Shown: positions 1 to 64,000 of the stretch, piece by piece
Numbering within the stretch: the stretch's first letter is position 1
Layout of the letters: the number at the start of each line of letters is the position of its first letter
Source: Candidatus Omnitrophota bacterium
GTDB taxonomy: Bacteria; Omnitrophota; Gorgyraeia; Zapsychrales; Zapsychraceae
Direction of reading: 5' to 3'
Assembly (NCBI GenBank): GCA_029261065.1
Contig: JAJDCB010000006.1
Span: 284 to 64,283 of the forward strand
Length of the DNA: 64,000 bases
Position numbers and translations under genes: made by a program
The notes under the pieces: generated by a model
Database searches by the model: none
What the model was told of the DNA's origin: nothing
What the model saw: the letters and a program-made list of their open reading frames with translations, nothing else

Positions 1-365
1 ACTTCTCCCACAAACTGAGAGCTCATCCAAAGCCCAATAATAGCAACATCTTTAAACCCTTCTTTAAAACGTTCAACAGCTTGTTGAATCTGTTGCTTAT
101 GAACCGAATCACTCACAGGATTTCCTTTACAATCCTCATGTCCGACAACAACAATGACCTGAGAATTATTTTTTTCAATGGAAATGCTTACCTTTCGAAC
201 CGAATCTTCAATAGAATTATTAACATCAGCCAAAAATCCATCCATCCCAGGCTCAGTAACCATATCAACATAATCAACCTTGTATTGCTTTTTGATCCAG
301 TCAATAACAGGTATTTGAAACCTTCCATCTATACAATTTAAACATACCGCCCTTGTTGTACTCAT
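1..365 (-). CDS. beta-carbonic-anhydrase-like protein. 5' part only; the gene runs off the window start.
   Basis: I translated the minus strand by hand from the ATG at 363-365: MSTTRAVCLNCIDGRFQIPVIDWIKKQYKVDYVDMVTEPGMDGFLADVNNSIEDSVRKVSISIEKNNSQVIVVVGHEDCKGN..., open to position 1. CIDGR and GHEDCKG resemble the beta-CA Zn-ligand motifs (CxDxR and HxxC). It is absent from the ORF track because no stop falls inside the window. The plus-strand ORF 81..341 is antisense to it. Confidence 0.45.
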   Translation of the reverse strand, partial: MSTTRAVCLNCIDGRFQIPVIDWIKKQYKVDYVDMVTEPGMDGFLADVNNSIEDSVRKVSISIEKNNSQVIVVVGHEDCKGNPVSDSVHKQQIQQAVERFKEGFKDVAIIGLWMSSQFVGE

Positions 366-392
366 AGTTTTATCCTTTTTTTAAAAGCCGTA

Positions 393-815
393 TTAATTAT
401 CAACTCTTCTCCAAACAAAATAATCCAAATCATCCGTCGCGCTAGATTTTATCACAATTTGGTTATCGGTTAGAAAAGAAATATCCCAATTAAATGTTTG
501 GTCACGAACTTTCATCTCCAATATTAATGGCTTATCAGCTCCTGATGAAACTACGCTATAATCTAACGTCAATGTGTTCTCACCTGTTTTCACTTCTAAC
601 GTTTTATCTGTATAGACATATTGCACCTCTCCCATTCTCTGTAAAATGATGGGGAGTGCTTTTTCGATATTTTCATCCCACTGTGGACTGTCCTTAACAT
701 TCTCTTCTGACGCTGCTTGATCTAAGACCCATGTACCGATAATGGGGGCGGGTTGCGCATAAGAAAATGTAACAAGCATAAACATACTTACAAAAAAAGT
801 CACAAAGATTTTCAT
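393..815 (-). CDS. secreted hypothetical protein (signal peptide; lipocalin-like GTW start)
   Basis: N-terminal hydrophobic signal MKIFVTFFVSMFMLVTFSYAQP followed by a soluble beta-rich sequence. No catalytic motif recognised. Confidence 0.5.
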   Translation of the reverse strand: MKIFVTFFVSMFMLVTFSYAQPAPIIGTWVLDQAASEENVKDSPQWDENIEKALPIILQRMGEVQYVYTDKTLEVKTGENTLTLDYSVVSSGADKPLILEMKVRDQTFNWDISFLTDNQIVIKSSATDDLDYFVWRRVDN

Positions 816-837
816 TTTTCATCCTTTCATCTAAAAA

Positions 838-1758
838 TTAACTCTTATCTAGTGCTTGGCGAATAGCATCGTGGGCATTCAATAAGTTCTGTTTAATAAT
901 ATTTCTTATACGATTATCTTGGCAAACAACACGATTTTTTAATCCTTCCGTCAAAGGTCTAGCAATGTAACTTGGAATTGGTGTTACAAGATGAATCCAT
1001 AACGAGCTTAGATACGGTGTTAAGACAGGCACTGGTATAATCCATCTTTTTCTTAACCCTGCGATCTCTGCATAAACTTCAATAAGATCAGCATACGAAA
1101 GAATTTCATCCCCCCCAATATCATAAACCTCTCCTATCGTTTCTTCGCATTCTAAAGAACAAACTAAATAAGTAATAACATTTTCAATAGCAATGGGCTG
1201 GCTGGGCGTCTTCACCCAGCGTGGTGTAATCATGATAGGTAACTTTGTAACAAGATGTTTTAAAATTTCAAAAGAAACACTCCCCGCGCCAATGATCATT
1301 GCGGCACGAAGAACTGTTGTAGGAACGGATCCTGCCATTAAAATATTCGCAACCTCATGACGAGATTTCAGATGCTTACTTAAATTCGCCTCCGACTCTC
1401 CTAAACCTCCTAAATAAATAATACGTTTAACGCCACATTCTTTTGCTGCACGAATCATATTGTTTGCAGCATTGCGATCATCTTCTTCAAAATCCGAACT
1501 TCGTGAATTCATTGAATGAACAAAATAATATACGTAATCAACATCTTTGCATATACTTTTTAGAGATTCAAAATCTAAAACATCAACTTTTGATATCTCG
1601 ACACCAGAGGTGTTAAACCAAGCTGCTTCTTTTAGTTTATTAACAGTTCTCCCGGCGGCTTTAACCTGATAACCTTTCTCTAAAAGAATCGGGACAAGCT
1701 CGCCTCCCACGTATCCAGTTGCCCCTAAAACTAAAACTTTTTTATTTTTGACATTCAT
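838..1758 (-). CDS. NAD(P)-binding atypical SDR / NmrA-epimerase-like protein
   Basis: N-terminal Rossmann motif VLVLGATGYVGGELVPILLEKGYQV (GxxGxxG). The ~300-aa length fits NAD-dependent epimerase/dehydratase-like proteins. Confidence 0.65.
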   Translation of the reverse strand: MNVKNKKVLVLGATGYVGGELVPILLEKGYQVKAAGRTVNKLKEAAWFNTSGVEISKVDVLDFESLKSICKDVDYVYYFVHSMNSRSSDFEEDDRNAANNMIRAAKECGVKRIIYLGGLGESEANLSKHLKSRHEVANILMAGSVPTTVLRAAMIIGAGSVSFEILKHLVTKLPIMITPRWVKTPSQPIAIENVITYLVCSLECEETIGEVYDIGGDEILSYADLIEVYAEIAGLRKRWIIPVPVLTPYLSSLWIHLVTPIPSYIARPLTEGLKNRVVCQDNRIRNIIKQNLLNAHDAIRQALDKS

Positions 1759-1761
1759 ATA

Positions 1762-2121
1762 TTATCGTCCACTAACAGGATTCCTTGGCCATTCATCAAA
1801 AACAAATTCCGGTTTCATCAATGATTCGTAACCAGCAGGTTTTTCAAAAGGAAAACTAACAACATCCCAAGCTCCCGAACCTGCACGCTTAATACCTTCG
1901 ACCATTCCCCACACCGTCCCTGAAGCAATCCAAACTAAAATATGATCCGTTTTCTGAGCCCCTTCAATCCAGTAAGCCCTAGCCTGCTTAGGAATCTCAA
2001 CAGGAGACGATACAATATTTACCAAACCTCGCCACAACTTTTTCGTTGGAGTATTCTCAGCACAAACATTTGATATACACAACAAACTTATCATTAAACT
2101 TAATGATAAAACTTTTTTCAT
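1762..2121 (-). CDS. small secreted protein (signal peptide), function unknown
   Basis: MKKVLSLSLMISLLCISNVCA signal peptide. Sits 3 nt downstream of the SDR-like gene on the same strand. Confidence 0.45.
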   Translation of the reverse strand: MKKVLSLSLMISLLCISNVCAENTPTKKLWRGLVNIVSSPVEIPKQARAYWIEGAQKTDHILVWIASGTVWGMVEGIKRAGSGAWDVVSFPFEKPAGYESLMKPEFVFDEWPRNPVSGR

Positions 2122-2124
2122 CGT

Positions 2125-3486
2125 TTACTCCAGTCCTAAAATTTGTGTGATCATAAATTTATAGCCACAAATAATCAATATTACAGAAATTAAGGATATC
2201 ACGGCCCCTGCTTTGATCATATCTCGACTTCTTAACATATCTGTTGAAAACGCAATCGCATTGGGTGGTGTTGAGACAGGTAACACCATCGCCAAGGAGC
2301 AGGACATAGCAATTGTAACCGCCAATATAACACTGCTCTCCCCAGGCACAGCAACGGCAACGGGAATTAAAAGAGTTGCTGCAGCTGTGTTACTCATAAA
2401 AGTCGAAAGCACAACAGCTAACACACAGAATATTATAACGAGAATCATCCCCTTTTGCTCAAACAAAGGCAATGAGACAACCAAGTCAGCAAAACCACTT
2501 AATTCCATACCCTTTCCTAAAGCCAACCCACCCCACATCAAGATTAATACATCCCAATTGATTTGTTTAAAATCATCTTTTTTAAGCAGTCCCGTAAAAG
2601 AAAATAATCCTGCCGCTAACAAAGCAACAACAGCTGAAGGTATTTTGTGAAAACTTGATGTTAACCATAACAAAATCGTTAAAAGCGCTATAGCCATAAC
2701 TTGGATAACTTTTGAATTAATCTTTTCTTTGTAAGTAATATTTAAATGCAGTTCTTTAGACGAAGAAGGATAAAAACCATAAAGAATAGCACTTGCCGTA
2801 AAAAGAAGTATACCGGCTAAGGGCAGGGCCATTTTCATCCAAGAGAAAAAATTGATATGAATATTTCGTTCCGCTAGTATTCCTATGGCAATGGCATTGG
2901 GCGGCGTACCAACAGGTGTTGCCATACCACCGATAAGAGCAGAAAAAGGAATCGCTAAGATCAATCCCGTTCTAAAGGGATCTTCTTTATCCATCTGTTT
3001 AAGAAACGGCATAACCATCGCAATCATCATCGCTGTGGTTGCCGTATCAGACATCCACATAGAGAGCGAGGCTGTTGTGATCATAAAGCCAAGCATAATA
3101 AAATAAGGTTTTCGACCAAAAACTTTTAATAACTTTGAAGCCACAAGCCGATCAATGTTGTATTTATTCAGGGCATGCGCCAAGATAAACCCTCCAAAAA
3201 AAAGGATAAGGATAGGATTTCCGAATTGGGATAAGAATACGTCATATCCAATTTGTTCCATACCCTCTAATTTTCCAGGAAGACATAATAAAAAAATCTC
3301 AAGAAGAACAACGAGAATGGATGTCGCATAAAGCGGAATAATTTCAAAGGCCCAAAATAAGGCTGCAATGACAAAAATAAACAAAATACGGCTTACGGGT
3401 TCAGGGAGATGACCGGATGATAAGACATAACATAGGCTGGCGAGCCCTATAGATAAAACGGATTTTACTGTTTGAATTTTAGACAT
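2125..3486 (-). CDS. DASS/SLC13-family (ArsB/NhaD superfamily) anion:Na+ symporter
   Basis: 453 aa and polytopic. Repeated hairpin-tip motifs typical of DASS transporters (TPVGTPPNAIA, VSTPPNAIAF and MSNTAAATLLIP, matching the SNT signature). Confidence 0.6.
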   Translation of the reverse strand: MSKIQTVKSVLSIGLASLCYVLSSGHLPEPVSRILFIFVIAALFWAFEIIPLYATSILVVLLEIFLLCLPGKLEGMEQIGYDVFLSQFGNPILILFFGGFILAHALNKYNIDRLVASKLLKVFGRKPYFIMLGFMITTASLSMWMSDTATTAMMIAMVMPFLKQMDKEDPFRTGLILAIPFSALIGGMATPVGTPPNAIAIGILAERNIHINFFSWMKMALPLAGILLFTASAILYGFYPSSSKELHLNITYKEKINSKVIQVMAIALLTILLWLTSSFHKIPSAVVALLAAGLFSFTGLLKKDDFKQINWDVLILMWGGLALGKGMELSGFADLVVSLPLFEQKGMILVIIFCVLAVVLSTFMSNTAAATLLIPVAVAVPGESSVILAVTIAMSCSLAMVLPVSTPPNAIAFSTDMLRSRDMIKAGAVISLISVILIICGYKFMITQILGLE

Positions 3487-3601
3487 TGTAAATTATCACG
3501 TATCACTTCTTTAATTCCTTACTATTTGACTTCCCCACTATACCATAGACACAAACCTATACTATCATCACCTTTTGAATAAAAATGGCCGCAGAACGAT
3601 G

Positions 3602-3841
3602 CTATTTCTTAAAAAATAAACGCATCTTTTTTGGTTGTTTATTATCATTAGACTCGCGATGGCATATATCATAAAGAACCTTCCGCTCAAGATCATCATG
3701 AATATGCTCATTTAAATCCGCTTCTTGCCAATGCTTGGCATCGCTGATAATGGTATCTGCGACAGCTTTCAAATCCTTGTAATTTTTTTGAGGCAACGAT
3801 TTTTTAAGTATCGACATAATTTCTGCTTCAGAAAAAATCAT
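3602..3841 (-). CDS. hypothetical small protein
   Basis: 79-aa ORF with no recognisable motif, co-oriented with its neighbours. Confidence 0.3.
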   Translation of the reverse strand: MIFSEAEIMSILKKSLPQKNYKDLKAVADTIISDAKHWQEADLNEHIHDDLERKVLYDICHRESNDNKQPKKMRLFFKK

Positions 3842-3863
3842 ACAAATCCCTCCTTTCGGATCA

Positions 3864-4316
3864 TTACTTAATAATCACATGCCGAACATCTCTCACTTGT
3901 AAAAACTCTGCTCGCGTGTATGTCTGCTTTTTTGCAATCCATGGCAATAGTAGGGCAACAATTACAAAACACATAACAGAAATCGTTATAACTTTTCTTT
4001 TAAAGGGTTGGGGACATTGTTTTGTCCCAAAAGTGACGGCTTTTATCCAGTTCCAGTGCAATATTAAATGAACGATTAAAACAATCAAAAAACCAAAGGC
4101 AATCCAGAAATGAATCTCCCCCCATTCATGACGTGTTAGTCCCATAAAGACATCAATTGTTTTTTCAATCCCCCTACCGCTCCCTCTTAACAACATCTCA
4201 ACACGTCCACTCCCCGGAGGTAAAATAAATTTTAATAATAGCCCTGTGGAAATCATCAACATAAAAACCACGAAACTTATCGCATCGATAACAATATTCC
4301 AAACATTTCGTTTCAC
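3864..4316 (-). CDS. integral membrane protein, unknown function
   Basis: 150 aa with about four hydrophobic helices (FVVFMLMISTGLLLKFIL, IAFGFLIVLIVHLILHW, VMCFVIVALLLPW). Confidence 0.45.
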   Translation of the reverse strand: MKRNVWNIVIDAISFVVFMLMISTGLLLKFILPPGSGRVEMLLRGSGRGIEKTIDVFMGLTRHEWGEIHFWIAFGFLIVLIVHLILHWNWIKAVTFGTKQCPQPFKRKVITISVMCFVIVALLLPWIAKKQTYTRAEFLQVRDVRHVIIK

Positions 4317-4328
4317 GGAAGCTCCTTT

Positions 4329-5492
4329 TTAGTCTCTTGTCATCTTTGCTGATATTCCAATCGGCGTTTGATATTTATAAACAACAATGTAACTAGATGC
4401 AATAAAGGTTAAAATTGTAACAAGTTGTATCAATTGTGCGGCTTCCATACTGATATGATTTAATTCAAGCGCTAATATAGCCACCAAGAGTGAGAATTCA
4501 CTTAATTGCCCCAGTCGTATTCCCGTCTCTTTGGCAAAAGAGATCTTTTCTCCAATAAAAACGAAGGCCTGTTTAAAAACCCAAGGTTTCATAAAAATAA
4601 AAATCACGGCAAGGATAACCCCTGGAAAAAGAATATTTTTCATCACCAACAAATCAAACTTTGCTCCCAACGTAAAAAAGAATAAAACTAAGAAAAAATC
4701 TCTTAAGGGTTTTAATTGATCTGAAATAAAACGAGCAATAGGATGTCTCGCAAGAACTACGCCAGCAAAGAAAGCTCCTGTCTCATAAAAAAGACCCATA
4801 CTGTTTGATATCATGGCAAGACCACAACACCAGGCTAGTCCCATAACTAATAAGGCCTCATGAAGCCGTTCAATACTCAACAACACCTTTCTTAAAATAT
4901 AATATTCAACAATAAGAAGAATGCCGATAAAGACGACAAGCTTAAACGATAAAATGGTAAAACTCAATATCGCTCCGTCAGGGGCATTTAGACATCGTAT
5001 AAAAGCAAGCACGGCGATAGCCAACAAATCTTCTAACACTAAAATTCCGATACAGACCTCTCCCATTCTCCTTTGATGCAGATCTGTGGTGGGTAATAAT
5101 TTTACAACTAAAATCGTACTGGAAAACATCAACGCCAGACCAATACAAAGGCTGTCTATGATACTAAAATGGAATGCAAAGGCAAAAAGGGCCGCAATCA
5201 AAAAAGACACGAGGCAATTAACAAAGGCCACCAATGAAACCTTCCTAAATAGTTTGATTAGTTTTTGAGGATGTAAACATAGGCCAGCTAAAAATAAGAG
5301 AAGCGTAATACCAAGATGCGAAATCGTTTCTATAAATTCCACATTTTGAATCCATCCAAGCCCCCATGGTCCAATGAGAATCCCACTAAGAACATAGGCG
5401 ATAATAATAGGCTGTTTAAAAATAATCGCCAGGTACGACAACACAGCTGTTGTTAAAAGAAGAATACTTAAGTCTAAAATAAATCGTTCCAT
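4329..5492 (-). CDS. cation:proton antiporter (CPA2 / Kef-NapA type Na+/H+ exchanger family)
   Basis: 387 aa and polytopic. The N-terminus LLLTTAVLSYLAIIFKQPIIIAYVLSGILIGPWGLG is typical of Na_H_Exchanger (CPA2) proteins. Confidence 0.7.
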   Translation of the reverse strand: MERFILDLSILLLTTAVLSYLAIIFKQPIIIAYVLSGILIGPWGLGWIQNVEFIETISHLGITLLLFLAGLCLHPQKLIKLFRKVSLVAFVNCLVSFLIAALFAFAFHFSIIDSLCIGLALMFSSTILVVKLLPTTDLHQRRMGEVCIGILVLEDLLAIAVLAFIRCLNAPDGAILSFTILSFKLVVFIGILLIVEYYILRKVLLSIERLHEALLVMGLAWCCGLAMISNSMGLFYETGAFFAGVVLARHPIARFISDQLKPLRDFFLVLFFFTLGAKFDLLVMKNILFPGVILAVIFIFMKPWVFKQAFVFIGEKISFAKETGIRLGQLSEFSLLVAILALELNHISMEAAQLIQLVTILTFIASSYIVVYKYQTPIGISAKMTRD

Positions 5493-5509
5493 GTTTTAAA
5501 ATCCCTTAT

Positions 5510-6274
5510 CTAAATGATTCCACTTAACCAAACACCTGCCAAATAAGCAAGAAAGGCGGCACTTCCTCCGATACACAATGTTTCTAATCCTGATATATAC
5601 CAACGATAGTTGATAAAGCGAGCTTTCACGGCTCCGACACAGAAAAATGCAACGCCTGTCATCAACGCACTCACAAAATAGGGATCCACATTTGTTTTTG
5701 GAAACATCCATTGATATACAAAAACCAATAAAGGAATAACACCAACAATCATAAATGCAAAAAAGGTTGATAAGGCAGCCTTCCAGGGGTTAGGCCCCTC
5801 AAGAGCCATCCCAAGCTCTTCTGTCAGCATCGTATCAATCCATGTTTTAGAATCAGAAGTAATAATATTAACAACTTTTTCAAGATCAGCACCTTCAAAA
5901 CCTTTGGAAGCAAAAATTTGCCGGATTTCTTCTCGCTCTCCTTCTGGAATGACCTTGATATGAATCTCTTCTTCTTGTCTGGCCTTCTCGCGCAGCTGTT
6001 CCTCAGCACGTGTTCCTAAAAAGTTACTTGCCGCCATACTAAACCCATCTCCAATTAAATTCGCCATTCCAAGTATAATGATAATATGACTTGATAAACC
6101 AGCCCCCGCCACACCACTCACAACCGCAAACGTTGTAACAGCACCATCAATGGCCCCATAAATAAAATCTTTTAGATAACTATGCTTAACGCCATACTCA
6201 AGCCTTTCTCTTACGGCCAAAGGCGTATGCGACAATTTCAATGATTGTTTAAGATTATGCTTTTTTGATTTCAT
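5510..6274 (-). CDS. VIT1/CCC1-family iron/manganese transporter
   Basis: YGAIDGAVTTFAVVSGVAGAGLS is the VIT-family signature. There is a central coiled/acidic segment and a C-terminal group of three TM helices. Confidence 0.7.
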   Translation of the reverse strand: MKSKKHNLKQSLKLSHTPLAVRERLEYGVKHSYLKDFIYGAIDGAVTTFAVVSGVAGAGLSSHIIIILGMANLIGDGFSMAASNFLGTRAEEQLREKARQEEEIHIKVIPEGEREEIRQIFASKGFEGADLEKVVNIITSDSKTWIDTMLTEELGMALEGPNPWKAALSTFFAFMIVGVIPLLVFVYQWMFPKTNVDPYFVSALMTGVAFFCVGAVKARFINYRWYISGLETLCIGGSAAFLAYLAGVWLSGII

Positions 6275-6547
6275 TTTTATTAGTTTTAATTTTTTATATA
6301 AATCTTATAAATCAAATAAATATATGTGACAAGAAAAATACTTCCATAACAATACCACTCTAAACTTAAAATTGCAGGCCATATCTTTGCGATCAATAAA
6401 GCACAAGCCAATACACAAATTTTAAGAATCCCAACATCCCAAACCGTCATCTTTTTTATTTTTTCTTCAGCCCATTTGAAATAACTCATTTTAGCCCCCC
6501 TTTTTTATACAAACATTATATCTCTCAACTTAGCACCTTTCATGATT

Positions 6548-6748
6548 TTAACCTCTGATGATTTTTCTGACCCTATTTTTCCCTTGCTTTTTAAGATTAA
6601 TAATTTTATCTCGCAAAACAGCTGCCATTTCATAATTTTCCACCTTAACGGCATTGTCTATTTGTTCTTCTAAATCAAAAAGCTGTTCTACCTTTTCTAA
6701 CTCTTGCTTTATCTGAGGATCAAACTTATTCATATCATAAAGTTTCAT
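6548..6748 (-). CDS. UVR-domain small protein
   Basis: The 66-aa ORF ends in a UvrB/UvrC-type UVR motif (YEMAAVLRDKIINLKKQ). Confidence 0.5.
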   Translation of the reverse strand: MKLYDMNKFDPQIKQELEKVEQLFDLEEQIDNAVKVENYEMAAVLRDKIINLKKQGKNRVRKIIRG

Positions 6749-6750
6749 GA

Positions 6751-7059
6751 TTAACCTCCTCTCGCCGTATAGGTTTCAAGACATCTCAAAAATTTGTAAA
6801 CTCGTTTATCTAAAATATAATAATAACGAATATTATTATCTTTATCACACGCCAACACACCAACATTTTTCAAAGCTGTTAGATGTTGGGAAACCGTTGA
6901 TTGCGCCACTTTAAGTTTCCTTTGAATACTTCCAACTGAAAGTCGCTTTTCATTAATTAAAACCATTATAATTCTCAACCTTACTGGATGAGCCATTATT
7001 TTTAGCATCCGTACAGAAAACTCAATATTATGTAACCTTACTTTCCTCATGATTCTCAC
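6751..7059 (-). CDS. ArsR/SmtB-family metalloregulator (HTH)
   Basis: MLKIMAHPVRLRIIMVLINEKRLSVGSIQRKLKVAQSTVSQHLTALKNVGVL is the canonical ArsR wHTH. Confidence 0.8.
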   Translation of the reverse strand: MRIMRKVRLHNIEFSVRMLKIMAHPVRLRIIMVLINEKRLSVGSIQRKLKVAQSTVSQHLTALKNVGVLACDKDNNIRYYYILDKRVYKFLRCLETYTARGG

Positions 7060-7423
7060 GCGCTCCCGTCATGTGACGCGATAAATTTTGATCAAGGTGT
7101 TCTAAAACACCTGTAACATCTTTATCATTTGTCCTACAGACTTTAATCCCAGAGTGAATCAAACTATTGAGCATCTTTCCCTTAATTTCAGGACTAATAA
7201 CAGCATCAATGTGTTGTTGTCGCATGGTTTGACGTGGACTTCCTGCAAGATGATCATGATGATGCCGATGTTTATTCTTAATGGTTCTTAAATAATGCAA
7301 GTTTGTATCATAGATAACAAAATAAGGCACATGGGCAAAGTTAGGCACGACCCTTGCCTCGTAACCCTCATTTGTTTTTGTTGGAATGCAGACTCGCATC
7401 TTAAACCACCTTTGTAATTTCAA
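7028..7423 (-). CDS. NifX/NifB-like dinitrogenase FeMo-cofactor-binding family protein (Nitro_FeMo-Co fold). The likely true start is the internal MRVCIPT near 7399.
   Basis: MRVCIPTKTNEGYEARVVPNFAHVPYFVIYD... matches the N-terminus of NifX/NafY/NifB-C domain proteins. It overlaps the ArsR gene by 32 nt, which suggests an operon. Confidence 0.55.
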   Translation of the reverse strand: MKLQRWFKMRVCIPTKTNEGYEARVVPNFAHVPYFVIYDTNLHYLRTIKNKHRHHHDHLAGSPRQTMRQQHIDAVISPEIKGKMLNSLIHSGIKVCRTNDKDVTGVLEHLDQNLSRHMTGARENHEESKVT

Positions 7424-7524
7424 ATATTAAAATATTCAAATATTACTTATCTCCTACTTTCATTATAAAATAGACCAATGATATGGGTATTCGCTAAAAT
7501 ACATAGAAACGTGCGTAGTTCTAC

Positions 7525-10500
7525 TTAAGAAAGAAGTAAGTCTACAATCAAAGGAAGGTGATCTGAGGCTACTTTATCGAGTTCTGTTTTAGAAACTTCT
7601 GCGTGGACAACGCTAACTTCTCCGCCAATAAAGACATGATCGATACGACCCACGGGATAATGACTAAACCACGTTGCCAAAGGACGATGATTATTTAAAA
7701 CATGTTGGGAGTCATGAAGTTTTTGGGTAATGCACCGGCATACGGGGGAACCTGGTAAGGCATTAAAATCTCCACACAAAATAATTGGACCTTCACAAGC
7801 ATGGTGTTCTAGCCAATCCGGTCCAAGTAACGCCTCAGCCTGCCTTAAACGCTCTAGACGTCGTAACCCAAGGTGCGTATTAATAACCTGTACTCTTATA
7901 TCATCAACGTTGATTGTAGTCCATATCGCCCCACGAGGCTCAAGATCTGGACGTCCAGGTAAAATAGGTAGTCGACCAGCATACATTGTTTTGATAGGAT
8001 ACCGACTAAGAATAGCATTACCATACCGTTCTTCTTCAATGCAAATAGCGGGATGAAAATGATACATCATCTCTAATTGTTTAGCAATAACATGGGGCTG
8101 GTTTATATCGCCTGTACGCGAACGATTCATATCTAATTCCTGCAGGGCAACAATGTCCGGTTCATGCCTGGCAATCACACGAGCAATCCGCTCTGGCGAT
8201 GTTTTTCCATCCATACCTCGACAACTATGAACATTGTAGGTCATGATACGAATCTTTTTCGTTTCTGGACTTATTGAAGAGGATTTCACAGAAAGCATAG
8301 ATTTCTTAGGTTTCATCCTTCCTAAATGTTGCAATGCTAGCTCCCTTAAATCTTTTGTCTTTAAATACGTTTTTTCTTTTGATAACGAAACAATATCTGC
8401 CGGAAGTAAAGTAAACGCATTTGTCTCCTCTGTTCCCACCCCTGCATGAGCTCCATTTTCAATAGGAAAACTTATCGGTGTCTGCCCTGGCCTCCATCCT
8501 GAAAAAGTAAAATCGCCAGCGTCTGGATGATGACAGATAGCAATCAAATCCTGTGTTACGTCGCTAAGATAAGGATGATTCTCTCCTAAAACTTCTTGTG
8601 CCTGCGCGGGTAAAATAAATTCGCCTCTTTCATTGAAAGCCCGCACTTGCCCCTCTTCTTCTGGAAACAAAACAAGAGGAATTTTGGCCTTATGTACAAG
8701 CTGACGAGAAAAAATGCATTTGTCTTCTTGATTTAGTTTCGTTGGCAGATAAATATTTCCCGTCGGCCCAATGGCCGTTACTGTAAGTTTATTCTGAGCA
8801 GCATGCTTTTGAGGAGAAAAAAGTTTTTGTAGATATGGACTTCCCAAATAACTTGCTCGATGAAATTGCACTCCTCGTCTTGTGGCTTGTTCTTGAAAAC
8901 ATTTATCCAGATCATCATCCAAACGTCCAGGTTCTGTTTTTTTGTTGGAATGCTTAAAAGCACTATAAACCTCTGTAACCGCCTCATGAACCCTTCTTCC
9001 ATATTCAACGGTGTAAGACAAGGTGTCTTCTTGACCATGGTCGGAATATATCCAAACATCGTAACTTCTTCGCGTAGAACTCATGGCATTTTTGTAAATA
9101 TCACCAATCGCTAAATCAATTCCTTTAAGAGCCCAATGAGCAAATTTTGTGGATGGTCCTCGACGATGGGCCTGTTCATCGAAGCCTAATAGATTTAAAT
9201 GAATAATAGGCAGACCTCTTGCAACATCAATCTTAACGCCAAGGGTTATCAGTTCTCGCAATAAAATACAAATCACAGCACGGGTGGGGACAAATTTAAA
9301 TTCTTTGATAAAGTTTTCTCCTTGAAACAATCCACCCAGAAAGTCAGCAAACCCTAAAACCAATTCCAAAATGATTAATAAGATAATACGTATCAAAGCC
9401 AAAAAATGGGTGAGGGCTAACACGATTAATTTAAAGACATTAACATCTTTCCATATCCGACTTAAACCCAATGAGACAGCACAAAAATGAGCTTCTTTGG
9501 CTCCCCCCTCATAAATATTCGAATAAGAACTCCCCCCCTCTAATAATCCTGTTTCCTGCTCTTTCAAACGTTGTTCAATTTTTTGGGCATCATCGCCATC
9601 AAACATCGTAAAAACTTTATTCTCGCTCTTGTCAAAATAAGAAAAAGCCGGAACAATTTGTTTAACACCATAAAATAATTCTCCTTGAACCGCAGGTGTA
9701 CTCGAAGGTAAACCTGTGTATAAAGGATAACTGTTATAATGTTGATTATTTAATAAACCTTTTAAAAAAGGCATTTCATTATTTTTAATAGCTTTTTGTA
9801 ATTGATGTCTCGAAAACCCATCAATTTGAATAAGAACCAAACCAGCCTTTGTCTCCTCCTCTTTGGAATGTGACAAATTAAGAAGACGCGCCGACCATTC
9901 GTGTTTATTGCACCATCGATTCCATTTTAAGATCCAATGCCTTTTTTTATCCTTTCTCGTCTTTTTAACATTAAAGGCCCTTTCACTAAAAGCGGCTTCA
10001 GAAGCATTTGTCAAATTTTTTGCCATATTCCATTCCGTCTTTATCCGAGACATACTGATTTTCCAAAGACTATTATGAATGTCTCGAGAGACAACGTTTC
10101 TGGACTTAACCTCATTGTAAAGGTTTATAACTTGCCCCGCGCAATGAACATTAGAATAATTCTGTGCTGATTGTCTCGCCGCCCTTTTTATCTTTTCCAT
10201 TTCAGAATGTGATTTGTGATAACACCAAGATAACGCTGATACAAATGTTTCTTGATGTTGTTCATGAATCAAACGGCCATTGAGACCGTCACGCAGGATA
10301 TCTCTGACACCTTGCGCATCAAGGGCAACGACAGGAACAGATGATGCCATAGCTTCTAAAAGAACAACGCCTTGCGTCTCACTCAACGAAGCAAAGGCAA
10401 AAACATTCATCGCATGATAACTATCCACTAATTGTTGATCTCTTAAAACGCCTGTAAAATGCAATCGATTTAAATCATCTTCCTTTAAAAAAACCTGCTT

Positions 10501-11241
10501 AATAACTTCTTGTGAAGGACCCTTACCCACAACAAGAAAATGAGCATCTTTTTTTTCTTTTAAAAACTGGGCGACGCATTGCGCGAGAAATTCTAAATTT
10601 TTCTCCGACGCCAAACGACCAACATGCCCCACAACAAAGGCCTCTTGAGGGATACCAAACTCTTCTCTTGTCTTTAAAACATCTGCATTTGCAAACTTAT
10701 TAGTATCAACTCCTGTTGGGATAACCTCTGTGGGCGTTTCAACACCTCGCGATTGTAAAATATCTTTAACACTACGCGTAGGAACGATAACCTGATCGGC
10801 AAGATTGGCATAGCCAGTAGAAAGCTCGATAACAAAACGTTTTATAAGATCATTATGAAAGGGAAGATAATGAATGTATTGTTCATACATCGTATGGTAC
10901 GTAAAAATGAGAGGAATGTTATATTGACCACTGAGACGAAGGGCTATATCACCTAATAAAAAGGGATGATGGCTGTGGACTATATCTGGTTTAAAATCGT
11001 GCATTAACTTTTCTAATAAACCTGGAATCGGAAGATTAATAGAAAAATCGGTATGATTACATTTTTGAATAGCTGGAATTCGAATAACGTCTTTTTCATC
11101 TCTCATCATCCCTTCAAAAGTAGGGGCGACAATAATCACTTGATGACCTTGTATCCTCAATTGAGAAGAAAAGGAACGAATAGATTCCTCTACTCCCCCG
11201 ACAATCGGCGTAAACGTATTTGTCATCATAAGAATTTTCAT
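7525..11241 (-). CDS. 1238-aa multidomain protein: N-terminal GT4 glycosyltransferase, central NPP-type (type I phosphodiesterase / nucleotide pyrophosphatase, alkaline-phosphatase superfamily) domain with a hydrophobic insertion, and C-terminal endonuclease/exonuclease/phosphatase (EEP) domain
   Basis: Residues 1-~400 are a GT4/GT-B glycosyltransferase (MKILMMTNTFTPIVGGVEESIRSF...). Residues ~460-900 carry LVLIQIDGFSRHQL, MPFLKGL, SSTPAV, HLNLLGFDEQAH and YSDHGQ, which match the PF01663 LVISLDGFR, MPNL, T-nucleophile and DHG motifs. A ~35-residue hydrophobic stretch (LIVLALTHFLALIRIILLIILELVLGF) sits in the middle. Residues ~960-1238 carry the EEP motifs (IMTYNVHSCRG, DIVALQELD, CGDFNALP, RIDHVF). 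Confidence 0.65.
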   Translation of the reverse strand: MKILMMTNTFTPIVGGVEESIRSFSSQLRIQGHQVIIVAPTFEGMMRDEKDVIRIPAIQKCNHTDFSINLPIPGLLEKLMHDFKPDIVHSHHPFLLGDIALRLSGQYNIPLIFTYHTMYEQYIHYLPFHNDLIKRFVIELSTGYANLADQVIVPTRSVKDILQSRGVETPTEVIPTGVDTNKFANADVLKTREEFGIPQEAFVVGHVGRLASEKNLEFLAQCVAQFLKEKKDAHFLVVGKGPSQEVIKQVFLKEDDLNRLHFTGVLRDQQLVDSYHAMNVFAFASLSETQGVVLLEAMASSVPVVALDAQGVRDILRDGLNGRLIHEQHQETFVSALSWCYHKSHSEMEKIKRAARQSAQNYSNVHCAGQVINLYNEVKSRNVVSRDIHNSLWKISMSRIKTEWNMAKNLTNASEAAFSERAFNVKKTRKDKKRHWILKWNRWCNKHEWSARLLNLSHSKEEETKAGLVLIQIDGFSRHQLQKAIKNNEMPFLKGLLNNQHYNSYPLYTGLPSSTPAVQGELFYGVKQIVPAFSYFDKSENKVFTMFDGDDAQKIEQRLKEQETGLLEGGSSYSNIYEGGAKEAHFCAVSLGLSRIWKDVNVFKLIVLALTHFLALIRIILLIILELVLGFADFLGGLFQGENFIKEFKFVPTRAVICILLRELITLGVKIDVARGLPIIHLNLLGFDEQAHRRGPSTKFAHWALKGIDLAIGDIYKNAMSSTRRSYDVWIYSDHGQEDTLSYTVEYGRRVHEAVTEVYSAFKHSNKKTEPGRLDDDLDKCFQEQATRRGVQFHRASYLGSPYLQKLFSPQKHAAQNKLTVTAIGPTGNIYLPTKLNQEDKCIFSRQLVHKAKIPLVLFPEEEGQVRAFNERGEFILPAQAQEVLGENHPYLSDVTQDLIAICHHPDAGDFTFSGWRPGQTPISFPIENGAHAGVGTEETNAFTLLPADIVSLSKEKTYLKTKDLRELALQHLGRMKPKKSMLSVKSSSISPETKKIRIMTYNVHSCRGMDGKTSPERIARVIARHEPDIVALQELDMNRSRTGDINQPHVIAKQLEMMYHFHPAICIEEERYGNAILSRYPIKTMYAGRLPILPGRPDLEPRGAIWTTINVDDIRVQVINTHLGLRRLERLRQAEALLGPDWLEHHACEGPIILCGDFNALPGSPVCRCITQKLHDSQHVLNNHRPLATWFSHYPVGRIDHVFIGGEVSVVHAEVSKTELDKVASDHLPLIVDLLLS

Positions 11242-11252
11242 CGGAACATTCC

Positions 11253-13604
11253 TTATTTGCCTTCTAGGCTTAAATACACCTCGTCGTCTCCTGCTTTTGG
11301 TATAACTTTTTTAAATCCCGGGAGTCGAATTTCAATAGATGGTGCCTCTTTAAACCACTGGCCCTTCCAACTCACTTTGATCTTATCTTCAAGAGGGATG
11401 ATAGAAATATCGATCACACCGTAAACCGTCGTGGCTGGCCCAAAGGACATCTTTTTTTTCTTATCTATCCATTCCTTTGCAACCCCAGAACACAAAATTA
11501 ATTTTTTGTCTTTTTCTTCTTCACGCACAAAACAATTTCTGATCATTAACACCCATTCCGATGCCGCCCATACATGTTGACCATCCCCCATACAACCACC
11601 CTTTGTATGAGGATGAATAGCCTCGGGCCATTGACCTGTAGGAGACGCTAATCGCGCCACAGTCTTCATTAAATCAAAACATCTGACATCCCCGTTTCTT
11701 AATAAGACTTGAGCAATATGCAAAGTTAAATAAGGATTTATCCCTGAATGAGTCATATCTTGAAAAAATCCACCATCAACAAAACAGTGCTCCATCAAAA
11801 AATGAACTGTATTTTTCACACGAATATCATGAGCAGGCCAAAGCATCAAAGGATAATCAACAGCAACAGATCCAATGGCGCCGGCATCCATCCTGCGATA
11901 AGGGGATGCAGGAATAATCGAACTCTTTAAACGTTTTTGAACCTTATCAAGACTCGCCTCAATGCTCGTCATAAAATCTTTAGATTCTTGATAAAAATGT
12001 TGGGCACGTTTTTCACTCCAGAACTCCTCGATTAAATGAGCCACAGCGTTTAAACCTGCCACACCCCAAAAATCATCCCAATAATAATAATCATTAGGTC
12101 CTAAATGTTCTGCACTAAATCCAGGAGGAAACAATCCTTTGTGAGATGACGTCGATTTGCCTTTAAGTCGTTTATGCATAATCCAACGACCTCCCAAATC
12201 TATAGACCTTCTCCAATCTTGAGGCAATGGTTCTCCCGTCATCTGACAATATTTCTCAATAATCCATAACGCCTCCCCATTGGAGTCCCACTCTCCATCT
12301 TGCGAAAGAAAGTATCCTCCTGACGTTTGTTTAGAAGAAAAACCATCCATCACTCGTCTGACACGTGATTTTAATCCTAAACACAACATCGCATGTAAAA
12401 TAAAGGCAGCATCACGAAACCAAAAACGTTTATAAGTATATGGTCCTGGATAAACCTCATTAGGTGAATGTAAAATAAGTGTTCTTACCGCTGCGTCAAA
12501 AATAAATTGAAAGCGATCATCCGGAATCTCTAGTTGACAAACGCCTTCTAAACTTTCCTTCCATCTTTCAACGGATGTTTGTTGAACAACTTGCCCTTCC
12601 TTTAACACACTATGATCTGCCTCATGAAATGCCCGTGCTAAAGCTGACTCATAAAGCAAATCTTTAAAAGTTGATTTCTTTTGCTTTTGAGATTTAAAAA
12701 GAGGAATCTCAACAACAACCTCTTGGCTTTGATGGGCTAATAGTTTAAATTGCGCGGCTGCTGTGGCTAATCCTATGTTGCATGTCATACGCCTATCTTT
12801 GTCTGAACAAGGCAGGCGATGAAAAACATCTCCTTTGCGATAATAAGAAAAAGCATGTTGATCGAAAACACGGTCAAGATGAACCACCTGACTATTGTTC
12901 ACCTTCCATCCCTTATCATTGTCTAACAAATCAATATCATGAATAAAACTCACCCCTTCAGGATTATATGGTCTTAGGGCCACAACCAAAAAGGAGTCTG
13001 ATAATGATGATGACCCTTTTAATTCTATGCGACAAAGGGGTGCCTCAAGCGTTCCTTTAACGAAGACCTTCGAAATAAGACATCGATCATTATCTGCCGC
13101 TTCTGTGGTTATACACAAACCTTCATCAAAGCTTAACGTTTGAGAAACAATAGGTAATCGAGAAGGAATAAGATGCTTTCCTGATTTATCAATGATCCAA
13201 CTATCAAGAGACCACCCATCAAAAAAAGGTGTCACAAGACCTCGAGGATCAACAATGGGAAACTCCTCGCAATCTGGAATGCCAACAGCTGTCCAATTGC
13301 GTTGTGTCAAATTAATATGCGTGATAGAAAAAGCGCGCGGCACAAAAGATTGATGATGAGGATCAAATTGACATTCCACCCAATAAGGCCAAACCCAATC
13401 AAGGTTATGTTGAATAGCCTGACTATTCATAAGTCCACGCGCATGTAACACGACGCCTGATCTTAATAATTGAACAGGGGCGGCAACCTCCGCGGGTTGA
13501 GCAAAACGTTCCAGTTTAGAAAAGATGTCAATCGGATCCAAAAAACCTCTTTTGCGAGCCGTACTTCTGACAATCATTCTCCAAGGTAACCATTTAAGCC
13601 ACAT
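11253..13604 (-). CDS. six-hairpin (alpha/alpha)6 glycoside hydrolase-like protein (GH15 glucoamylase/trehalase-like or GDE-like)
   Basis: At 783 aa, YKRFWFRDAAF resembles GH15 conserved region 1 (YTWTRDSGL). It starts 12 nt after the upstream fusion gene and overlaps the downstream membrane gene by 1 nt. Confidence 0.5.
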   Translation of the reverse strand: MWLKWLPWRMIVRSTARKRGFLDPIDIFSKLERFAQPAEVAAPVQLLRSGVVLHARGLMNSQAIQHNLDWVWPYWVECQFDPHHQSFVPRAFSITHINLTQRNWTAVGIPDCEEFPIVDPRGLVTPFFDGWSLDSWIIDKSGKHLIPSRLPIVSQTLSFDEGLCITTEAADNDRCLISKVFVKGTLEAPLCRIELKGSSSLSDSFLVVALRPYNPEGVSFIHDIDLLDNDKGWKVNNSQVVHLDRVFDQHAFSYYRKGDVFHRLPCSDKDRRMTCNIGLATAAAQFKLLAHQSQEVVVEIPLFKSQKQKKSTFKDLLYESALARAFHEADHSVLKEGQVVQQTSVERWKESLEGVCQLEIPDDRFQFIFDAAVRTLILHSPNEVYPGPYTYKRFWFRDAAFILHAMLCLGLKSRVRRVMDGFSSKQTSGGYFLSQDGEWDSNGEALWIIEKYCQMTGEPLPQDWRRSIDLGGRWIMHKRLKGKSTSSHKGLFPPGFSAEHLGPNDYYYWDDFWGVAGLNAVAHLIEEFWSEKRAQHFYQESKDFMTSIEASLDKVQKRLKSSIIPASPYRRMDAGAIGSVAVDYPLMLWPAHDIRVKNTVHFLMEHCFVDGGFFQDMTHSGINPYLTLHIAQVLLRNGDVRCFDLMKTVARLASPTGQWPEAIHPHTKGGCMGDGQHVWAASEWVLMIRNCFVREEEKDKKLILCSGVAKEWIDKKKKMSFGPATTVYGVIDISIIPLEDKIKVSWKGQWFKEAPSIEIRLPGFKKVIPKAGDDEVYLSLEGK

Positions 13605-14320
13605 TATTGCTCCTTTCTTTGTATTAAGCGAAATAGATAATAAAAGATCATAAAAACAAACAACACAATAATTAAAATCATCGGAGAACTAGGATTATAG
13701 GCTAAAACGCTTTCATGAAAATGTGTCAAAAGAATCGCCCAAAGGCCGATGGCTGTATAAGTAGCACCCAAAACGATGGTCATATTCAACCATGACCTTA
13801 ATCCCATGAGCCATCCCATAACAGAACCAACAACCGGTCCCGTCCCCCATAAAGGGAACAACACAAAAAGAAATAAGCCAGGCTTACCATACCGTCGAAT
13901 AGTCACAAGATTGGATTCAGCCCTTTTCATCGTTCGTTCCATAACGTTCATGACAGACTGCACAACTTTAAGGTATCGATGACTTAAAACAAAAAGAGGA
14001 TATAATATAAATACTACAATCGTATCGATTAATATATTAATGAAAAAATTACATACATGCCCAAGACCCAAAACATAACCAAAATACACGCCTGCTGGCC
14101 GCCCAACAACAAGGCGCATCCCCGTTAAAGAAACAACTTTCTGATAAATTTCGGGAAACCATAACCAACCTAAAACCAAATAACTAAGAAACAAAACAAA
14201 CAACGCAACACCTGTAAGAAATATACGTCCTTCCGGCGTTCTAATAAGCATCATCCAGACATATGTTTCTTCTATGGCGGTTGGTTCACTTGCAACAGCA
14301 TTATCATTTTTACTTTTCAT
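13604..14320 (-). CDS. polytopic membrane protein, unknown function
   Basis: 238 aa with about 6 TM helices. Translationally coupled to the GH15-like gene by a 1-nt overlap. Confidence 0.45.
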   Translation of the reverse strand: MKSKNDNAVASEPTAIEETYVWMMLIRTPEGRIFLTGVALFVLFLSYLVLGWLWFPEIYQKVVSLTGMRLVVGRPAGVYFGYVLGLGHVCNFFINILIDTIVVFILYPLFVLSHRYLKVVQSVMNVMERTMKRAESNLVTIRRYGKPGLFLFVLFPLWGTGPVVGSVMGWLMGLRSWLNMTIVLGATYTAIGLWAILLTHFHESVLAYNPSSPMILIIVLFVFMIFYYLFRLIQRKEQ

Positions 14321-14332
14321 GTTGTTTCTTTC

Positions 14333-15544
14333 TTAAGGAATTATGTCTGAACAGTCTCCAGAGGCTTCTCCATTATTAAAAAATATTATTTCTTTACCTT
14401 CATGTTTAAAAATAAAACTATCGCTTACATCTTTAATCAAAAACTTATAATCTTTCCAATTTGCTTTAGGCTCAACGGAAAACCTGATCATGTGTAATTT
14501 TAAATGATCCAATAGATAAAAGTCAGAAAGCCTTTTATTGAGATTATCCTTCGCATATCCTTTTACTTTAATGGTCTCACGATTACAATACGTTATCCGC
14601 TCAATCGCAAAACCTTTCGCATAACGATCCATCTCTTCTATCGCCTTACGACTTAATTGATGCATAAAACCTATTGTTTGATCTGTTTCTTCTACAGTAA
14701 AAACCACTCTTGGGTGTATGGATATCGTCACTTTAAGAAAATTTTCCTTTCGCTCCAATTTCCAATAAGGTTCACACAAAAATTCCACGCCTAAAAGCTC
14801 GCTTTGACATCTGGATTTTAAAACATTCCTTTGTTTATGTTCACCAAAAGGCGCGTCCAATTTTCTTTCAAGCACTTGCAAAAAAAGCTCTCGTTCGTCA
14901 TCATAATTATTAACTCTTACAATATTCCCCTTATCATAAATAATCTCTCGTTTGACATAACCATTAGGATGATATTCTCTGTATTCACCATCTCTTAAAC
15001 CATCCTTATAACTAAATTCTTCCCATATTGTTCCATCTTCATAATACGTTTCTGCAACCCCCTGTTCGTGCCCTTCATCATAATTAGCACTAGCTGCCAA
15101 ATTGCCATTTTCATAATAAACATTATGCACACCCACTTCCTTCCCATCTTCATAAAGGCCTTCCGCCTCCAAAGCGCCACTGTTGTAATACAATTTGTAA
15201 ATGCCATCGCGTTTATTATTCTTATATTCAAATTTAAGACGAAGAATACCGTCTTCACAATAATCCTGATAGAGACCTTCACGTTGCCCAGACTTGTAAA
15301 ACACCTCCATCTTCAATTGACCATTCTCATAATATTCTCTGTAGACACCATCATCATCGTCATCAAAACAATTTGTTTCAGACAGAAGCTCTCCGCTTTC
15401 ATAATATTCACGTCTATAACCATTCTCCTCAGTAACCTGCCCAACGCCCGATCCAAAAAATATTTCCGATATTTTTGGTTGTGCAAAAACATGGCTTGCT
15501 AATATCAGAGAAAAGGCCAAGCCGATATACAATATTTTTTTCAT
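14333..15544 (-). CDS. secreted MORN-variant-repeat (YwqK-like, PF07661-type) protein with an uncharacterised ~190-aa C-terminal domain
   Basis: Signal peptide MKKILYIGLAFSLILASHVFA. Repeated YxEYYENGQLK / YKLYYNSGAL / ETYYEDGTI units fill residues ~40-215. Confidence 0.6.
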   Translation of the reverse strand: MKKILYIGLAFSLILASHVFAQPKISEIFFGSGVGQVTEENGYRREYYESGELLSETNCFDDDDDGVYREYYENGQLKMEVFYKSGQREGLYQDYCEDGILRLKFEYKNNKRDGIYKLYYNSGALEAEGLYEDGKEVGVHNVYYENGNLAASANYDEGHEQGVAETYYEDGTIWEEFSYKDGLRDGEYREYHPNGYVKREIIYDKGNIVRVNNYDDERELFLQVLERKLDAPFGEHKQRNVLKSRCQSELLGVEFLCEPYWKLERKENFLKVTISIHPRVVFTVEETDQTIGFMHQLSRKAIEEMDRYAKGFAIERITYCNRETIKVKGYAKDNLNKRLSDFYLLDHLKLHMIRFSVEPKANWKDYKFLIKDVSDSFIFKHEGKEIIFFNNGEASGDCSDIIP

Positions 15545-15721
15545 ATCTCACCTCCTCACGAAAAGTATTTCGAAACGTCTCCTTTCCCGTTATTAGTTTA
15601 GGAAGAATTGACAAATTAGGATATGAGATAACATACGGAAGGGATTAAGTAGAATTACTTAGGCTGATAAGGAGAGAGATTACCGCAAATAGTTGCCGTT
15701 TTAAGCTCTTAAAATTAAGAA

Positions 15722-16345
15722 TTATTTTAAAGGATACTTGCCTGCGGAGTTATTGGCAATTTTCTTTAAGGAGAATTCGGCATAACCAGCCAGAATTTCT
15801 TGAGTTTGGCGGGGTGGTGGGACAACAAAATATTGGGAAATAAGGGCGTGTGCCACTTCATGCGCGAGTACACCTAGAGTGACATTATCTAAGGAAAGGT
15901 AAATGGTATTATTCTCATGATAAAAGAACCCAATTTCATCATTATAAAAGAAAGCCTTCTCACCTTCATTAACGCCAAAGATACCTTTTAATTCCTTATC
16001 AAGATCTTTCTGTGTATCAAAAATCTTGATATTTGTATGAAAATCACTTATTTGAAGCCCTAATATCTGTGTGAGATTCTTGACAATTTCATCCATGCCT
16101 TCCGTTAAGATGACCTTAGGATCAGAGGATTGGCCACTCGCATAACTATCTGACAAATTAGCAACCTGAAAATCACGTAGAATCTGGTTTAAATCAACAT
16201 CATTTTGGCTATGGATGGAAAAGGAAAAATGCTGGCTCTCAAGCACGTTTGACTCTTTTTCAGCCAAACTTAAGGTGGGAAAAAAGCTTAGAAACATTAC
16301 GCTTATCGCCAGAAATTTAAATAATTTTAAGGACTTCAATGACAT
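15722..16345 (-). CDS. secreted putative zinc metallopeptidase-like protein (HExxH)
   Basis: Signal peptide followed by LGVLAHEVAHALISQY (HExxH) near the C-terminus. Confidence 0.4.
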   Translation of the reverse strand: MSLKSLKLFKFLAISVMFLSFFPTLSLAEKESNVLESQHFSFSIHSQNDVDLNQILRDFQVANLSDSYASGQSSDPKVILTEGMDEIVKNLTQILGLQISDFHTNIKIFDTQKDLDKELKGIFGVNEGEKAFFYNDEIGFFYHENNTIYLSLDNVTLGVLAHEVAHALISQYFVVPPPRQTQEILAGYAEFSLKKIANNSAGKYPLK

Positions 16346-16531
16346 AAATTTGTCTCTCTAAGTTCATCTTAGCGTATCTTATCCTACTCCAAGTATAAAC
16401 TGCAAATACATACTCAACAAGGGCTTGCAAGAAAGCGCTTTCATAATAAACGTCAAAATGACAATGAGCAAGCACATTTGACGATTCTTATTTATATGAG
16501 TTATTAGGGGAAAAATCGATTAAAATGATAT

Positions 16532-16578
16532 AAAAAAACCCTAACGGCTATATTACCAAAACCATTAGGGTTTTTTTA
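16532..16578 (-). terminator. rho-independent terminator-like hairpin after tpsB
   Basis: Stem AAAAAAACCCTAA / TTAGGGTTTTTTT with a ~21-nt loop. On the minus-strand reading it is followed by a 7-T run, and it lies 20-60 nt past the tpsB stop. Confidence 0.4.
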
Positions 16579-16599
16579 ACGTGATGGTTACTCTGTTTT

Positions 16600-18315
16600 T
16601 TAGAACTTTAGCTGAAATTCAAACCAAACATGAGCCCGATCTCCATCTTCTGACTTTTTACCTTGTGGAAATCCAGCTTCCACACGTAAGGCCAAATCAT
16701 CTTTGATGTTCACGCGCACACCAGCTCCATAACCTTTTAATGTCTCAGACTTTTCTTCTCCAGCAAGAGGTGTGTTGGTACCTGCATAACCAAAATCGTA
16801 AAAGATAACCCATTTTAAAACGTCATACAATTTTTCTTCTCGAAAGGGAACTTTTACGTCTCTTGATAAACCATAAAAGGGAAAAGACCATTCAAACGCA
16901 GTATAATATCCTTTATCTCCAGAATGTTCTGCAGGAGCATATGCTCGAACACTTGTAGGACCACCGATTTGAAATTGTTCGGAGGCGACAAGGTTATGAT
17001 TAGAAACCTGTGCAGAATTTTTCCAAAGAATATAGGATTCATATGGCATGGGATGTAAACGAAAGAAATGAAATCCCCATTTTTGAAATTTACCTCCAGC
17101 CCCTGCTCTTGAAGCTAAAGGATCTTTCGCATCCATGGAACCAAGAAAATCTGGAATCCCAACACCTAATTCGGTGGTGAAGATATTTCGTCCAAAGCGA
17201 TCATTAAAATCAAGATCTCCACCAAATTTGATAACCCTTAATTCATCATGAGATGTCTCAAGGCCTAGCAGATGATTCTTAATATCCTTGTAATCAAAAC
17301 CGGCATTAAGTCTTAACTCTAGATCATCCCGATAGATGACTTCTTTATTAATAAAAATTCCAGCTAAAAAAGCGTCACCATGGGCATCAAGGGCTTCAAA
17401 TTCTTTGACGAGATCTGTTTCCACATTCAATACGTAAAATCCCACATCAAATGTCTTGTTGACAGGAAACACATATCGTCCTTGGTAAAGTTCAAGGAGC
17501 GCACCTTCTGAATATTGTCCCTTTAGATACAAACGGTCATCGAACCCAAGCAAATTATTGTGTTCAAGAGTCCATGCAAAACGATCATTCTTAAGGAAAC
17601 GGGAAGCGTAATTATCGTATTCAAAACCCACATGAAAAGGAAATTGATCTTTAACATCTAAAACGAGATCTGTGGTTCCAGGTTCTTTTCCTGGGACAAG
17701 GACAATTCTAGCAGTTCGATCTGGATGTTCATTAATATAAACCAAGGATCTTTGCAGCGCAGAATAATCAAAGTATCCATAGGGTTTAAGATCGATATAT
17801 TCTCTAAACAGTGACGTTTTAAAATACTTGTTCCCCTCTACTGTTAAACTTCCTAATTTTCCTTCAATCACTTTAATGATCAAACGACCATTTTGAAGAG
17901 ATTGAGGTGGCACATAGGCGCGGGATGTTACATACCCTTGCGTTCTATATTCAGCTGTAATCTCATCGGCAATGGCCTGAATCTTTGTCATGGACAACTT
18001 TTGACCTTCATACGTCATGATCAGATTTTTTATGACATCATCTGAAAGGAGCGTTACATTCTCTACAACTATTTCATTGATCAGAACATTTGGACCAGCC
18101 TCCAACTCGGCCTCTTCAACAACTTCTTCTGTTTCTTTTAATTCCTGTTTTTTTAAACGTTGTTCAAACTCCTTAACTTTTTCCTGTTCTACTTTACGTT
18201 GCAGTGCACCACCAGCGGTTTCTGATGATGTGGGTTGTGCATAAACGATGTGATGGACTATAAAGAGAGAAAGTACAACACCTATCACTACAACAAACCC
18301 ATTTTTTCGTTTCAT
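16600..18315 (-). CDS. TpsB: ShlB/FhaC/HecB-family two-partner-secretion outer-membrane transporter (Omp85 superfamily)
   Basis: Signal peptide, POTRA-like region, and a beta-barrel ending in the terminal aromatic FEFQLKF. A strong SD (AAGGAGG) sits 7 nt upstream. Directly downstream of tpsA. Confidence 0.75.
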   Translation of the reverse strand: MKRKNGFVVVIGVVLSLFIVHHIVYAQPTSSETAGGALQRKVEQEKVKEFEQRLKKQELKETEEVVEEAELEAGPNVLINEIVVENVTLLSDDVIKNLIMTYEGQKLSMTKIQAIADEITAEYRTQGYVTSRAYVPPQSLQNGRLIIKVIEGKLGSLTVEGNKYFKTSLFREYIDLKPYGYFDYSALQRSLVYINEHPDRTARIVLVPGKEPGTTDLVLDVKDQFPFHVGFEYDNYASRFLKNDRFAWTLEHNNLLGFDDRLYLKGQYSEGALLELYQGRYVFPVNKTFDVGFYVLNVETDLVKEFEALDAHGDAFLAGIFINKEVIYRDDLELRLNAGFDYKDIKNHLLGLETSHDELRVIKFGGDLDFNDRFGRNIFTTELGVGIPDFLGSMDAKDPLASRAGAGGKFQKWGFHFFRLHPMPYESYILWKNSAQVSNHNLVASEQFQIGGPTSVRAYAPAEHSGDKGYYTAFEWSFPFYGLSRDVKVPFREEKLYDVLKWVIFYDFGYAGTNTPLAGEEKSETLKGYGAGVRVNIKDDLALRVEAGFPQGKKSEDGDRAHVWFEFQLKF

Positions 18316-18409
18316 GATAGCAACCTCCTTTCTGATAGACTTGATTCGATCAAGCCCCCCATAAAGGGGGCCTGATCTTGATACACATTTCTACTTCAAC
18401 TCTTTCCGA

Positions 18410-21400
18410 CTATCTCTTATCTTTCTTCCTTAACTGCTCCTCGATAAATTCATAGGCCCCTACATCCAACGTTAAATCATCAAAAGCAGACGCATCTGTT
18501 TCTGTGATGGGATGATAGGCATATAACCCAATCTTTTGTGCTGGTTCAACGCTGACAAATTGACTGGGTTCAAGGATTTCATAATAGACTCTTAACTCAT
18601 CAATCATATTCTCAAAAGTTTGTGGCACATTTGGGAATAAGATATCGAAAGGACCAACGGTGATAGGGTCAGCAATATTACCTGCTCTATCAACGATCCC
18701 ATCGGATGTGACAAAGAGTCCTATTCCAGGTCCATCAACAGTTTTAGTGGCCATTGCGGTCTCTAAAAATCCTTCTGTTGGAAAACCTGACATGTTATCC
18801 TCGGCATTAAAAGGAACAGAGACTGAAGATTGATAAATGCCATTAGACCCTAAGAGTCCAATGGGTCTTCCAGCCAAGATAACTGGTTTTGTCATATCAA
18901 CATAGTATGGTCCAACATGAACAGTGTCAGAGACAATAGCTTCTTCGATCCCTGCAAATGCTTTATCAAAGCCATTGCGATCTAACATCGCTTCACGGGC
19001 CGCAAGTATATGAAAATTCCAGTTGTCATTGTCAAAAAGTACAGGTAACGCGGTTGAGAAAACCCAATCTCCACTTGGAGTAAGGCGAACATCATAAGGA
19101 TCTCCATTGTTATCTGGAATGGTGAAAGAGTTGGTATCAAAGACATAACTGAAATCAAACATGGCATAGCCAAGATCGATTTCTTCTTCGGGTAACAATG
19201 TACCAACTTCTCCATTTGGTGCTTGTAGATCAATATGACGAGCAATGACATCGTAATCATTTGGGACAACACTTAAATCACCATCAACAATGGAACCCAA
19301 ATGAGATGTCATCTGGACATTACCGTTGCCAGCATCCACCAAGGCTAAAATGATGTCATCATTCGCTAAAATGGTCGCATCACCGTCGCTGGTATGGACA
19401 AGAGTGTCTTCCGCCATTTCGTACCCCTTATCGGCGGTGGCTGTATATTGATACAACCCTTCCCCAGCTTCGGGCAATCCCCACTCTACTTCAAAAAGAT
19501 CTTCGTTTGTCCAGATCGCAATATCATGTGACGTACTGTGAACATCGGATGGAGGATTAAGAACATCGCTCATCCTTTGTTGAATATAGATATTGCCACG
19601 TTGCAACTGAACAATGTTTTCATCAGACACTAAAACAATGTCCCCATGGCCAATGATAGGGGTAAAGAGTGTTAGATTTCCATGGACTAAAAGATCGATT
19701 AATCCACCAGGAGCGCCATTATAAATTTCATAGCCTCCTATCACCCCTGGGTTTAATCCAGGTTCGAAGCTTAGATTATCGACAATAAGATCACCCATGT
19801 TTTCTAATTGGATACCTCCACTTGTTCCATTATAAGCAGTCAGTGCATTTGCTGTGACACGTAAACCGCTGTTAGGACTTGTTCCGCTTATCCCTGTGTT
19901 GGCTTTAAGCATCAAGTTATTGGCATTCACACCGCCATCCACTTGATAAATTTCACCAAGCTTAGCTGTAATAAAAATATTATCTAAAGAATTTAGCAGC
20001 GCACCTGGTGTTGTACTAACGACATCAAAAGTAAAATCGATCACAGCATCATCAAAATCTGCATCGCCTAATCCATAGATGTCTTCCCATCCGTATCTAT
20101 ATCTTTCTCCATCGATGACAACATGATTTAACCCATCATCATTATATTGTTCCTCGGTATGATATAACCAAGCAGACATGTTAGAATTGTCATTAGGATG
20201 TACGTAGGTATTTGCACCTTGATTAAAAACGGTGTAGAGTTCGAAATAATCCAAAGGTCGATAAACTAATCCAGTCCCTTCTGTTTGAGATACGCCATCT
20301 TTACCAATATCTGGGCCTATGACAAATGGAACATATACTAGATCGTTATTTTGGTCTATGTCATAATAACCATAAGCACCTAACGCATAACCTCGAGTAT
20401 CTGTTATATATTCCCATTCGTATCTTAATAACTCATCGGTGTCATGAGAGCCTAGATAAACATTATTGCCAGCGAAGATGTCAATGACTCCTTCTTGAAC
20501 ATCGATTATTGTATTATTACCAACGGTATAATCCAACTTCGCAAATCCAAGAAAATTGTCCCCCTTTGTTGTTACTTCATTCATAGGAAGATGAGCCACA
20601 TGTCCTTCTTGGGTGATAACACTTACCTTGCCTCCTCTTAACTGTCCTCCTACTTCAATATCTTTATTCGCTAAGAGAAGAATCTCTCCGGCATCTTCAA
20701 TGAGAGCTTCTGCTTCAATGATACCTTCATTGTTGATGGCTTTATCAAAAACGCCTGAAAGGATCTTTGCTGTTAATAACACTTTTCCGCCATTAGCATG
20801 AATTGTTCCCAAATTTTTCACAGCTACATGAGCGTTGTTAGGGTTCAAGGTTGTCCCTTTATCAATGACAACATTGATAAGTCCTCTCGCATCGAGAGAT
20901 AACGTCATTGCTTCTCCAGAAGCTAAGACGACAGAACCAAGTTGTGCATTAATAATTCCAGTGTTCATGACACTTGCTCCTAGTAAGGCAACATATCCAC
21001 CAGGAGATGTTATCAATCCTTGATTAAGAACATAACTGCCTTGACCAGTAAAACGATGAATCCCGTCAATAAAGTCGCTGTAACTCATATCTAACGTTGA
21101 GGCGACAATTCCGGCGGCATCAACGGTACTTCCTGGTCCAAAAACAATTCCATTAGGATTAATCAAAAAAATTTGGCCGGTCGCTTCTAAGTGGCCAAGA
21201 ATAGACGAAGGATCTATTCCAACAACTTTATTTAAAGCGGCACTCGTAGAACTGGGTTGATGAAAAAAAACACCTTCATCCAAACCAATGGAGAAGTCTT
21301 TGTACTCAACGATCAATTTGTCAGAATTTTGATTTACATGAAGCTCGTTGGTTTGGGACCAATCAAAATCGGCATCGCCTGAAAATTTGTTTAGACCTTC

Positions 21401-21484
21401 AGGCAGAGCGTAAACTTCTAATGGAGCTAAAACAAAGAAAAATGCTGCAACAATCGCTACAATTTTTTTCGATTCTCTTTTCAT
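18410..21484 (-). CDS. TpsA: two-partner-secretion exoprotein with N-terminal TPS (haemagglutination activity) domain and beta-helical repeats (1024 aa)
   Basis: Signal peptide, then LNKVVGIDPSSILGHLEATGQIFLINPNGIVFGPGSTVDAAGIVASTLDMS. The NPNGI motif is the TPS-domain hallmark. The remainder is Gly/Asn/Thr-rich repetitive sequence. Confidence 0.8.
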   Translation of the reverse strand: MKRESKKIVAIVAAFFFVLAPLEVYALPEGLNKFSGDADFDWSQTNELHVNQNSDKLIVEYKDFSIGLDEGVFFHQPSSTSAALNKVVGIDPSSILGHLEATGQIFLINPNGIVFGPGSTVDAAGIVASTLDMSYSDFIDGIHRFTGQGSYVLNQGLITSPGGYVALLGASVMNTGIINAQLGSVVLASGEAMTLSLDARGLINVVIDKGTTLNPNNAHVAVKNLGTIHANGGKVLLTAKILSGVFDKAINNEGIIEAEALIEDAGEILLLANKDIEVGGQLRGGKVSVITQEGHVAHLPMNEVTTKGDNFLGFAKLDYTVGNNTIIDVQEGVIDIFAGNNVYLGSHDTDELLRYEWEYITDTRGYALGAYGYYDIDQNNDLVYVPFVIGPDIGKDGVSQTEGTGLVYRPLDYFELYTVFNQGANTYVHPNDNSNMSAWLYHTEEQYNDDGLNHVVIDGERYRYGWEDIYGLGDADFDDAVIDFTFDVVSTTPGALLNSLDNIFITAKLGEIYQVDGGVNANNLMLKANTGISGTSPNSGLRVTANALTAYNGTSGGIQLENMGDLIVDNLSFEPGLNPGVIGGYEIYNGAPGGLIDLLVHGNLTLFTPIIGHGDIVLVSDENIVQLQRGNIYIQQRMSDVLNPPSDVHSTSHDIAIWTNEDLFEVEWGLPEAGEGLYQYTATADKGYEMAEDTLVHTSDGDATILANDDIILALVDAGNGNVQMTSHLGSIVDGDLSVVPNDYDVIARHIDLQAPNGEVGTLLPEEEIDLGYAMFDFSYVFDTNSFTIPDNNGDPYDVRLTPSGDWVFSTALPVLFDNDNWNFHILAAREAMLDRNGFDKAFAGIEEAIVSDTVHVGPYYVDMTKPVILAGRPIGLLGSNGIYQSSVSVPFNAEDNMSGFPTEGFLETAMATKTVDGPGIGLFVTSDGIVDRAGNIADPITVGPFDILFPNVPQTFENMIDELRVYYEILEPSQFVSVEPAQKIGLYAYHPITETDASAFDDLTLDVGAYEFIEEQLRKKDKR

Positions 21485-21649
21485 CTCGCACCTCCTTTCT
21501 TCATATTTTTTCTCGGTTTTAAATAGTTTAACTCTAACTACTTTCCTTCCTGATTGTATTTTCTACCTAAGCTTACAATGTGTATAGTGTCTCTTATACG
21601 CACAAGGTTAAGTAATTGTACTCAACATAGACGACTATAATTATTAAAT

Positions 21650-21853
21650 TTAATCGTTTGAAGGTTGGGGAGGTATGGGTGGGGTCTCAATGGGTTCGCA
21701 GGGTTGAGAAGGTTGTTCGATAGGTTGTGGCTCACGTGGTGTTGGTTCTGGTTGTGGTGGCGGTGTTGAAGGAGGTTCCTTTGAAGGTTGCTCCTCTGGA
21801 TTTTGATCATTTAATATTATAGGATTTCTAAAAAACACTTTATCGTTCATCAC
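21650..21853 (-). CDS. proline-rich small protein (speculative)
   Basis: The 67-aa ORF has PxxP-rich repeats (PPSTPPPQPEPTPREPQPIEQPSQP). The GGT-rich DNA gives open alternative frames, so this is low confidence. Confidence 0.25.
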   Translation of the reverse strand: MMNDKVFFRNPIILNDQNPEEQPSKEPPSTPPPQPEPTPREPQPIEQPSQPCEPIETPPIPPQPSND

Positions 21854-22206
21854 AACAAACTCCTTTTCTTTAATTCATTGAGCTATCAACGTCTTTTTTA
21901 AGTTTTTTACGTTTTCTTAGCAACTGATAAAATTTTCTATGACTCTCTTCTTTTTTACAGTATTGATTAAAAACGTCACAGATATAACAAAAATTACGTT
22001 CGTATTCATCTACTACTTCTAATATTTCTTTCCATCGATGATACACCATCTCCCACACCCCCTCTCTTCATTTTGTGTGACGCACATAAGTAATCCTGTC
22101 TCTAGTTATATTCTACATAATAAACAGAACACGCCAATTAGATGAACTACTTATGCTGTTGAGTAAAATTACTTATTCATTGGCAGACGTCGAATAAAGG
22201 AGTGGA

Positions 22207-22578
22207 TTAGTGGGGTTGATGAGCAAGGATGTGTTTTAAGGATTCAATAAAATGGCTCGCTTGTACCTTTGTTAATGCCTCAGGATTTTCGATGTGATAA
22301 TACTTGTGCAAAAAGTTTCTTATATGTTCTTGGCTCCAGCCCGTATCTTTCAAGAGATGCTGAATATAAAATTTCTGTTTAATGGTCATCCCATGTCGAT
22401 TGACATGATAATGTTGACTGCGCACAAAATAATTCATTAACTTTTTAAATTTTTCTTCCGTCAAATCTTTAGCACTATGTACCCCTGCTGCCTTATAGAG
22501 CATATCCCTATAATCCTGATCACTTAAATTAAGTTCTTTTTTGATAATGTGGATCAAAGCTAATTTTTTCTTGTCCAT
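22207..22578 (-). CDS. GemA-like protein (phage Mu gp16 / DUF1018 family)
   Basis: MDKKKLALIHIIKKELNLSDQDYRDMLYKAAGVHSAKDLTEEKFKKLMNYF follows the DUF1018 N-terminal pattern (LIxxIHxAKKxLxLxDDxYRxxL...G..S.KDmt..el..v...f). Confidence 0.55.
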   Translation of the reverse strand: MDKKKLALIHIIKKELNLSDQDYRDMLYKAAGVHSAKDLTEEKFKKLMNYFVRSQHYHVNRHGMTIKQKFYIQHLLKDTGWSQEHIRNFLHKYYHIENPEALTKVQASHFIESLKHILAHQPH

Positions 22579-22614
22579 GGTTAAATCCTATATAAACACC
22601 CATAAAAATGATTA

Positions 22615-23202
22615 TCACTCTTCCTGATTTTTGATCTCAGATGAAAAACTACGGATATAACGGATCACATGCCAAATTTCTTCTTCGCTTAGAGAATCGC
22701 CATCCCAAAATGCGGGCATAGGCCAGCTGCCTTCTGTAATCTTCCAGAACAAATCCCCATCACTTTTCTTTCTCAGTTGCGTATTTGTCAAATTTGCTAC
22801 GCGCTTTCCAAAAGATTGTGCAGCGACTCCTTGCCCACGACCATCTTCCCCGTGGCAGACTAAACAATTCAAGGCATATATTTTTTTTCCTTCTTCCCTG
22901 CTTTCTTGCGAAGTGGATACTGGATTTTTTCTTTGAGAATATTCAACAGGAGCTTGCCATAGCGTCAAATCATCAATTTCTTCGTCCGTCTTTTTTTCAT
23001 GAATATCTTTGTCCAATTCTTTCATTTCCGCTTTAATACAACGCAACATCACACCATGCTTCCCATTTAAACATTCGCTAATGATCTCAGGTGTTGTGTG
23101 TTCTTGCTCTAAAACTCTTATGACACTGTATGCATCACCAGAAACAAATAAATATAAAAGGACACTTATCATACATAAAATATACGTTTTAACTTTCATC
23201 AT
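22615..23202 (-). CDS. periplasmic mono-haem c-type cytochrome
   Basis: Signal peptide plus the haem-binding motif NCLVCHGEDG (CxxCH). Confidence 0.7.
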   Translation of the reverse strand: MMKVKTYILCMISVLLYLFVSGDAYSVIRVLEQEHTTPEIISECLNGKHGVMLRCIKAEMKELDKDIHEKKTDEEIDDLTLWQAPVEYSQRKNPVSTSQESREEGKKIYALNCLVCHGEDGRGQGVAAQSFGKRVANLTNTQLRKKSDGDLFWKITEGSWPMPAFWDGDSLSEEEIWHVIRYIRSFSSEIKNQEE

Positions 23203-23366
23203 TGAACCTCTTTATTAGATTAGACATTTAATAACACGGCACATCTTTATGTGCCATGACAGATGGATTGATAAATAATAAGCCCTACAAGGATAAACAA
23301 CAGCGTCAAGCCTAATGTCTTTATAAGCACATTTCCTTTTTTCATAAAGTTTTTTCTTTCCCTTAA

Positions 23367-23624
23367 CTAACCCTTCATCAATACTTTGTTCTTTCGCCGT
23401 CTAAAATGACGAAACCGTAACTTTCGCTCATGCGCCTGTTCTACTTCTCGTTCATCCCGTAGTTCATCATCCCAATCATGACCGTGTTCTTTTCCTCCAT
23501 GATCATGATGCACATAGGCCTTGGCGATAAGTTTTTCCTGAATGTCTTCAGGATCTTCTAAAAACCTCATAAAAGAACGACTTTTTAATCTGTTTAATTT
23601 TTTAGAATTTTTTAACATGATCAT
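23367..23624 (-). CDS. His/Arg-rich small protein, unknown function
   Basis: The 85-aa ORF contains HHDHGGKEHGHDWDD. Its start overlaps the PRTase stop (ATGA). Confidence 0.35.
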   Translation of the reverse strand: MIMLKNSKKLNRLKSRSFMRFLEDPEDIQEKLIAKAYVHHDHGGKEHGHDWDDELRDEREVEQAHERKLRFRHFRRRKNKVLMKG

Positions 23625-24331
23625 GCTCCCTTCTTTAAAAGTTCCAACACCTCACTGTCTTGAACCTGATTAAATTGCTTATAATATTGACTCACCGAAC
23701 CAAACAATAAAGGGACACGCAAACAAATCAATTGATCAGCTTGCTCTGCTAATTTTTCAAGAACCTCTTCTGGCCCTACAGGAAGGGCAACAATAATTTT
23801 TTTGGGGGCCTCTTGTTGTACACACCATAACGCCGCTTGCATGGTGGATCCTGTCGCAATACCATCATCTGTAATAATAACGGTTTTTCCCTTTAATAAA
23901 ATTTTGGGATGAATATCACGAATCATACCGCAACGCTGTTGAATATCTGCTAGCTGACGTTCTTTTTGGGTAGCGATATAACCTGGCGGAACAGACAATT
24001 GTCTTGCAAGACCCTCATTAAGAAAAACTTCCCCCTCTTCTCCGACCGCGCCTATGGCTAATTCTTGATTACCAGGAGCACCAAGTTTATGCGTGAAAAC
24101 AAGATCAAACTCTACACCTAAAACCTGAGCTATTTCATGAGCAATAATAACTCCTCCACGAGGAATACCAAGAACAACACCATGAGTCACATGTTGTTTT
24201 TTTAATTCCTCCCCCAATAGCCTACCCGCTTGCCTACGATTTTCAAAAGGTTCTCCCTGACGAGAAACAACATGTAGCCTTTGATTCTCATTGGAGTTCT
24301 TCTTAAAACAACGATTCTTTGTTTTATTCAT
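23621..24331 (-). CDS. phosphoribosyltransferase-domain protein (COG1926-type predicted PRTase)
   Basis: FENRRQAGRLLGEEL matches the COG1926 N-terminus. The PRTase type I PRPP-binding loop is VIITDDGIATGSTM. Confidence 0.7.
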   Translation of the reverse strand: MNKTKNRCFKKNSNENQRLHVVSRQGEPFENRRQAGRLLGEELKKQHVTHGVVLGIPRGGVIIAHEIAQVLGVEFDLVFTHKLGAPGNQELAIGAVGEEGEVFLNEGLARQLSVPPGYIATQKERQLADIQQRCGMIRDIHPKILLKGKTVIITDDGIATGSTMQAALWCVQQEAPKKIIVALPVGPEEVLEKLAEQADQLICLRVPLLFGSVSQYYKQFNQVQDSEVLELLKKGA

Positions 24332-24333
24332 GA

Positions 24334-24591
24334 TTAATTCCCTTCATAGCGTGACTCTGAATACTCAAACTCTATAATCAGATCTTCTCTTTTTGCTCTT
24401 ACAATATAATTCTCACCTTCCATAGACTTAATCTCAATATCCCTTTGATGAAGTAATTGTGCCAAACTGAGATTGACAAGATCACAAGAATCTCCTAAAT
24501 ATTTTGCTATATCATTTACACTAATAGGCGTATGTATATAATCCAACAATGTCAAAATTCTTTTTTCAATATCAGCATTTTTTTCTAACAT
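24334..24591 (-). CDS. small winged-helix-like DNA-binding protein (putative regulator)
   Basis: ILTLLDYIHTPISVNDIAKYLGDSCDLVNLSLAQLL resembles a wHTH. Its stop is 3 nt before the PRTase start. Confidence 0.35.
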   Translation of the reverse strand: MLEKNADIEKRILTLLDYIHTPISVNDIAKYLGDSCDLVNLSLAQLLHQRDIEIKSMEGENYIVRAKREDLIIEFEYSESRYEGN

Positions 24592-24740
24592 TTTAGTCCC
24601 TCCTTATTAGTCTATCGCTTAGCACTCCTTTTTTAATTATTTATTCTGAGTAAAGTAAATGTTCTACAATAATCAAAGGATCTCGCCCTTATCCATCTTG
24701 CTCTCCTTTCAGGCTCATCTTTTCTTCAACGCCCCTTATT

Positions 24741-25106
24741 TCATAGTTGTCTTTCAATAATCGGGATCAATTCTTCAATAATTTTATTCTTATCCATAAA
24801 AACAAATGTGCTGTTATCTCTTCTTCTTTTCTGATAAACTTCTACCCCTTCATTAGTCAAAATAATACTTTTACACTGCGCAAGCTTCTCACTAATACTC
24901 GCGGCGACTCTAAGACCTTCCAACTCTATATCAATAAGCGCTATATCTGGATGTTCCTTTAATGCTTCTTTAATACCTCGATCACCAGACGACACACCAA
25001 AAATTTTAACATTTACTATCTTTCTCTTAATATAGTTTATTAAACTCCTTCTAAACTCATCGTGACCATCAATAATTAAAATTTTTTTTATTTGTGTGCT
25101 AACCAT
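24741..25106 (-). CDS. stand-alone response-regulator receiver (CheY-like) domain protein
   Basis: KKILIIDGHDEF ... IALIDIELEGL ... IILTNEGV is the receiver-fold pattern at 121 aa. Confidence 0.6.
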   Translation of the reverse strand: MVSTQIKKILIIDGHDEFRRSLINYIKRKIVNVKIFGVSSGDRGIKEALKEHPDIALIDIELEGLRVAASISEKLAQCKSIILTNEGVEVYQKRRRDNSTFVFMDKNKIIEELIPIIERQL

Positions 25107-25233
25107 ACCCTACAACCCCTCCTTTTAACTATACTTTACCCTTAAGCAATCACTTTGAAAATTCGATGAATTACTTAAAATATTAGGTAGAACTACCCGT
25201 ATTTAGGAATAAGACTCTATAAGACTCTTAAAA

Positions 25234-25878
25234 TTAAGTTAAACTTTTAGAGATGGCGTATTTGACAAGGCCGGCTGTGTTTTTTATGCCGAGTTTTTCG
25301 GTGAGATTAAAACGATGATTTTCAACAGTGCGGATACTAATCTTTAACTTAGTAGCAATATTTTTATTAGCTAAACCTTTGGCAATCAATTTTAAAACTT
25401 GCAACTCTCGTTTCGTAAGAATTTCCTCACAAGGATCATCTTCTTCATCGATAGATCTTAAAAATCTATCCGTTAATAAAATCGATACATTAGGTGAGAC
25501 AAATTGCTTTCCCTTAAGCAAGGCCTTCATAGCCGTAATAAGATGATGACACGCTTCTTCTTTAAGAAGATATCCCGATGCCCCTTTAGACATTGCTCGC
25601 TTGAAGTGTTCGTGATCTTTTAACATGCTCAAAATAAGGACCCTTGTTTTCGGATATTTCTTACGGATATGTTCTAACGCCGCCAAACCATCCATCCTTG
25701 GCATGGAGAGATCAAGAATGATGAGATCACATTTTGATGCATTCAATATTTCTAAAAGCTCCTCACCATCTCGCGCCTCCGCGACCACCTTAAACGTGGG
25801 TTCCTTCTCAATAAGACTCCTTATACCCGCTCGAACAATATCATGATCATCTGCTAAAATAATTTTGTACTTAGCCAT
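25234..25878 (-). CDS. NarL/FixJ (LuxR-type HTH) response regulator
   Basis: Receiver motifs KIILADDHDIVR and DLIILDLSMP, then a GerE/LuxR HTH (LTKRELQVLKLIAKGLANKNIATKLKISIRTVENHR). Overlaps the upstream HK gene by 8 nt. Confidence 0.85.
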   Translation of the reverse strand: MAKYKIILADDHDIVRAGIRSLIEKEPTFKVVAEARDGEELLEILNASKCDLIILDLSMPRMDGLAALEHIRKKYPKTRVLILSMLKDHEHFKRAMSKGASGYLLKEEACHHLITAMKALLKGKQFVSPNVSILLTDRFLRSIDEEDDPCEEILTKRELQVLKLIAKGLANKNIATKLKISIRTVENHRFNLTEKLGIKNTAGLVKYAISKSLT

Positions 25879-27346
25879 TTTCTTTCCCTTTCATTTTAAT
25901 AGGAATATCTAAATGAATACTTGTTCCCTCTTTGGGTGATGAGCTTATATTAAATTTAGCTTTTAACATTTTAGCTCTTTCACGCATGGTCAACAATCCT
26001 AACCCTATCTCCTTACCTTTTTTTCGTCGATACCCACGGCCATTATCTTTGATCACAACAGACAATCTGTTCTTTTGTCTTTTCATTTGAATATCAACTC
26101 TCGATGCTCGCGCATGTTTGAAAATGTTGGCCAAGGCCTCTTGAACAATCCGATAAAGGTTAATCGATTCAGCTTCAAACTGAAGAGAATCAATAGGACC
26201 ATGACGTAATTTTATAAGAATCTTTTTATCTTTTTGTTTTAATTGTTCCACAAGATTATCGAGAGAAGCCGACAAACCAATAGAAGAAATGGTTGTTGGA
26301 CGCAATCTGTGCGCGATATGCCTTGTCTTTTCTATGATACTATCTAAATAACTCATGCTTTCTTTGCAAGCCTTCTTTATGACATTAGCATCTGCCGTAT
26401 TATCCATTGCCACGGCATAGATATTCATCTTTAAAGCAATCAAAGACTGGCCAAGATCATCATGGATATCTCGAGAAATCCGATTCCGTTCCGTATCCTG
26501 AGCCTGTATAATTTTCTGAGGTATCTCTTTAATCAATTCCTCTGATTTTTTTGCCTCAGTAATATCTTGACCTGAACTAATAACACCAATCATGCGTTTA
26601 TCTTTATCATTGAGAATCGTATTATGCCAAGCGATAAGTTTTTCTTTTCCTGATTTTGTTCTCACCACATTCTCATAGAATTCATTAACTTGAATTTTAC
26701 CAGCCATTATTTCTTGGAAAATGGTTTTAGTCTTTTCCTTGTTATCCTCAGGTAAAAAATGATCAAACCAATTCTTTCCTAAAATTTGATTCTCAGAATA
26801 ACCTAACAACTCTGTTGCCCTTTTATTAATATTAATCACTTCCCCATTCTTGTTAAGAACCAGCATCATAACGTTGGCGACATCAAAATATTTTTTTGCC
26901 TTGTCTCGTTCAGAGCGCAACTCTATCTCTATTTCTTTACGTTTCGTAATATCATGACGAATGGCCACATATTGATAAGGATTTCCTTTGTCATCAAAAA
27001 ATGGAACAATGGTTGTATCGACCCAATAATAAGAGCCATCTTTAGCTTTATTTCTTATCTCCCCCTTCCAAACGTTGCCCTTGCTAATAACACTCCACAA
27101 ATCCCGCATAAACTTTTTTGGGTGATAACCGGAGTTAATAATACGATGATCTTGACCAATCAACTCTTTCTTAGGATATTTTGAAAGTTCACAGAATTGA
27201 TTATTCGCATAAATAATTATTCCCGTTTGATCTGTTATGGCGACAATCGCAGATTCATCGAGAGCAGACTTAATATCGGATAACTCTTTAAAAGCCGCCT
27301 GCAGAGCTTCTTTAGTTTTACTATATTTTTTAACGTGAGGTTTCAT
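25871..27346 (-). CDS. cytoplasmic PAS-PAS sensor histidine kinase (HisKA_3 / NarX-type) partner of the NarL-type RR
   Basis: Two PAS-like modules, then the HisKA_3 H-box (RISRDIHDDLGQSL) and HATPase_c (KDNGRGY...GLGLLTMRERA). Confidence 0.8.
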   Translation of the reverse strand: MKPHVKKYSKTKEALQAAFKELSDIKSALDESAIVAITDQTGIIIYANNQFCELSKYPKKELIGQDHRIINSGYHPKKFMRDLWSVISKGNVWKGEIRNKAKDGSYYWVDTTIVPFFDDKGNPYQYVAIRHDITKRKEIEIELRSERDKAKKYFDVANVMMLVLNKNGEVININKRATELLGYSENQILGKNWFDHFLPEDNKEKTKTIFQEIMAGKIQVNEFYENVVRTKSGKEKLIAWHNTILNDKDKRMIGVISSGQDITEAKKSEELIKEIPQKIIQAQDTERNRISRDIHDDLGQSLIALKMNIYAVAMDNTADANVIKKACKESMSYLDSIIEKTRHIAHRLRPTTISSIGLSASLDNLVEQLKQKDKKILIKLRHGPIDSLQFEAESINLYRIVQEALANIFKHARASRVDIQMKRQKNRLSVVIKDNGRGYRRKKGKEIGLGLLTMRERAKMLKAKFNISSSPKEGTSIHLDIPIKMKGKENG

Positions 27347-27787
27347 GCGATCCCCAATCCGATCATCTTTTAAAAACGTTTATTGAGACACTAGAACAAG
27401 CTTATTTGAAGAGCCTCAAAAAAAACTTATCTTATAGTGTTGTACTTAAGTAATACAACATTTAATGGCTTTTGTAAAGGGTTATAAGGCCATGAAATTG
27501 AGTAGTTTTACTTACCCTAATCTTAGTATCGCTTAACGTCGTTTCTTTCAGTTTTTCAACATTAGTATCTTTCAATGACTTTATTTTGTCTTTAAAGAAA
27601 TCCCACCCAGCAAAAACATATGTTGTAGGAAGTAATATGAATAATCCCAACAGAATCAAAAACGTATATTTATCAACATAACCATCCCACCTCCTTTTCT
27701 TTATGCCTCACCCTTTAGATCTTATTTACTTCAAAGAATGACCAATAATGTTGAAAATCTTCATTTTCTCATTAAAATAGAGATATC

Positions 27788-29920
27788 ATGTCTTCTCCCC
27801 CCTCAAAAGTCCTTTTAAAAATATTGAATATCATTAAGATGCTTCCAAAAGAAATCTGGGCATTTCTTGCTCTCACTTTGTTAAGCTTTCTATTTCTTCT
27901 TTCCTATGTCAATTTAACACCAGTGGTTGATGATGACTTCTTTTTTTCAAGCCAAGATGCCCAATTTAAATCCGAACATGAAATTGACAAACTTTTTCTT
28001 CGCAAAGATACACAACTTATTATCTCCGCATCAGGAGATATTTATGAACCCACATATATAGAGAAGGTTCGTGAATTAAGTCAGACCGTTCTTGATATTG
28101 AAGGTGTCATTAGTGTAAATAGCCTCACTCACTTTGGCCCCAAAAATGTTGATGATGCCCTAGCCTCCCCCCTATGGAAACGCCTTATCATCTCGGATGA
28201 TCAAAAGTCTTCTAATTTAATTATTCTCTTAGAAGAAAAACATCAAAGTCTCATCGTTAACAAAATTGAAACGCTCCTCAAAGAAAAATCCGCTCAAGAT
28301 TTCGAACTACATGCCGCCGGCCTTCCCTATGTTATCGAATTAATTCGTCGCAATTTAACACGCGATCTAAAAGTCTTTAGCTTACTCGCCTTTCTTATTT
28401 TCGGTTGCATCATTTTTAGCCTCTTTCGCTCAAAGGCTATTCTTTGCGGAACACTACTCTCTTGTCTTAACGCCTGTATCTGGACATACATGCTCACTTC
28501 ATTAACAAATATTCCGATCGGTTTATTGACAGCAACACTTGGAACCATAATCTTTATCATGACATTATCACACATCATTTTTTTGACATACAATTGGCGA
28601 AAGGCTATGCACGCACAAAATAATGATGCGGTAAACTTTGCCATAAAACGCACATTTCCACCTTCCTTTTGGAGCATGTTTACAACAATGCTTGGATTCT
28701 TAAGCCTAATGTCTGTGCCCGCCAAGCCTTTACGTGATTTAGGGGCATCTGGGGTTATCGGATGCCTTGTCACGATCTTTGTCGCCTACGCTTTTTTCCC
28801 GGCCTTCTTAAAAGTGGCAAAACTTCATATCAAAAAAGAAAGTAAAATTGAGAAGGGCCAATTCAATCTATTTCATTTCTTCTGTGATCATAATCAAGCG
28901 ATCAAAATTATTATATTTGTTGCCTGCTTTCTAGCACTTCCTGGTGTTTGGATGATTGACTCTGATCCTAGTCTTCTTTCCTATTTCTCAAAGAAAAGCG
29001 AAATTCATCAAGGATTTTCGTATATCGATCGTAACGGTGGTAGCAGTCCTCTCATCCTTGTAATCAAATCAAAAGATGATCTACCTTTAACAGCGGCTCA
29101 ACCTTATCAAAAAATGTGGGATTTACAAACGGCATTAGAACAACATCGTTCGGTAGGATCGGTTATTTCTTTACCCGTTCTCATTGCTCAAGCCGAGAAA
29201 AATACTCTTGGCTGGATTCTTCCAAGAAATATGCTTCTTAATGCATTAACTTCCCCTGATTACGATGAGATTGCAAAAAGTTTTGTAACAGATGATCGGC
29301 TCCATGGACTTTATCTTCTGCGTATGAATGAAAAGTATCGGACACTCTCGCGTGTTGACATCGTTGAAGAAATTAAGGAAGTGGCGCGCGTACACAACTT
29401 CGTACCAGAAATTGTAGGTGGCGTTTATAACTTACAAGGGCACCTTGCCAAACTTGTTCACTCCAGTCTTATCCTCGGCATTGGCAAACTTCTCATTTTC
29501 TTTGGCATCATTGTTTTTCTCATCTCCCGCTCAATTTCAATTACTCTTGGTGTTGTATCAAGCATAACAATCATCCCGTTGACCGTCTTTGGCCTCATCG
29601 GCATATATCGTGTTCCCTTAGATATCGTAGCCGCCCCTGCCTGCAGTGTAGCCATCGCCATGGGGGTTGATGCTATGATTCATATGATTCAAAGTTATAG
29701 GCATCTTAAAGACTGGAATAAGGTTCTTGAAGAAATATGGCAGCCTGTGCTAACCGCCTTACTGGTCGTCTGTACCGGATTCTCTATTTTCCTCTGTTCA
29801 ACTTTCCCCCCCACCCAACGCTTTGGAACAATCATTCTCGTTGGATCATTCCTGGCTGGATTAATCGCCCTTTTTATTATGCCGATGTTATCTCAACTGT
29901 TTGCCCGCCATAACAAATAA
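27788..29920 (+). CDS. MMPL/RND-superfamily exporter (12 TM, two large periplasmic loops)
   Basis: 710 aa with two TM bundles (about 180-330 and 540-700) separated by soluble loops. This is the MMPL/HpnN-like RND topology. Confidence 0.65.
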   Translation: MSSPPSKVLLKILNIIKMLPKEIWAFLALTLLSFLFLLSYVNLTPVVDDDFFFSSQDAQFKSEHEIDKLFLRKDTQLIISASGDIYEPTYIEKVRELSQTVLDIEGVISVNSLTHFGPKNVDDALASPLWKRLIISDDQKSSNLIILLEEKHQSLIVNKIETLLKEKSAQDFELHAAGLPYVIELIRRNLTRDLKVFSLLAFLIFGCIIFSLFRSKAILCGTLLSCLNACIWTYMLTSLTNIPIGLLTATLGTIIFIMTLSHIIFLTYNWRKAMHAQNNDAVNFAIKRTFPPSFWSMFTTMLGFLSLMSVPAKPLRDLGASGVIGCLVTIFVAYAFFPAFLKVAKLHIKKESKIEKGQFNLFHFFCDHNQAIKIIIFVACFLALPGVWMIDSDPSLLSYFSKKSEIHQGFSYIDRNGGSSPLILVIKSKDDLPLTAAQPYQKMWDLQTALEQHRSVGSVISLPVLIAQAEKNTLGWILPRNMLLNALTSPDYDEIAKSFVTDDRLHGLYLLRMNEKYRTLSRVDIVEEIKEVARVHNFVPEIVGGVYNLQGHLAKLVHSSLILGIGKLLIFFGIIVFLISRSISITLGVVSSITIIPLTVFGLIGIYRVPLDIVAAPACSVAIAMGVDAMIHMIQSYRHLKDWNKVLEEIWQPVLTALLVVCTGFSIFLCSTFPPTQRFGTIILVGSFLAGLIALFIMPMLSQLFARHNK

Positions 29921-30005
29921 TAAAATCCTTTCATTTTTTACATTTTTTTTACATCTTTTTACCTCCCTCTGACAACTCACATTTTATATTGGCTATACTC
30001 AAATT

Positions 30006-32174
30006 GTGAGACAAATACAAACCGTTAAAAGGAGAAAAAAGATGAAAATCCAAACATCAACCAAACTGCTTCTTGTGATTGCCGCCTTACTTACTGGGCT
30101 TTCACAAAATGAAGCCTTTGCCGGGCAAACAACACGAATTGATTTCCAGCAAAGAATGAACAACAAAAGTGTACAATTCGAACCCTACCACCAATTGGCC
30201 CAACCCCAAAATCAAGTAAAAAACAACGCCGAGGTAAAAATCTTGCACTTCGACAATTCTGCTTACGTTATCCACGATGCCAAATATACGGCAAGTCTTG
30301 ATGAAGACGTTGTGACTGTAAATGGAAAAGTTACCTTTGAAACGTTCCGCAAAAAAGGCATAACCTTAATTCCTATTGTAGACACTCAAGTAGGATTAAT
30401 GGATGTCAAACTTAATAGAGGTAAAGCGACTGTCACATCAAAAAATAAGCAGTATTACCTTATTGTTCAAAAGCCGGGTAAACATGTCTTGGAAGTTGAA
30501 TATTTAAAGAAGGCCATTCGTGAAGAAAAACATGGCCCAGGTAATTTTAATATTTCTGTACTGCCTGCCCCTATTTCACAATTTGAAATGGTCATTCCAG
30601 AAAAAGAAGTACAAATCATTGTTGATCCTGCGATAAAAACAGAAACAGAACGAACCGAAAATAAAACAACAGCTTGGGCTATCTTACCGAATACGCAAAA
30701 TATTGCTGTACATTGGACACGCGCCCTACCTCAAGATGAACTCGAAGAAGAAGAACAAGATCCAAAAATCTATGTCGAAACAACAACACACGCAGCTGTT
30801 GGTGGTGGTGTCATTCGTAGCATTGCTCATATTAGCTACTCTATTTTGCAAGCCCCTGTGTCAAGCTTTCGTATAGCAATGCCTGCAGATGTCAGTATTT
30901 TGGATGTCAAGGGAATGGATTTACGTGATTGGAGAAGTAAAAAATCTGGCAATAAACAAATTCTTGAAGTACTCCTCAATATGGAACGCAAAGGATCTTA
31001 TGCGTTAAACCTAACCTATGAACGAGCCATCAAAGAAGGCTCCTCTGTTGCTCAAATGCCGTGGACTAAGGCCCTTGGTGCTAAACGTGAAAATGGATTT
31101 TATGGTATTTCAGCAAGTACGAATGTGGAGTTGACTATTGAAGAAGCTAAACGTGCAACAAAGATAGATGCCCGTCAATTGCCATCAACATATTCTAGCC
31201 TCTCTAATCAACCTGCTTTACTGGCCTTTAAATACTTAAATCATCCCTTTGAAGTTGCCATTGAAATTACCCGACATGAAGAATTACCCGTCTTGATTGC
31301 AGCTGTGGATCAAGCTGACCATTTAACCTTACACACACAAGATGGAAAAATATTAACGAAGTCCATTTACCATATTAGAAATAATGTTAAGCAATATCTT
31401 CGCCTAACCATGCCAGAAGGGTCCAGCATTTGGAGTGCTTACGTTGCGGGTAAGCCTGTTAAGCCTGCACAAGATCAAAAAGGACACGTTCTCATTCCTT
31501 TAAAAAAATCACAACAAACACAACAAAACATCAGAAGTTACCCAGTCGAAATTGTGTATCTAAATAAAGGAAATGAAATGAGCTCCATGGGAAAGCTGGA
31601 TCTCGATTTACCTAAAATTGATATTCCCATTAATGCCTTTTATTGGTCCGTCTATTTTCCACATGACTATCTCTATTACAAATTTAGTGGTGATTTAAAA
31701 GAAATTGATGATGCCAGCCACCCATTCGCCGCTGTTAGCAATTTTGTATCTCAAGGCAATGTCTTTAATAATTACGTTAGCCGTGGTGTTCAAGGTCGTT
31801 TAAAATCCGCGACAGATGACATCGGCCAACAATTTGATCCTGGAAACACAAGTGGTGTCCTAGTCTCAAGAAAAAACTCTTATGCTTCGCAGTCAACTGT
31901 ATCAAAGGGTGTTCTTCCCATCAAAATTAATGTTCCTCGGGATGGACAACTGTATCAATTTTCCAAACTACTCGTAATTGAAGGAGAAAGCCCTCACCTC
32001 AGTGTAAAATATTCCTCCTTTTTTGCAAAGGCCTGGAAGCTGCTTATTCCTTTTTTAGCTTGCATGATCGTTGTGCTTATTTTTATAAAGATATATATGT
32101 TTATTTATAAGCCAAAAAAGAAGAAAAACAAAACAACCACTAAAGAGCAAACACATGATGAAAGGACAGTATAA
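30006..32174 (+). CDS. large secreted protein with a C-terminal membrane anchor, unknown function. Likely start at the ATG at 30042.
   Basis: SD AAAGGAG at 30025-30032 precedes the MKIQTSTKLLLVIAALLTGLSQNEAFA signal peptide. It ends in the TM segment LLIPFLACMIVVLIFIKIYMFIY followed by a KKKK stop-transfer. No recognisable domain. Confidence 0.5.
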   Translation: MRQIQTVKRRKKMKIQTSTKLLLVIAALLTGLSQNEAFAGQTTRIDFQQRMNNKSVQFEPYHQLAQPQNQVKNNAEVKILHFDNSAYVIHDAKYTASLDEDVVTVNGKVTFETFRKKGITLIPIVDTQVGLMDVKLNRGKATVTSKNKQYYLIVQKPGKHVLEVEYLKKAIREEKHGPGNFNISVLPAPISQFEMVIPEKEVQIIVDPAIKTETERTENKTTAWAILPNTQNIAVHWTRALPQDELEEEEQDPKIYVETTTHAAVGGGVIRSIAHISYSILQAPVSSFRIAMPADVSILDVKGMDLRDWRSKKSGNKQILEVLLNMERKGSYALNLTYERAIKEGSSVAQMPWTKALGAKRENGFYGISASTNVELTIEEAKRATKIDARQLPSTYSSLSNQPALLAFKYLNHPFEVAIEITRHEELPVLIAAVDQADHLTLHTQDGKILTKSIYHIRNNVKQYLRLTMPEGSSIWSAYVAGKPVKPAQDQKGHVLIPLKKSQQTQQNIRSYPVEIVYLNKGNEMSSMGKLDLDLPKIDIPINAFYWSVYFPHDYLYYKFSGDLKEIDDASHPFAAVSNFVSQGNVFNNYVSRGVQGRLKSATDDIGQQFDPGNTSGVLVSRKNSYASQSTVSKGVLPIKINVPRDGQLYQFSKLLVIEGESPHLSVKYSSFFAKAWKLLIPFLACMIVVLIFIKIYMFIYKPKKKKNKTTTKEQTHDERTV

Positions 32175-32368
32175 ATTTTGGTTACATGCTATTAAACGGG
32201 TTTTAATATTTACAGCCCTTATAGTGTTTAACTCATAACTTCTAGAGCTATTATGACACGGTCTAAATCTTTACAATTAAATTTTAACCTTGCGAGAGGC
32301 TTGCCAAAGAATATGATCAGTGTGATAATAGCTCTAGAAAATCTTAACAGTAGAATCAAAGAAGACCC

Positions 32369-34240
32369 ATGAATCCAAAACATATGAAATTCCGACTTTG
32401 GCTTATTTTTGCCTTAGTTATCGTTGTTCCAAGCTTTGTTTTAAGCTTCCTAGCCTTAAGAACAAACCTTGTGGAAGAAGCCGTTATTGAAAAACAACTG
32501 GAAGAAATCGTGGATAAAGAACTACAAAATATTACCTCTATTGTTAAAGATGAACTTAAAAAAATTGAAACGGAATTAGTATCCCTTTTAGAATCAGCTT
32601 TTCATTCAAAAGAAAAGCTTAATCTTATCTCTCAACGATCAAGACTCATCGATATTCCATTTTTTTTAAATACTCAAAAAGACATTCTTTGGCCTAATCG
32701 GTCCCAAACTCTAACGGCTGATGACGAAAAATTCCTAAAATGGCATCGGGAATTTTTTAAAGATAAAGAATCAACTCCTGTATTTAAAAATATCGCTTTT
32801 GTATACAAAGACATTATTTTAGAAGAAACCTATGCCAGCTCCTCCTATATTGGAAGAAAGTTAAATAGCGTCAAAAATTCAAAAGCACCCGTTGATGATA
32901 TTGAAAATCAATTAGCCTTACAACAATTTGAATCTGATGTCCGTGTCCGATCAAAAGTTTATAAAAAGGCCAGAATGGATAAACAGCAACTGGCTACGCG
33001 AAATGTTGAATCAACGAAAGGCTTCGGGCAACAGAAAAGATACAATCAGAAATTTCAGCCGCGACAATCAAAGTTTGTGTCTGAAGCTGTTTTATTCAGT
33101 GACATTATTAGTCAAAGTAACTCAGGCATTATCCCTAAATTGGTTGAGGAAAGATTGCAGCTTTTGTTCTGGAGTAAAAATCAAAAAGGAGAAATCGTTG
33201 GTTGCATCATTAACCGAGAAGAAATGATCGAGCATATTGTTAAAATGTTACCCGATGCCCAAATCTATTCTAAGGAACGCATCATAACGATCCTTGATGA
33301 GCTTGGTCAACCTCTCATCGCTCCCAAAGAAGGCGTTAAACATGATTGGCGCTCTCCTTTTATTGCTCATGAGCTTAGCGTCTATTTACCCCATTGGGAG
33401 GTGGCCGCTTACTTAACAGATCCAAATTCTATTTTAACGCGGGCGAATACAAAAGTTATCTTAATCGGTTTTGTCGTCTATGGACTTGTTCTCTCTATTG
33501 TGATGGGGGGCATTTTTGTTTTACGATCCATGTATGAACAAGTTCTTTTAGCCCAACAAAAAACAACATTTGTCGCAAACGTCTCTCATGAATTAAAAAC
33601 GCCTCTCACCTCCATCCGCATGTTTGCAGAGATGTTAAAAGAAAATCGTCAACCTGATGAGAAAAAACGTCGGCACTATCTGGATATTATGGTTTCAGAG
33701 TCCGAACGTCTGACAAGGCTTATCAATAATGTCTTAGATTTTGCATCATTAGGACAAAAAAATAAAAGATATCATTTTGCTATCGTTGATATTGTTGAAC
33801 TTTGTAAAGACGTTGTAGAAGGTCAACGTCCTCGCTTAGAACATAATGGCTTTCAAATCACTTTCAAATCTCGTCATAAACACTTAGAAATTTCTGTTGA
33901 TTCTGAGTCCATAAAACAAGTTTTATTGAATCTGTTAAGTAATGCCGAAAATTATTCTGATGATGAAAAAAGCATCGAACTCGAGATAGATGATGATGAT
34001 AAAGATGTATATATTTACGTTAAAGATCTTGGCATTGGAATATCTTCCAAATTTAAAGACAAAATATTTGATGAATTTTATCGCGTTGATGATCAGTTAA
34101 CGTCCAGAAAAAGTGGGACGGGACTTGGATTAACAATTGCCCAAAGGATCATGAAAGATCATCATGGGGCTATCGACTATATATCGCGTGAACAAAAGGG
34201 TAGCATTTTTCGAATCAATATTCCCAAACAAGAGGTTTAG
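32369..34240 (+). CDS. sensor histidine kinase with a large periplasmic sensing domain (HisKA + HATPase_c)
   Basis: N-terminal TM, a ~330-aa periplasmic region and a second TM, then the H-box VSHELKTPLTSIRMFAEML and G-boxes (DLGIGI, GTGLGLTIAQ). Confidence 0.85.
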   Translation: MNPKHMKFRLWLIFALVIVVPSFVLSFLALRTNLVEEAVIEKQLEEIVDKELQNITSIVKDELKKIETELVSLLESAFHSKEKLNLISQRSRLIDIPFFLNTQKDILWPNRSQTLTADDEKFLKWHREFFKDKESTPVFKNIAFVYKDIILEETYASSSYIGRKLNSVKNSKAPVDDIENQLALQQFESDVRVRSKVYKKARMDKQQLATRNVESTKGFGQQKRYNQKFQPRQSKFVSEAVLFSDIISQSNSGIIPKLVEERLQLLFWSKNQKGEIVGCIINREEMIEHIVKMLPDAQIYSKERIITILDELGQPLIAPKEGVKHDWRSPFIAHELSVYLPHWEVAAYLTDPNSILTRANTKVILIGFVVYGLVLSIVMGGIFVLRSMYEQVLLAQQKTTFVANVSHELKTPLTSIRMFAEMLKENRQPDEKKRRHYLDIMVSESERLTRLINNVLDFASLGQKNKRYHFAIVDIVELCKDVVEGQRPRLEHNGFQITFKSRHKHLEISVDSESIKQVLLNLLSNAENYSDDEKSIELEIDDDDKDVYIYVKDLGIGISSKFKDKIFDEFYRVDDQLTSRKSGTGLGLTIAQRIMKDHHGAIDYISREQKGSIFRINIPKQEV

Positions 34241-34242
34241 AT

Positions 34243-34935
34243 ATGGCAACAAAAATATTAGTAATTGAAGATGATGTCTCTATTCTAACGGGCATTGTTG
34301 ATTTATTACATTCTGAAGGTTATGAAACCTATTCTGCAACTAACGGTCAGAAAGGTATTCAAATTTACAAAGATACCTCTCCTGATTTGGTCTTGTTGGA
34401 TATCATGATACCTGAGAAGAGTGGTTACGATGTTTGTCGAGAGATTCGAAAAAAGGATGAACGCATTCCCATTATCATGTTAACGGCTAAAGACCAAGAA
34501 ATTGATAAGGTCGTTGGGCTCGAGGTGGGAGCTGATGATTACGTTGTAAAACCATTTGGTGTAAAAGAATTGTTGGCAAGAATTCGATCGGTCTTACGAA
34601 GATCACAAATAAATCCTATGCTAAAAGAATCTGATGAACCTATTGTCTTTGGGGATGTACGTATTGAACCAAAACTTTTAAAAGGGTTTAAAAAGAAAAA
34701 GGAGTTTGAGATTTCTTTACGTGAAATTCAACTCCTTCGTCTCTTCACTCAATATCCAGATGAGGCTATTGATAGGGCTACAATTTTAGAAAAAATCTGG
34801 GGCATTAGTTATCAAGGAACAACGCGCACCCTTGATCAACATATCGTTAAGTTACGTCAAAAAATCGAAGATGACCCAAGCCAACCAAAATTTATTCAAA
34901 CGGTCCATGGGATTGGATATCGTTTTAAAAAATAA
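34243..34935 (+). CDS. OmpR/PhoB-family response regulator
   Basis: Receiver (KILVIEDD, LVLLDIMIPEKSG) plus a winged-helix trans_reg_C domain (TVHGIGYRFK). It starts 3 nt after the HK stop. Confidence 0.9.
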   Translation: MATKILVIEDDVSILTGIVDLLHSEGYETYSATNGQKGIQIYKDTSPDLVLLDIMIPEKSGYDVCREIRKKDERIPIIMLTAKDQEIDKVVGLEVGADDYVVKPFGVKELLARIRSVLRRSQINPMLKESDEPIVFGDVRIEPKLLKGFKKKKEFEISLREIQLLRLFTQYPDEAIDRATILEKIWGISYQGTTRTLDQHIVKLRQKIEDDPSQPKFIQTVHGIGYRFKK

Positions 34936-34958
34936 AAAAACTCCAGCTAGTTACATCA

Positions 34959-36263
34959 TCACTTTTTATTACTGCGAGAAGCACCCTCAGACTTACTCTT
35001 ATACTTTCGGCCAAAGCTTGGTTTTGTCTTTGAACTGGAGCCAAACCCTCTAGAATTACTTGAAGGTCGACGCCCACCAGGACGTTGTCCTGATTTTGAA
35101 TCACCTTCGACAAATTTAGCATTGGCAAATTTGGGATGCATAGAACGCGGCAACGTTATTTTGATCAGACTTTCAATCTTATCAATATCATGACTTTGTG
35201 TTGGTGTGGCAAATGTCACAGCATGCCCTTCTTTACCCGCACGACCAGTACGACCAATGCGATGCACAAAATTTTCAGCATCGTCAGGCAAGTCATAATT
35301 AACAACCAACTCAATCTTACTAATATCTATCCCACGGGCTGCGATATCGGTAGCAACAAGCACACGATAACGTCCCCGTTTAAAACCATCAATCGCTTGA
35401 TTACGCTGACTCATCGTACGGTTGGAGTGAATCTCAACAACTTTAGCTCCCATAAGTTGAATATTACGTGCAACACGAGAGGCTTTAAGCTTCGTACGCG
35501 TAAAGACAAGCACAGTCCCATGATATTTTTGTAATAACATTTTTATAACATCATTCTTTAATGCTTCTTTAACAATAAAAAGTTCTTGTGAAACATCTTT
35601 CGTGGTTGTCCCCGAAGGAGCAATTTCGATGGTTATGGGTAACTCCATATATTTTGTCGCAAGCTTTAAAATGTCTGGAGGCATTGTCGCTGAAAAAAGC
35701 ATCGTTTGTTGATTGTTTGTCACACAACGCAAGATACTTTTAACCTGTGGTTCAAAACCCATGTCTAACATACGATCCGCTTCATCCAAAACAGTAACAG
35801 CAATATCGCCCAAATCGATCGTGCCTTGATAAATATGGTCATTAAGGCGGCCAGGTGTCGCAATAATCACACTAGGATTTTGTTTAATCGCTGGCATTTG
35901 TAAAGAAATTTTAATGCCGCCAATTAATACCGCACTTCTCATTTTATATGGTACTAATAAAGGGGCTAAGGCATCAGAAACTTGTAAGGCTAATTCGCGG
36001 GTAGGAACCAAAATTAAAGCCTGTCCACCTTCAGAGGCCAGGCGTTGAATGATAGGAATACCAAAGGCCAGGGTTTTCCCTGTTCCTGTTTGGGCGATTC
36101 CCATAATATCTTTACCCTCCAAGGCGCTTGGAATCGCCTGCAGTTGGATGGGGGTAGGTGTAACAAATTTAAGTTTATCTAAAACTTTTAACATATTTGG
36201 GGCAAGACCTAGATGATAAAACCCCGCATTTGATGCACTCATAAAAACTCCATTCTTATTCAC
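34959..36263 (-). CDS. DEAD-box ATP-dependent RNA helicase
   Basis: Q-motif, AQTGTGKT (motif I), VLDEADRM (DEAD), SAT and HRIGRTGRAG (motif VI), with a basic/Gly-Ser-rich C-terminal tail. Confidence 0.9.
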   Translation of the reverse strand: MNKNGVFMSASNAGFYHLGLAPNMLKVLDKLKFVTPTPIQLQAIPSALEGKDIMGIAQTGTGKTLAFGIPIIQRLASEGGQALILVPTRELALQVSDALAPLLVPYKMRSAVLIGGIKISLQMPAIKQNPSVIIATPGRLNDHIYQGTIDLGDIAVTVLDEADRMLDMGFEPQVKSILRCVTNNQQTMLFSATMPPDILKLATKYMELPITIEIAPSGTTTKDVSQELFIVKEALKNDVIKMLLQKYHGTVLVFTRTKLKASRVARNIQLMGAKVVEIHSNRTMSQRNQAIDGFKRGRYRVLVATDIAARGIDISKIELVVNYDLPDDAENFVHRIGRTGRAGKEGHAVTFATPTQSHDIDKIESLIKITLPRSMHPKFANAKFVEGDSKSGQRPGGRRPSSNSRGFGSSSKTKPSFGRKYKSKSEGASRSNKK

Positions 36264-36357
36264 TTATCACAAAAATTCTATTTTGATGAAAATGACGGAT
36301 TTATCCGCCTTTTAATTTTTGGGCTGGATCACTACTATTATTAACTGAGAATACAAT

Positions 36358-36579
36358 CTATTTTTTATGCCTAAATTTAATTCTGCCCTTAGTTAAATCA
36401 TATGGTGATAAAGCAACCGTAACCTTATCTCCAGGTAAAATCTTAATAAAAAACTTCCTCATCTTTCCTGCGGGGTAGGCGGTCACGATATGACCGTTTT
36501 GAATTTCAACAGAAAATTTAGCATTGGATAATGCTTTGATAATAACCCCCTCAACTTCTATAGCTTCTTCTTTTGACAT
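36358..36579 (-). CDS. infA: translation initiation factor IF-1
   Basis: [69 protein letters not shown] is near-identical in pattern to bacterial IF-1 (S1-like OB fold). Confidence 0.92.
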
Positions 36580-36617
36580 ATGTGTTTTCTCTTTTAAAAG
36601 ATTCCTTTTTGCTTGTT

Positions 36618-36695
36618 TTACTTTTTATTTTTATTATCTTTAGATTTTTTCTGGTCTTTTCTTTTGTCTTTGTCTTTTTTACCTTTATCTCCCAT
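36618..36695 (-). CDS. candidate 25-aa lysine-rich micro-protein ([25 protein letters not shown])
   Basis: Hand translation of the minus strand. ATG at 36693-36695 is preceded by a consensus SD (AAAGGAGGGTTTTC-ATG). TAA stop at 36618-36620. It is below the ORF-track size cut-off. Confidence 0.3.
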
Positions 36696-36768
36696 GAAAA
36701 CCCTCCTTTATATTACATCCAGTTTCTCTCATGATTTATTCATATAAACCATTCAAAACAAACAACTT

Positions 36769-37776
36769 CTATGCATATTTTAATTTTTTGAGATAATTAA
36801 ACCCTACTAATCGTTGATGCTGCTCATCCCAAAGACGAAAAGTCAATGACTTAAAACTTGTCAGTAGAGTAATCGGCTTGATTTCCCGAAACATAGCGTT
36901 TTCATTATAACACTTTTCTAGAAAATAGTTAGGAATACGTGGGGTTAGATGATGGATGTGATGATAGCCAATATTTCCGGTAAACCACTGTAATATCCTA
37001 GGTAATTTTAGAAAAGAACTCCCTTTTAAAGCTTCTGTGACATAATCCCATTTTTCATGTCGTTCCCAATAAACACCTTCAAACTGATGCTGCACATAAA
37101 ACAACCAAACGCCCAAGGAAGCTGCCATCGCTAAAATAGGTAGTTGAATCAAAACATACGTTTTAAATCCTATCAAAAGACTTAAACTCGCGGCTAAGAT
37201 AACCACCCCCAAATTCGTTAAGTGAACACTTTTTATGCTTTTTGAACTCGCTCCTTTTGCCGGTAACCGATGAGAAATAAGAAAAAGAATGCTTGGTCCA
37301 ATAAGAAACAAACAAATGGGATTACGTGCAAAACGATATTTAATACGTGTCCAACGATCAGCTTTAAGGTATTCCTCGACTGTCAATGTCCAAACATCAC
37401 CCCATCCACGCTTATCTAAATTACCCGCTTGCGAATGATGCACAGCATGTTCATGCCGCCAGTATTGATATGGTGTAAATGTTAAAACGCCTGTAACAAA
37501 ACCCCAAAAGTTATTCGCTTTTTGTGATTTAAAAAATGAACCATGCCCGCAGTCATGAAAAATGATAAAAGCACGCACCAAAAGTCCTGCAGCAATAACG
37601 GTTAAAGGCAACATGAGCCAAAAAGAAACACTCAATGCCTTTATCATCACATACCACAACAAAACATACGGTATAAGCGTGTTAAGTAATTGGCCTATAC
37701 TTTTTGACCTCTGAGGATATTGATACTTGGCCACAATTTTTTGCCAATCCTCTATATTTGAAGGGAAATCACTCAT
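36769..37776 (-). CDS. membrane fatty-acid (acyl-lipid) desaturase
   Basis: Three His boxes are present: HDCGH, WRHEHAVHH and HHIHHL. N-terminal TM helices. Confidence 0.8.
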   Translation of the reverse strand: MSDFPSNIEDWQKIVAKYQYPQRSKSIGQLLNTLIPYVLLWYVMIKALSVSFWLMLPLTVIAAGLLVRAFIIFHDCGHGSFFKSQKANNFWGFVTGVLTFTPYQYWRHEHAVHHSQAGNLDKRGWGDVWTLTVEEYLKADRWTRIKYRFARNPICLFLIGPSILFLISHRLPAKGASSKSIKSVHLTNLGVVILAASLSLLIGFKTYVLIQLPILAMAASLGVWLFYVQHQFEGVYWERHEKWDYVTEALKGSSFLKLPRILQWFTGNIGYHHIHHLTPRIPNYFLEKCYNENAMFREIKPITLLTSFKSLTFRLWDEQHQRLVGFNYLKKLKYA

Positions 37777-37961
37777 TTTTATACTCCTTAATCCGACTAA
37801 AACAACCCCTATAACTATAAAAGTTTTAAGTAAGTATAGCGTATATTCCCGCTGGGAACAATTAGTATTCCATGAAAGGTCAGATCATGGATCAACGCTT
37901 GACACATTAACATAGGAAACTATAATCAATTCATTATCCATTTCATCTAAAGGAGCTTGTC

Positions 37962-38747
37962 ATGAAATTAAAAATTATCGCAATCGTTATGGTTCTATGT
38001 TTGATCCCCCAACTGAGCTTTGCTGGATTTGATTGGCTTAAGAAAAAGGCAAAAGAAATGAAAGAGAGTTCACTCGATAGCGTACTAAGTTCTGATAATG
38101 CCTCCGACACGTCCTCAACACAATCTTTAACCGATATTAAATTAAGTGAGACAAAAATTGGAGCTGGTTTAAAAGAAGCGCTTAAGATAGGTATCAACAA
38201 CACAATAGAGGCCGCCAGCCAGAAAAACAGTTATTTAAATAATGAAAATATTAAAATTATGCTACCCGAAAGATTGAAACTCCTGGATTCTGGACTTCGA
38301 AGATTGGGTTATGGCGAGAAGGTTGATGAATTTATTCTTAGCATGAATCGCTCAGCAGAAAAAGCAGCCCCTTACGCGAGGGATATTTTTCTTGATGCTC
38401 TTTTAGATATGAGTATTGATGATGCAAAAAAACTCTATGCCGCCTCCGACACAGCGGCAACGGAATACTTCAAAGACAAAACTTACAAGAAACTTCAAGA
38501 AGCCTTTAAGCCTTCTGTGGAAGCTACGATCAAAGAATTTGATGTCACGCGTAAGTACAGTGACATCACCGACAAATATAACAAAATTCCTTTTACAAAA
38601 AAACTACCTGATATAAGCATTGATAATTATGTCATTAAAGAAACACTCGATGGTTTGTATTATCTTCTTGGACAGGAAGAAACAAAAATTCGCAATAATC
38701 CTGCAGCGCGCGTTACTGACTTGTTAAAAAAAGTATTTAAAAAATAA
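37962..38747 (+). CDS. periplasmic DUF4197-family protein
   Basis: Signal peptide. IGAGLKEALKIGINNTIEAASQKNSYLNNENIKIMLPE matches the DUF4197 core pattern. Confidence 0.55.
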   Translation: MKLKIIAIVMVLCLIPQLSFAGFDWLKKKAKEMKESSLDSVLSSDNASDTSSTQSLTDIKLSETKIGAGLKEALKIGINNTIEAASQKNSYLNNENIKIMLPERLKLLDSGLRRLGYGEKVDEFILSMNRSAEKAAPYARDIFLDALLDMSIDDAKKLYAASDTAATEYFKDKTYKKLQEAFKPSVEATIKEFDVTRKYSDITDKYNKIPFTKKLPDISIDNYVIKETLDGLYYLLGQEETKIRNNPAARVTDLLKKVFKK

Positions 38748-38762
38748 CCGATCAACTCGTGC

Positions 38763-39605
38763 TTACTTTTCGTTCTTCACTGACTGGGCTGCGTCCCAAG
38801 CAATCATTGTCGATTTTCGCACCTCCCCCCAACGGTATTGCCCTATGATGCCGGTTTCTCTAATAACGCGATGACATGGAATGACATAAGCTATTGGATT
38901 CTTTCCAATCGCTGATCCAACAGCGCGAGCGGACTTTGGTTGTCCGATCATCTTGGCTATATCGCCATAGGATAACAACTGTCCTTGAGGAATTTTTAAC
39001 AACGCCTCCCAAACCTTGATTTGAAAACCCGTTCCTTTAAGATCTAATATCATCCTTTTACTTGGAGAAGTTTGTTTATTCAAAAAATTCATCACCACCA
39101 AGGACTGCTTTCCCTTTTTTTCTAGCATTTGAGCATTTTTCCATTTGGATGTTAATTCGTCTAAAGCTGTTTTTCTATTTGGCACAAAACTCAAATGACA
39201 AATGCCTTTTGGTGTCTCTGCTATAAGAACATCACCAAACAAGCTGTTGTAAAAACCATATAAAATTCGAACCTCATCGCCTTGACTTTTATACTCACCA
39301 GGGCTAACGGACTCTATTTTAACAAATAAGTCATGCAACCGTCCCGTTCCGCTTAGCCCAACGTCATAAGACGTTCGAAGAGTCGACGATCCTTGTTCTA
39401 GAAGTTTTTTAGCATGCTCAATTGTTAAAAACTGAATAAACGATTTAGGACTAACCCCCGCCCAATCTTCAAATAATCTCTGAAAATGAAATTTACTTAA
39501 ATGAACGTGATGCGCAATCTCATCTAAAGAAGGCTGATTTTGATAATTGTCTTTTAAAAATGTAATAGCCGCTTCGATGCGGGAATAGTTAAGAGAAGAA
39601 TTCAT
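38763..39605 (-). CDS. Ada-like bifunctional protein: AraC-type HTH fused to O6-methylguanine-DNA methyltransferase
   Basis: N-terminal AraC HTH (LDEIAHHVHLSKFHFQRLFEDWAGVSPKSF) and C-terminal MGMT active-site motif IPCHRVI. Confidence 0.8.
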   Translation of the reverse strand: MNSSLNYSRIEAAITFLKDNYQNQPSLDEIAHHVHLSKFHFQRLFEDWAGVSPKSFIQFLTIEHAKKLLEQGSSTLRTSYDVGLSGTGRLHDLFVKIESVSPGEYKSQGDEVRILYGFYNSLFGDVLIAETPKGICHLSFVPNRKTALDELTSKWKNAQMLEKKGKQSLVVMNFLNKQTSPSKRMILDLKGTGFQIKVWEALLKIPQGQLLSYGDIAKMIGQPKSARAVGSAIGKNPIAYVIPCHRVIRETGIIGQYRWGEVRKSTMIAWDAAQSVKNEK

Positions 39606-39682
39606 AATTTGAGTATAGATAAAACGTGAGGTTTGTGCAATCCGATAATTGCGGTTGGATAAATAGAGACTATTAGGCCTGT

Positions 39683-40189
39683 TTATTTGATCGTATCACT
39701 AAGAGTCGCTGCCATAGAAGATGGAAAGGCGACCAGAATAATCCTTTTAATGGCTAACATGTGATCTGTTTGCCAAGGGCATTTTTCTATGACTGTCAAA
39801 AAAAGTCCAACAGCCAATAATGATAACCCGTACGTCGCAGCAATACGTTTTATAAACTGAAAGACATGCCCTTTGAAATTAAATCTGTAAAAATTAAAAT
39901 ACACAAAACACATAATAAAAAAAACAGACATGCCAGCCACATAATAAATATTTTTCATAGGAAGTTGCTCTGATAACACCCATACTTCTTCTGTTAAGGC
40001 AACAGGCACACACAAAAGATACGACCCTACAATAATCTGAAACATATCTCGAGGTTTAAGCTCTACCTGAAAAGGAGTAACGATACTGTGAATCACTTTT
40101 CCTGTGTTGTCGACAATTGGCGTTACTTTTTGTAAATAACCCCCAATTCTTTCAACAAACTGCTTTATTTCTTTTTTGGGTTCTTCCAT
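39683..40189 (-). CDS. integral membrane protein, unknown function
   Basis: 168 aa with 3-4 hydrophobic helices. Confidence 0.4.
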   Translation of the reverse strand: MEEPKKEIKQFVERIGGYLQKVTPIVDNTGKVIHSIVTPFQVELKPRDMFQIIVGSYLLCVPVALTEEVWVLSEQLPMKNIYYVAGMSVFFIMCFVYFNFYRFNFKGHVFQFIKRIAATYGLSLLAVGLFLTVIEKCPWQTDHMLAIKRIILVAFPSSMAATLSDTIK

Positions 40190-40221
40190 ATTGATTTAAT
40201 TATACTACTGATCCTGTCTTT

Positions 40222-41499
40222 CTAAAAACTTTTCTTATATTTCAAGTAGAGCTTATCATCATTCACTGCTTTTTGCTTAGGATCCAGATCGTCCAAACTC
40301 TGCGTCTGCTTAACTTCGCGCTCAACTCCCACCGATAATTCATCGGTCACTTGATATTCCCCTTTAATCGTTTGTTTTTCTGTTATGATTTGGTTTTCCG
40401 TAATTTGTCGCTCCACCCCATAACCAATATCTAAATTTTCAGTGACAACTTTCTTAGCCTCTATCCCCTTCGTATCTTTCTCAAAAGTCACTGATACATC
40501 ATATATTCCCAATTCATCAGTAAATTTATTCGTTTTTCCTGCAAAAAAATAGTAATCAATGAAATCTTTGGTTAATTCTTTAGAGGAAATCAACCCAGTA
40601 TCCAAAGAACTTTCTACACTTTGCCAACTCTTACCTGTAGCCAACATAACCATCAATTTTTCACGGCTAAATGAAGGCTCCGATGACAAAGTTAAATTTG
40701 ACTTCTCTAACACCCCGTTTAGCCCCAGCTGAATCTTTGTTTTCTCAACCTTTGCCTTACCCGATATATTAAAACTTGGTTGACTTAAAACCCCACTAAA
40801 ATTAATTTTACCGTTAATCTCTTTTATTGTTGATTTATGCGCTTTCAAAGATCCTTCACGAATTGTAATATTACCAAATAATTGAACGTCTCTTTTAATA
40901 TTTTTCAAAACAATGTCTAGATGCAACGGTGTCTGCATTAAAATAAAACCTTTATATAAAAACTTATTAATATTTAAATCACCAACCACACGCGGCTCTA
41001 GATAATCACCCTTTACATACAAATCAATATTCGTCACATCGCCTTTTATCGGTATAAGCCTCTTTAAATCTGGAAGATAACTCAGCACCTCATTGACATT
41101 AAATCCATTCGAATAAATATTAAAATCAAACTTCCGTTTCTGAAGAGTTCCCGAGATGATGATGGATTCAGATTCGGAAAAATTGATACGTGTATTTTCT
41201 AACTTTAGAAAAGCATTTTTATAATTAAGCTTTTCAACCTTTACAGTGAGTTGTTGAATTTTGATAATCGTACCAGAGGGGAGCTCTTGAATATTTGTTA
41301 TTTCAATATTTTTTAACGAAATTCCACGAGCAATGGTACCTGTTACACTCTTAAAGGTAATATTGTTTCCATAAGAATATTTCGAAATAAGAAACTCAAG
41401 AGTTTTTTGACTACCTGATGTCGTAAATAAGACAATGTAAATGACCCCAGTAATTATAGATAGGAAAATAACAATACATATAAGAATTTTTGTTTTCAT
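40222..41499 (-). CDS. N-terminally anchored beta-rich envelope protein, possibly short AsmA/TamB-like
   Basis: Single N-terminal TM (ILICIVIFLSIITGVIYIVLF) followed by a long beta-strand-rich periplasmic sequence. The assignment is tentative. Confidence 0.3.
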   Translation of the reverse strand: MKTKILICIVIFLSIITGVIYIVLFTTSGSQKTLEFLISKYSYGNNITFKSVTGTIARGISLKNIEITNIQELPSGTIIKIQQLTVKVEKLNYKNAFLKLENTRINFSESESIIISGTLQKRKFDFNIYSNGFNVNEVLSYLPDLKRLIPIKGDVTNIDLYVKGDYLEPRVVGDLNINKFLYKGFILMQTPLHLDIVLKNIKRDVQLFGNITIREGSLKAHKSTIKEINGKINFSGVLSQPSFNISGKAKVEKTKIQLGLNGVLEKSNLTLSSEPSFSREKLMVMLATGKSWQSVESSLDTGLISSKELTKDFIDYYFFAGKTNKFTDELGIYDVSVTFEKDTKGIEAKKVVTENLDIGYGVERQITENQIITEKQTIKGEYQVTDELSVGVEREVKQTQSLDDLDPKQKAVNDDKLYLKYKKSF

Positions 41500-41513
41500 A
41501 ACTAAAGAAAGCC

Positions 41514-42230
41514 CTAAACGAGATCGAATAATAAAAATTCAACTCGACTCAAAGCTTTTATCGTAACTTTTTCAACATCATCAACAGCGAGACCATCCCC
41601 TTTTGAAATTTCAATATTATTTGCTGTCAAAGTGCCGTCTATTATTTGAATCCACACACCACGGCCCTTATTTATCACAAACTCGGTTTGTTCTTCTATA
41701 TCTAGCGAACCGAAAAAAATATAGGCATCTTGATGAATATAGAGAACCCCGTCTTTCTTATCATTTGTAGCAAATAACTTTAAACCATTTACACTCTTTA
41801 AATTCTTTAATGTAAGTTCTTGGTAAGATGGTGTTAAATCATTTTCGTTTGGCATAATCCATATTTGATACATAAGGGTATGCTTATCCTTTGATGGATT
41901 AAATTCACTATGAACAATACCTTTTCCTGCCGTAATTTTTTGGACGTTTCCGGCCTGAATAATAGAACCATTTCCCATATTATCTTTATGTTGGAGTTCT
42001 CCCTCGATAATATAAGAAATAATCTCCATATTTTTATGAGGGTGCATGCCAAACCCCTTACCAGGATTAATCCGATCGTTATTCATTACCCTTAACGATC
42101 TATAAAACATATGTTGGGGGTCATAATAATCTGCAAAAGAAAATGTAAAGCGAACATCCAACCATCCATGGTTAGCGATCCCTCGATCATCTGATTTTCT
42201 TAATTTATAATTTTCTGGTATTTTCGTCAT
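41514..42230 (-). CDS. pirin-family cupin protein
   Basis: GFGMHPHKNMEIISYIIEGELQHKDNMGNGSIIQAGNVQKITAGKGIVHSE is the pirin N-terminal cupin signature. Confidence 0.85.
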   Translation of the reverse strand: MTKIPENYKLRKSDDRGIANHGWLDVRFTFSFADYYDPQHMFYRSLRVMNNDRINPGKGFGMHPHKNMEIISYIIEGELQHKDNMGNGSIIQAGNVQKITAGKGIVHSEFNPSKDKHTLMYQIWIMPNENDLTPSYQELTLKNLKSVNGLKLFATNDKKDGVLYIHQDAYIFFGSLDIEEQTEFVINKGRGVWIQIIDGTLTANNIEISKGDGLAVDDVEKVTIKALSRVEFLLFDLV

Positions 42231-42256
42231 AGCGAAACTTGGGCCCTATTAAAGTT

Positions 42257-42601
42257 TTATTCCCGAAAGAAGTACAGCGCTGCCGTTAAGCCTACGCCCA
42301 CTAAAAACAATATTATTGTTCCACGAAAAAAATAAGGATACGCCATTAAAGCGATGCCTATAAACATCGGTCGAAATTCAGAATTCTTCTTTCCATAAAC
42401 AAACGCGACAAAACCAATACTACCAAATAAGATTCCAGCTACTAAGCCCCATATTGAAAATCCAGCTATTAGACCATTACTCTCGACATTGCCGTCTGAA
42501 TACATTTGTGCGACTTCACCAACGAGCTCTTTTGTATCTTGAGAGTAAACCGTTGAGGTGATCAAAATTCCAAGAATTAAAAACAATAATTTCTTCATCA
42601 T
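42257..42601 (-). CDS. small membrane protein (signal peptide + 2 TM)
   Basis: 114 aa: MMKKLLFLILGILITSTVYS followed by two hydrophobic helices. Confidence 0.4.
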   Translation of the reverse strand: MMKKLLFLILGILITSTVYSQDTKELVGEVAQMYSDGNVESNGLIAGFSIWGLVAGILFGSIGFVAFVYGKKNSEFRPMFIGIALMAYPYFFRGTIILFLVGVGLTAALYFFRE

Positions 42602-42610
42602 TATTCTTCT

Positions 42611-42955
42611 TTAGCCACCATATTTTTCCGCACAATTAATACACATATTTGATTCCGGCAAAGCTTTTAATCGTTCGAACCCAATCATCCCCTTGCAATA
42701 CTGACACTGACCAAAGGTGCCTTCATCAATTTTTCTTAAACCCTCTTGTAATTTAAGAATGTTACTGCGTGCTGTTGCCAAATTAGCTTCTTGCATCTGC
42801 TGAATTTGTATGGCATCCATACGTGTCAATCGTCCTATCGCGCGGTCGGGCTCCACAGGCTTAGATGTCTCTTCTAAACTTTTAATGTTCGATTCGATAT
42901 CAGCCATACGCTGCTCAATGCTCGCTTTAAGTTCTGCTATTTCTTTAGGTGTCAT
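42611..42955 (-). CDS. DksA/TraR-family C4 zinc-finger protein
   Basis: N-terminal coiled coil plus C-terminal CQYCKGMIGFERLKALPESNMCINCAEK (C4 finger). Confidence 0.8.
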   Translation of the reverse strand: MTPKEIAELKASIEQRMADIESNIKSLEETSKPVEPDRAIGRLTRMDAIQIQQMQEANLATARSNILKLQEGLRKIDEGTFGQCQYCKGMIGFERLKALPESNMCINCAEKYGG

Positions 42956-43042
42956 CCAATGTCATCCTTTATCTTTATTTATGTCGATTTTTTTGACACA
43001 GGGGATTCTGGGAGGGATAACGCATTTTCCTAAAATATTAAA

Positions 43043-43420
43043 TTACTCACCAATGGCTTTTTTTATTTTCTTAAACAATTCATCAGCATTGAAAGGCTTA
43101 GCGATCGTAGGATAGAAAACCTCCTCAATATTTATGCCTTGAATCATCTTTTCATCATCTTTTGTTACAACCGCCGTCATAAAAATAATAGGAATAGAGC
43201 TTAAATTAGAATCGGCCTTCAAAAGTCTGACAGCATCCCCCCCATTCATATTGGGCATCATAATATCCATTAATATTAAATCTGGGTTTTCCTTTTTGAC
43301 AAGCGCAACGCCTTTTTGTCCATCATTTGCCAATAAAACGTCATAACCATTTGCTTCCAAACGAATTTTTACCATCTCAGCAAATTGAGGTTCATCATCA
43401 ACAATCAAAATTTTTTTCAT
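43043..43420 (-). CDS. single-domain response regulator (CheY-like)
   Basis: KKILIVDDEP ... DLILMDIMMPNMNGG ... at 125 aa. Confidence 0.85.
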   Translation of the reverse strand: MKKILIVDDEPQFAEMVKIRLEANGYDVLLANDGQKGVALVKKENPDLILMDIMMPNMNGGDAVRLLKADSNLSSIPIIFMTAVVTKDDEKMIQGINIEEVFYPTIAKPFNADELFKKIKKAIGE

Positions 43421-43501
43421 TAGTTAATTCTCCATTAAAGATTAATTAAACCTGCTTAATAAACACTTTTGGATCGATTGATCAAAATATCTCAACCTAC
43501 A

Positions 43502-45496
43502 TTAGATAATTTCATTAATAACTTTAATTAAATTTTCAAAGTTTCCTGTTTTAAGAATAATTGGAATTGCGCCAAAACTACTAGAGTCTCTTTGGACATC
43601 TTTTGTATTCTTCGCTGTTAAAATAATAACAGGAATAGATGCTGTATTCAAATCTCCTTTTAACCGTCCTAGAACTTCATACCCGTTCATTTTCGGCATC
43701 ATGATATCTAATATAATTAAATCCGGTTTACTTTCCTTAATCATCTTTAATGCCTCTTCCCCACCGTAAGCTGGTTCGACATGATAATTTTGATCTTTTA
43801 GCCGATACTTGAGGATATCAAAGACTTGCGGATGATCATCAACTATCAAAATATTTCTCTTTTTATGAACACCTTCCAAAGCAACCGATATTAATCCCTT
43901 TCTATCTTGGGCTGAACTTGGAAAAATAGCGGATCCATATTTCAAATCAACCTCAATTAGCTTTTTCTGATCATTAAACTGACATTTTGAAATTGCTTCT
44001 TTGATACGACCAATAGCAGCGTCTCCTCCCACTTCATTCGTTTCTGGCAATAAAGCATAAACGGTATTAAGATCATAAAGAAAAGCCTTATCAGCTTTAC
44101 GTGAATTAACTTGCTCGATAGTAACAAAAATTATATTGATGATCTTAAAAAGGACATCCTCACCAAAAGCACTTCTTATTTCTTGAAAATTCTTTAGAAA
44201 AATTAAAACAAACGTCACAGGCTTCTTAATAGCACGGGCTTTTTTCAAAACATTTTCAAAATAAAAATCAAACTCTGACTTAACAACTTCATATGTAGGA
44301 AGGGTAAAAAAGAAAACCGATCCTTCCCCAAGCTTACTTTCTGCCCAAATTTTTCCTTGATGCAGCTCAACAAAGTTTTTACAAATAGACAACCCCAAAC
44401 CTGTGCCTTTTATTCCAGCCCCATCTTCCCGTCCAAATTGTTGAAATTTTTTAAAAAGTTTTTGCATATCCTCTTTTGCAATGCCCTTTCCTGTATCTTT
44501 CACACTACAAAGAACATCTCCCTCTCTTTGAATTAAAGAAACATTAATACTTCCCTTTTCATGCGTGAATTTATACGCATTATTCAAAAGATTTGTAACC
44601 ACTTGTATAATTTTATCTTTGTCGATATTAAGATACACCTTATTTTCAGGCAAATTGACCGTCAAAGCAATTTTTTTCTCTTGAACAACTCTCTGATAAC
44701 AATCAACCGCCTCTTGAATAACTTTCGTAATATCCGTAAAATTTTGAAACAACTCCATCTTTCCCGACTCAATCTTTGATATATCTAAAAGATCATCAAT
44801 AATCCGACTAAGCCGTTCAAGATTTTCTTTTGAAGCAACCAAAAGACTTCTCTGTTTTTCATTAATCTCGCCTGCTAAACCATCAACAACAAGATTTATC
44901 CCTTCCGTCGATATAGCTAAAGGCGTTCTCAATTCGTGGGAAACCGTAGAAACAAAATCTGATTTAAGTTGATCCAACTTCAAAAGCTCTTTATTCTTTT
45001 TCTCCAATTTCTTATACAAAGAACGTAATTCTTTATTGGTTTTCTCAAGCCCCACTTTTTGAACTTCAAGCTCTTTATTAACTTCATGAATCTCATTTTC
45101 TAACCGTTTCTGCTCAGTAATGTCATCCCATATAGAAATAAAATGTGTTACATTTCCCTGTACATCCTTAATCGGAGAAACAATCTGCTCAGCGACATAT
45201 ATATCTCCATTCTTTTTTTTATTAATAACTTCCGATTTAAATTCCTTTCCCTGTGATATTGTCGTCCATAAAGAAACATAGTATTCCTTACTTTGCAGGC
45301 CTGAACTCAAAATTTTGGGCGATCGGCCAACAGCCTCTTTTTTGCTATACCCCGTTGTTCGCTCAAAAGCAGGGTTAACATACTCAATAATTCCTTCATT
45401 ATCAGTCACCATGACATGATTAGAAATTTGCTCCAAAGCAAAATAGAGTTCTTTTATTAATTTTGGTCTTATTTTTTTAGCTTGATCTTTATTCAT
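43502..45496 (-). CDS. hybrid sensor histidine kinase (PAS - coiled coil - HisKA - HATPase_c - linker - receiver)
   Basis: PAS (ITGYSKKEAVGRSPKIL), H-box VSHELRTPL, G-boxes (DTGKGI, GTGLGLSICK), and a C-terminal receiver (ILIVDDHP ... DLIILDIMMPKMNGYE). Confidence 0.85.
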   Translation of the reverse strand: MNKDQAKKIRPKLIKELYFALEQISNHVMVTDNEGIIEYVNPAFERTTGYSKKEAVGRSPKILSSGLQSKEYYVSLWTTISQGKEFKSEVINKKKNGDIYVAEQIVSPIKDVQGNVTHFISIWDDITEQKRLENEIHEVNKELEVQKVGLEKTNKELRSLYKKLEKKNKELLKLDQLKSDFVSTVSHELRTPLAISTEGINLVVDGLAGEINEKQRSLLVASKENLERLSRIIDDLLDISKIESGKMELFQNFTDITKVIQEAVDCYQRVVQEKKIALTVNLPENKVYLNIDKDKIIQVVTNLLNNAYKFTHEKGSINVSLIQREGDVLCSVKDTGKGIAKEDMQKLFKKFQQFGREDGAGIKGTGLGLSICKNFVELHQGKIWAESKLGEGSVFFFTLPTYEVVKSEFDFYFENVLKKARAIKKPVTFVLIFLKNFQEIRSAFGEDVLFKIINIIFVTIEQVNSRKADKAFLYDLNTVYALLPETNEVGGDAAIGRIKEAISKCQFNDQKKLIEVDLKYGSAIFPSSAQDRKGLISVALEGVHKKRNILIVDDHPQVFDILKYRLKDQNYHVEPAYGGEEALKMIKESKPDLIILDIMMPKMNGYEVLGRLKGDLNTASIPVIILTAKNTKDVQRDSSSFGAIPIILKTGNFENLIKVINEII

Positions 45497-45622
45497 TGTA
45501 GGCTCTTCATAATTTTAATACTCATCTTCTGACGTATGCTCCTTGAATTTACACTCTCAAGCATAACGCCAGTTCACTTATTATAATACTAGTATTAGAT
45601 TACAATAATTAAAAAATAAATT

Positions 45623-47254
45623 TTATAGATCGGCCTCTTGCTGTAGTTTTAATAACTTCGTGGAAACATATTTTTGATACATTCGCCTGTCAAAACACCC
45701 TAAAACATTCTCTTGTGAATCAATAACTGGGATAAATCCAAGATGGTAACGATCCATATAAGTCTTAGCTTCAAAAAGTGTTGATTGATCAGAAATCGTA
45801 TAATGAAACGATTGTTTAATATCCTCACCCAATAATAAATCGCCAGAATCTTCTAATAACAACGAATTCTTAATACTATCTATATTAATCGTACCTGTAA
45901 TCTTACCATCTTTATTAATAACAGGGTATTGCGAATATGGACTGTCACTAAAAATGTTTAAAATCGTCATTAAAGGTGTATTCTCTCTAATAATAGGATA
46001 TGCCGCATCTATGACGTCACTCACCATAATCGTCTTCATAAGATCTTCTTCCGTGACATTCTTTCCATCTTCATGAGCTTGGGTTATTGCCCACTTAACA
46101 CAAGGCGGCCCGATCAATTGCACAACAAATGTTGTTGCGGCAACAACATTAATAATTAATAAACCCGCCTGCTGACCTTCTGTTCCCGTCATACTTAAAT
46201 TATGATTGATAGATAAAGCAAGTCCCATAGCAACACCACCTTGGGTAAACAAACCAAAACCTGTATATTTAGTAACATCTTTCCTAGATTTTGTGATAAT
46301 ACCACCTAACATCGTCCCATAAACTTTCCCTAATGTTCTTGCCACCAAATAGGCCAATATAATACTTAACAATGTCACGTTTAAAAAAACATGAATATCT
46401 AACTGTGCGCCGATGGCAACAAAAAATAAAATGTAGAGCGGTGTCGACATTTCTTTAATCGTACCGAAAATCTTCTCACTAATTTTAGGCATCAAGTTAG
46501 CCATCGTTGCTCCAAAGGCCATACTTGAAAGAATTAAATCAAGATGCAGATACATCGATAACCCGACACCTGCACAAATCACGCCTAAAATAAATGAAGT
46601 AACCAAAGCATCTTCTTTAATATGCTTACAAACCTTAACCACAAATAGAGCACTAACAGCACCTAATAGCAGACATTCAAAAATTTCAAGGATAGGAACC
46701 CCTAAACCTTCCCACCAAGAAAAAGTTTGTTTAAGTATCATGGTCTTTGAAAAGACACTCACAAGGCCATAAAGAATAAGGGCAAGTGCATCGTCCAAAG
46801 CAATAATAGAGGTTAACGTTCGTGTGACAGGGCCTTTGGCTTTATATTCCCATAAAACATTCATTGTTGAGGCTGGATCAGTTGCTGAGGCAATGGCTCC
46901 CAAAATTAATCCTAGATACAACTTTTGAGTAATGAACGTGACAATAATCGCCACAGCCAAAAAGGAAAGAATCCCTTCAGCAAAAAGGATTGAATATATC
47001 GAACCTCCATGTTTTTTAAAAACAGATCCTTTTAATTCCGATCCAATAACACAACCAATGATGCCTAATGTAAAATTGACTAAAGGTTGCAAGGATTGAA
47101 CAATCTCTCCTTCAAAGACATGTAAGAAAGATTTACCAATCACCAGACCTAAAATAATATAACCAACCACCTGCGGAATTTTAAAACGTTGAAAAACTTT
47201 CCCGCTGATAGTTCCAAGGAAAATCGTTGATCCAACTAAAAAAAGAACATTCAT
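45623..47254 (-). CDS. cation:proton antiporter (CPA family) fused to C-terminal CBS-pair domain
   Basis: The first ~400 aa are polytopic Na_H_Exchanger-like (QVVGYIILGLVIGKSFL). The C-terminal ~130 aa have the CBS-pair pattern (IMVSDVIDAAYPIIRENTPLMTI... HLGFIPVIDSQENVLGCFDRRM). Confidence 0.7.
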   Translation of the reverse strand: MNVLFLVGSTIFLGTISGKVFQRFKIPQVVGYIILGLVIGKSFLHVFEGEIVQSLQPLVNFTLGIIGCVIGSELKGSVFKKHGGSIYSILFAEGILSFLAVAIIVTFITQKLYLGLILGAIASATDPASTMNVLWEYKAKGPVTRTLTSIIALDDALALILYGLVSVFSKTMILKQTFSWWEGLGVPILEIFECLLLGAVSALFVVKVCKHIKEDALVTSFILGVICAGVGLSMYLHLDLILSSMAFGATMANLMPKISEKIFGTIKEMSTPLYILFFVAIGAQLDIHVFLNVTLLSIILAYLVARTLGKVYGTMLGGIITKSRKDVTKYTGFGLFTQGGVAMGLALSINHNLSMTGTEGQQAGLLIINVVAATTFVVQLIGPPCVKWAITQAHEDGKNVTEEDLMKTIMVSDVIDAAYPIIRENTPLMTILNIFSDSPYSQYPVINKDGKITGTINIDSIKNSLLLEDSGDLLLGEDIKQSFHYTISDQSTLFEAKTYMDRYHLGFIPVIDSQENVLGCFDRRMYQKYVSTKLLKLQQEADL

Positions 47255-49212
47255 GAGCCGGATTCCTCGTCTTCTGGATCACCTTCTAAATATTCCCATC
47301 TCTGATAGGCTTTAAGCAATTCATCTTCCGTGGATTCCAATTGAATTTTGACTTGTGCAATTTCTTTGGGATCCTTCTTAAAGAATTCGGGTTCTGACAT
47401 CATTTCTACAAGATTGTTTTGCTGATCTTCAAGCTTCTCGATTAAAGCAGGTAAGTTTTTGAGTTCTTTCTGTTCATTATAAGAAAGTTGATGGGCAGGC
47501 GTAGATGATTTGGGATGTTTGTCTTTGATTGGCGTATTTTTTGAAACACTTCTTTCTTCTTTGGCTCTTTGATTTATGTTTAACCAATCATCATAACCAC
47601 CAACGTGCTCTGTAATCTCCCCTTCTTCTTGTAAAACAATCGTTGAGGTGACAACATTGTTAAGAAATGTTCGATCATGACTAACTAACAAAAGCGTTCC
47701 CTTATACTCGACGAGCAATTCCTCTAACAATTCTAGAGTTTCCACATCCAGGTCATTCGTTGGCTCATCCATAACTAATAAATTAGATGCTTTTGTAAAG
47801 AGTCGGGCTAGTAAAAGACGATTACGTTCACCACCTGAGAGAACTTTAACTGGTGTACGGGCGCGTTCTGGAGAGAATAAAAAATCTTGTAGATATCCAA
47901 TCAGATGCCGTGAGCGACCATTAATAGGAATGGTATCGGATCCATCACCCACATTTTCCATAACGGTTTTGTTTTCATCTAATTGTTCACGCAGCTGATC
48001 AAAGTAGGTGATACTTAGATTCGTTCCCATTTGAATATCACCGTGTTGGGGTTTGAGCTTTCCCAACAAAATTTTAAGTAACGTTGTCTTTCCTGAACCA
48101 TTGGGTCCAATCACGCCAATTTTATCACCACGCATTATGATCGTGGAAAAATCTTTGATCAAACATAGCTCATCATAATTAAATTTTAAATGATCCGCTT
48201 TGACCACCCTTTGGCCTGATCGATCTGTTTCCTGCGCTGTCATCCGCACCTTCCCCATTAACTGGCGCTCATTCTTTTTCTCTTCCCGCATCCGCTCAAG
48301 GGCTCGCACCCGACCTTCATTCCTTGTCCGTCTGGCTTTAATACCTTTTCGAATCCACTTTTCTTCCTCAGATAATTTTTTAGCAAATTCAACACGTTGA
48401 TTAGCTTCCACATCCAATGCGGCTTTCTTACGTTCCAAAAATGTATTGTAATCACAAGACCAACTAAAAAGTTTGCCGCGATCCAACTCAACAATCTTTG
48501 TTGCCAAATGCGTCATAAACATCCGGTCATGCGTCACAAAGAAAATAGTGCCGTGATAATTTTTTAAAAATCCTTCTAACCAATTAATCGATTCGATATC
48601 CAAATGATTGGTCGGTTCATCTAACAATAAGACCTCGGGACTTAACATTAACGCCTTGGCCAAAAGCACTCTTCGTTTTTGTCCACCCGATAATAATTCA
48701 AATTGACCTTCAGGATCGACCTTCATCTGCGAAATCACCAACTCCACTTGCCTATCAACCTCCCAGCCATTCGTTTGATCCATCTGATGTTGCAAATTAT
48801 CCAATTGACGCAAAAGAGCTGGCGTTTGTTCGCTTTGCAAACGATGATTCACATGATGGTAATCGGCAACAACTTGAGCTTGCTCGCCTAAACCCGATAA
48901 CACAATATCAAAAACATTCCCTGTTAAATCAACAGGAACCTCCTGGGGAAGGTGAGTGACATTAATTCCTTTTTGATAAATGATCTTCCCCTCATCAATT
49001 CCAATCTGCCCTGCCATCACCTTCATCAAAGTTGTTTTGCCCACCCCATTACGACCCAACAAAGCCACCCGTTCACCCGCTTCCAATTGCAGACTCATCT
49101 GATCAAATAGCAGAGGACCGCCAAGGGCCAAGGAAATATCTTGTATACTAATAAGTGCCATACGAACTCTTTCTTGTGAATGATTAACTGTTGAAGTGGG
49201 ATAGTATAGCAA
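47251..49212 (-). CDS. ABC-F family ATPase (Uup-like, two ABC cassettes + C-terminal coiled coil). The probable true start is MALISIQ near 49161.
   Basis: Two Walker A sites (GRNGVGKTT, GPNGSGKTT), two ABC signatures (LSGGQKRRV, LSGGERNRL), no TM domain, and a C-terminal coiled-coil tail as in Uup. Confidence 0.85.
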   Translation of the reverse strand: MLYYPTSTVNHSQERVRMALISIQDISLALGGPLLFDQMSLQLEAGERVALLGRNGVGKTTLMKVMAGQIGIDEGKIIYQKGINVTHLPQEVPVDLTGNVFDIVLSGLGEQAQVVADYHHVNHRLQSEQTPALLRQLDNLQHQMDQTNGWEVDRQVELVISQMKVDPEGQFELLSGGQKRRVLLAKALMLSPEVLLLDEPTNHLDIESINWLEGFLKNYHGTIFFVTHDRMFMTHLATKIVELDRGKLFSWSCDYNTFLERKKAALDVEANQRVEFAKKLSEEEKWIRKGIKARRTRNEGRVRALERMREEKKNERQLMGKVRMTAQETDRSGQRVVKADHLKFNYDELCLIKDFSTIIMRGDKIGVIGPNGSGKTTLLKILLGKLKPQHGDIQMGTNLSITYFDQLREQLDENKTVMENVGDGSDTIPINGRSRHLIGYLQDFLFSPERARTPVKVLSGGERNRLLLARLFTKASNLLVMDEPTNDLDVETLELLEELLVEYKGTLLLVSHDRTFLNNVVTSTIVLQEEGEITEHVGGYDDWLNINQRAKEERSVSKNTPIKDKHPKSSTPAHQLSYNEQKELKNLPALIEKLEDQQNNLVEMMSEPEFFKKDPKEIAQVKIQLESTEDELLKAYQRWEYLEGDPEDEESGS

Positions 49213-49237
49213 AAAAACCGCTAAAAAGCGGTTTTAT
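49211..49237 (-). terminator. rho-independent terminator
   Basis: On the minus-strand reading: AAAACCGC-TTTTTA-GCGGTTTTTTT, with an 8-bp GC-containing stem and a 7-T tail. It follows the end of the operon ending at 49313. Confidence 0.6.
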
Positions 49238-49312
49238 TTGTGCTCTGGTGAAAAACAGACAAATTGCTATATGACACACAATTTGCCCATTCTTCTTATC
49301 TTTATTGAAATT

Positions 49313-49861
49313 TTATCTCCCCCCTTTCTGCAATAATAATCGAAATACCACAACATGGCTCACTAATAAAGCAGGGACAATAACGGCTGGGATAAAATAA
49401 GTTGCACCCATATGACCATCCGAAGTAAATATAACCCCTCTTACAACAGCGTTCAATAAATCTAGTGTTCCTTCAATATTAAAAACCCAAACCAAGGGAA
49501 TCGCCATCTTCCAATTAGATTTTAATGCAACAATGGACGCAAGTGCCAATATGGCCGCCAACAAATCTCCGTAAGCAGCTGGATGTGCAAATCTGGAATC
49601 AAGGGCTTGTGCCGTTACACCTTCGATTAAAAATGACATTCCGATAAATCGAAACGAATGAAGAAAGAGTATTGGTGTTAAGCCCTCAGATAATGATTTC
49701 TCATGCGCCCAAGGCAAAACATACCATTTCGCCATTAAACCATAACTGATAAACCCCATGACCATACTCATGGGCAAAATGAACCCGATGTTCATAATTC
49801 CCCCTTTGTTTAAAAACTTAAAATTATTTTGCTGGTGCAATAAACTCCATACGAATCCCAC
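49313..49861 (-). CDS. integral membrane protein, unknown function. Start probably internal (MNIGFIL).
   Basis: About 4-5 TM helices. The annotated 5' end overlaps the VOC gene by 38 nt, so the internal ATG is more plausible. Confidence 0.4.
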   Translation of the reverse strand: MGFVWSLLHQQNNFKFLNKGGIMNIGFILPMSMVMGFISYGLMAKWYVLPWAHEKSLSEGLTPILFLHSFRFIGMSFLIEGVTAQALDSRFAHPAAYGDLLAAILALASIVALKSNWKMAIPLVWVFNIEGTLDLLNAVVRGVIFTSDGHMGATYFIPAVIVPALLVSHVVVFRLLLQKGGR

Positions 49862-50255
49862 CAGGCTCTGTTATCATCATGTGTTTTGTAGGTCCACCAT
49901 GTAAGTTTTCAGGTGGAAATTCAATATTCACATTGTCAGCTTTGTTTAATTTTTCATACAAGCCTTTAAGTTTTTCTTCTCCATCAACAATAAAAGCAAG
50001 ATGATGAAGTCCAATGTTTGCACGACGGTCGAATTCTATAAGATCTTCTGCTTTAACTTGCCAAAGCGCAATCATCATTGATCCATCGGTCACAAAAGCC
50101 GCAGGATAATCAGGAACTTCGCCCACTTTTTTAAAATGAAGCACAGTTTCAAAAAAATTCAGCGTTGTTGGAAGATCTTTGACGGTTAAACCAACATGAT
50201 GAACGCCTTGTGTTTGTGGTGTCACTTGATTCTCAGCTTGTGTTTGTGTTGTCAT
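49824..50255 (-). CDS. VOC-family (glyoxalase/bleomycin-resistance/dioxygenase fold) protein
   Basis: VHHVGLTVKDL ... GLHHLAFIVDG are the paired betaalphabetabetabeta metal-ligand motifs. Confidence 0.7.
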   Translation of the reverse strand: MTTQTQAENQVTPQTQGVHHVGLTVKDLPTTLNFFETVLHFKKVGEVPDYPAAFVTDGSMMIALWQVKAEDLIEFDRRANIGLHHLAFIVDGEEKLKGLYEKLNKADNVNIEFPPENLHGGPTKHMMITEPGGIRMEFIAPAK

Positions 50256-50860
50256 TTTAATTTCCTTTTTAATTGTGCGTTTTCTTCCTTTAGTTGATTA
50301 ATTTTTTCCTTTAAATCCTTAAATGTTTCTCCCATTTCTTCTTCTGTGTACCGCGGCATAATGTGTTGTGGGCAATTGATATCGATCATCTTGATTTCAA
50401 AGACGATGGCTCGCTCGAGTTTCGCCTTATAACTGGCATCATGCAAACTTTCCAAAAGTTTTAAATCGTCCTCGACAACGCGAGCCTCACCCCATATCTT
50501 TACTCTTCTGCGATTAGGATAATCCATCAGAAAAATATACGCCTTTGTATTTTCCTGTAGCGTTCCAGCAGTGATATATTGTTTATTACCTGAATAATCA
50601 GCAAAGGCGAGTGTCTCTCTATCTAACATTTTCAAAAACCCTTTCGGGCCGCCCCGATGTTGAATATAGGGCTGCCCGTCTTGGCTTGCTGTACCTAGAT
50701 AAAAAGAATCACGTTCAACGATGAATGAAACCAAATCATCCGTCACAGCATTTCGAAAACCACCCCTCTCATCCATTTTGGCGTAACTGGTTCTTGAGCC
50801 AAACTTTTCTTGCATGGATTTAACCACCGGGGAGAAAGCTATATCACTTATTGAACTCAT
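50252..50860 (-). CDS. pyridoxamine-5'-phosphate-oxidase-like FMN-binding split-barrel protein with C-terminal coiled coil
   Basis: GQPYIQHRGGPKGFLKML ... RRVKIWGEARVVEDD follows the PNPOx-like/general-stress-protein-26 pattern. It overlaps the VOC gene by 4 nt. Confidence 0.55.
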   Translation of the reverse strand: MSSISDIAFSPVVKSMQEKFGSRTSYAKMDERGGFRNAVTDDLVSFIVERDSFYLGTASQDGQPYIQHRGGPKGFLKMLDRETLAFADYSGNKQYITAGTLQENTKAYIFLMDYPNRRRVKIWGEARVVEDDLKLLESLHDASYKAKLERAIVFEIKMIDINCPQHIMPRYTEEEMGETFKDLKEKINQLKEENAQLKRKLK

Positions 50861-50874
50861 CGTCGATACCTCCT

Positions 50875-51420
50875 TTACACATTCAAAAGCTCAGGCGCTT
50901 GTGGAAAGTCAACTTGAGTGTCAGCAATGTGGTTTAAGTAATTGTTAAAAACATTTAGTGAAACAAAGCCAATCAGTTCTACTAATGCCGCTTTGCTATA
51001 ACCGGCTTCTATAAACTGATTAATAGATTCCTCCAGGGGTTGTCCGCGTGTTTCTGCTATTTCTTTAGCAAGATGAACAAGCGCGTTAAGCTTTGGATCA
51101 TAGGATCTGCCACCGCGTAGATTCAATGTTTCCTCATCTGTTAAACCAACCACCTTGCCAATAGCCGTATGCGCGGCTAAACAATATTGGCAAAAATTTT
51201 CCTGGCTCACGCTTAGAGCAATGGCTTCTACTTCTTGCGCATTAAACTCACCCTTCTTAAGGGTTTCTCCATATTGTAGGATCGCACTCAAAGCCGCTGG
51301 TGAATTAGCCGTTGTCGCATAAAGATTAGGGATCATTCCCATTTTTTTCTTGAATCCATCAAACACTTTTTGAACATCCCTAGGTGCTTCATCATAAGTT
51401 ACTGCATTTAATTTCTTCAT
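50875..51420 (-). CDS. carboxymuconolactone-decarboxylase / AhpD-like family protein
   Basis: The CxxCxxxH motif (CQYCLAAHT) is typical of the AhpD/CMD fold. Confidence 0.7.
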   Translation of the reverse strand: MKKLNAVTYDEAPRDVQKVFDGFKKKMGMIPNLYATTANSPAALSAILQYGETLKKGEFNAQEVEAIALSVSQENFCQYCLAAHTAIGKVVGLTDEETLNLRGGRSYDPKLNALVHLAKEIAETRGQPLEESINQFIEAGYSKAALVELIGFVSLNVFNNYLNHIADTQVDFPQAPELLNV

Positions 51421-51657
51421 CTCGTATCTCCTTTTTTGTAATTAACCAAGCTCGGCCTCGCCAAAGCGGGGACGGCCCTTTATTAAATTAACAATTTTCA
51501 TCTTGCCCCATCCGCATAATTAACCATTTTTCGTAACTCCGTTTCTTCATCAAAGTTTCCCATTCCTGATGCTTGTAAATCAATAAGGGAATCAAGGCTG
51601 TCGTAATAATCTCCAATTCGATTTAAGTAAGGTGTTATCATTTCGCTCTCCTTTTTG

Positions 51658-51677
51658 CGAACAGACCATTCTGTTCG
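51658..51677. promoter_or_regulatory. 20-bp palindromic operator-like site CGAACAGA-CCAT-TCTGTTCG
   Basis: Perfect 8-bp inverted arms read directly from the sequence. It lies between the tetR stop and an SD plus 47-aa ORF heading the downstream redox operon. Confidence 0.5.
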
Positions 51678-51695
51678 TTAATTAGTCAAAAAAAT

Positions 51696-52289
51696 TTAAG
51701 TTTCCTTACAAACTATCTTCAAAATAGACCTTCGAGCTGTCTCAATAGGCCCAAGATCGCCATAAATCTGGCTGGCCGAAATGGCCCCTTCCATTAACAC
51801 AAAATAGGCATTCACAACAAACTCAATATCTAACCCCTTATACTTTGCATCGGAATCCTTTAAATCCTTGGTCAATTCCCTGATGATCGATTTGAGCCCA
51901 TCTTTAGTGTAAACAACCTCTTTACGCATGCTAGAATGGGTGTCCGTAATTTCAGAGGCTATATTAAGGAAGGCACAGCCTCGGAATTTGCATTGAGGAA
52001 GCCATTCATCAAAATAGGCCAGTGGCGCTAGAAACCGATCCCTAGGTTTCTTATATTCCTCAATCTTCTCCTTAAGCATACCTCCCCAGAGGCTTCCTCT
52101 CGCTTGAAGATAGCTCACACAAAGATCTTCTTTGGATTTAAAGTGATCGTAGAAACTGGCTTTTGAAACACCGGCCTCATCTATAATCTGATTGATCCCA
52201 GTGGCCAAATATCCTTGATTATAAAACAGATTGAGAGCTGTCTCAATGATCCTTTGTTTGGGTCCTAAACTTTTGGTTGCCTTATTCAT
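51696..52289 (-). CDS. TetR/AcrR-family transcriptional regulator
   Basis: N-terminal HTH RIIETALNLFYNQGYLATGINQIIDEAGVSKASFYDHFKSKEDL. Confidence 0.85.
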   Translation of the reverse strand: MNKATKSLGPKQRIIETALNLFYNQGYLATGINQIIDEAGVSKASFYDHFKSKEDLCVSYLQARGSLWGGMLKEKIEEYKKPRDRFLAPLAYFDEWLPQCKFRGCAFLNIASEITDTHSSMRKEVVYTKDGLKSIIRELTKDLKDSDAKYKGLDIEFVVNAYFVLMEGAISASQIYGDLGPIETARRSILKIVCKET

Positions 52290-52304
52290 GTCTAGAGTAT
52301 AAAA

Positions 52305-52321
52305 CGAACAGACCAGTCTGT
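52305..52321. promoter_or_regulatory. second operator-like palindrome (ACAGAC-CA-GTCTGT) sharing the 11-nt half-site CGAACAGACCA with the site at 51658
   Basis: Located 16-32 nt upstream of the tetR start codon. The half-site is identical to the downstream site. Confidence 0.45.
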
Positions 52322-52332
52322 CAAGTCATTTT

Positions 52333-52989
52333 TTATTCTTTTATTATTTTCTTTAAATTCGATAATGATTCAAAAGGCCCATCTACAATGAGCAAATTAA
52401 CCACCCATGCTGGGATATTCCCTGCAGGATCCGCAATAAATTGATACCAAACGTCTGTGGTCCCATCTTCTTTGGGGGTAAGAATCCATTGGCCGTTGGC
52501 AATGGGCATCCGGACTTTATTATTTTTTTCTGGAATGTAGGTTGGCATCTCCTTTAACTCAATCGTAACCATATTCGTTGCAGAATCTTTTTGCATATGC
52601 CAATGTCCAATTAAATCCCTATTCTTAAAAGGAAACGGCACTTTTATTTCAAAATAATAAATCAATTCGCTATCACTTTTATCGTCTAAAACATCCGTCA
52701 TTTTACAATCTGCGTACCATTTTGGATAAGACTTAAGATCTCTTAGTATAGTTACCAAAGTTGAAGTCGTAGCGTTAATATTTGTGACAGCAACAAACTC
52801 TTTAACCTTGGACGTCTCAAAGGTACGTGTATAAACAACAATATCTTTCTTCGCCAAGGCCTGCTTCCACCCCTCTTTTAAAAGATTTTGCTCGGCTACC
52901 CTATGATCAAAGCCATAAGCATCCCCAGGTTCTAAAACGACCAAACAACTCAATGATACTATTAGTAATAATAATATATATTTTTTCAT
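52333..52989 (-). CDS. secreted SRPBCC/START-like (Bet v1 fold) ligand-binding protein, tentative
   Basis: Signal peptide MKKYILLLLIVSLSCLVV, and a ~200-aa soluble domain with START-like spacing of aromatic and charged residues. Confidence 0.3.
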   Translation of the reverse strand: MKKYILLLLIVSLSCLVVLEPGDAYGFDHRVAEQNLLKEGWKQALAKKDIVVYTRTFETSKVKEFVAVTNINATTSTLVTILRDLKSYPKWYADCKMTDVLDDKSDSELIYYFEIKVPFPFKNRDLIGHWHMQKDSATNMVTIELKEMPTYIPEKNNKVRMPIANGQWILTPKEDGTTDVWYQFIADPAGNIPAWVVNLLIVDGPFESLSNLKKIIKE

Positions 52990-53042
52990 GCCTCTCCTTT
53001 TTTAAATCTTTCCAACCGTTTATGCTATAATATCCCCTTCTT

Positions 53043-53591
53043 ATGAAAAAACAAACAGAAAAAGTTGTCTTTAAAGGTGAATGGCTTTCCGTGCATGAAT
53101 CGGTTTACCTCAATCAAAATGGTCAAGAAATTGTATGGGAAAGTGTCCGGCGTCAGCGTAGTAAGGCCGGTGTTGTTGTCTTTGCTAAAATGAAACCATC
53201 TGGACGTTTAATCTTGGTGAAGCAATACCGCCCTGTTTTAAATGGATTTATTATTGGATTTCCCGCAGGCCTCTCCAATGATGAACCCGAACAAGCCTTA
53301 GTAGAATTGAAGGAAGAAACAGGATATGTTGGAACAATTACGGAGATCAGTCCTATTCTAAAAAGTAATGGCGGTATTATAGATGATGGAGGCCGCGTCG
53401 TCTGTATCGAGGTTGATGAAAATGATCCGCGCAATAAAAACCCGCAGCAAGAGTTGGAACCTACCGAACAAATTGAAGTCTTTCCCATTCATCCTGATGA
53501 CGCCTATGATTTTTTGATGAAAGAGTACGAACAAAAAACGCATATCGCCGCTAACCTTTGGTATTTGTTTGTTCTTAGTAAAATGATTTGA
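53043..53591 (+). CDS. NUDIX hydrolase (ADP-ribose pyrophosphatase-like)
   Basis: Nudix-box-like GFPAGLSNDEPEQALVELKEETGYVG at 182 aa. Confidence 0.6.
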   Translation: MKKQTEKVVFKGEWLSVHESVYLNQNGQEIVWESVRRQRSKAGVVVFAKMKPSGRLILVKQYRPVLNGFIIGFPAGLSNDEPEQALVELKEETGYVGTITEISPILKSNGGIIDDGGRVVCIEVDENDPRNKNPQQELEPTEQIEVFPIHPDDAYDFLMKEYEQKTHIAANLWYLFVLSKMI

Positions 53592-53610
53592 AAAACTACG
53601 CGGAAGAACC

Positions 53611-56079
53611 TTATTCTGAAGGCTTAGCATACTGAAGAATTGTTTTTCTAAGTTTATTAATATCAATCGGCTTAGAAAGGAAATCCGTCATACCAATCGT
53701 TTCAGCTTTTTCTTTATCCTCTCTCATGACGGCTGCCGTTAACGCAATAATTGGAAAACTTTGACTAATATCTTTTCGAATAATCTCCGTAGCTTCGACC
53801 CCCCCCATGATAGGCATTTGCAAATCCATTAAACACATATCAAACTCATTATCCGAATTAAGCATCGCAATCGCCTCTTCTCCATTATTCGCATAATGCC
53901 CCTCACATCCTAACTCTTCAAAATAGGCTTGAATCAACATCTGATTCGGCAGACTATCTTCAACAACCAAAACTTTAATACCTTCACAACTCATTTTATT
54001 TTCTTTTGTTTTTTCTTGTTCTTTTTGATACCCCAAAACATATGCAAGAGTTACCATCATTTCCTTCATTTCAACTGGCTTAATGATATAGGCATCAAAA
54101 ACCTCTGATGTAGCTTCCTTCGAAGACTCAGCCGTTATATCTGCCGTTACAGCGACACATTTGGTATCTTTATAAGCTTTATTTTCTTTTACCTTTTTTA
54201 TAAATTCATGCCCATTCATCCCTTCCATCATAAGGTCACAGAGAATCAAATCAGGAACAACGTCCTTTTGCGTCTTAAGATTATCAAGCTTATGCAAAGC
54301 CGCTTGTGGAGAATCCGCTTCACCAAACATTTTTAGTCCCATTTCTTCACAACATTTATAAATAATTTTTCTTGCGATTTTACTATCATCCACAACAAAA
54401 ACTTTTTTATATTCTAATACTTCCCGATAAGAAGCATCCATTTCCTTATTGTCAAAAACCTCGCCCGCGTTTAATTTAACTGTAAAAATAAATTCTGTAC
54501 CCACGCCCTCCTCAGATTCCACATCTATCTTTCCACCCATGGCCCCAACAAGAGCTTTAGAAATCGTTAGTCCTAAGCCCGTCCCACCAAATTTTCTTGT
54601 TGTTGATTCATCTGCCTGTGTAAATGATTCAAAAATGGCATCTAATTTATCGTTTGGAATTCCTATTCCCGTATCCTTAACACGAAAACAAATTTCAACG
54701 TCTTCACCAGGCAAAACATCTTTTTGATGCAACAAACGAACGATGACACCAATGTTTCCCTGAGATGTAAATTTAACAGCGTTGCCCAACAAGTTGACAA
54801 ACACCTGCTTTAAACGTGTTGGGTCTCCCTTCACATTAATAGGTACATTTGAATCGATATCCACATAAGTATCAAAGGGTTTATCTTTCATACGAACAAC
54901 AATCATCTTAAAAGCATCGTAAATTAATGTTTCTAAATTAAAATCAACTTCTTCCAACATAATTTTTCCTGATTCTAATTTTGAAACATCTAAGATGTCG
55001 TCAATAATTCCTACAAGCAATTCTCCACCCGATGCAACAGCATCAAGATAAGTTTTTTGTTTATCATTAAGCGTTGTCTTTCTTAACAAATCGCTAAAGC
55101 CCAAAATGGCATTCATAGGCGTACGAATCTCATGGGACATATTTGCCAAAAAGTTACTTTTAGCCTTAGCTGAGATTTCCGCTTCATCTAATGCTTTCTC
55201 CAATCGTTTTTCATGTTCTCGTAATTTTTCATTAGCCACTTCCAATGTATTCTGAGCTCTTGTGAGTTTATCTACAGAAATCATGGAATTTTTTAAATCA
55301 AAAACCATCTTATTAAAGGAATCGACCAAATCACCAATTTCATCTTTCGACTTTGTCTCTACAATAATATCTAATTTTCCTTTACCAATTTCTAAGGCTG
55401 AATCTCTTAATATTATAATCGGTTTTGAAATTAATCTCGACATGACAAGTCCCAAGAAAACAGCTAAAAGAATCGCAATCATAGAAACTATAAAAATTGT
55501 CCGTAATGAACTGTTTAAAGAAGAATTAGCATGCGCGCCTCGCCTTCCAAGCTCTTCGACTTCTGCTGCTATGCGATCACCAATAGCCTCTTCTAATGAG
55601 TCTTCGATTCTCTCTACTTCATCTTTTAATACATGAATCTCTTCTTCATTTTTTCCATATTTTTTGGCATTAACCAATAAAAAAGACATATCAAACAATT
55701 CATCTTTAATATTTTTGATAATGCCAAGAAACGCCTTCTCTCCTTCCTCTTCCTCAAACTCTTCAATCTGGGCAAGTTCATAAACAGCTTTATCTAACCC
55801 TCTACTTGCGTCCTCCATTTCCGCTAACTCATCTTCTATTTGTCCCTTTGCCCCTCCTTCCGTTTCAATTAACAAAACAACGCTAAACATCTCTGCTAGT
55901 AGCCGCATGGACGTCGCATCAATTTGCCCTAAAGCTACTATTTCAGGGGTCGTCTCCTCTACAATCGCATCAAAGTCTTGAAAGACATCCCTCGTTGCAT
56001 TCCAACCAACGTACCCAACAACAGCACTCAATAAAGCAACGACGATAAAAGATAGTATTAATTTTTGACGAATGCTCAT
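53611..56079 (-). CDS. hybrid sensor histidine kinase with two C-terminal receiver domains
   Basis: N-terminal TM, coiled coil and HAMP-like region. H-box MSHEIRTPMNAILGFSDLL, HATPase_c (DTGIGI, GTGLGLTISKALV), receiver 1 (VFVVDDSKIARK ... LILCDLMMEGMNG) and receiver 2 (VLVVEDSLPNQ ... CLMDLQMPIMGG). Confidence 0.85.
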   Translation of the reverse strand: MSIRQKLILSFIVVALLSAVVGYVGWNATRDVFQDFDAIVEETTPEIVALGQIDATSMRLLAEMFSVVLLIETEGGAKGQIEDELAEMEDASRGLDKAVYELAQIEEFEEEEGEKAFLGIIKNIKDELFDMSFLLVNAKKYGKNEEEIHVLKDEVERIEDSLEEAIGDRIAAEVEELGRRGAHANSSLNSSLRTIFIVSMIAILLAVFLGLVMSRLISKPIIILRDSALEIGKGKLDIIVETKSKDEIGDLVDSFNKMVFDLKNSMISVDKLTRAQNTLEVANEKLREHEKRLEKALDEAEISAKAKSNFLANMSHEIRTPMNAILGFSDLLRKTTLNDKQKTYLDAVASGGELLVGIIDDILDVSKLESGKIMLEEVDFNLETLIYDAFKMIVVRMKDKPFDTYVDIDSNVPINVKGDPTRLKQVFVNLLGNAVKFTSQGNIGVIVRLLHQKDVLPGEDVEICFRVKDTGIGIPNDKLDAIFESFTQADESTTRKFGGTGLGLTISKALVGAMGGKIDVESEEGVGTEFIFTVKLNAGEVFDNKEMDASYREVLEYKKVFVVDDSKIARKIIYKCCEEMGLKMFGEADSPQAALHKLDNLKTQKDVVPDLILCDLMMEGMNGHEFIKKVKENKAYKDTKCVAVTADITAESSKEATSEVFDAYIIKPVEMKEMMVTLAYVLGYQKEQEKTKENKMSCEGIKVLVVEDSLPNQMLIQAYFEELGCEGHYANNGEEAIAMLNSDNEFDMCLMDLQMPIMGGVEATEIIRKDISQSFPIIALTAAVMREDKEKAETIGMTDFLSKPIDINKLRKTILQYAKPSE

Positions 56080-56292
56080 GACAGCTCTCTAGTTATGTAC
56101 TAATGTTCCCTTTACCCAAACTTTGACACAGTTTTTCATCTCAATCTCTTTATAAGATCAACACGTCTAGTATAATTCTTTATAACATCTTTATTGTTTA
56201 TAATATCGGAAGGCCTTAGATATAACAATGTAATAATCAACAATTTCCTTTTCAGATTATTAAATTCTTCTACTGAATAATTCCATGAGATT

Positions 56293-56556
56293 TTACATTT
56301 TCCAAATGAAGACTAAAATGCTTAACTGCAGAATAATAAGAGCGAAGAAAGCAAGCTGAAAACTTGCCTTAGCTATTTTATGCCGAAAAATCCTCTGCCC
56401 AACAAATGCTCCGATACTGCCCCCAAACAATGCCCACAAGTGTAAAACTTTTTCTGGAACACGACGCTTATTCTTAACAGCCTTACGCTTGTCATAACCA
56501 TATAAAAAAAATGTCGCAACATTAATCACACATAAATAAAGAAGAATATAATTCAT
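56293..56556 (-). CDS. DUF1294-family small membrane protein
   Basis: YGYDKRKAVKNKRRVPEKVLHLWALFGGSIGAFVGQRIFRHK matches the DUF1294 core (W...GG..GA..G...F.HK). Confidence 0.6.
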   Translation of the reverse strand: MNYILLYLCVINVATFFLYGYDKRKAVKNKRRVPEKVLHLWALFGGSIGAFVGQRIFRHKIAKASFQLAFFALIILQLSILVFIWKM

Positions 56557-56593
56557 ATCTTATAAATCATTGGATAATAACTTTAAATGTCTC

Positions 56594-57271
56594 TCAACGC
56601 CAAAGTTGCTTTATTTTTTTTTGATATTTAAGACGAAAAAACTCAAACTCCGGTGTGAGCTGATATACCCCACGAGAGGCACGTTCGAACCAACCTTGAT
56701 AATTTTTAATTAAAATATTTGAAGCTTTATCCACATCAAGATTTTGCCTTATATCTTGTGTTGATGACGCCCCATTCTCAAACAAATACATAGCGATACG
56801 AATCGCCTTCTCTTTATATGCCGTGAACAACAACTCTCTCGTACTACCACCTTGATTTAAATCAATGCTCCGCCCTTCAAATTCTTTTAATGCCAAATTT
56901 TTCTTTGCATAATTTTTGCGCGCCGTAAATGGTCCAGGTTTAAACTCTAAGACAACTTTCTTCTTGGTATGTTGATCTAATGTTATCAATCCACAATTCA
57001 AACGTTTAAGAAGGGCACACATCCTTTTATAAGTTTTAGGCCAACGCCCCCCTTTCCCTAAAGGAACAAAGGCATACACCTGATCTGTAATCTTAAGCCG
57101 TTCGATGAGTTGATATATTAACTGAAGATTAAAACTCGTCTTCATCTCCACAATCAAAACCTCATCCCCCTTTTGCGCCATCACATCAACACTCTCCACC
57201 TCAGAATGCACAGTATACCCCTTGGCTTTAAGAAACTTCTTAAGGGGTTTATACATCTCGACTTCTTTCAT
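56594..57271 (-). CDS. PD-(D/E)XK nuclease-fold protein with C-terminal helical/wH-like domain, unknown function
   Basis: The N-terminus KAKGYTVHSEVESVDVMAQKGDEVLIVEMK gives the D ... E-x-K spacing of Hjc/restriction-endonuclease-like cores. Confidence 0.4.
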   Translation of the reverse strand: MKEVEMYKPLKKFLKAKGYTVHSEVESVDVMAQKGDEVLIVEMKTSFNLQLIYQLIERLKITDQVYAFVPLGKGGRWPKTYKRMCALLKRLNCGLITLDQHTKKKVVLEFKPGPFTARKNYAKKNLALKEFEGRSIDLNQGGSTRELLFTAYKEKAIRIAMYLFENGASSTQDIRQNLDVDKASNILIKNYQGWFERASRGVYQLTPEFEFFRLKYQKKIKQLWR

Positions 57272-57345
57272 AGGCTAAACTTCTTCAGTAAAGGCTCATA
57301 GTACATAGTATATAGTTTACTGTATACTATACTAAACGGCTCTAT

Positions 57346-57627
57346 CTATTCATATTCACACAGATAAGCTGTATCTTGGGCTACTTTCAGCTTGAATTTC
57401 GAGTTACCAGGGATATCGAAAGAAGAACCTGCTCCAAAATCTTCCCATTCATCATATTCAGCAAAATAAACTGAGAACTCACCCGTTATAACCGTGATCG
57501 TCTCCTTCGTCTGCGTATCAAATTCATACTCCCCCGGCTCCATAACGCCGACCGTCTTCTTCCCTTCGCTAGAATTAACCGCAAAAGATTTAACCTTTCC
57601 ATCAAAATACTCATTAACTTCAATCAC
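57346..57627 (-). CDS. ppnP: pyrimidine/purine nucleoside phosphorylase PpnP (DUF1255/YaiE)
   Basis: MIEVNEYFDGKVKSFAVNSSEGKKTVGVMEPGEYEFDT ... YLCEY aligns along its full length with E. coli YaiE (MLQSNEYFSGKVKSIGF ... SYLCRY). Confidence 0.85.
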   Translation of the reverse strand: MIEVNEYFDGKVKSFAVNSSEGKKTVGVMEPGEYEFDTQTKETITVITGEFSVYFAEYDEWEDFGAGSSFDIPGNSKFKLKVAQDTAYLCEYE

Positions 57628-57642
57628 TTCTCTTCTCCTTTT

Positions 57643-57918
57643 TTATAATGACTTAACCATTTTTAATATTTTTACAACCTTACGACCCTCTGTTGTCAGT
57701 GTATAAAAAACTTTTAAAGGCTTTTCAGTTACCAGACGGCGCTGAATATATTCAAACCTTTCAAGCTTCTTTAATCGTTGATACAAAACTTTCTTTGTCA
57801 GACCTGAAATACTGCGCAACAACTCTCCTGGCTGCTTAATTCCGGCTGCAATTTGCATCAACACCGAACTACTCCATTTACAACGTAAAACATTTTCAAA
57901 TTGGCTTTGTTTCTCCAT
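57643..57918 (-). CDS. HxlR-family winged-helix transcriptional regulator
   Basis: CKWSSSVLMQIAAGIKQPGELLRSISGLTKKVLYQRLKKLERFEYIQRRLVTEKPLKVFYTLTTEG is the HxlR signature. Confidence 0.8.
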   Translation of the reverse strand: MEKQSQFENVLRCKWSSSVLMQIAAGIKQPGELLRSISGLTKKVLYQRLKKLERFEYIQRRLVTEKPLKVFYTLTTEGRKVVKILKMVKSL

Positions 57919-58015
57919 GGTAACCAGTTTCCTTTTTGTGCCTAATTGACGATAAGAAAATACATTTTATACTATCGTATACAAACAAATCAACAACAAC
58001 AAAAGGAGAAAAACA

Positions 58016-58246
58016 ATGAGCAAAGAAATTACTTTTTATGATGGTGGATGTGCCGACTGCCAAAATGTCGCTGCATATTTTAGCGCCAATGGGGTCGATT
58101 ATAAACGCGTTAACATCAAAGCCCATCCAGAATTGGCTAATGAAGCCAAAGAAAAAGGGGCAACAACGTTTCCAGCTGTATTTATCAATGATGATTTAGT
58201 TGAAGGCTGGAATGAACAAGGCTTACAAAACAAGCTTGGTTTATAA
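58016..58246 (+). CDS. glutaredoxin-like (NrdH/Grx family) small thiol-disulfide protein
   Basis: 76 aa with CxxC (CADC) near the N-terminus and a thioredoxin-fold pattern. Divergent from the HxlR regulator. Confidence 0.6.
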   Translation: MSKEITFYDGGCADCQNVAAYFSANGVDYKRVNIKAHPELANEAKEKGATTFPAVFINDDLVEGWNEQGLQNKLGL

Positions 58247-58324
58247 AAAGCTCGTTCCTTTAATTTCGGGACCACTTACCATGGCTATATGGTAGGTGGC
58301 CTGAAATTAAAATCTATCAGTTAT

Positions 58325-59869
58325 CTACCAATCAATCGGAAAATAATCTTTTAAGAATTTTCCGCACCAATGTTTCCCCGTATTGATGCCATCAAAAAAC
58401 GGATCGCACACACGTGCTGCGCCATCGACAATATCAAGCGGCGGTTGGAAGTCGTGGACTTCTTGTTTATGTTGGGAAAGATGTGCGGGATCTTCATCTG
58501 TGACCCAACCGGTGTCGACAGCATTCATATAGATGCCATCTTTGACTAAACTCCCCGCAGATGTATGTGTCAGCATATTAAGAGCGGCTTTAGCCATATT
58601 AGTATGAGGATGACGATCTATTTTTTTAAAACGATGAAACTTCCCCTCCATCGCACTAACATTGACCATGTGTTTTTTTCCGGTGAGATCACGCTTCATC
58701 ATAGGTTCTAATTTATTACATAATACAAAAGGGGCTATGGCATTGACTAGTTGCAACTCAAACATCTCGGATGTATCAATCTCGCCTAAACGCAGGCGCC
58801 AGCTGTTTGTTTTACGTAGATCGACTTGTTGTAAATCCACGTCGAGTTCTCCTTCTGGGAAAACTTCTGCTGATTTCAGAGAATGATCATAGGCGTAAGG
58901 AATTTGAGAAAGCGCGGCTGATTCACGTAACCCAACACCCGGCGTTTTCCCCATCCAATTGACCGTTAACATATCTTTCTTTTGCAAGCTAGTTGTTGAA
59001 GAAGAAACTAGTTCCCTTTTACATTCTTCATAATATTTAAGTAATTGTTGTGTATCGACGGACATTTCAGAGACAGGCAACTGTTCGTTGGCCATTAAAT
59101 GGGCATAAAATCCGGGAGGACGTCTGACGGTTTGGGCGGCATTGTTAATTAAAATATCGAGTCGGTCATAACGTTGAGCTATGTAATTGCAGAATATTTC
59201 TACACTGGGCGTGTGACGCAAATCAAGTCCGTAAACATGCAGATTATTTTTCCACTGCGCGAAATCTTCTTCACGCGCGTAACGCATAGCAGAATCTATA
59301 GGAAAACGTGTGGTGGCAATGACTGTTGCTCCGGCTCGCAACATCATTAATGTCGCTTGATAGCCTATCTTTAAACGCGATCCTGTAATTAAAGCTACCT
59401 GTCCGGACAAATCTGCTGTTTGAAAACGTTTCTTGTAATTAAATTCCGCGCAACTCTGACACATCGCATCATAAAAAAAATGAAGTTTGTTATATTCAGC
59501 TTTGCACACATAACAATTCCGCGCGTCCTTAAAATGGGAACCTTCAATCATGGCTCCAGCATCTAGCCCCAACAGGCGTTGGGGGGCTTCAAAGACCACC
59601 ACATCACGGGCCTGGCGAATCCCTGTTGTCCCACGGATGTTACGTTCTTGTTTGATGATTTTTTGACGACGAACTTTTCCGCATATAGAATCTCGTCTGC
59701 GAAGCTCATCGCGGGTTGGGCGAGATATGCGTCCTGCCGCTTTCATAAGCGAAATTCTTTCACCTTCGCTTAAATCCTCCCACAGGTGTGGTTGGTCCGC
59801 CAGGATGCTTAAAAAAGAGATACACTCTTTGAGTTTGTCTGAAATATTATGTTCTGGGCTTGATGTCAT
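58325..59869 (-). CDS. SDR-family oxidoreductase with a ~150-aa N-terminal extension containing a CxxC...CxxC zinc-ribbon-like motif
   Basis: [25 protein letters not shown] lies immediately before the Rossmann motif [31 protein letters not shown]. The catalytic region follows (NNAAQ). Confidence 0.55.
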
Positions 59870-59929
59870 GGCTCAACTCAATTGCCATTCTAAGAGAGAA
59901 CGAAGAGAAAAACAAACAAAAAGATTCTC

Positions 59930-61540
59930 TTAAAGTGCTGCAACACCCCCATACGCAATTCCCGTCAAATAAGCCATATCGCGGTTAAACGTTGTCAGGT
60001 TATCTGAATTGAATTGATTAAAATGGGTATAGCCGCAAGCGCGAGCCAAAACTTTCATTAAATCAACAGATGCACCAAAAAATCTAGCTAAACGTTGGGC
60101 TGATTCATCAACGATAAGACGTGATCGTAAATCTTTTTTCTGTGTGGCGATTCCAACAGGGCAATTGTTAGTGTGACAAGCACGCATCCCCAAACAACCA
60201 ATAGCTTGAAGAGCAGAATTGGAAAGAGCAACGGCATCCGCTCCTAATGCAAGCGCCTTGGCAAAGTCGGCAGGCAATCTTAACCCGCCGGTAATGATTA
60301 ACGACACTTCTTTATCCGTCTTATCCAAATGTTTTCTAGCTCGTGCTAAAGCGGGAATGGTTGGAACCGATATATTGTCACGAAAAATTAAAGGAGCGGC
60401 ACCTGTTCCACCACCGCGACCATCTAAGATGACGTAATCACATCCAACCTCTAACGCAGCATCAATATCTTTCTCTATATGTTGAGCCGATAACTTATAA
60501 CCAATAGGAATACCACCCGTCTCCTCTTTTATCATAGCCGCAAAATCTTTAATATATTTAATATCATCCCAATCAGGAAATCTTGGTGGAGAGATAGCCG
60601 CTTCGCCTTCTTTTAATCCACGCACCTGTGCAATCTTGCCCTTCACTTTATTACCAGGCAAATGGCCACCTGTTCCTGTCTTAGCCCCTTGCCCACCTTT
60701 AAAATGAAACGCTTGGCATTTTTTAACCTTATCAATAGAATAACCAAATCGGCCAGAGGCTAATTCGTAGAAGTAACGAGAATTTTCCGCTTGCTCCTCC
60801 GGTAACATCCCGCCTTCCCCACTACATATTCCGGTACCAGCTAATTCAGCTCCTTTAGCCAAAGCTGTCTTAGCCTCTTCAGACAAAGCACCAAAACTCA
60901 TATCGGATACAAACAAAGGAATCTTAAGTGTTAGAGGCTTCTTGGCTTTTGGTCCTATGACAGCATCGGTTCCCACATCAACATCATCGAGTTGTGGCAA
61001 TGTCGCTAATTGAGCTGTTATAAATTGAATATTTTCCCATTTAGGTAATTCTTGGCGGGGAACACCCATCGCTGAGGATTGTCCATGATGACCAACTTTG
61101 GAGAGTCCGTCTTTGGCTAATTGTTGAATGGATTGAAAGTAAGGTTCTTCAGGCGCGCCATGCAAATCTTTGTAAAGGCCTTGATAGTCATCACGATTAT
61201 ACGCTTGCGGATGATCTTTCTCCCACGCGATAATTTCATCTTCATCTACCAAAACGTAATCATTCTCTATCCAAGAATTAAATTTCGTTAATCGTTCTTT
61301 ATTGTTATACGAACTCACTCCCGTCTCAAATTTGAAATCCCATCCATGTACGCCACAAATAATATCATCGCCATGAACGGTTCCATCAGACATCAAAGCC
61401 CCACGATGCGCACAACGCCCATATAATACAGAGACTTTTTCATCATATTTAATAACAACAAGATCAACTTGTGCGACTAATGCATAACCTGGTGTTCGAT
61501 CTTTAAGTTCTGATAATTTAGCAATACTAACTTTTTTCAT
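59930..61540 (-). CDS. Rieske [2Fe-2S] domain fused to glutamate-synthase-related FMN-binding (GltS domain-2-like, TIM barrel) domain
   Basis: N-terminal Rieske motifs CAHRG ... CGVHGW. The C-terminal ~400 aa carry GGEGG, KxGQGAKTGTGGHLPG and GCDYVILDGRGGGTGAAP stretches characteristic of the GltS FMN/Fe-S-proximal domain. Confidence 0.6.
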   Translation of the reverse strand: MKKVSIAKLSELKDRTPGYALVAQVDLVVIKYDEKVSVLYGRCAHRGALMSDGTVHGDDIICGVHGWDFKFETGVSSYNNKERLTKFNSWIENDYVLVDEDEIIAWEKDHPQAYNRDDYQGLYKDLHGAPEEPYFQSIQQLAKDGLSKVGHHGQSSAMGVPRQELPKWENIQFITAQLATLPQLDDVDVGTDAVIGPKAKKPLTLKIPLFVSDMSFGALSEEAKTALAKGAELAGTGICSGEGGMLPEEQAENSRYFYELASGRFGYSIDKVKKCQAFHFKGGQGAKTGTGGHLPGNKVKGKIAQVRGLKEGEAAISPPRFPDWDDIKYIKDFAAMIKEETGGIPIGYKLSAQHIEKDIDAALEVGCDYVILDGRGGGTGAAPLIFRDNISVPTIPALARARKHLDKTDKEVSLIITGGLRLPADFAKALALGADAVALSNSALQAIGCLGMRACHTNNCPVGIATQKKDLRSRLIVDESAQRLARFFGASVDLMKVLARACGYTHFNQFNSDNLTTFNRDMAYLTGIAYGGVAAL

Positions 61541-61719
61541 AAATTCTCCAATCTATTTTATTTAATCTTAAGCAATGCGTTTTGTTATAAAATTCATTAT
61601 ATTATTGCCCTCCTAGAGAAGCAACACATACATGACGATTGCTACGGGATTAAGTCGTAGAGATATTATAAAGCTTACAATTTATTTTTGATAATTGTGT
61701 AGTGAATGTCTCAGGCTAA

Positions 61720-63951
61720 TTAAACAATTGCTTCAACTGATTTGGTGTCTATGGGATATGACTTTTGAGGCCTTAAAAGACGGGAGAATGCACGTAACTT
61801 TTTATATACCAAAATACGAATAGAATAAATGAAATCACGACTTTTTTTCTTAAGGATAAGTTGAGAAAATAAACAACTTCGTCTACTTGTAAACTGAACG
61901 CACCGTGTGTAAGCATTTCTACGATACGAATAACAGTAGCTAAATGCTTTTAGAAAAGACATCTTTGGAGCAAATTGAGAGACATACGTTTCAGCTTGAT
62001 CAACAACATGAGGATGATCACCTATGGCTATCGCTTCTTGCCGATGTGAATCGACCATGTACAACCTTAAAAGAGATAGTAACTTCGAATTGTAATCTTT
62101 CTCTTCAATCTCTTCAAACTTAACGTCATCAAAATTTAAATGTTTTACAAATTCTTTAATTCCCGCTCTAAAATCTTTTATACCCCAAGCTTTAAAAGCA
62201 GGATTACTTCTGCCTCCCTTAAACAAAGGTTTAATGGATCCGTTGCTTCCCTTATAAGAGTATGTCATGCTGTGATCAGCCGATGTAAATATTTCAAGAT
62301 GATCAAAAATATTATGCAGTATTAAGTCGTTAGCTTTCTTCCATTCTTTAGGTTTCAGAAGATACGCGTAATAACGATTGGATGGAGTATAGTTTGCCTC
62401 ATTTTCATCTGTTAACCCTAAATAAAACCCCTTAACAATCTTTTTACAACCCATCTCATATTCCAAAATTGTTTTTAAAGCATACTGTAAATTTCCTTGC
62501 CAACCTATGTCAACAATGGCCCATGAAATCTCATCACATAAACCTTCCTGAGAAAAATAGGCAAATGCTTTTTTACGCAATTGAGCAGATCTTTTTAAAA
62601 TTTCTTTTGAGACCACTTGTGTTTTAAACAAACATGCAACCTCTTCAATCTGCTGTTCTGATAAACGATCATCAACATCAGCTATGGTGTTAAACCTTTC
62701 TTTAAATTGAGTTAAAAGCCACTGGGGATTCAGACTCAATCTCCTGGCCACAATACGTAACGTCAAATACGGCAAGTTGTATAAAGCCCATCGGTTTAAA
62801 GATTTTTCATTAATTTCCGTTACAGCGGGTAGAAACCAAGCTTGACGCGAGACATAAAGGTATTTCAACTCTATCTCAATTCCCCGTTGTTCTTTGATGA
62901 TCTTAGCAATCTCAAATAATATTTGTCCGTCTCGAGCTAGAAAATACAACCTTTTGATTCGACTACGTTTGGCTTTAGTTAAAATCCACAACACATAACT
63001 ATATATAATCGGTCCTGCAACCTGAGCTCCTATATGATATAAAACTTCTTTAACCGGTTTATGATGCCCCATATTCAAACGAGCCAAACGAGATGCGCCT
63101 GCCATTCTTTGAAAAATTAGTTTTGATACTTTACGTTTTGATTCCCCTTTTAACCATAACTTCTCATAACGCTTAAAAAATGCTTGCGAAAGATACACGC
63201 CTTTGATGCGACATTTGCGCGACATAAGAACGTCCGAATAAAAATTATCTCCAATATGATAAATATCTTGAGCGCGACATTGTTCTTTCTCTAATACTAT
63301 TTCATAAAGCTTCCCTGTGCACTTAAAGACCCGATGTTCGCTTGATACGTATAGTCCATCTCCCTTTTGATATGCTCCGGCTTTAATCAAAAGTTCTTTA
63401 ATAAAGTCTTTGGACAGATACATATCAGAGACAAAAATAATACGCTGCTTTTTCTCCCTTAACTTTTTTATCAAATTCACTATGTAAGGATGAGGTTGAA
63501 TAGAGGCCTTCTCTGCTTGCAACTCCCATTGCATCAGTTTAGAGTTAAGTTTTTTAGACAAACGATACTTCTTTGACATCCAAGTATAGATTTCATCAAA
63601 TCGAATATCTTCATGCCCAGACTCACTTCGCGCTGCCGCCTCTGCATCCTGACGAATTTGTACAAAATGATTTTTGAATTTTGAAGAAAACGTTTCGTTA
63701 GACTTCTTTATACACTCTTGCACCTCCATAAAAATACTTTCAGGCAAACCTGATTGGCGCACGACAACAGTATCAAAGACATCAAAACTAACAAGTGAAC
63801 ACTCTCCTTTTAGGATCGCTTTCTCATGACGTCTTATCTGGTATTTGTATTTTAAGACTCCTCTGTAGCCCAATCGAAATTTATCCCAAATGGCCGAAAA
63901 AAACTGCCTAGGACGGCACAAAAGTCTAATAGCTGTTTTTATTTTTTTCAT
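61720..63951 (-). CDS. large (743 aa) protein with N-terminal HAD-like hydrolase motif, otherwise uncharacterised
   Basis: LVSFDVFDTVVVR resembles HAD motif I (hhhFDxxGTLh, with Asp replacing Gly). The remaining ~600 aa have no motif I can name. Confidence 0.3.
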   Translation of the reverse strand: MKKIKTAIRLLCRPRQFFSAIWDKFRLGYRGVLKYKYQIRRHEKAILKGECSLVSFDVFDTVVVRQSGLPESIFMEVQECIKKSNETFSSKFKNHFVQIRQDAEAAARSESGHEDIRFDEIYTWMSKKYRLSKKLNSKLMQWELQAEKASIQPHPYIVNLIKKLREKKQRIIFVSDMYLSKDFIKELLIKAGAYQKGDGLYVSSEHRVFKCTGKLYEIVLEKEQCRAQDIYHIGDNFYSDVLMSRKCRIKGVYLSQAFFKRYEKLWLKGESKRKVSKLIFQRMAGASRLARLNMGHHKPVKEVLYHIGAQVAGPIIYSYVLWILTKAKRSRIKRLYFLARDGQILFEIAKIIKEQRGIEIELKYLYVSRQAWFLPAVTEINEKSLNRWALYNLPYLTLRIVARRLSLNPQWLLTQFKERFNTIADVDDRLSEQQIEEVACLFKTQVVSKEILKRSAQLRKKAFAYFSQEGLCDEISWAIVDIGWQGNLQYALKTILEYEMGCKKIVKGFYLGLTDENEANYTPSNRYYAYLLKPKEWKKANDLILHNIFDHLEIFTSADHSMTYSYKGSNGSIKPLFKGGRSNPAFKAWGIKDFRAGIKEFVKHLNFDDVKFEEIEEKDYNSKLLSLLRLYMVDSHRQEAIAIGDHPHVVDQAETYVSQFAPKMSFLKAFSYCYSYRRNAYTRCVQFTSRRSCLFSQLILKKKSRDFIYSIRILVYKKLRAFSRLLRPQKSYPIDTKSVEAIV

Positions 63952-64000
63952 AGTTTTATCATTTTAAAAAATTGACCACTATTTTAATCTAAATGTAGAT

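Follow-up and report, generated by a model that had tools for sequence, protein, structure and literature searches.

A six-hairpin glycosidase-like protein paired with a GT4 glycosyltransferase across bacterial phyla, with a possible role in glycolipid synthesis and turnover

A so far undescribed gene module, spread over at least nine bacterial phyla, pairs a six-hairpin glycosidase-like protein (p783) with a glycosyltransferase of family GT4. These two form the invariant core, and the parts that remove head groups, remodel acyl chains or flip lipids are interchangeable accessories. The module is tentatively assigned to glycolipid synthesis and turnover (lipid remodelling) at the cytoplasmic face of the membrane, a role that is plausible but well short of assured.

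The module was studied in a window of 64,000 nt, the whole stretch of DNA analysed, from a Candidatus Omnitrophota bacterium (GCA_029261065.1, JAJDCB010000006.1 positions 284 to 64,283). Three ORFs lie where a sequence-only reading had placed them, all on the minus strand (Table 1). Transcription runs from the 238-aa membrane protein through p783 to the 1238-aa fusion; the adjacency in that reading stands, but its fusion-first order does not, as the fusion comes last. The 238-aa and 783-aa genes do overlap by 1 nt (TAATG, stop and start sharing one base), with AGGAG 6 nt 5′ of the junction. The spacer between p783 and the fusion is short, as proposed, although it measures 11 nt (11242-11252) rather than 12. 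Pfam confirms that the fusion joins a GT4, a Phosphodiest-type alkaline-phosphatase (AP)-superfamily and an EEP domain. The three genes constitute an operon-like unit, as had been suggested, with gene overlaps and with synteny conserved across phyla.

Table 1. Coordinates of the three genes, their domains and candidate residues, and the adjoining MORN-repeat gene
Feature	Position	Strand	Basis
Fusion gene, 1238 aa	7525..11241	-	
EEP Mg-dependent phosphoesterase domain, fusion 996-1238	7528..8256	-	Pfam PF03372, 94.3 bits
AP-superfamily (NPP/PhnA-like) phosphodiesterase domain, fusion ~455-985	8287..9879	-	Pfam Phosphodiest, 34.7 bits (cutoff 23)
Hydrophobic insert, ~40 aa, within AP fold	9322..9441	-	Kyte-Doolittle 2.75
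GT4 domain (GT-B, retaining), fusion 1-385	10087..11241	-	Pfam, NCBIfam, EX7E motif
p783, six-hairpin glycosidase-like protein, 783 aa	11253..13604	-	AF2 model, Foldseek, homologue alignments
p783 E661, candidate general base (or nucleophile), α11→α12 loop	11622..11624	-	Conservation, AF2 loop assignment
p783 E499, candidate general acid, α5→α6 loop	12108..12110	-	Conservation, AF2 helix positions
p783 motif Y391-x3-W395-x-R397-D398	12411..12434	-	Spacing equals GH15 S1 signature; codons checked
Membrane protein, 238 aa, PF06695 (DedA superfamily), first gene of unit	13604..14320	-	Pfam PF06695, 60.1 bits (cutoff 30.7)
MORN-repeat protein, secreted, fourth gene	14333..15544	-	Pfam MORN_2; signal-peptide-like N-terminus

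The neighbourhood survey covered 80 species-representative loci. The same GT4 lies downstream of the p783 homologue in 72 of them, in at least nine phyla, and half of the eight others end at a contig edge. Lineages with the pair include Omnitrophota, Planctomycetota, Desulfobacterota, Gamma- and Alphaproteobacteria, Nitrospinota, Nitrospirota, Fibrobacterota, Sumerlaeota and Chloroflexota; the proteins share 50-58% identity with that of the window, and 4-nt ATGA overlaps are frequent. This adjacency is far above chance expectation. Between p783 and GT4, 22-24 Omnitrophota loci carry an ACP and a PlsC acyltransferase. A patatin gene occurs in 8-9 loci, and an α/β-hydrolase, fused to GT4 in some, is a recurrent partner. 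NPP-type and EEP phosphoesterases also recur, and roughly half of the loci lack them. Three families of small membrane proteins fill the gene position upstream of p783: GtrA (23 loci), VTT/DedA (19 loci) and, in the window, PF06695. GtrA is frequently joined to p783 as its N-terminal part, as in many Omnitrophota, and some loci encode a VTT-HAD phosphatase fusion. No membrane partner was detected in 32 of 74 loci.

Searches of Pfam, NCBIfam and PADLOC gave no match for p783. Its AF2 model (pLDDT 79.7, pTM 0.81) comprises a conserved N-terminal region of ~100 aa, a β-sandwich (~130-300), an (α/α)6 barrel (~345-692) and a C-terminal β domain (693-780). The top Foldseek matches in the PDB are GH65 and GH94 phosphorylases (4e-15 to 1e-12, GH94 at 4e-15). 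Other matches include GH15 1lf6 (4.4e-15; TM 0.63 normalised on 1lf6), GH116, the cyclic β-1,2-glucan synthase 8rf0 and the dextran dextrinase 9ju0. The maltose, kojibiose and cellobiose phosphorylases of GH65/GH94 have the same succession of β-sandwich, linker, (α/α)6 barrel and C-terminal β domain. In such phosphorylases the base carboxylate is generally missing and phosphate binds there instead, whereas the base loop of p783 keeps an invariant Glu; at the sequence level p783 matches them only through one sub-threshold GH65m hit among 51 family members. Bacterial-type GH15 enzymes (clan GH-L; 1lf6, 1ug9) share with p783 an N-terminal β-sandwich, the barrel, the Y-x3-W-x-R-D motif and two loop Glu residues. 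Unlike them, p783 falls below every Pfam and NCBIfam GH15 threshold, has an extra C-terminal β domain (as in GH65 and GH94) and a unique, highly conserved N-terminal extension, and is paired with a GT4 and often fused to GtrA. Profile comparison with GH15 was not significant (E 0.04 against the PDB; hhalign probability <1% with a fungal GH15 profile). The earlier description of the protein as GH15-like thus holds for fold and WxRD motif but not for a sequence-profile match. Since p783 keeps the fold and the GH15 motif and Glu residues without a profile match, it is placed in a new, unclassified six-hairpin glycosidase-like family; by profile it is no GH15 member. A word-indexed search found more than 4360 homologues, and the homologue set comprises 2026 cluster representatives at 50% identity; two distant members have sub-threshold matches to an MGH1-like mannosylglycerate hydrolase domain. 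As p783 has neither signal peptide nor TM segment, it is predicted to be cytoplasmic, like the other soluble domains.

The Y-x3-W-x-R-D motif of p783 is located where barrel helix 2 begins and has the spacing of Aspergillus niger Y48-x3-W52-x-R54-D55 (sequence checked against 3eqa). The profile pairs it with YHLVWSRD in 1lf6 and YHAVWARD in 1ug9, and each of its four named residues is at least 90% conserved among 93 diverse homologues. E499 belongs to the S-A-E-H stretch (497-500), also conserved at 90% or more in diverse alignments, and is modelled in the loop that holds the GH15 general acid (PMC12446779). The stretch after E499 aligns by profile with 1lf6 residues 452-491. These residues follow the acid of 1lf6, which we take to be E438. 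E661 is invariant in both diverse alignments and was placed in its loop by the GH15 loop rule (PMC12446779) combined with the AF2 model; it stands 18 residues before W679, similar to the 17 between A. niger E400 and W417. E499 and E661 are therefore proposed as candidate acid and base in the same two loops as in GH15.

The GT4 domain scores 128 bits with Glyco_transf_4 and 102 bits with Glycos_transf_1, and both glutamates of its EX7E motif (E288/E296) are invariant. The best-scoring characterised family is the alMGS type: the NCBIfam model for α-monoglucosyl-diacylglycerol synthase (NF049988) matches over its full length (164 bits, 7.5e-48; residues 1-382 on positions 1-391 of 398), although far short of the equivalog cutoff of 400 bits, and the window domain differs further in its fusion to two phosphoesterase domains. 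GlcNAc-phosphatidylglycerol synthase is the second NCBIfam match, and sucrose-phosphate synthase matches far more weakly. The closest PDB sequences are MshA, PimA and BshA. By best match, the domain appears to be a lipid-type, glycolipid-synthase-like sugar transferase. Its pairing with a GH15-like protein, pointed out in the sequence-only reading, is coherent in that retaining GT4 enzymes make α-glycosides and the GH15 family acts on them.

The AP-superfamily domain (pLDDT 85.5 in the AF2 model) matches Xanthomonas NPP 2gsn by profile (E 0.002) and phosphonoacetate hydrolase 1ei6 by Foldseek (3.8e-13). The assigned Thr nucleophile and metal ligands (D474, T515, D688, H692, D734, H735 and H932) are all invariant in 52 homologues. 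Within the fusion, strong hydrophobicity is confined to the insert in this fold. Each of 52 + 18 homologues has a hydrophobic insert too, with conserved R, E and D residues. We interpret it as a monotopic membrane hairpin or a lipid-binding element; it cannot span the bilayer because assigned metal ligands flank it on both sides. PDB relatives of the EEP (endonuclease/exonuclease/phosphatase) domain are 4ruw, nocturnin, mannose-6-phosphatase 4c1r and, weakly, the sphingomyelinase β-haemolysin.

The 238-aa protein has about six hydrophobic segments, in line with the 6-TM topology proposed earlier, and its generic label can be replaced with PF06695, whose threshold it passes. PF06695 is assigned to the DedA superfamily (with DedA and VTT/TMEM41/VMP1), and no substrate is reported for any PF06695 protein (Okawa et al.). 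Unlike described DedA and GtrA cases, the window protein has its translation coupled to that of a glycosidase-like enzyme, an arrangement for which no description was found in the papers searched.

Anatomy and conservation are observed, and from them we infer every biochemical step of the proposed glycolipid scheme. The NPP-type domain would reach into the inner leaflet by means of its hydrophobic insert, and together with the EEP domain would strip phospho-head groups off glycerophospholipids in a phospholipase-C-like manner to give diacylglycerol. The retaining GT4 would then add a hexose, donated by an NDP-sugar, to this diacylglycerol, yielding an α-glycosyl-diacylglycerol, which the PF06695/DedA-superfamily protein (GtrA or VTT/DedA in other lineages) would move between leaflets. 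p783, cytoplasmic and translationally coupled to the membrane protein, would act on this α-glycoside; it could trim or remove the sugar for reversal or homeostasis, or transglycosylate like its GH15 homologue dextran dextrinase. The lipid partners (ACP-PlsC, patatin, α/β-hydrolase, GtrA and VTT/DedA), the lipid-type GT4 match, the conserved AP insert and the GH15-type features of p783 make this the best reading. Head-group removal and flipping would not be universal, since AP/EEP domains are missing in about half of the loci and the membrane partner was undetected in 32 of 74. The combination of a phospholipase C with a GT4 is already known from PlcP-Agt (PMC4796936, PMC8231724), and the module would follow the same logic: a phosphoesterase would supply diacylglycerol to an adjacent or fused GT4, which would make glycosyl-diacylglycerol at the cytoplasmic face of the membrane. 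However, PlcP is a metallophosphoesterase, whereas the phosphoesterases of the module are of AP-superfamily (NPP-type) and EEP folds and fused to GT4, and PlcP-Agt lacks a six-hairpin glycosidase-like protein. A link to phosphate starvation is also unsupported for the module, because no Pho-box enrichment was found and PhoA and porin O/P lie nearby in one lineage only.

GtrA and DedA families are linked to translocation of undecaprenyl-phosphate(-sugar), and in the literature GtrA and some DedA proteins are associated with carriers of the polyprenyl-phosphate type rather than with diacylglycerol lipids. The GT4 might glycosylate an undecaprenyl-(pyro)phosphate-linked acceptor, for envelope glycan synthesis or carrier-lipid salvage. 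The GtrA/DedA-like protein would flip or recycle the carrier, NPP and EEP would cut the carrier-linked sugar at its pyrophosphate or phosphodiester bond, and p783 would trim or recycle stalled intermediates. NPP enzymes are indeed pyrophosphatases and phosphodiesterases, GtrA (PF04138) fusions to p783 share their slot with DedA-superfamily proteins, and in one locus (L081) a gene for the undecaprenyl-pyrophosphate phosphatase BacA lies ~3 kb downstream of the fusion gene. Nevertheless, this role is unlikely: the GT4 is much closer to transferases acting on DAG, PG and PI lipids than to those acting on Und-PP-sugars (Mgs 7.5e-48 versus PglA 7e-4), the acyltransferase, patatin and α/β-hydrolase partners suggest acyl-glycerolipids, and the 80 neighbourhoods show no recurrent priming phosphoglycosyltransferase, Wzx/Wzy or GT-C gene.

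Two further schemes are each quite improbable. The module could make a lipid-primed α-glucan or oligosaccharide, with a processive GT4, a p783 that sets chain length or transglycosylates, and phosphoesterases that add or remove phospho-substituents. In that role p783 would be comparable to the cyclic glucan synthase GH94 domain or to dextran dextrinase, in keeping with its matches to 8rf0 and 9ju0, and GH15 residues permit transglycosylation (PMC12446779). The GT4 weakly matches models of glycogen-synthase type and of processive DAG glucosyltransferases, and a GH1 gene lies immediately upstream in 5-6 Omnitrophota loci. Yet the processive Dgs model reaches just 61 bits, the neighbourhoods show no recurrent carbohydrate-binding module, branching enzyme or exporter, and the acyl-remodelling partners are left unexplained. 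Cycling of a compatible solute of the trehalose/glucosylglycerate kind, the function first suggested for these genes, fares no better. In such a cycle the phosphatase domains would remove the phosphate from a glycosyl-phospho-intermediate made by the GT4, p783 would hydrolyse the resulting solute upon an osmotic downshift, and the membrane protein would carry this solute out of or into the cell, a plan formally like the SPS/SPP, GpgS/GpgP/GgH and TreT/trehalase schemes. The closest solved GT4s include MshA and BshA, enzymes with soluble acceptors, and the MGH1-like matches also fit. This suggestion is not supported, as the top GT4 match is a lipid glycosyltransferase, the hydrophobic AP insert is conserved, and the partner genes encode lipid enzymes and membrane proteins of lipid-flipping type rather than solute transporters. 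Moreover, the phosphoesterases are missing from half of the loci and are of phosphodiesterase type, unlike the phosphatases in known solute pathways, which are HAD-type and act on sugar phosphates.

The window also holds a gene for a MORN-repeat protein, which ends 12 nt before the membrane gene on its upstream side. A homologue lies upstream in the closest relative (L001) alone among the surveyed loci, and the protein is outside the conserved module; its gene may be co-transcribed with the other three.

The 783-residue six-hairpin glycosidase-like protein of this stretch (p783) represents a large and unusually conserved protein family that is nearly always coupled to one GT4 glycosyltransferase. 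More than 4360 homologues were retrieved by a word-indexed search. Clustered at 50% identity, the family has 2026 representatives, and 421 of these have E ≤ 1e-30. p783 has no match in Pfam, NCBIfam or PADLOC. Where its close homologues carry a name, it is "hypothetical protein" or "GtrA family protein", and no description of the family, or of the gene module in which it occurs, was found in the literature searched.

The fold of p783 was predicted with AF2 from an alignment of 50 homologues (pLDDT 79.7, pTM 0.81). Its four parts are a helical N-terminus, a beta-sandwich, a barrel of twelve helices and, at the C-terminus, a beta domain. By AF2 and Foldseek, the protein has the arrangement expected of bacterial members of glycoside hydrolase family 15 (GH15), an (alpha/alpha)6 barrel following a beta-sandwich N-domain. 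Foldseek aligned the model with the bacterial GH15 glucoamylase 1lf6 (E 4.4e-15, target TM-score 0.63, rmsd 5.7). Other matches in the PDB, with E from 1e-15 to 1e-10, were GH94 cellobiose phosphorylase, glucodextranase and dextran dextrinase (both GH15), GH65 phosphorylases, GH116, and that part of cyclic glucan synthase which resembles GH94.

Sequence profiles give a different picture from the fold. Searches of PDB sequences with phmmer and two p783-family profiles returned non-significant matches only; these were all six-hairpin proteins (1lf6, archaeal GDE, GH125 and glucodextranase), with 1lf6 at E 0.04. p783 does not reach the threshold of the GH15 model (PF00723), which matched just 5 of 51 distant family members (best E 0.0019); one member scanned separately, P0288, scored 19.5 bits against a cutoff of 22. 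Sub-threshold Pfam matches of the distant members are spread over GH15, Bac_rhamnosid6H, GH95, MGH1-like, GH116, GH65 and Trehalase. Alignment of the p783-family profile with a 20-sequence fungal GH15 profile in hhalign gave a probability of 0.2%. An assignment of p783 from sequence only was dropped, since the PDB profile matches were non-significant and Pfam and NCBIfam were empty. Because p783 is GH15-type in fold and motif but not GH15 by profile, it is classed here as a putative new six-hairpin family, separate from GH15.

The motif in question is Y391-x3-W395-x-R397-D398, each residue of which is at least 90% conserved. Its spacing is that of the GH15 S1 signature of subsite -1, Y48-x3-W52-x-R54-D55 in the Aspergillus niger glucoamylase (the sequence used is 100% identical to PDB 3eqa), and it aligns with the equivalent motif of 1lf6 and of a second bacterial GH15-type structure, 1ug9. 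In GH15, the loop alpha5→alpha6 carries the general acid and the loop alpha11→alpha12 the general base (PMC12446779). When the barrel helices of the AF2 model are numbered (alpha1, 363-378; alpha12, 676-692) and weak alignments are taken into account, E499 of a S-A-E-H motif (at least 90% conserved) falls in the first of these loops and the invariant E661 in the second. The sequence-only reading was to be refuted by a lack of catalytic residues; a candidate Glu pair and the S1 motif are present. Phosphorylases of GH65 and GH94 lack the base carboxylate and have a phosphate-binding site instead; E661, if it occupies the base loop as helix counting suggests, would speak against a phosphorylase. 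p783 is therefore predicted from the model to work like a GH15-type enzyme, either as a hydrolase or as a transglycosylase, since the GH15 residue set has been shown to allow retaining transglycosylation as well (PMC12446779).

One further alignment was considered. With both the A. niger glucoamylase alone and the fungal profile, hhalign produced a single match of 26-28 residues at a probability below 1%, pairing p783 residues 502-529 with glucoamylase residues 306-333 over the motif P-x-D-x-Y-Y-x4-W-x3-L. This register was rejected as it breaks the loop order set by the S1 motif. The motif itself resembles GH15 conserved region S4 (YPEDTYYNGNPW) and is located in p783 in the loop that is equivalent to S3 by helix order; convergence or duplication of a loop motif within the pseudo-symmetric barrel may account for it.

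In the window (GC about 37%), the module and the genes around it lie on the minus strand, and p783 is flanked by genes for a small membrane protein and for a three-domain fusion protein. An earlier reading of this operon had the fusion gene first and the membrane gene last. The three ORFs were confirmed at their coordinates, with the order reversed: transcription starts at the membrane protein and ends at the fusion. The TAA stop codon of the membrane gene overlaps the p783 ATG (TAATG), with AGGAG 6 nt upstream of that ATG, and the spacer between p783 and the fusion is 11 nt. Upstream of the membrane gene, and ending 12 nt before it, lies a gene for a secreted MORN-repeat protein. Scans for consensus promoters and terminators found no more of them than in shuffled sequence, and the window holds no Rfam match and no tRNA that would point to RNA regulation or a riboswitch. 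The source records name none of the window proteins, each of which has an identical entry from a 129.8-kb contig; the nearest homologues are all from Candidatus Omnitrophota.

Features of the p783 operon and its surroundings, with window coordinates
Feature	Position	Strand	Basis
Membrane protein (PF06695), 238 aa	13604-14320	-	ORF
p783, 783 aa	11253-13604	-	ORF
Fusion protein, 1238 aa	7525-11241	-	ORF
MORN-repeat secreted protein	14333-15544		
207-aa protein	15722-16345	-	hydrophobic signal-peptide-like N-terminus
TpsB transporter, ShlB/FhaC-type, 571 aa	within 16600-21484	-	POTRA + ShlB domains
TpsA, 1024 aa	within 16600-21484	-	TPS secretion domain
Nitro_FeMo-Co-domain protein	7028-7423	-	overlaps ArsR/SmtB regulator gene
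ArsR/SmtB regulator	6751-7059	-	domain search
VIT1 iron-transporter-family protein	5510-6274	-	domain search
CPA2 antiporter, MagA-like match	4329-5492	-	domain search
DUF4405 membrane protein	3864-4316		about 3 kb downstream of module

To follow the module across phyla, one genome of each GTDB species was scanned; at least 492 relatives were found, and 80 loci were kept. These are 50-58% identical to the window p783 and come from phyla that lie far apart, such as Omnitrophota, Gammaproteobacteria (with one complete Methylobacter genome) and Fibrobacterota. Their record titles include Omnitrophota, Planctomycetes lineages, Desulfobulbaceae and other Deltaproteobacteria, Gammaproteobacteria, Alphaproteobacteria, Nitrospinota, Nitrospirae, Fibrobacteres, Sumerlaeia and a Limnocylindria bin. 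Such identity between phyla points to strong constraint, to horizontal transfer of the module, or to a combination of the two. A GT4 gene lies within 3.5 kb downstream of p783 at 72 of the 80 loci; of the other eight, four are on contigs that stop short of this distance and four have no GT4. In the window and its relatives, the GT4 is fused to an alkaline-phosphatase-superfamily (AP) domain and an EEP domain. Separate genes for the GT4 (about 429 aa) and AP-EEP (about 800 aa), with 4-nt overlaps, are found in Proteobacteria, Desulfobulbaceae and Nitrospinota, and AP-EEP is absent from about half of the loci.

Other partners are present at some of the loci. 22-24 Omnitrophota loci encode a protein with phosphopantetheine-binding and PlsC-type acyltransferase domains between p783 and GT4. 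The architecture of this protein is unusual (L009 and 21 other Omnitrophota loci; for example L002, about 12360-13840): what looks by eye like an orphan C-terminal subdomain of an adenylate-forming (ANL) enzyme is followed by an ACP-like PP-binding domain, hydrophobic segments and the acyltransferase, and the adenylation core is absent. In an alternative fusion, the GT4 continues at its C-terminal end into an alpha/beta-hydrolase whose serine motif is GFSLG (L002, 13704-15932; L010, 12653-14917), and in L043 (12219-13610) a VTT/DedA domain fused to a HAD-type phosphatase with a DLDGT motif directly follows p783; the domains of both fusions were assigned by eye. Genes for patatin, GH1 and DUF3108 proteins also recur near the module. 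Around an invariant core of p783 with GT4, lipid enzymes and flippase-like proteins thus act as accessories.

The position directly upstream of p783 is a slot for small membrane proteins. It is occupied by GtrA at 23 loci, often fused to the p783 N-terminus (P0020, residues 3-116), and by VTT/DedA at 19, and nothing is detectable there at 32. In the window the occupant is PF06695 (60.1 bits, cutoff 30.7), a homologue of which lies about 570 nt upstream of p783 in the closest GTDB relative, L001. As different lineages fill the slot with one or another of them, three families substitute for each other at one position. All three, GtrA, VTT/DedA and PF06695, have been linked to the translocation of lipids or lipid-linked sugars, and the exchange offers independent genomic evidence that they do equivalent lipid-translocation jobs. 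PF06695 has been placed in the DedA superfamily as one of its branches (bioRxiv 10.1101/2020.12.18.423352). The point of GtrA fusion is the N-terminal region of about 100 residues, and GtrA was the only fusion seen in unusually long family members. Residues 1-100 of p783 (13305-13604 in the window; consensus MWWKWxPWRF...LAIQHNLDWIWPYWVECQ) are among its most conserved parts, and despite this conservation the region was modelled as loose helices with pLDDT below 50. It may fold solely against a partner or the membrane.

The fusion protein begins with the GT4 domain (residues 1-385), which exceeds the cutoffs of Glyco_transf_4 (PF13439, 128 bits) and Glycos_transf_1 (PF00534, 102 bits). It has both Rossmann halves and an EX7E motif, whose E288 and E296 do not vary across 52 homologues. 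Its best curated family, aligned end to end, is alpha-monoglucosyldiacylglycerol synthase (NF049988, 7.5e-48), with a score of 164 bits against the 400-bit equivalog cutoff. The next NCBIfam matches are GlcNAc-phosphatidylglycerol synthase and MshA, and the closest PDB sequences are MshA, PimA and BshA.

The AP domain (about 455-985) matches Phosphodiest (PF01663) at 34.7 bits, cutoff 23, over a 60-residue stretch only. D474, T515, D688, H692, D734, H735 and H932 are invariant in 52 full-length homologues and probably correspond to a bimetal site and Thr nucleophile, by analogy with the superfamily. In an AF2 model (pLDDT 85.5) built from the window segment and full-length homologues, the AP domain matches the fold of phosphonoacetate hydrolase PhnA (1ei6) by Foldseek; its profile weakly matches Xanthomonas NPP. 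A hydrophobic insert within this fold (about 601-640) is the sole strongly hydrophobic stretch of the fusion, and it is hydrophobic in 70 of 70 homologues examined, with conserved R, E and D positions. The insert cannot span the bilayer because the assigned metal ligands lie on both its sides; a monotopic membrane hairpin or a lipid-binding element is the likeliest interpretation. The EEP domain (996-1238; PF03372, 94.3 bits, cutoff 24.5) has invariant N1003, E1035, D1158, N1160, D1227 and H1228. Its relatives are uncharacterised EEP proteins, nocturnin, mannose-6-phosphatase and, weakly, bacterial sphingomyelinase.

GtrA proteins have cytoplasmic termini, and the soluble parts of the module, for which no signal peptides are predicted, are expected to be cytoplasmic as well. 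From anatomy, conservation and gene context, the most economical reading is that the module makes and edits a glycolipid at the cytoplasmic leaflet. A lipid acceptor would be generated there and glycosylated by the retaining GT4, the glycosylated lipid would be redistributed, and p783 would edit the resulting alpha-glycoside. The components belong to known enzyme classes, and the proposed GT4-based glycolipid remodelling would include the putative new six-hairpin family. The remodelling logic is shared with PlcP-Agt, a lipid-remodelling pair of phospholipase C and GT4 (PMC4796936, PMC8231724). Unlike that pair, the module has other phosphoesterases, no PlcP-type metallophosphoesterase domain being found by Pfam in the operon proteins, and an additional universal glycosidase-like partner.

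Three rivals to glycolipid editing share some of these parts. In lipid-primed glucan synthesis p783 would serve as a transglycosylase, and a polyprenyl-phosphate-linked pathway would be served by the same GT4 core and translocation-linked slot proteins. The soluble compatible-solute cycle of the trehalose or glucosylglycerate type, proposed from the sequence alone, likewise pairs a GT4 with a GH15-like enzyme; of the three it fits the partner genes of the module worst. A narrower form of the glycolipid reading makes p783 a new clan GH-L-like hydrolase or transglycosylase family for membrane glycolipids that forms a physical unit with a scramblase or flippase (GtrA, VTT/DedA or PF06695); this is tentative, and rather unlikely as stated.

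Two other contexts were considered and dropped. The first is a link to phosphate starvation. In L083 (2255-5664), an Omnitrophota locus with 62% identity, genes for an alkaline phosphatase of the PhoA type and for a porin that faintly matches phosphate-selective porin O/P lie 2-6 kb upstream of p783-GT4. This arrangement is confined to one Omnitrophota lineage (L083/L084), the rest of the 80 loci having only a 28%-identical porin in L065, and Pho-boxes are not enriched upstream of 68 loci (best scores average 8.96 there and 8.92 in the background, for an E. coli-type box with little power outside Proteobacteria). Anti-phage defence was set aside as the four proteins have no PADLOC match; the Pfam GT4-conflict model scored 24.7 bits, cutoff 26.

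Should the module both make and edit glycolipids, environmentally dominant, poorly cultured groups (Omnitrophota, Planctomycetota, relatives of cable bacteria, methanotrophs and Nitrospinota) would have a new enzyme family and a further route of membrane remodelling, itself new. Were p783 dedicated to membrane glycolipids in a unit with the slot protein, this would be a previously unrecognised glycolipid cycle across many phyla and would give the orphan PF06695 branch its first concrete substrate context. The Methylobacter strain with a complete genome carries the module and is tractable for asking what DedA-superfamily proteins move.

The surroundings of the operon have features of their own. 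Just upstream lies a two-partner secretion pair, TpsA and TpsB, separated from the module by the MORN-repeat protein and the 207-aa protein. Directly downstream of the fusion, a minus-strand cluster (4329-7423) resembles metal homeostasis genes. The DUF4405 gene beyond it has a counterpart in L083 (7296-7733), immediately upstream of the p783 homologue, and DUF4405 may be a weak recurrent associate of the module.

Follow-up and report, generated by a model that had tools for sequence, protein, structure and literature searches.

An exported, membrane-anchored protein (X722), a sensor histidine kinase (HK), and an OmpR-type response regulator (RR) encoded in an Omnitrophota genome probably form a self-activating three-gene operon, preceded by its own operator and promoter (Table 1). 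The DNA analyzed (hereafter the window) is a 64,000-nt stretch from Candidatus Omnitrophota bacterium (GCA_029261065.1, contig JAJDCB010000006.1, positions 284–64,283 of the forward strand). The reading as a self-activating unit is based on the conservation of the operator, the X-HK-RR synteny, the phasing of the operator hexamers, the exported products of the first genes in related operons, and the exclusion of the adjacent MMPL gene. As described in an earlier note on this DNA, four co-directional plus-strand genes are present as an island with minus-strand genes on both flanks; the open reading frame (ORF) listed for X722 spans 30006–32174. The MMPL and X722 genes are separated by 121 bp, the spacer between the X722 and kinase genes is 194 bp long, and the regulator gene starts 2 nt past the kinase stop codon. 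The genome is AT-rich (GC about 0.37). Rfam searches of the locus and the whole window yielded no credible match, and literature searches found no account of this X722/kinase/regulator system.

Table 1. Features of the X722 locus and the adjacent MMPL gene; coordinates are positions in the window.
Feature	Position	Strand	Basis
MMPL/RND (HAE3-like) transporter, adjacent, outside the unit	27788..29920	+	Pfam MMPL
Putative response-regulator operator, three direct hexamers	29937..29963	+	Sequence, PWM, conservation
Predicted core promoter (TGACAA box, 18-nt spacer, -10-like TATACT)	29970..29999	+	Conservation; function inferred
X722, exported, C-terminal membrane anchor, probably 710 aa	30042..32174	+	ORF, AF2 model, homologs
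Long hairpin from 20-nt inverted repeat	32240..32339	+	Fold z-score -4.6
Sensor histidine kinase	32369..34240	+	Pfam, TM segments, AF2 model
OmpR/PhoB-family response regulator	34243..34935	+	Pfam Response_reg and Trans_reg_C

For the region upstream of X722, three direct hexamers were found, namely TTTACA (29937–29942), TTTACA (29948–29953), and TTTACC (29958–29963), with spacings of 11 and 10 bp. This triple match occurs only once within the 64-kb window. The hexamers are followed by a -35-like TGACAA box (29970–29975) and, after an 18-nt spacer, a -10-like TATACT (29994–29999), which may together act as the core promoter. A PWM trained on 25 sites from other loci, with the window site left out, scored the 46-nt site at 29931–29976 at 29.2 bits, compared with 8.5 bits for the next site in the window and 7.6 bits for the best of 50 shuffles. 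A search of the rest of the window, including the region upstream of the MMPL gene, gave only this weak 8.5-bit site, at 57655; it lies inside a minus-strand ORF and was judged to be a chance occurrence. Another 29 loci that encode homologs of the kinase sensor domain have the same architecture of three hexamers, TGACAA box, and TAnnnT ahead of the first gene of the unit. Among the aligned sites from all 30 loci, the TGACA(A) box is shared and the TAnnnT lies 19–20 nt downstream of TGACA, mostly with a TGn extended -10. The 18–20 nt that separate TGACAA from the -10 are more than is usual for a standard -35/-10 pair. The loci with this operator span GC contents of 0.33–0.66, and the same kinase family is present in every case. 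In addition, in the 39 X722-family loci without the two-component system, no PWM site exceeded 5.4 bits. This co-occurrence with the kinase family in 30 loci suggests that the putative operator is paired with the regulator of the unit. Regulators of the OmpR/PhoB family bind to direct hexamer repeats with 11-bp phasing. The minus strand of 29937–29953 reads TGTAAAAAAAATGTAAA, which is an exact match to TGTWAH-N5-TGTWAH, the consensus of the WalR/VicR operator (PMC4168254).

The kinase has HisKA (7e-22) and HATPase_c (4.5e-23) domains that score above the gathering thresholds, both within residues 397–621, and its phospho-acceptor is H407 in the motif SHELKTPL. Two TM segments (TM1, 12–30; TM2, 364–382) enclose approximately 330 extracytoplasmic residues, in agreement with the large periplasmic domain described in the earlier note. 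Pfam detected neither a HAMP nor a PAS domain, and the AF2 model has a TM2 helix (352–424) that is continuous into the DHp domain. Pfam searches with seven sensor domains of this kinase family gave no match. Homologs of the sensor domain were found in 28 database proteins (1e-50 to 1e-108) and at 69 metagenome loci. The database gene call for the kinase uses the second ATG as its start, for a length of 618 aa. For the regulator, the receiver and winged-helix domains were confirmed (Response_reg, 2.2e-30; Trans_reg_C, 8.2e-24), and D10/D11 and D53 are present. The spacer between the X722 and kinase genes contains a 20-nt inverted repeat (32240–32259/32320–32339), which is unique in the window and encloses a sigma-70-like promoter match (32301–32329). 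The closest relative, a 4.7-kb contig (L040), has a non-homologous hairpin at the equivalent position (z-score -2.7). These hairpins may act as partial terminators or mRNA stabilizers. With such a strong hairpin and a sigma-70-like match in the spacer, X722 and HK-RR may be transcribed separately, and X722 may belong to the regulon but not to the operon.

The ATG at 30042 is a likelier start of X722 than the GTG at 30006 of the listed 722-aa ORF, because an AGGAG is present at 30031–30035, the database gene call is 710 aa long, and the predicted -10 sets the transcript start at about GTG 30006. The protein is therefore probably 710 aa in length. With this correction of the start codon, the features described earlier are all seen: a signal-like N-terminal sequence (MKIQTSTKLLLVIAALLTGLSQNEAFA|G), one C-terminal TM segment (667–685 of the 710-aa form), and a Lys-rich tail (KPKKKKNK). 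The absence of a nameable domain is also borne out, as Pfam and NCBIfam have no family for X722, 39 homologs, and six giant relatives; a sequence-profile search of the PDB with the X722 alignment gave no match. The AF2 model (pLDDT 78.9) has three beta-sandwich domains (about 75–555), a disordered linker (558–624), a short beta segment (636–658), and a TM helix (659–689). The best Foldseek matches of the model in the PDB are ribophorin I/Ost1 chains (6s7o_E, 5e-10; 6ezn_A, 2.7e-8); integrin alpha, PIG-T, and M1 aminopeptidase chains are also among the fold matches. As modelled, X722 consists of tandem beta-sandwiches with a ribophorin-I-like fold. At least 160 homologs at 40–55% identity were found, almost exclusively in Omnitrophota. 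A profile search collected 5286 representatives of 50%-identity clusters, including proteins of 1.5–2.7 kaa with two to nine copies of the X722 module of approximately 330 residues. The gene neighborhoods of the family are highly variable. A relationship between the X722 family and the VIT-vWA proteins of related operons was considered and rejected (hhalign probability 0.2%). Furthermore, BLAST comparisons of X722 with ARPP-1, vWA, and the other cargo proteins matched only the X722 homolog (X') of the distant lineage described below.

The contig L040 is the only other genome with the exact gene order of the window; the order operator-X-HK-RR is kept, and X and HK are each 54% identical to their counterparts. 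In a more distant lineage (L044, L050, L061, and L084), in which X' and HK are 29–30% and 41–42% identical to the window proteins, the genes are ordered ARPP-1-HK-RR, after which come another copy of the operator and the X-family gene. Among the kinase-family loci, the first gene encodes ARPP-1 in 28 of 40, and the others include vWA and VIT-vWA proteins. The first-gene products examined (ARPP-1, vWA, VIT-vWA, and X) each have a signal peptide or an N-terminal TM segment. No homolog of ARPP-1 was found in the 64-kb window by HMM or tblastn searches, and X722 occupies that slot. The link between X722 and the two-component system is lineage-specific, because most X722-family genes (at least 35 loci) have neither such a system nor the operator.

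These patterns bear on the role of X722. An accessory co-sensor that modulates the kinase, as YycH and YycI do for WalK, would also be encoded directly 5' of the kinase, share its membrane, and project a large domain into the periplasm. Moreover, the association with the kinase recurs in the second lineage, the regulator and operator are WalR-like, and the top Foldseek match of the kinase model is a WalK-YycH model, although this match is through the kinase core, which dominates the results. However, the pre-kinase slot is held elsewhere by unrelated exported proteins while the sensor domain of the kinase is conserved, most genes of the X722 family are found without this kinase, and X' has its own promoter 3' of the regulator gene, which is typical for a target gene. 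A co-sensor role in place of an output role is thus unlikely. It is less probable still that the proximity of X722 to the two-component system is functionally meaningless and that the TTTACA repeats are a generic AT-rich promoter element. The variable neighborhoods of the X722 family and the AT-rich genome, in which T-rich repeats are not rare, are compatible with such an explanation. Against it, the 46-nt site is unique in 64 kb and scores 29.2 bits compared with 7.6 bits for the best shuffle, the operator always accompanies this kinase family across a wide range of GC contents, the X-HK-RR order persists between loci whose proteins are 54% identical, and the operator also precedes X' in the second lineage.

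A divergent Pho-type (PhoR/PhoP-like) phosphate-starvation system, with X722 in its Pho regulon, is another conceivable reading. In Bacillus subtilis, PhoP boxes consist of direct repeats of TT(A/T/C)ACA phased at 11 bp, and TTTACA conforms to this pattern. Among the NCBIfam models, the kinase core scores best with PnpS, WalK, and PhoR, and the regulator with YycF/WalR, MtrA, RpaB, and PhoB. However, each of the regulator models is below its cutoff, and the Pho scores fall far short (phoR_proteo, 186 vs. 334 bits; PhoB TIGR02154, 205 vs. 296 bits). Moreover, the kinase lacks a cytoplasmic PAS domain, its large conserved periplasmic domain is not needed for PhoR-type sensing, and no pst or phoU gene was seen beside the window locus or the annotated related loci. 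We consider the Pho-type reading highly improbable.

For the upstream gene, the assignment to the MMPL/RND proteins holds, as it passes the Pfam MMPL model (PF03176, 1.1e-19; 71.1 bits vs. a cutoff of 20.5) in two stretches, and a crude hydropathy scan gave 10 hydrophobic segments. This gene is an unrelated resident neighbor that does not belong to the unit. No MMPL gene adjoins the X722-family genes at 39 genome loci or the kinase family at 76 loci, and in L040 a gene other than MMPL lies upstream of X. MMPL is conserved across Omnitrophota in variable contexts; two orthologs (L118, 71% identity; L119, 60%) have unrelated neighbors and lack X, HK, and RR within 8 kb. Furthermore, the conserved operator sits between MMPL and X722, which places MMPL outside the regulated unit. 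No intrinsic terminator was predicted 3' of MMPL, and therefore read-through from MMPL into X722 may occur. The earlier note had proposed one four-gene system in which MMPL and X722 are an exporter and its partner, with the two-component system controlling the pair or sensing its substrate; this is scarcely credible given the above locus counts, neighborhoods, and operator position and an X722 beta-sandwich model unlike known RND partners, even though the four genes are co-directional and adjacent, the gap is short and lacks a predicted terminator, and both products are envelope proteins. The part of that proposal that stands is the X722/HK/RR unit, which has the gene order of L040, the operator, and the distant lineage in its favor. 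The four-gene export system fails because MMPL is not syntenic with the other genes and because X722 has predicted tandem beta-sandwiches rather than a transport-related fold.

Building on the observed gene content, the synteny statistics, and the joint conservation of the operator and the kinase family, the following mechanism may be proposed for the three-gene unit. The kinase would detect an extracytoplasmic cue via its conserved periplasmic domain of approximately 330 aa, with TM2 joined directly to the DHp helix, and would transfer a phosphoryl group to the regulator. The phosphorylated regulator would then bind to the three tandem TTTACA hexamers that abut the TGACAA box and switch on the X722 promoter, acting as an activator rather than as a repressor. 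The three genes would be co-transcribed, and read-through beyond the spacer hairpin would also raise the expression of the kinase and the regulator. X722 would be exported by the Sec pathway and remain anchored in the inner membrane through its C-terminal helix, with the three beta-sandwich domains in the periplasm. It would serve as the local output of the system, in the slot that is held by exported ARPP-1, vWA, or VIT-vWA proteins in related operons.

A testable three-gene unit with a concrete 46-nt operator/promoter thus supersedes the tempting but wrong four-gene export system. The comparisons define a two-component family of about 70 metagenomic loci that has a sensor domain without Pfam match and a variable regulated cargo. 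They also provide a first regulatory handle on X722, which is conserved across the Omnitrophota homologs found and lacks annotation, and the operator may be used for regulon prediction in complete genomes. No known principle is overturned, as the system is of an ordinary type with uncharacterized parts. More tentatively, X722 may be the first member of a large and so far unnamed family of envelope proteins and a direct, recurrent target of an undescribed two-component family with WalR-like operators, but this broader claim is doubtful. If true, the two-component family would serve to deploy proteins exported to the periplasm or surface (ARPP-1, vWA, VIT-vWA, and X722) upon an envelope or contact cue, which could mean control of envelope remodeling or attachment in ultra-small, possibly host-dependent Omnitrophota.

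Among the known systems compared, the MMPL/HAE3 RND transporters (e.g., HpnN) resemble only the upstream gene. In addition to passing Pfam MMPL, it aligns with the HAE3 model TIGR00921 at 1e-39, but it is below the cutoffs for HAE3 (136 vs. 351.9 bits) and HpnN (TIGR03480, 43 vs. 751.9 bits). X722 resembles ribophorin I/Ost1 (oligosaccharyltransferase subunit 1) in its type I topology, signal peptide, tandem beta-sandwich ectodomains, and single C-terminal TM helix. However, the identity is 10–13%, the global rmsd is about 19 Å, and the TM-scores are 0.18–0.31. Moreover, Pfam Ribophorin_I had no match at E<=0.1 in 40 X722-family members, and no STT3/AglB-like gene was seen in the annotated neighborhood of X722. 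The modelled resemblance is one of fold and architecture only, with no evidence of homology or shared function.

WalRK (YycFG/VicRK) of Firmicutes is similar in having a class-I HisKA kinase, an OmpR-family regulator, and an operator of direct hexamers with an N5 spacer (TGTAAA-N5-TGTAAA in the reverse complement of the window site, which fits the WalR consensus). YycF is the best-scoring NCBIfam model for the window regulator, and both operons co-encode a membrane-anchored extracytoplasmic protein, with exported envelope proteins as targets. However, the scores are far below the cutoffs (HK_WalK, 202 vs. 725 bits; resp_reg_YycF, 222.9 vs. 340 bits), and the phylum is different, with a likely diderm envelope. 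WalK is composed of TM, extracellular domain, TM, HAMP, PAS, DHp, and CA, with an extracellular domain of approximately 150 aa, whereas the window kinase lacks HAMP and PAS and has a sensor of approximately 330 aa without Pfam match. Furthermore, WalRK operators have two hexamers whereas the window has three plus the TGACAA box, and no similarity of X722 to YycH or YycI was detected. Finally, the ARPP-1-HK-RR operons of metagenomes, which to our knowledge are undescribed so far, have their kinase family (sensor domain 33–48% identical), OmpR-type regulator, and operator/promoter architecture in common with the window. An enzymatic activity on sugar moieties has been predicted for the ARPP domain (Iyer et al., 2022, PMC9503650). 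The main difference is the first gene, which encodes exported ARPP-1 (PF20208) in these operons and X722 in the window.

The four plus-strand genes highlighted by the earlier note are present (see the table below) and form an island in a window where almost all long open reading frames (ORFs) are on the minus strand. The GC skew is negative throughout and nears zero only over 30–36 kb, the site of the plus-strand genes. The window sequence is identical to an assembled contig of run SRR15505515. No tRNA genes or Rfam families at gathering score were found across the 64 kb. Directly upstream of the MMPL/RND gene (MMPL) and divergent from it is a second, unrelated two-component cluster (24741–27346, minus strand), which encodes a double-PAS HisKA_3 kinase (491 aa), a LuxR/GerE-type regulator (214 aa), and a stand-alone REC protein (121 aa). 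The 440-bp intergenic region between this PAS kinase and MMPL (27347–27787) contains a 65-aa TTG-start ORF (27462–27659, minus strand) with a hydrophobic, signal-like N-terminus (MILLGLFILLPTTYVFAG), which may encode a small exported protein, or nothing.

Coordinates of the features of the plus-strand island and of its second product, X722
Feature	Position	Strand	Basis or remark
MMPL ORF	27788–29920	+	Pfam MMPL, 71 bits (cutoff 20.5)
Hexamer 1, TTTACA	29937–29942	+	MMPL-X722 spacer read
Hexamer 2, TTTACA	29948–29953	+	MMPL-X722 spacer read
Hexamer 3, TTTACC	29958–29963	+	MMPL-X722 spacer read
TGACAA box	29970–29975	+	MMPL-X722 spacer read
TATACT, predicted -10	29994–29999	+	MMPL-X722 spacer read
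X722 ORF as listed	30006–32174	+	no Pfam or NCBIfam family
20-nt inverted repeat	32240–32259 / 32320–32339 (32240–32339)		194-bp X722-kinase spacer; 95% complementary, 60-nt loop
Sensor kinase ORF	32369–34240	+	HisKA + HATPase_c
Regulator ORF	34243–34935	+	REC + Trans_reg_C
X722 beta-sandwich domains	residues 75–555		AlphaFold2 model
X722 disordered Ser/Gln/Gly/Asn-rich linker	residues 558–624		AlphaFold2 model
X722 short conserved beta segment	residues 636–658		AlphaFold2 model
X722 TM helix	residues 659–689		AlphaFold2 model

The proposal that MMPL belongs with the other three genes in one export or sensing system is unsupported, and the four-gene cluster is not conserved in other genomes. 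A genome scan for relatives of X722, the anchored envelope protein, yielded 39 loci; tblastn with the window MMPL, kinase, and regulator found no adjoining orthologue around them. Their neighborhoods are variable, with one subclade adjoining MetK, AhcY, and PfkA. The MMPL orthologues at L118 and L119 (71 and 60% identity, respectively) have no X, kinase, or regulator gene within 8 kb, and none of the 76 kinase-family loci has an MMPL gene. The MMPL protein aligns with the NCBIfam HAE3 model at a score under cutoff; its orthologues come from Omnitrophota, as nearly all the X722 homologues do. Only the closest X722 relative (P0002, 54% identity), on the 4.7-kb contig L040, retains the order of X, kinase, and start of regulator. 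The L040 kinase is 54% identical to that of the window (48% in the sensor), and the gene upstream of X is not MMPL.

The descriptions of the last two genes were borne out. The sensor histidine kinase (HK) has TM segments at residues 12–30 and 364–382 that flank a periplasmic sensor of about 330 residues, and the fourth gene encodes an OmpR-type regulator (RR) by its Pfam domains. In the AlphaFold2 model of the kinase (pLDDT 75), TM1 is followed by a long helix that reaches residue 75, by alpha/beta modules (about 81–141 and 233–349) with a low-confidence charged helical region between them, and by a TM2 helix that runs on into the DHp domain. The secondary structure could tentatively be read as a double PAS/Cache-like arrangement. 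Pfam searches of the kinase and sensor domains found no HAMP, PAS, or other sensor domain, and Foldseek with the kinase model returned kinase-core matches only, none for the sensor.

For the periplasmic part (residues 1–380), database searching gave 28 homologues (about 34% identity), and 69 further loci came from a metagenome scan that used an alignment of the sensor alone. An OmpR-type regulator is beside the kinase in 60 of 76 loci, many of the remainder being short contigs. The first-gene position ahead of the kinase, or cargo slot, is variable. Where 1.3 kb or more of upstream sequence was available (40 loci), an exported ARPP-1 protein (PF20208) is encoded directly ahead of the kinase in 28 cases; other loci have vWA or VIT-vWA proteins. 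The 64-kb window has no ARPP-1 gene, second X-family gene, or second kinase of this type.

Three TTTACA-type hexamers, a TGACAA box, and a -10-like element precede X722, and L040 has the same architecture ahead of X. This putative operator stands before the unit's first gene in 30 kinase-family loci including the window (GC 0.33 to 0.66), with the consensus gcTTTACAAtTtTTTTACAAtcCTTTTACncCCCggTGACAAc and a -10-like hexamer, commonly TGnTAnnnT, about 19–20 nt past TGACA. Scored with a weight matrix from which the window was left out (25 unique sites), the window site reaches 29.2 bits (best of 50 shuffles, 7.6), and nothing in the 39 X-only loci exceeds 5.4 bits. The runner-up in the 64 kb (57655–57700; 8.5 bits, slightly higher than the best shuffle) was rejected as a chance match within a minus-strand ORF (57643–57918) with no plus-strand gene downstream. 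The same operator also precedes vWA plus VIT-vWA cargo in L096/L097 (4315–10850; the upstream end of L098 is truncated), vWA with a 191-aa protein that lacks a Pfam match in L112 (3225–7287), and a 74-aa ORF, ARPP-1, and vWA in L042 (5140–10607). OmpR/PhoB-family regulators bind tandem hexamers at 11-bp phasing. The reverse complement of the operator, TGTAAA-N5-TGTAAA, exactly fits the WalR/VicR consensus TGTWAH-N5-TGTWAH (PMC4168254). YycF/WalR is also the top NCBIfam model for the regulator, at a score well under cutoff.

The most likely start of X722 is ATG 30042, which makes the protein 710 aa long rather than the 722 aa of the ORF: AGGAG is found at 30031–30035, the public gene call has this shorter length as well, and a -10 is predicted at 29994–29999. 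Its depiction as an anchored secreted protein without a nameable domain holds: the N-terminus is signal-peptide-like, a single C-terminal hydrophobic segment is followed by KPKKKKNK, and Pfam and NCBIfam are blank. At least 160 homologues at 40–55% identity come almost entirely from Candidatus Omnitrophota MAGs, and those bearing a source name are all labelled "hypothetical protein". Among 1.84 billion cluster representatives, a profile search found 5286 relatives (1956 at 1e-30 or better). Many (among P0152–P0296) are giants of 1.5–2.7 kaa with 2–9 tandem copies of a module of about 330 residues (profile positions ~255–600); Pfam found no domain in six of them and no match in any of 40 family members, and the family profile matched nothing among PDB sequences. 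These relatives form a large family without a name. The AlphaFold2 model (40 sequences; mean pLDDT 78.9, 385 residues at 90 or above) is a beta-sandwich structure, for which the Foldseek search suggested by the earlier note placed ribophorin I/Ost1 best in the PDB (6s7o_E, 5e-10; 6ezn_A, 2.7e-8), followed by integrin alpha chains, PIG-T, M1-aminopeptidase chains, and ITIH1. Given identities of 6–16% and low TM-scores, this is architectural likeness, not family membership. Invariant polar motifs, including RERE-GPG-F, RDW, LLAFKY, HEE-PV, and RNNVKQ, indicate that a specific interaction or activity has been conserved.

Two minus-strand genes (36769–37776 and 40222–41499) encode a DesA-like delta-5 fatty-acid desaturase (NCBIfam 445 bits, just under the 500 cutoff) and a 425-aa TamB-domain protein, which fits an outer membrane and a diderm envelope; in such an envelope, X722 would be periplasmic and anchored in the inner membrane. 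Distant X722 homologues (26–29% identity) on the non-Omnitrophota MAG contigs L035 and L039 (~6100–10800) are flanked, as read from sequence, by an ECF-type-sigma-like protein and paralogous proteins of about 330 aa with prepilin-like N-termini (LPLLTRAREASRRTSCANNLKQ), which would be another conserved setting of the family.

X-family genes are linked to this two-component system a second time. L044 has the order operator, ARPP-1, HK, RR, second operator copy, and an X-family gene cut by the contig end (30% identity to X722 over 394 residues, E 6e-60). In L050, L061, and L084, from one high-GC population, the gene after RR is a full-length X-family member behind a slightly degenerate copy of the operator (TTTCAC...TTTTACA...TTTTGCC...TCTGACAAC); its product bears a signal peptide as well as a C-terminal TM segment. 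Kinases of these four loci are 41–42% identical to that of the window, no closer than those of ARPP-only loci (44–45%), and X722 groups with its Omnitrophota orthologues (40–55%), not with these distant proteins (29–30%). Therefore, the association arose twice, or a transferred system re-associated with a resident X gene. Either history argues for a functional link.

The inverted repeat between X722 and HK has a fold z-score of -4.6 and is unique in the window. Between its ends lies a sigma-70-like match (TTGCCA-17-GATAAT, preceded by TG). At this position L040 carries a GC-rich hairpin of non-homologous sequence. The hairpin could set a high ratio of X to HK/RR or provide basal HK/RR expression.

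Taken together, a periplasmic cue would activate the kinase, which would phosphorylate the regulator; the phosphorylated regulator would bind the three boxes and drive transcription of X722 from near 30005, and read-through would raise kinase and regulator levels (positive autoregulation). This scheme as a whole is reasonably probable. X722 may alternatively be a co-sensor of the kinase, analogous to YycH/YycI. This is unlikely, as unrelated exported proteins take the cargo slot across the kinase family, and for that reason X722 is read as an output.

As a two-component system the unit is of an ordinary kind; its uncharacterized parts are the sensor domain and the cargo. It would work like WalRK/PhoPR-type systems, but scores and domain architecture exclude it from membership. 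No description of ARPP-1-HK-RR operons was found in the literature; the ARPP domain is a predicted sugar-acting enzyme that is sometimes exported (Iyer et al., 2022, PMC9503650). These operons are the nearest relatives of the window unit.
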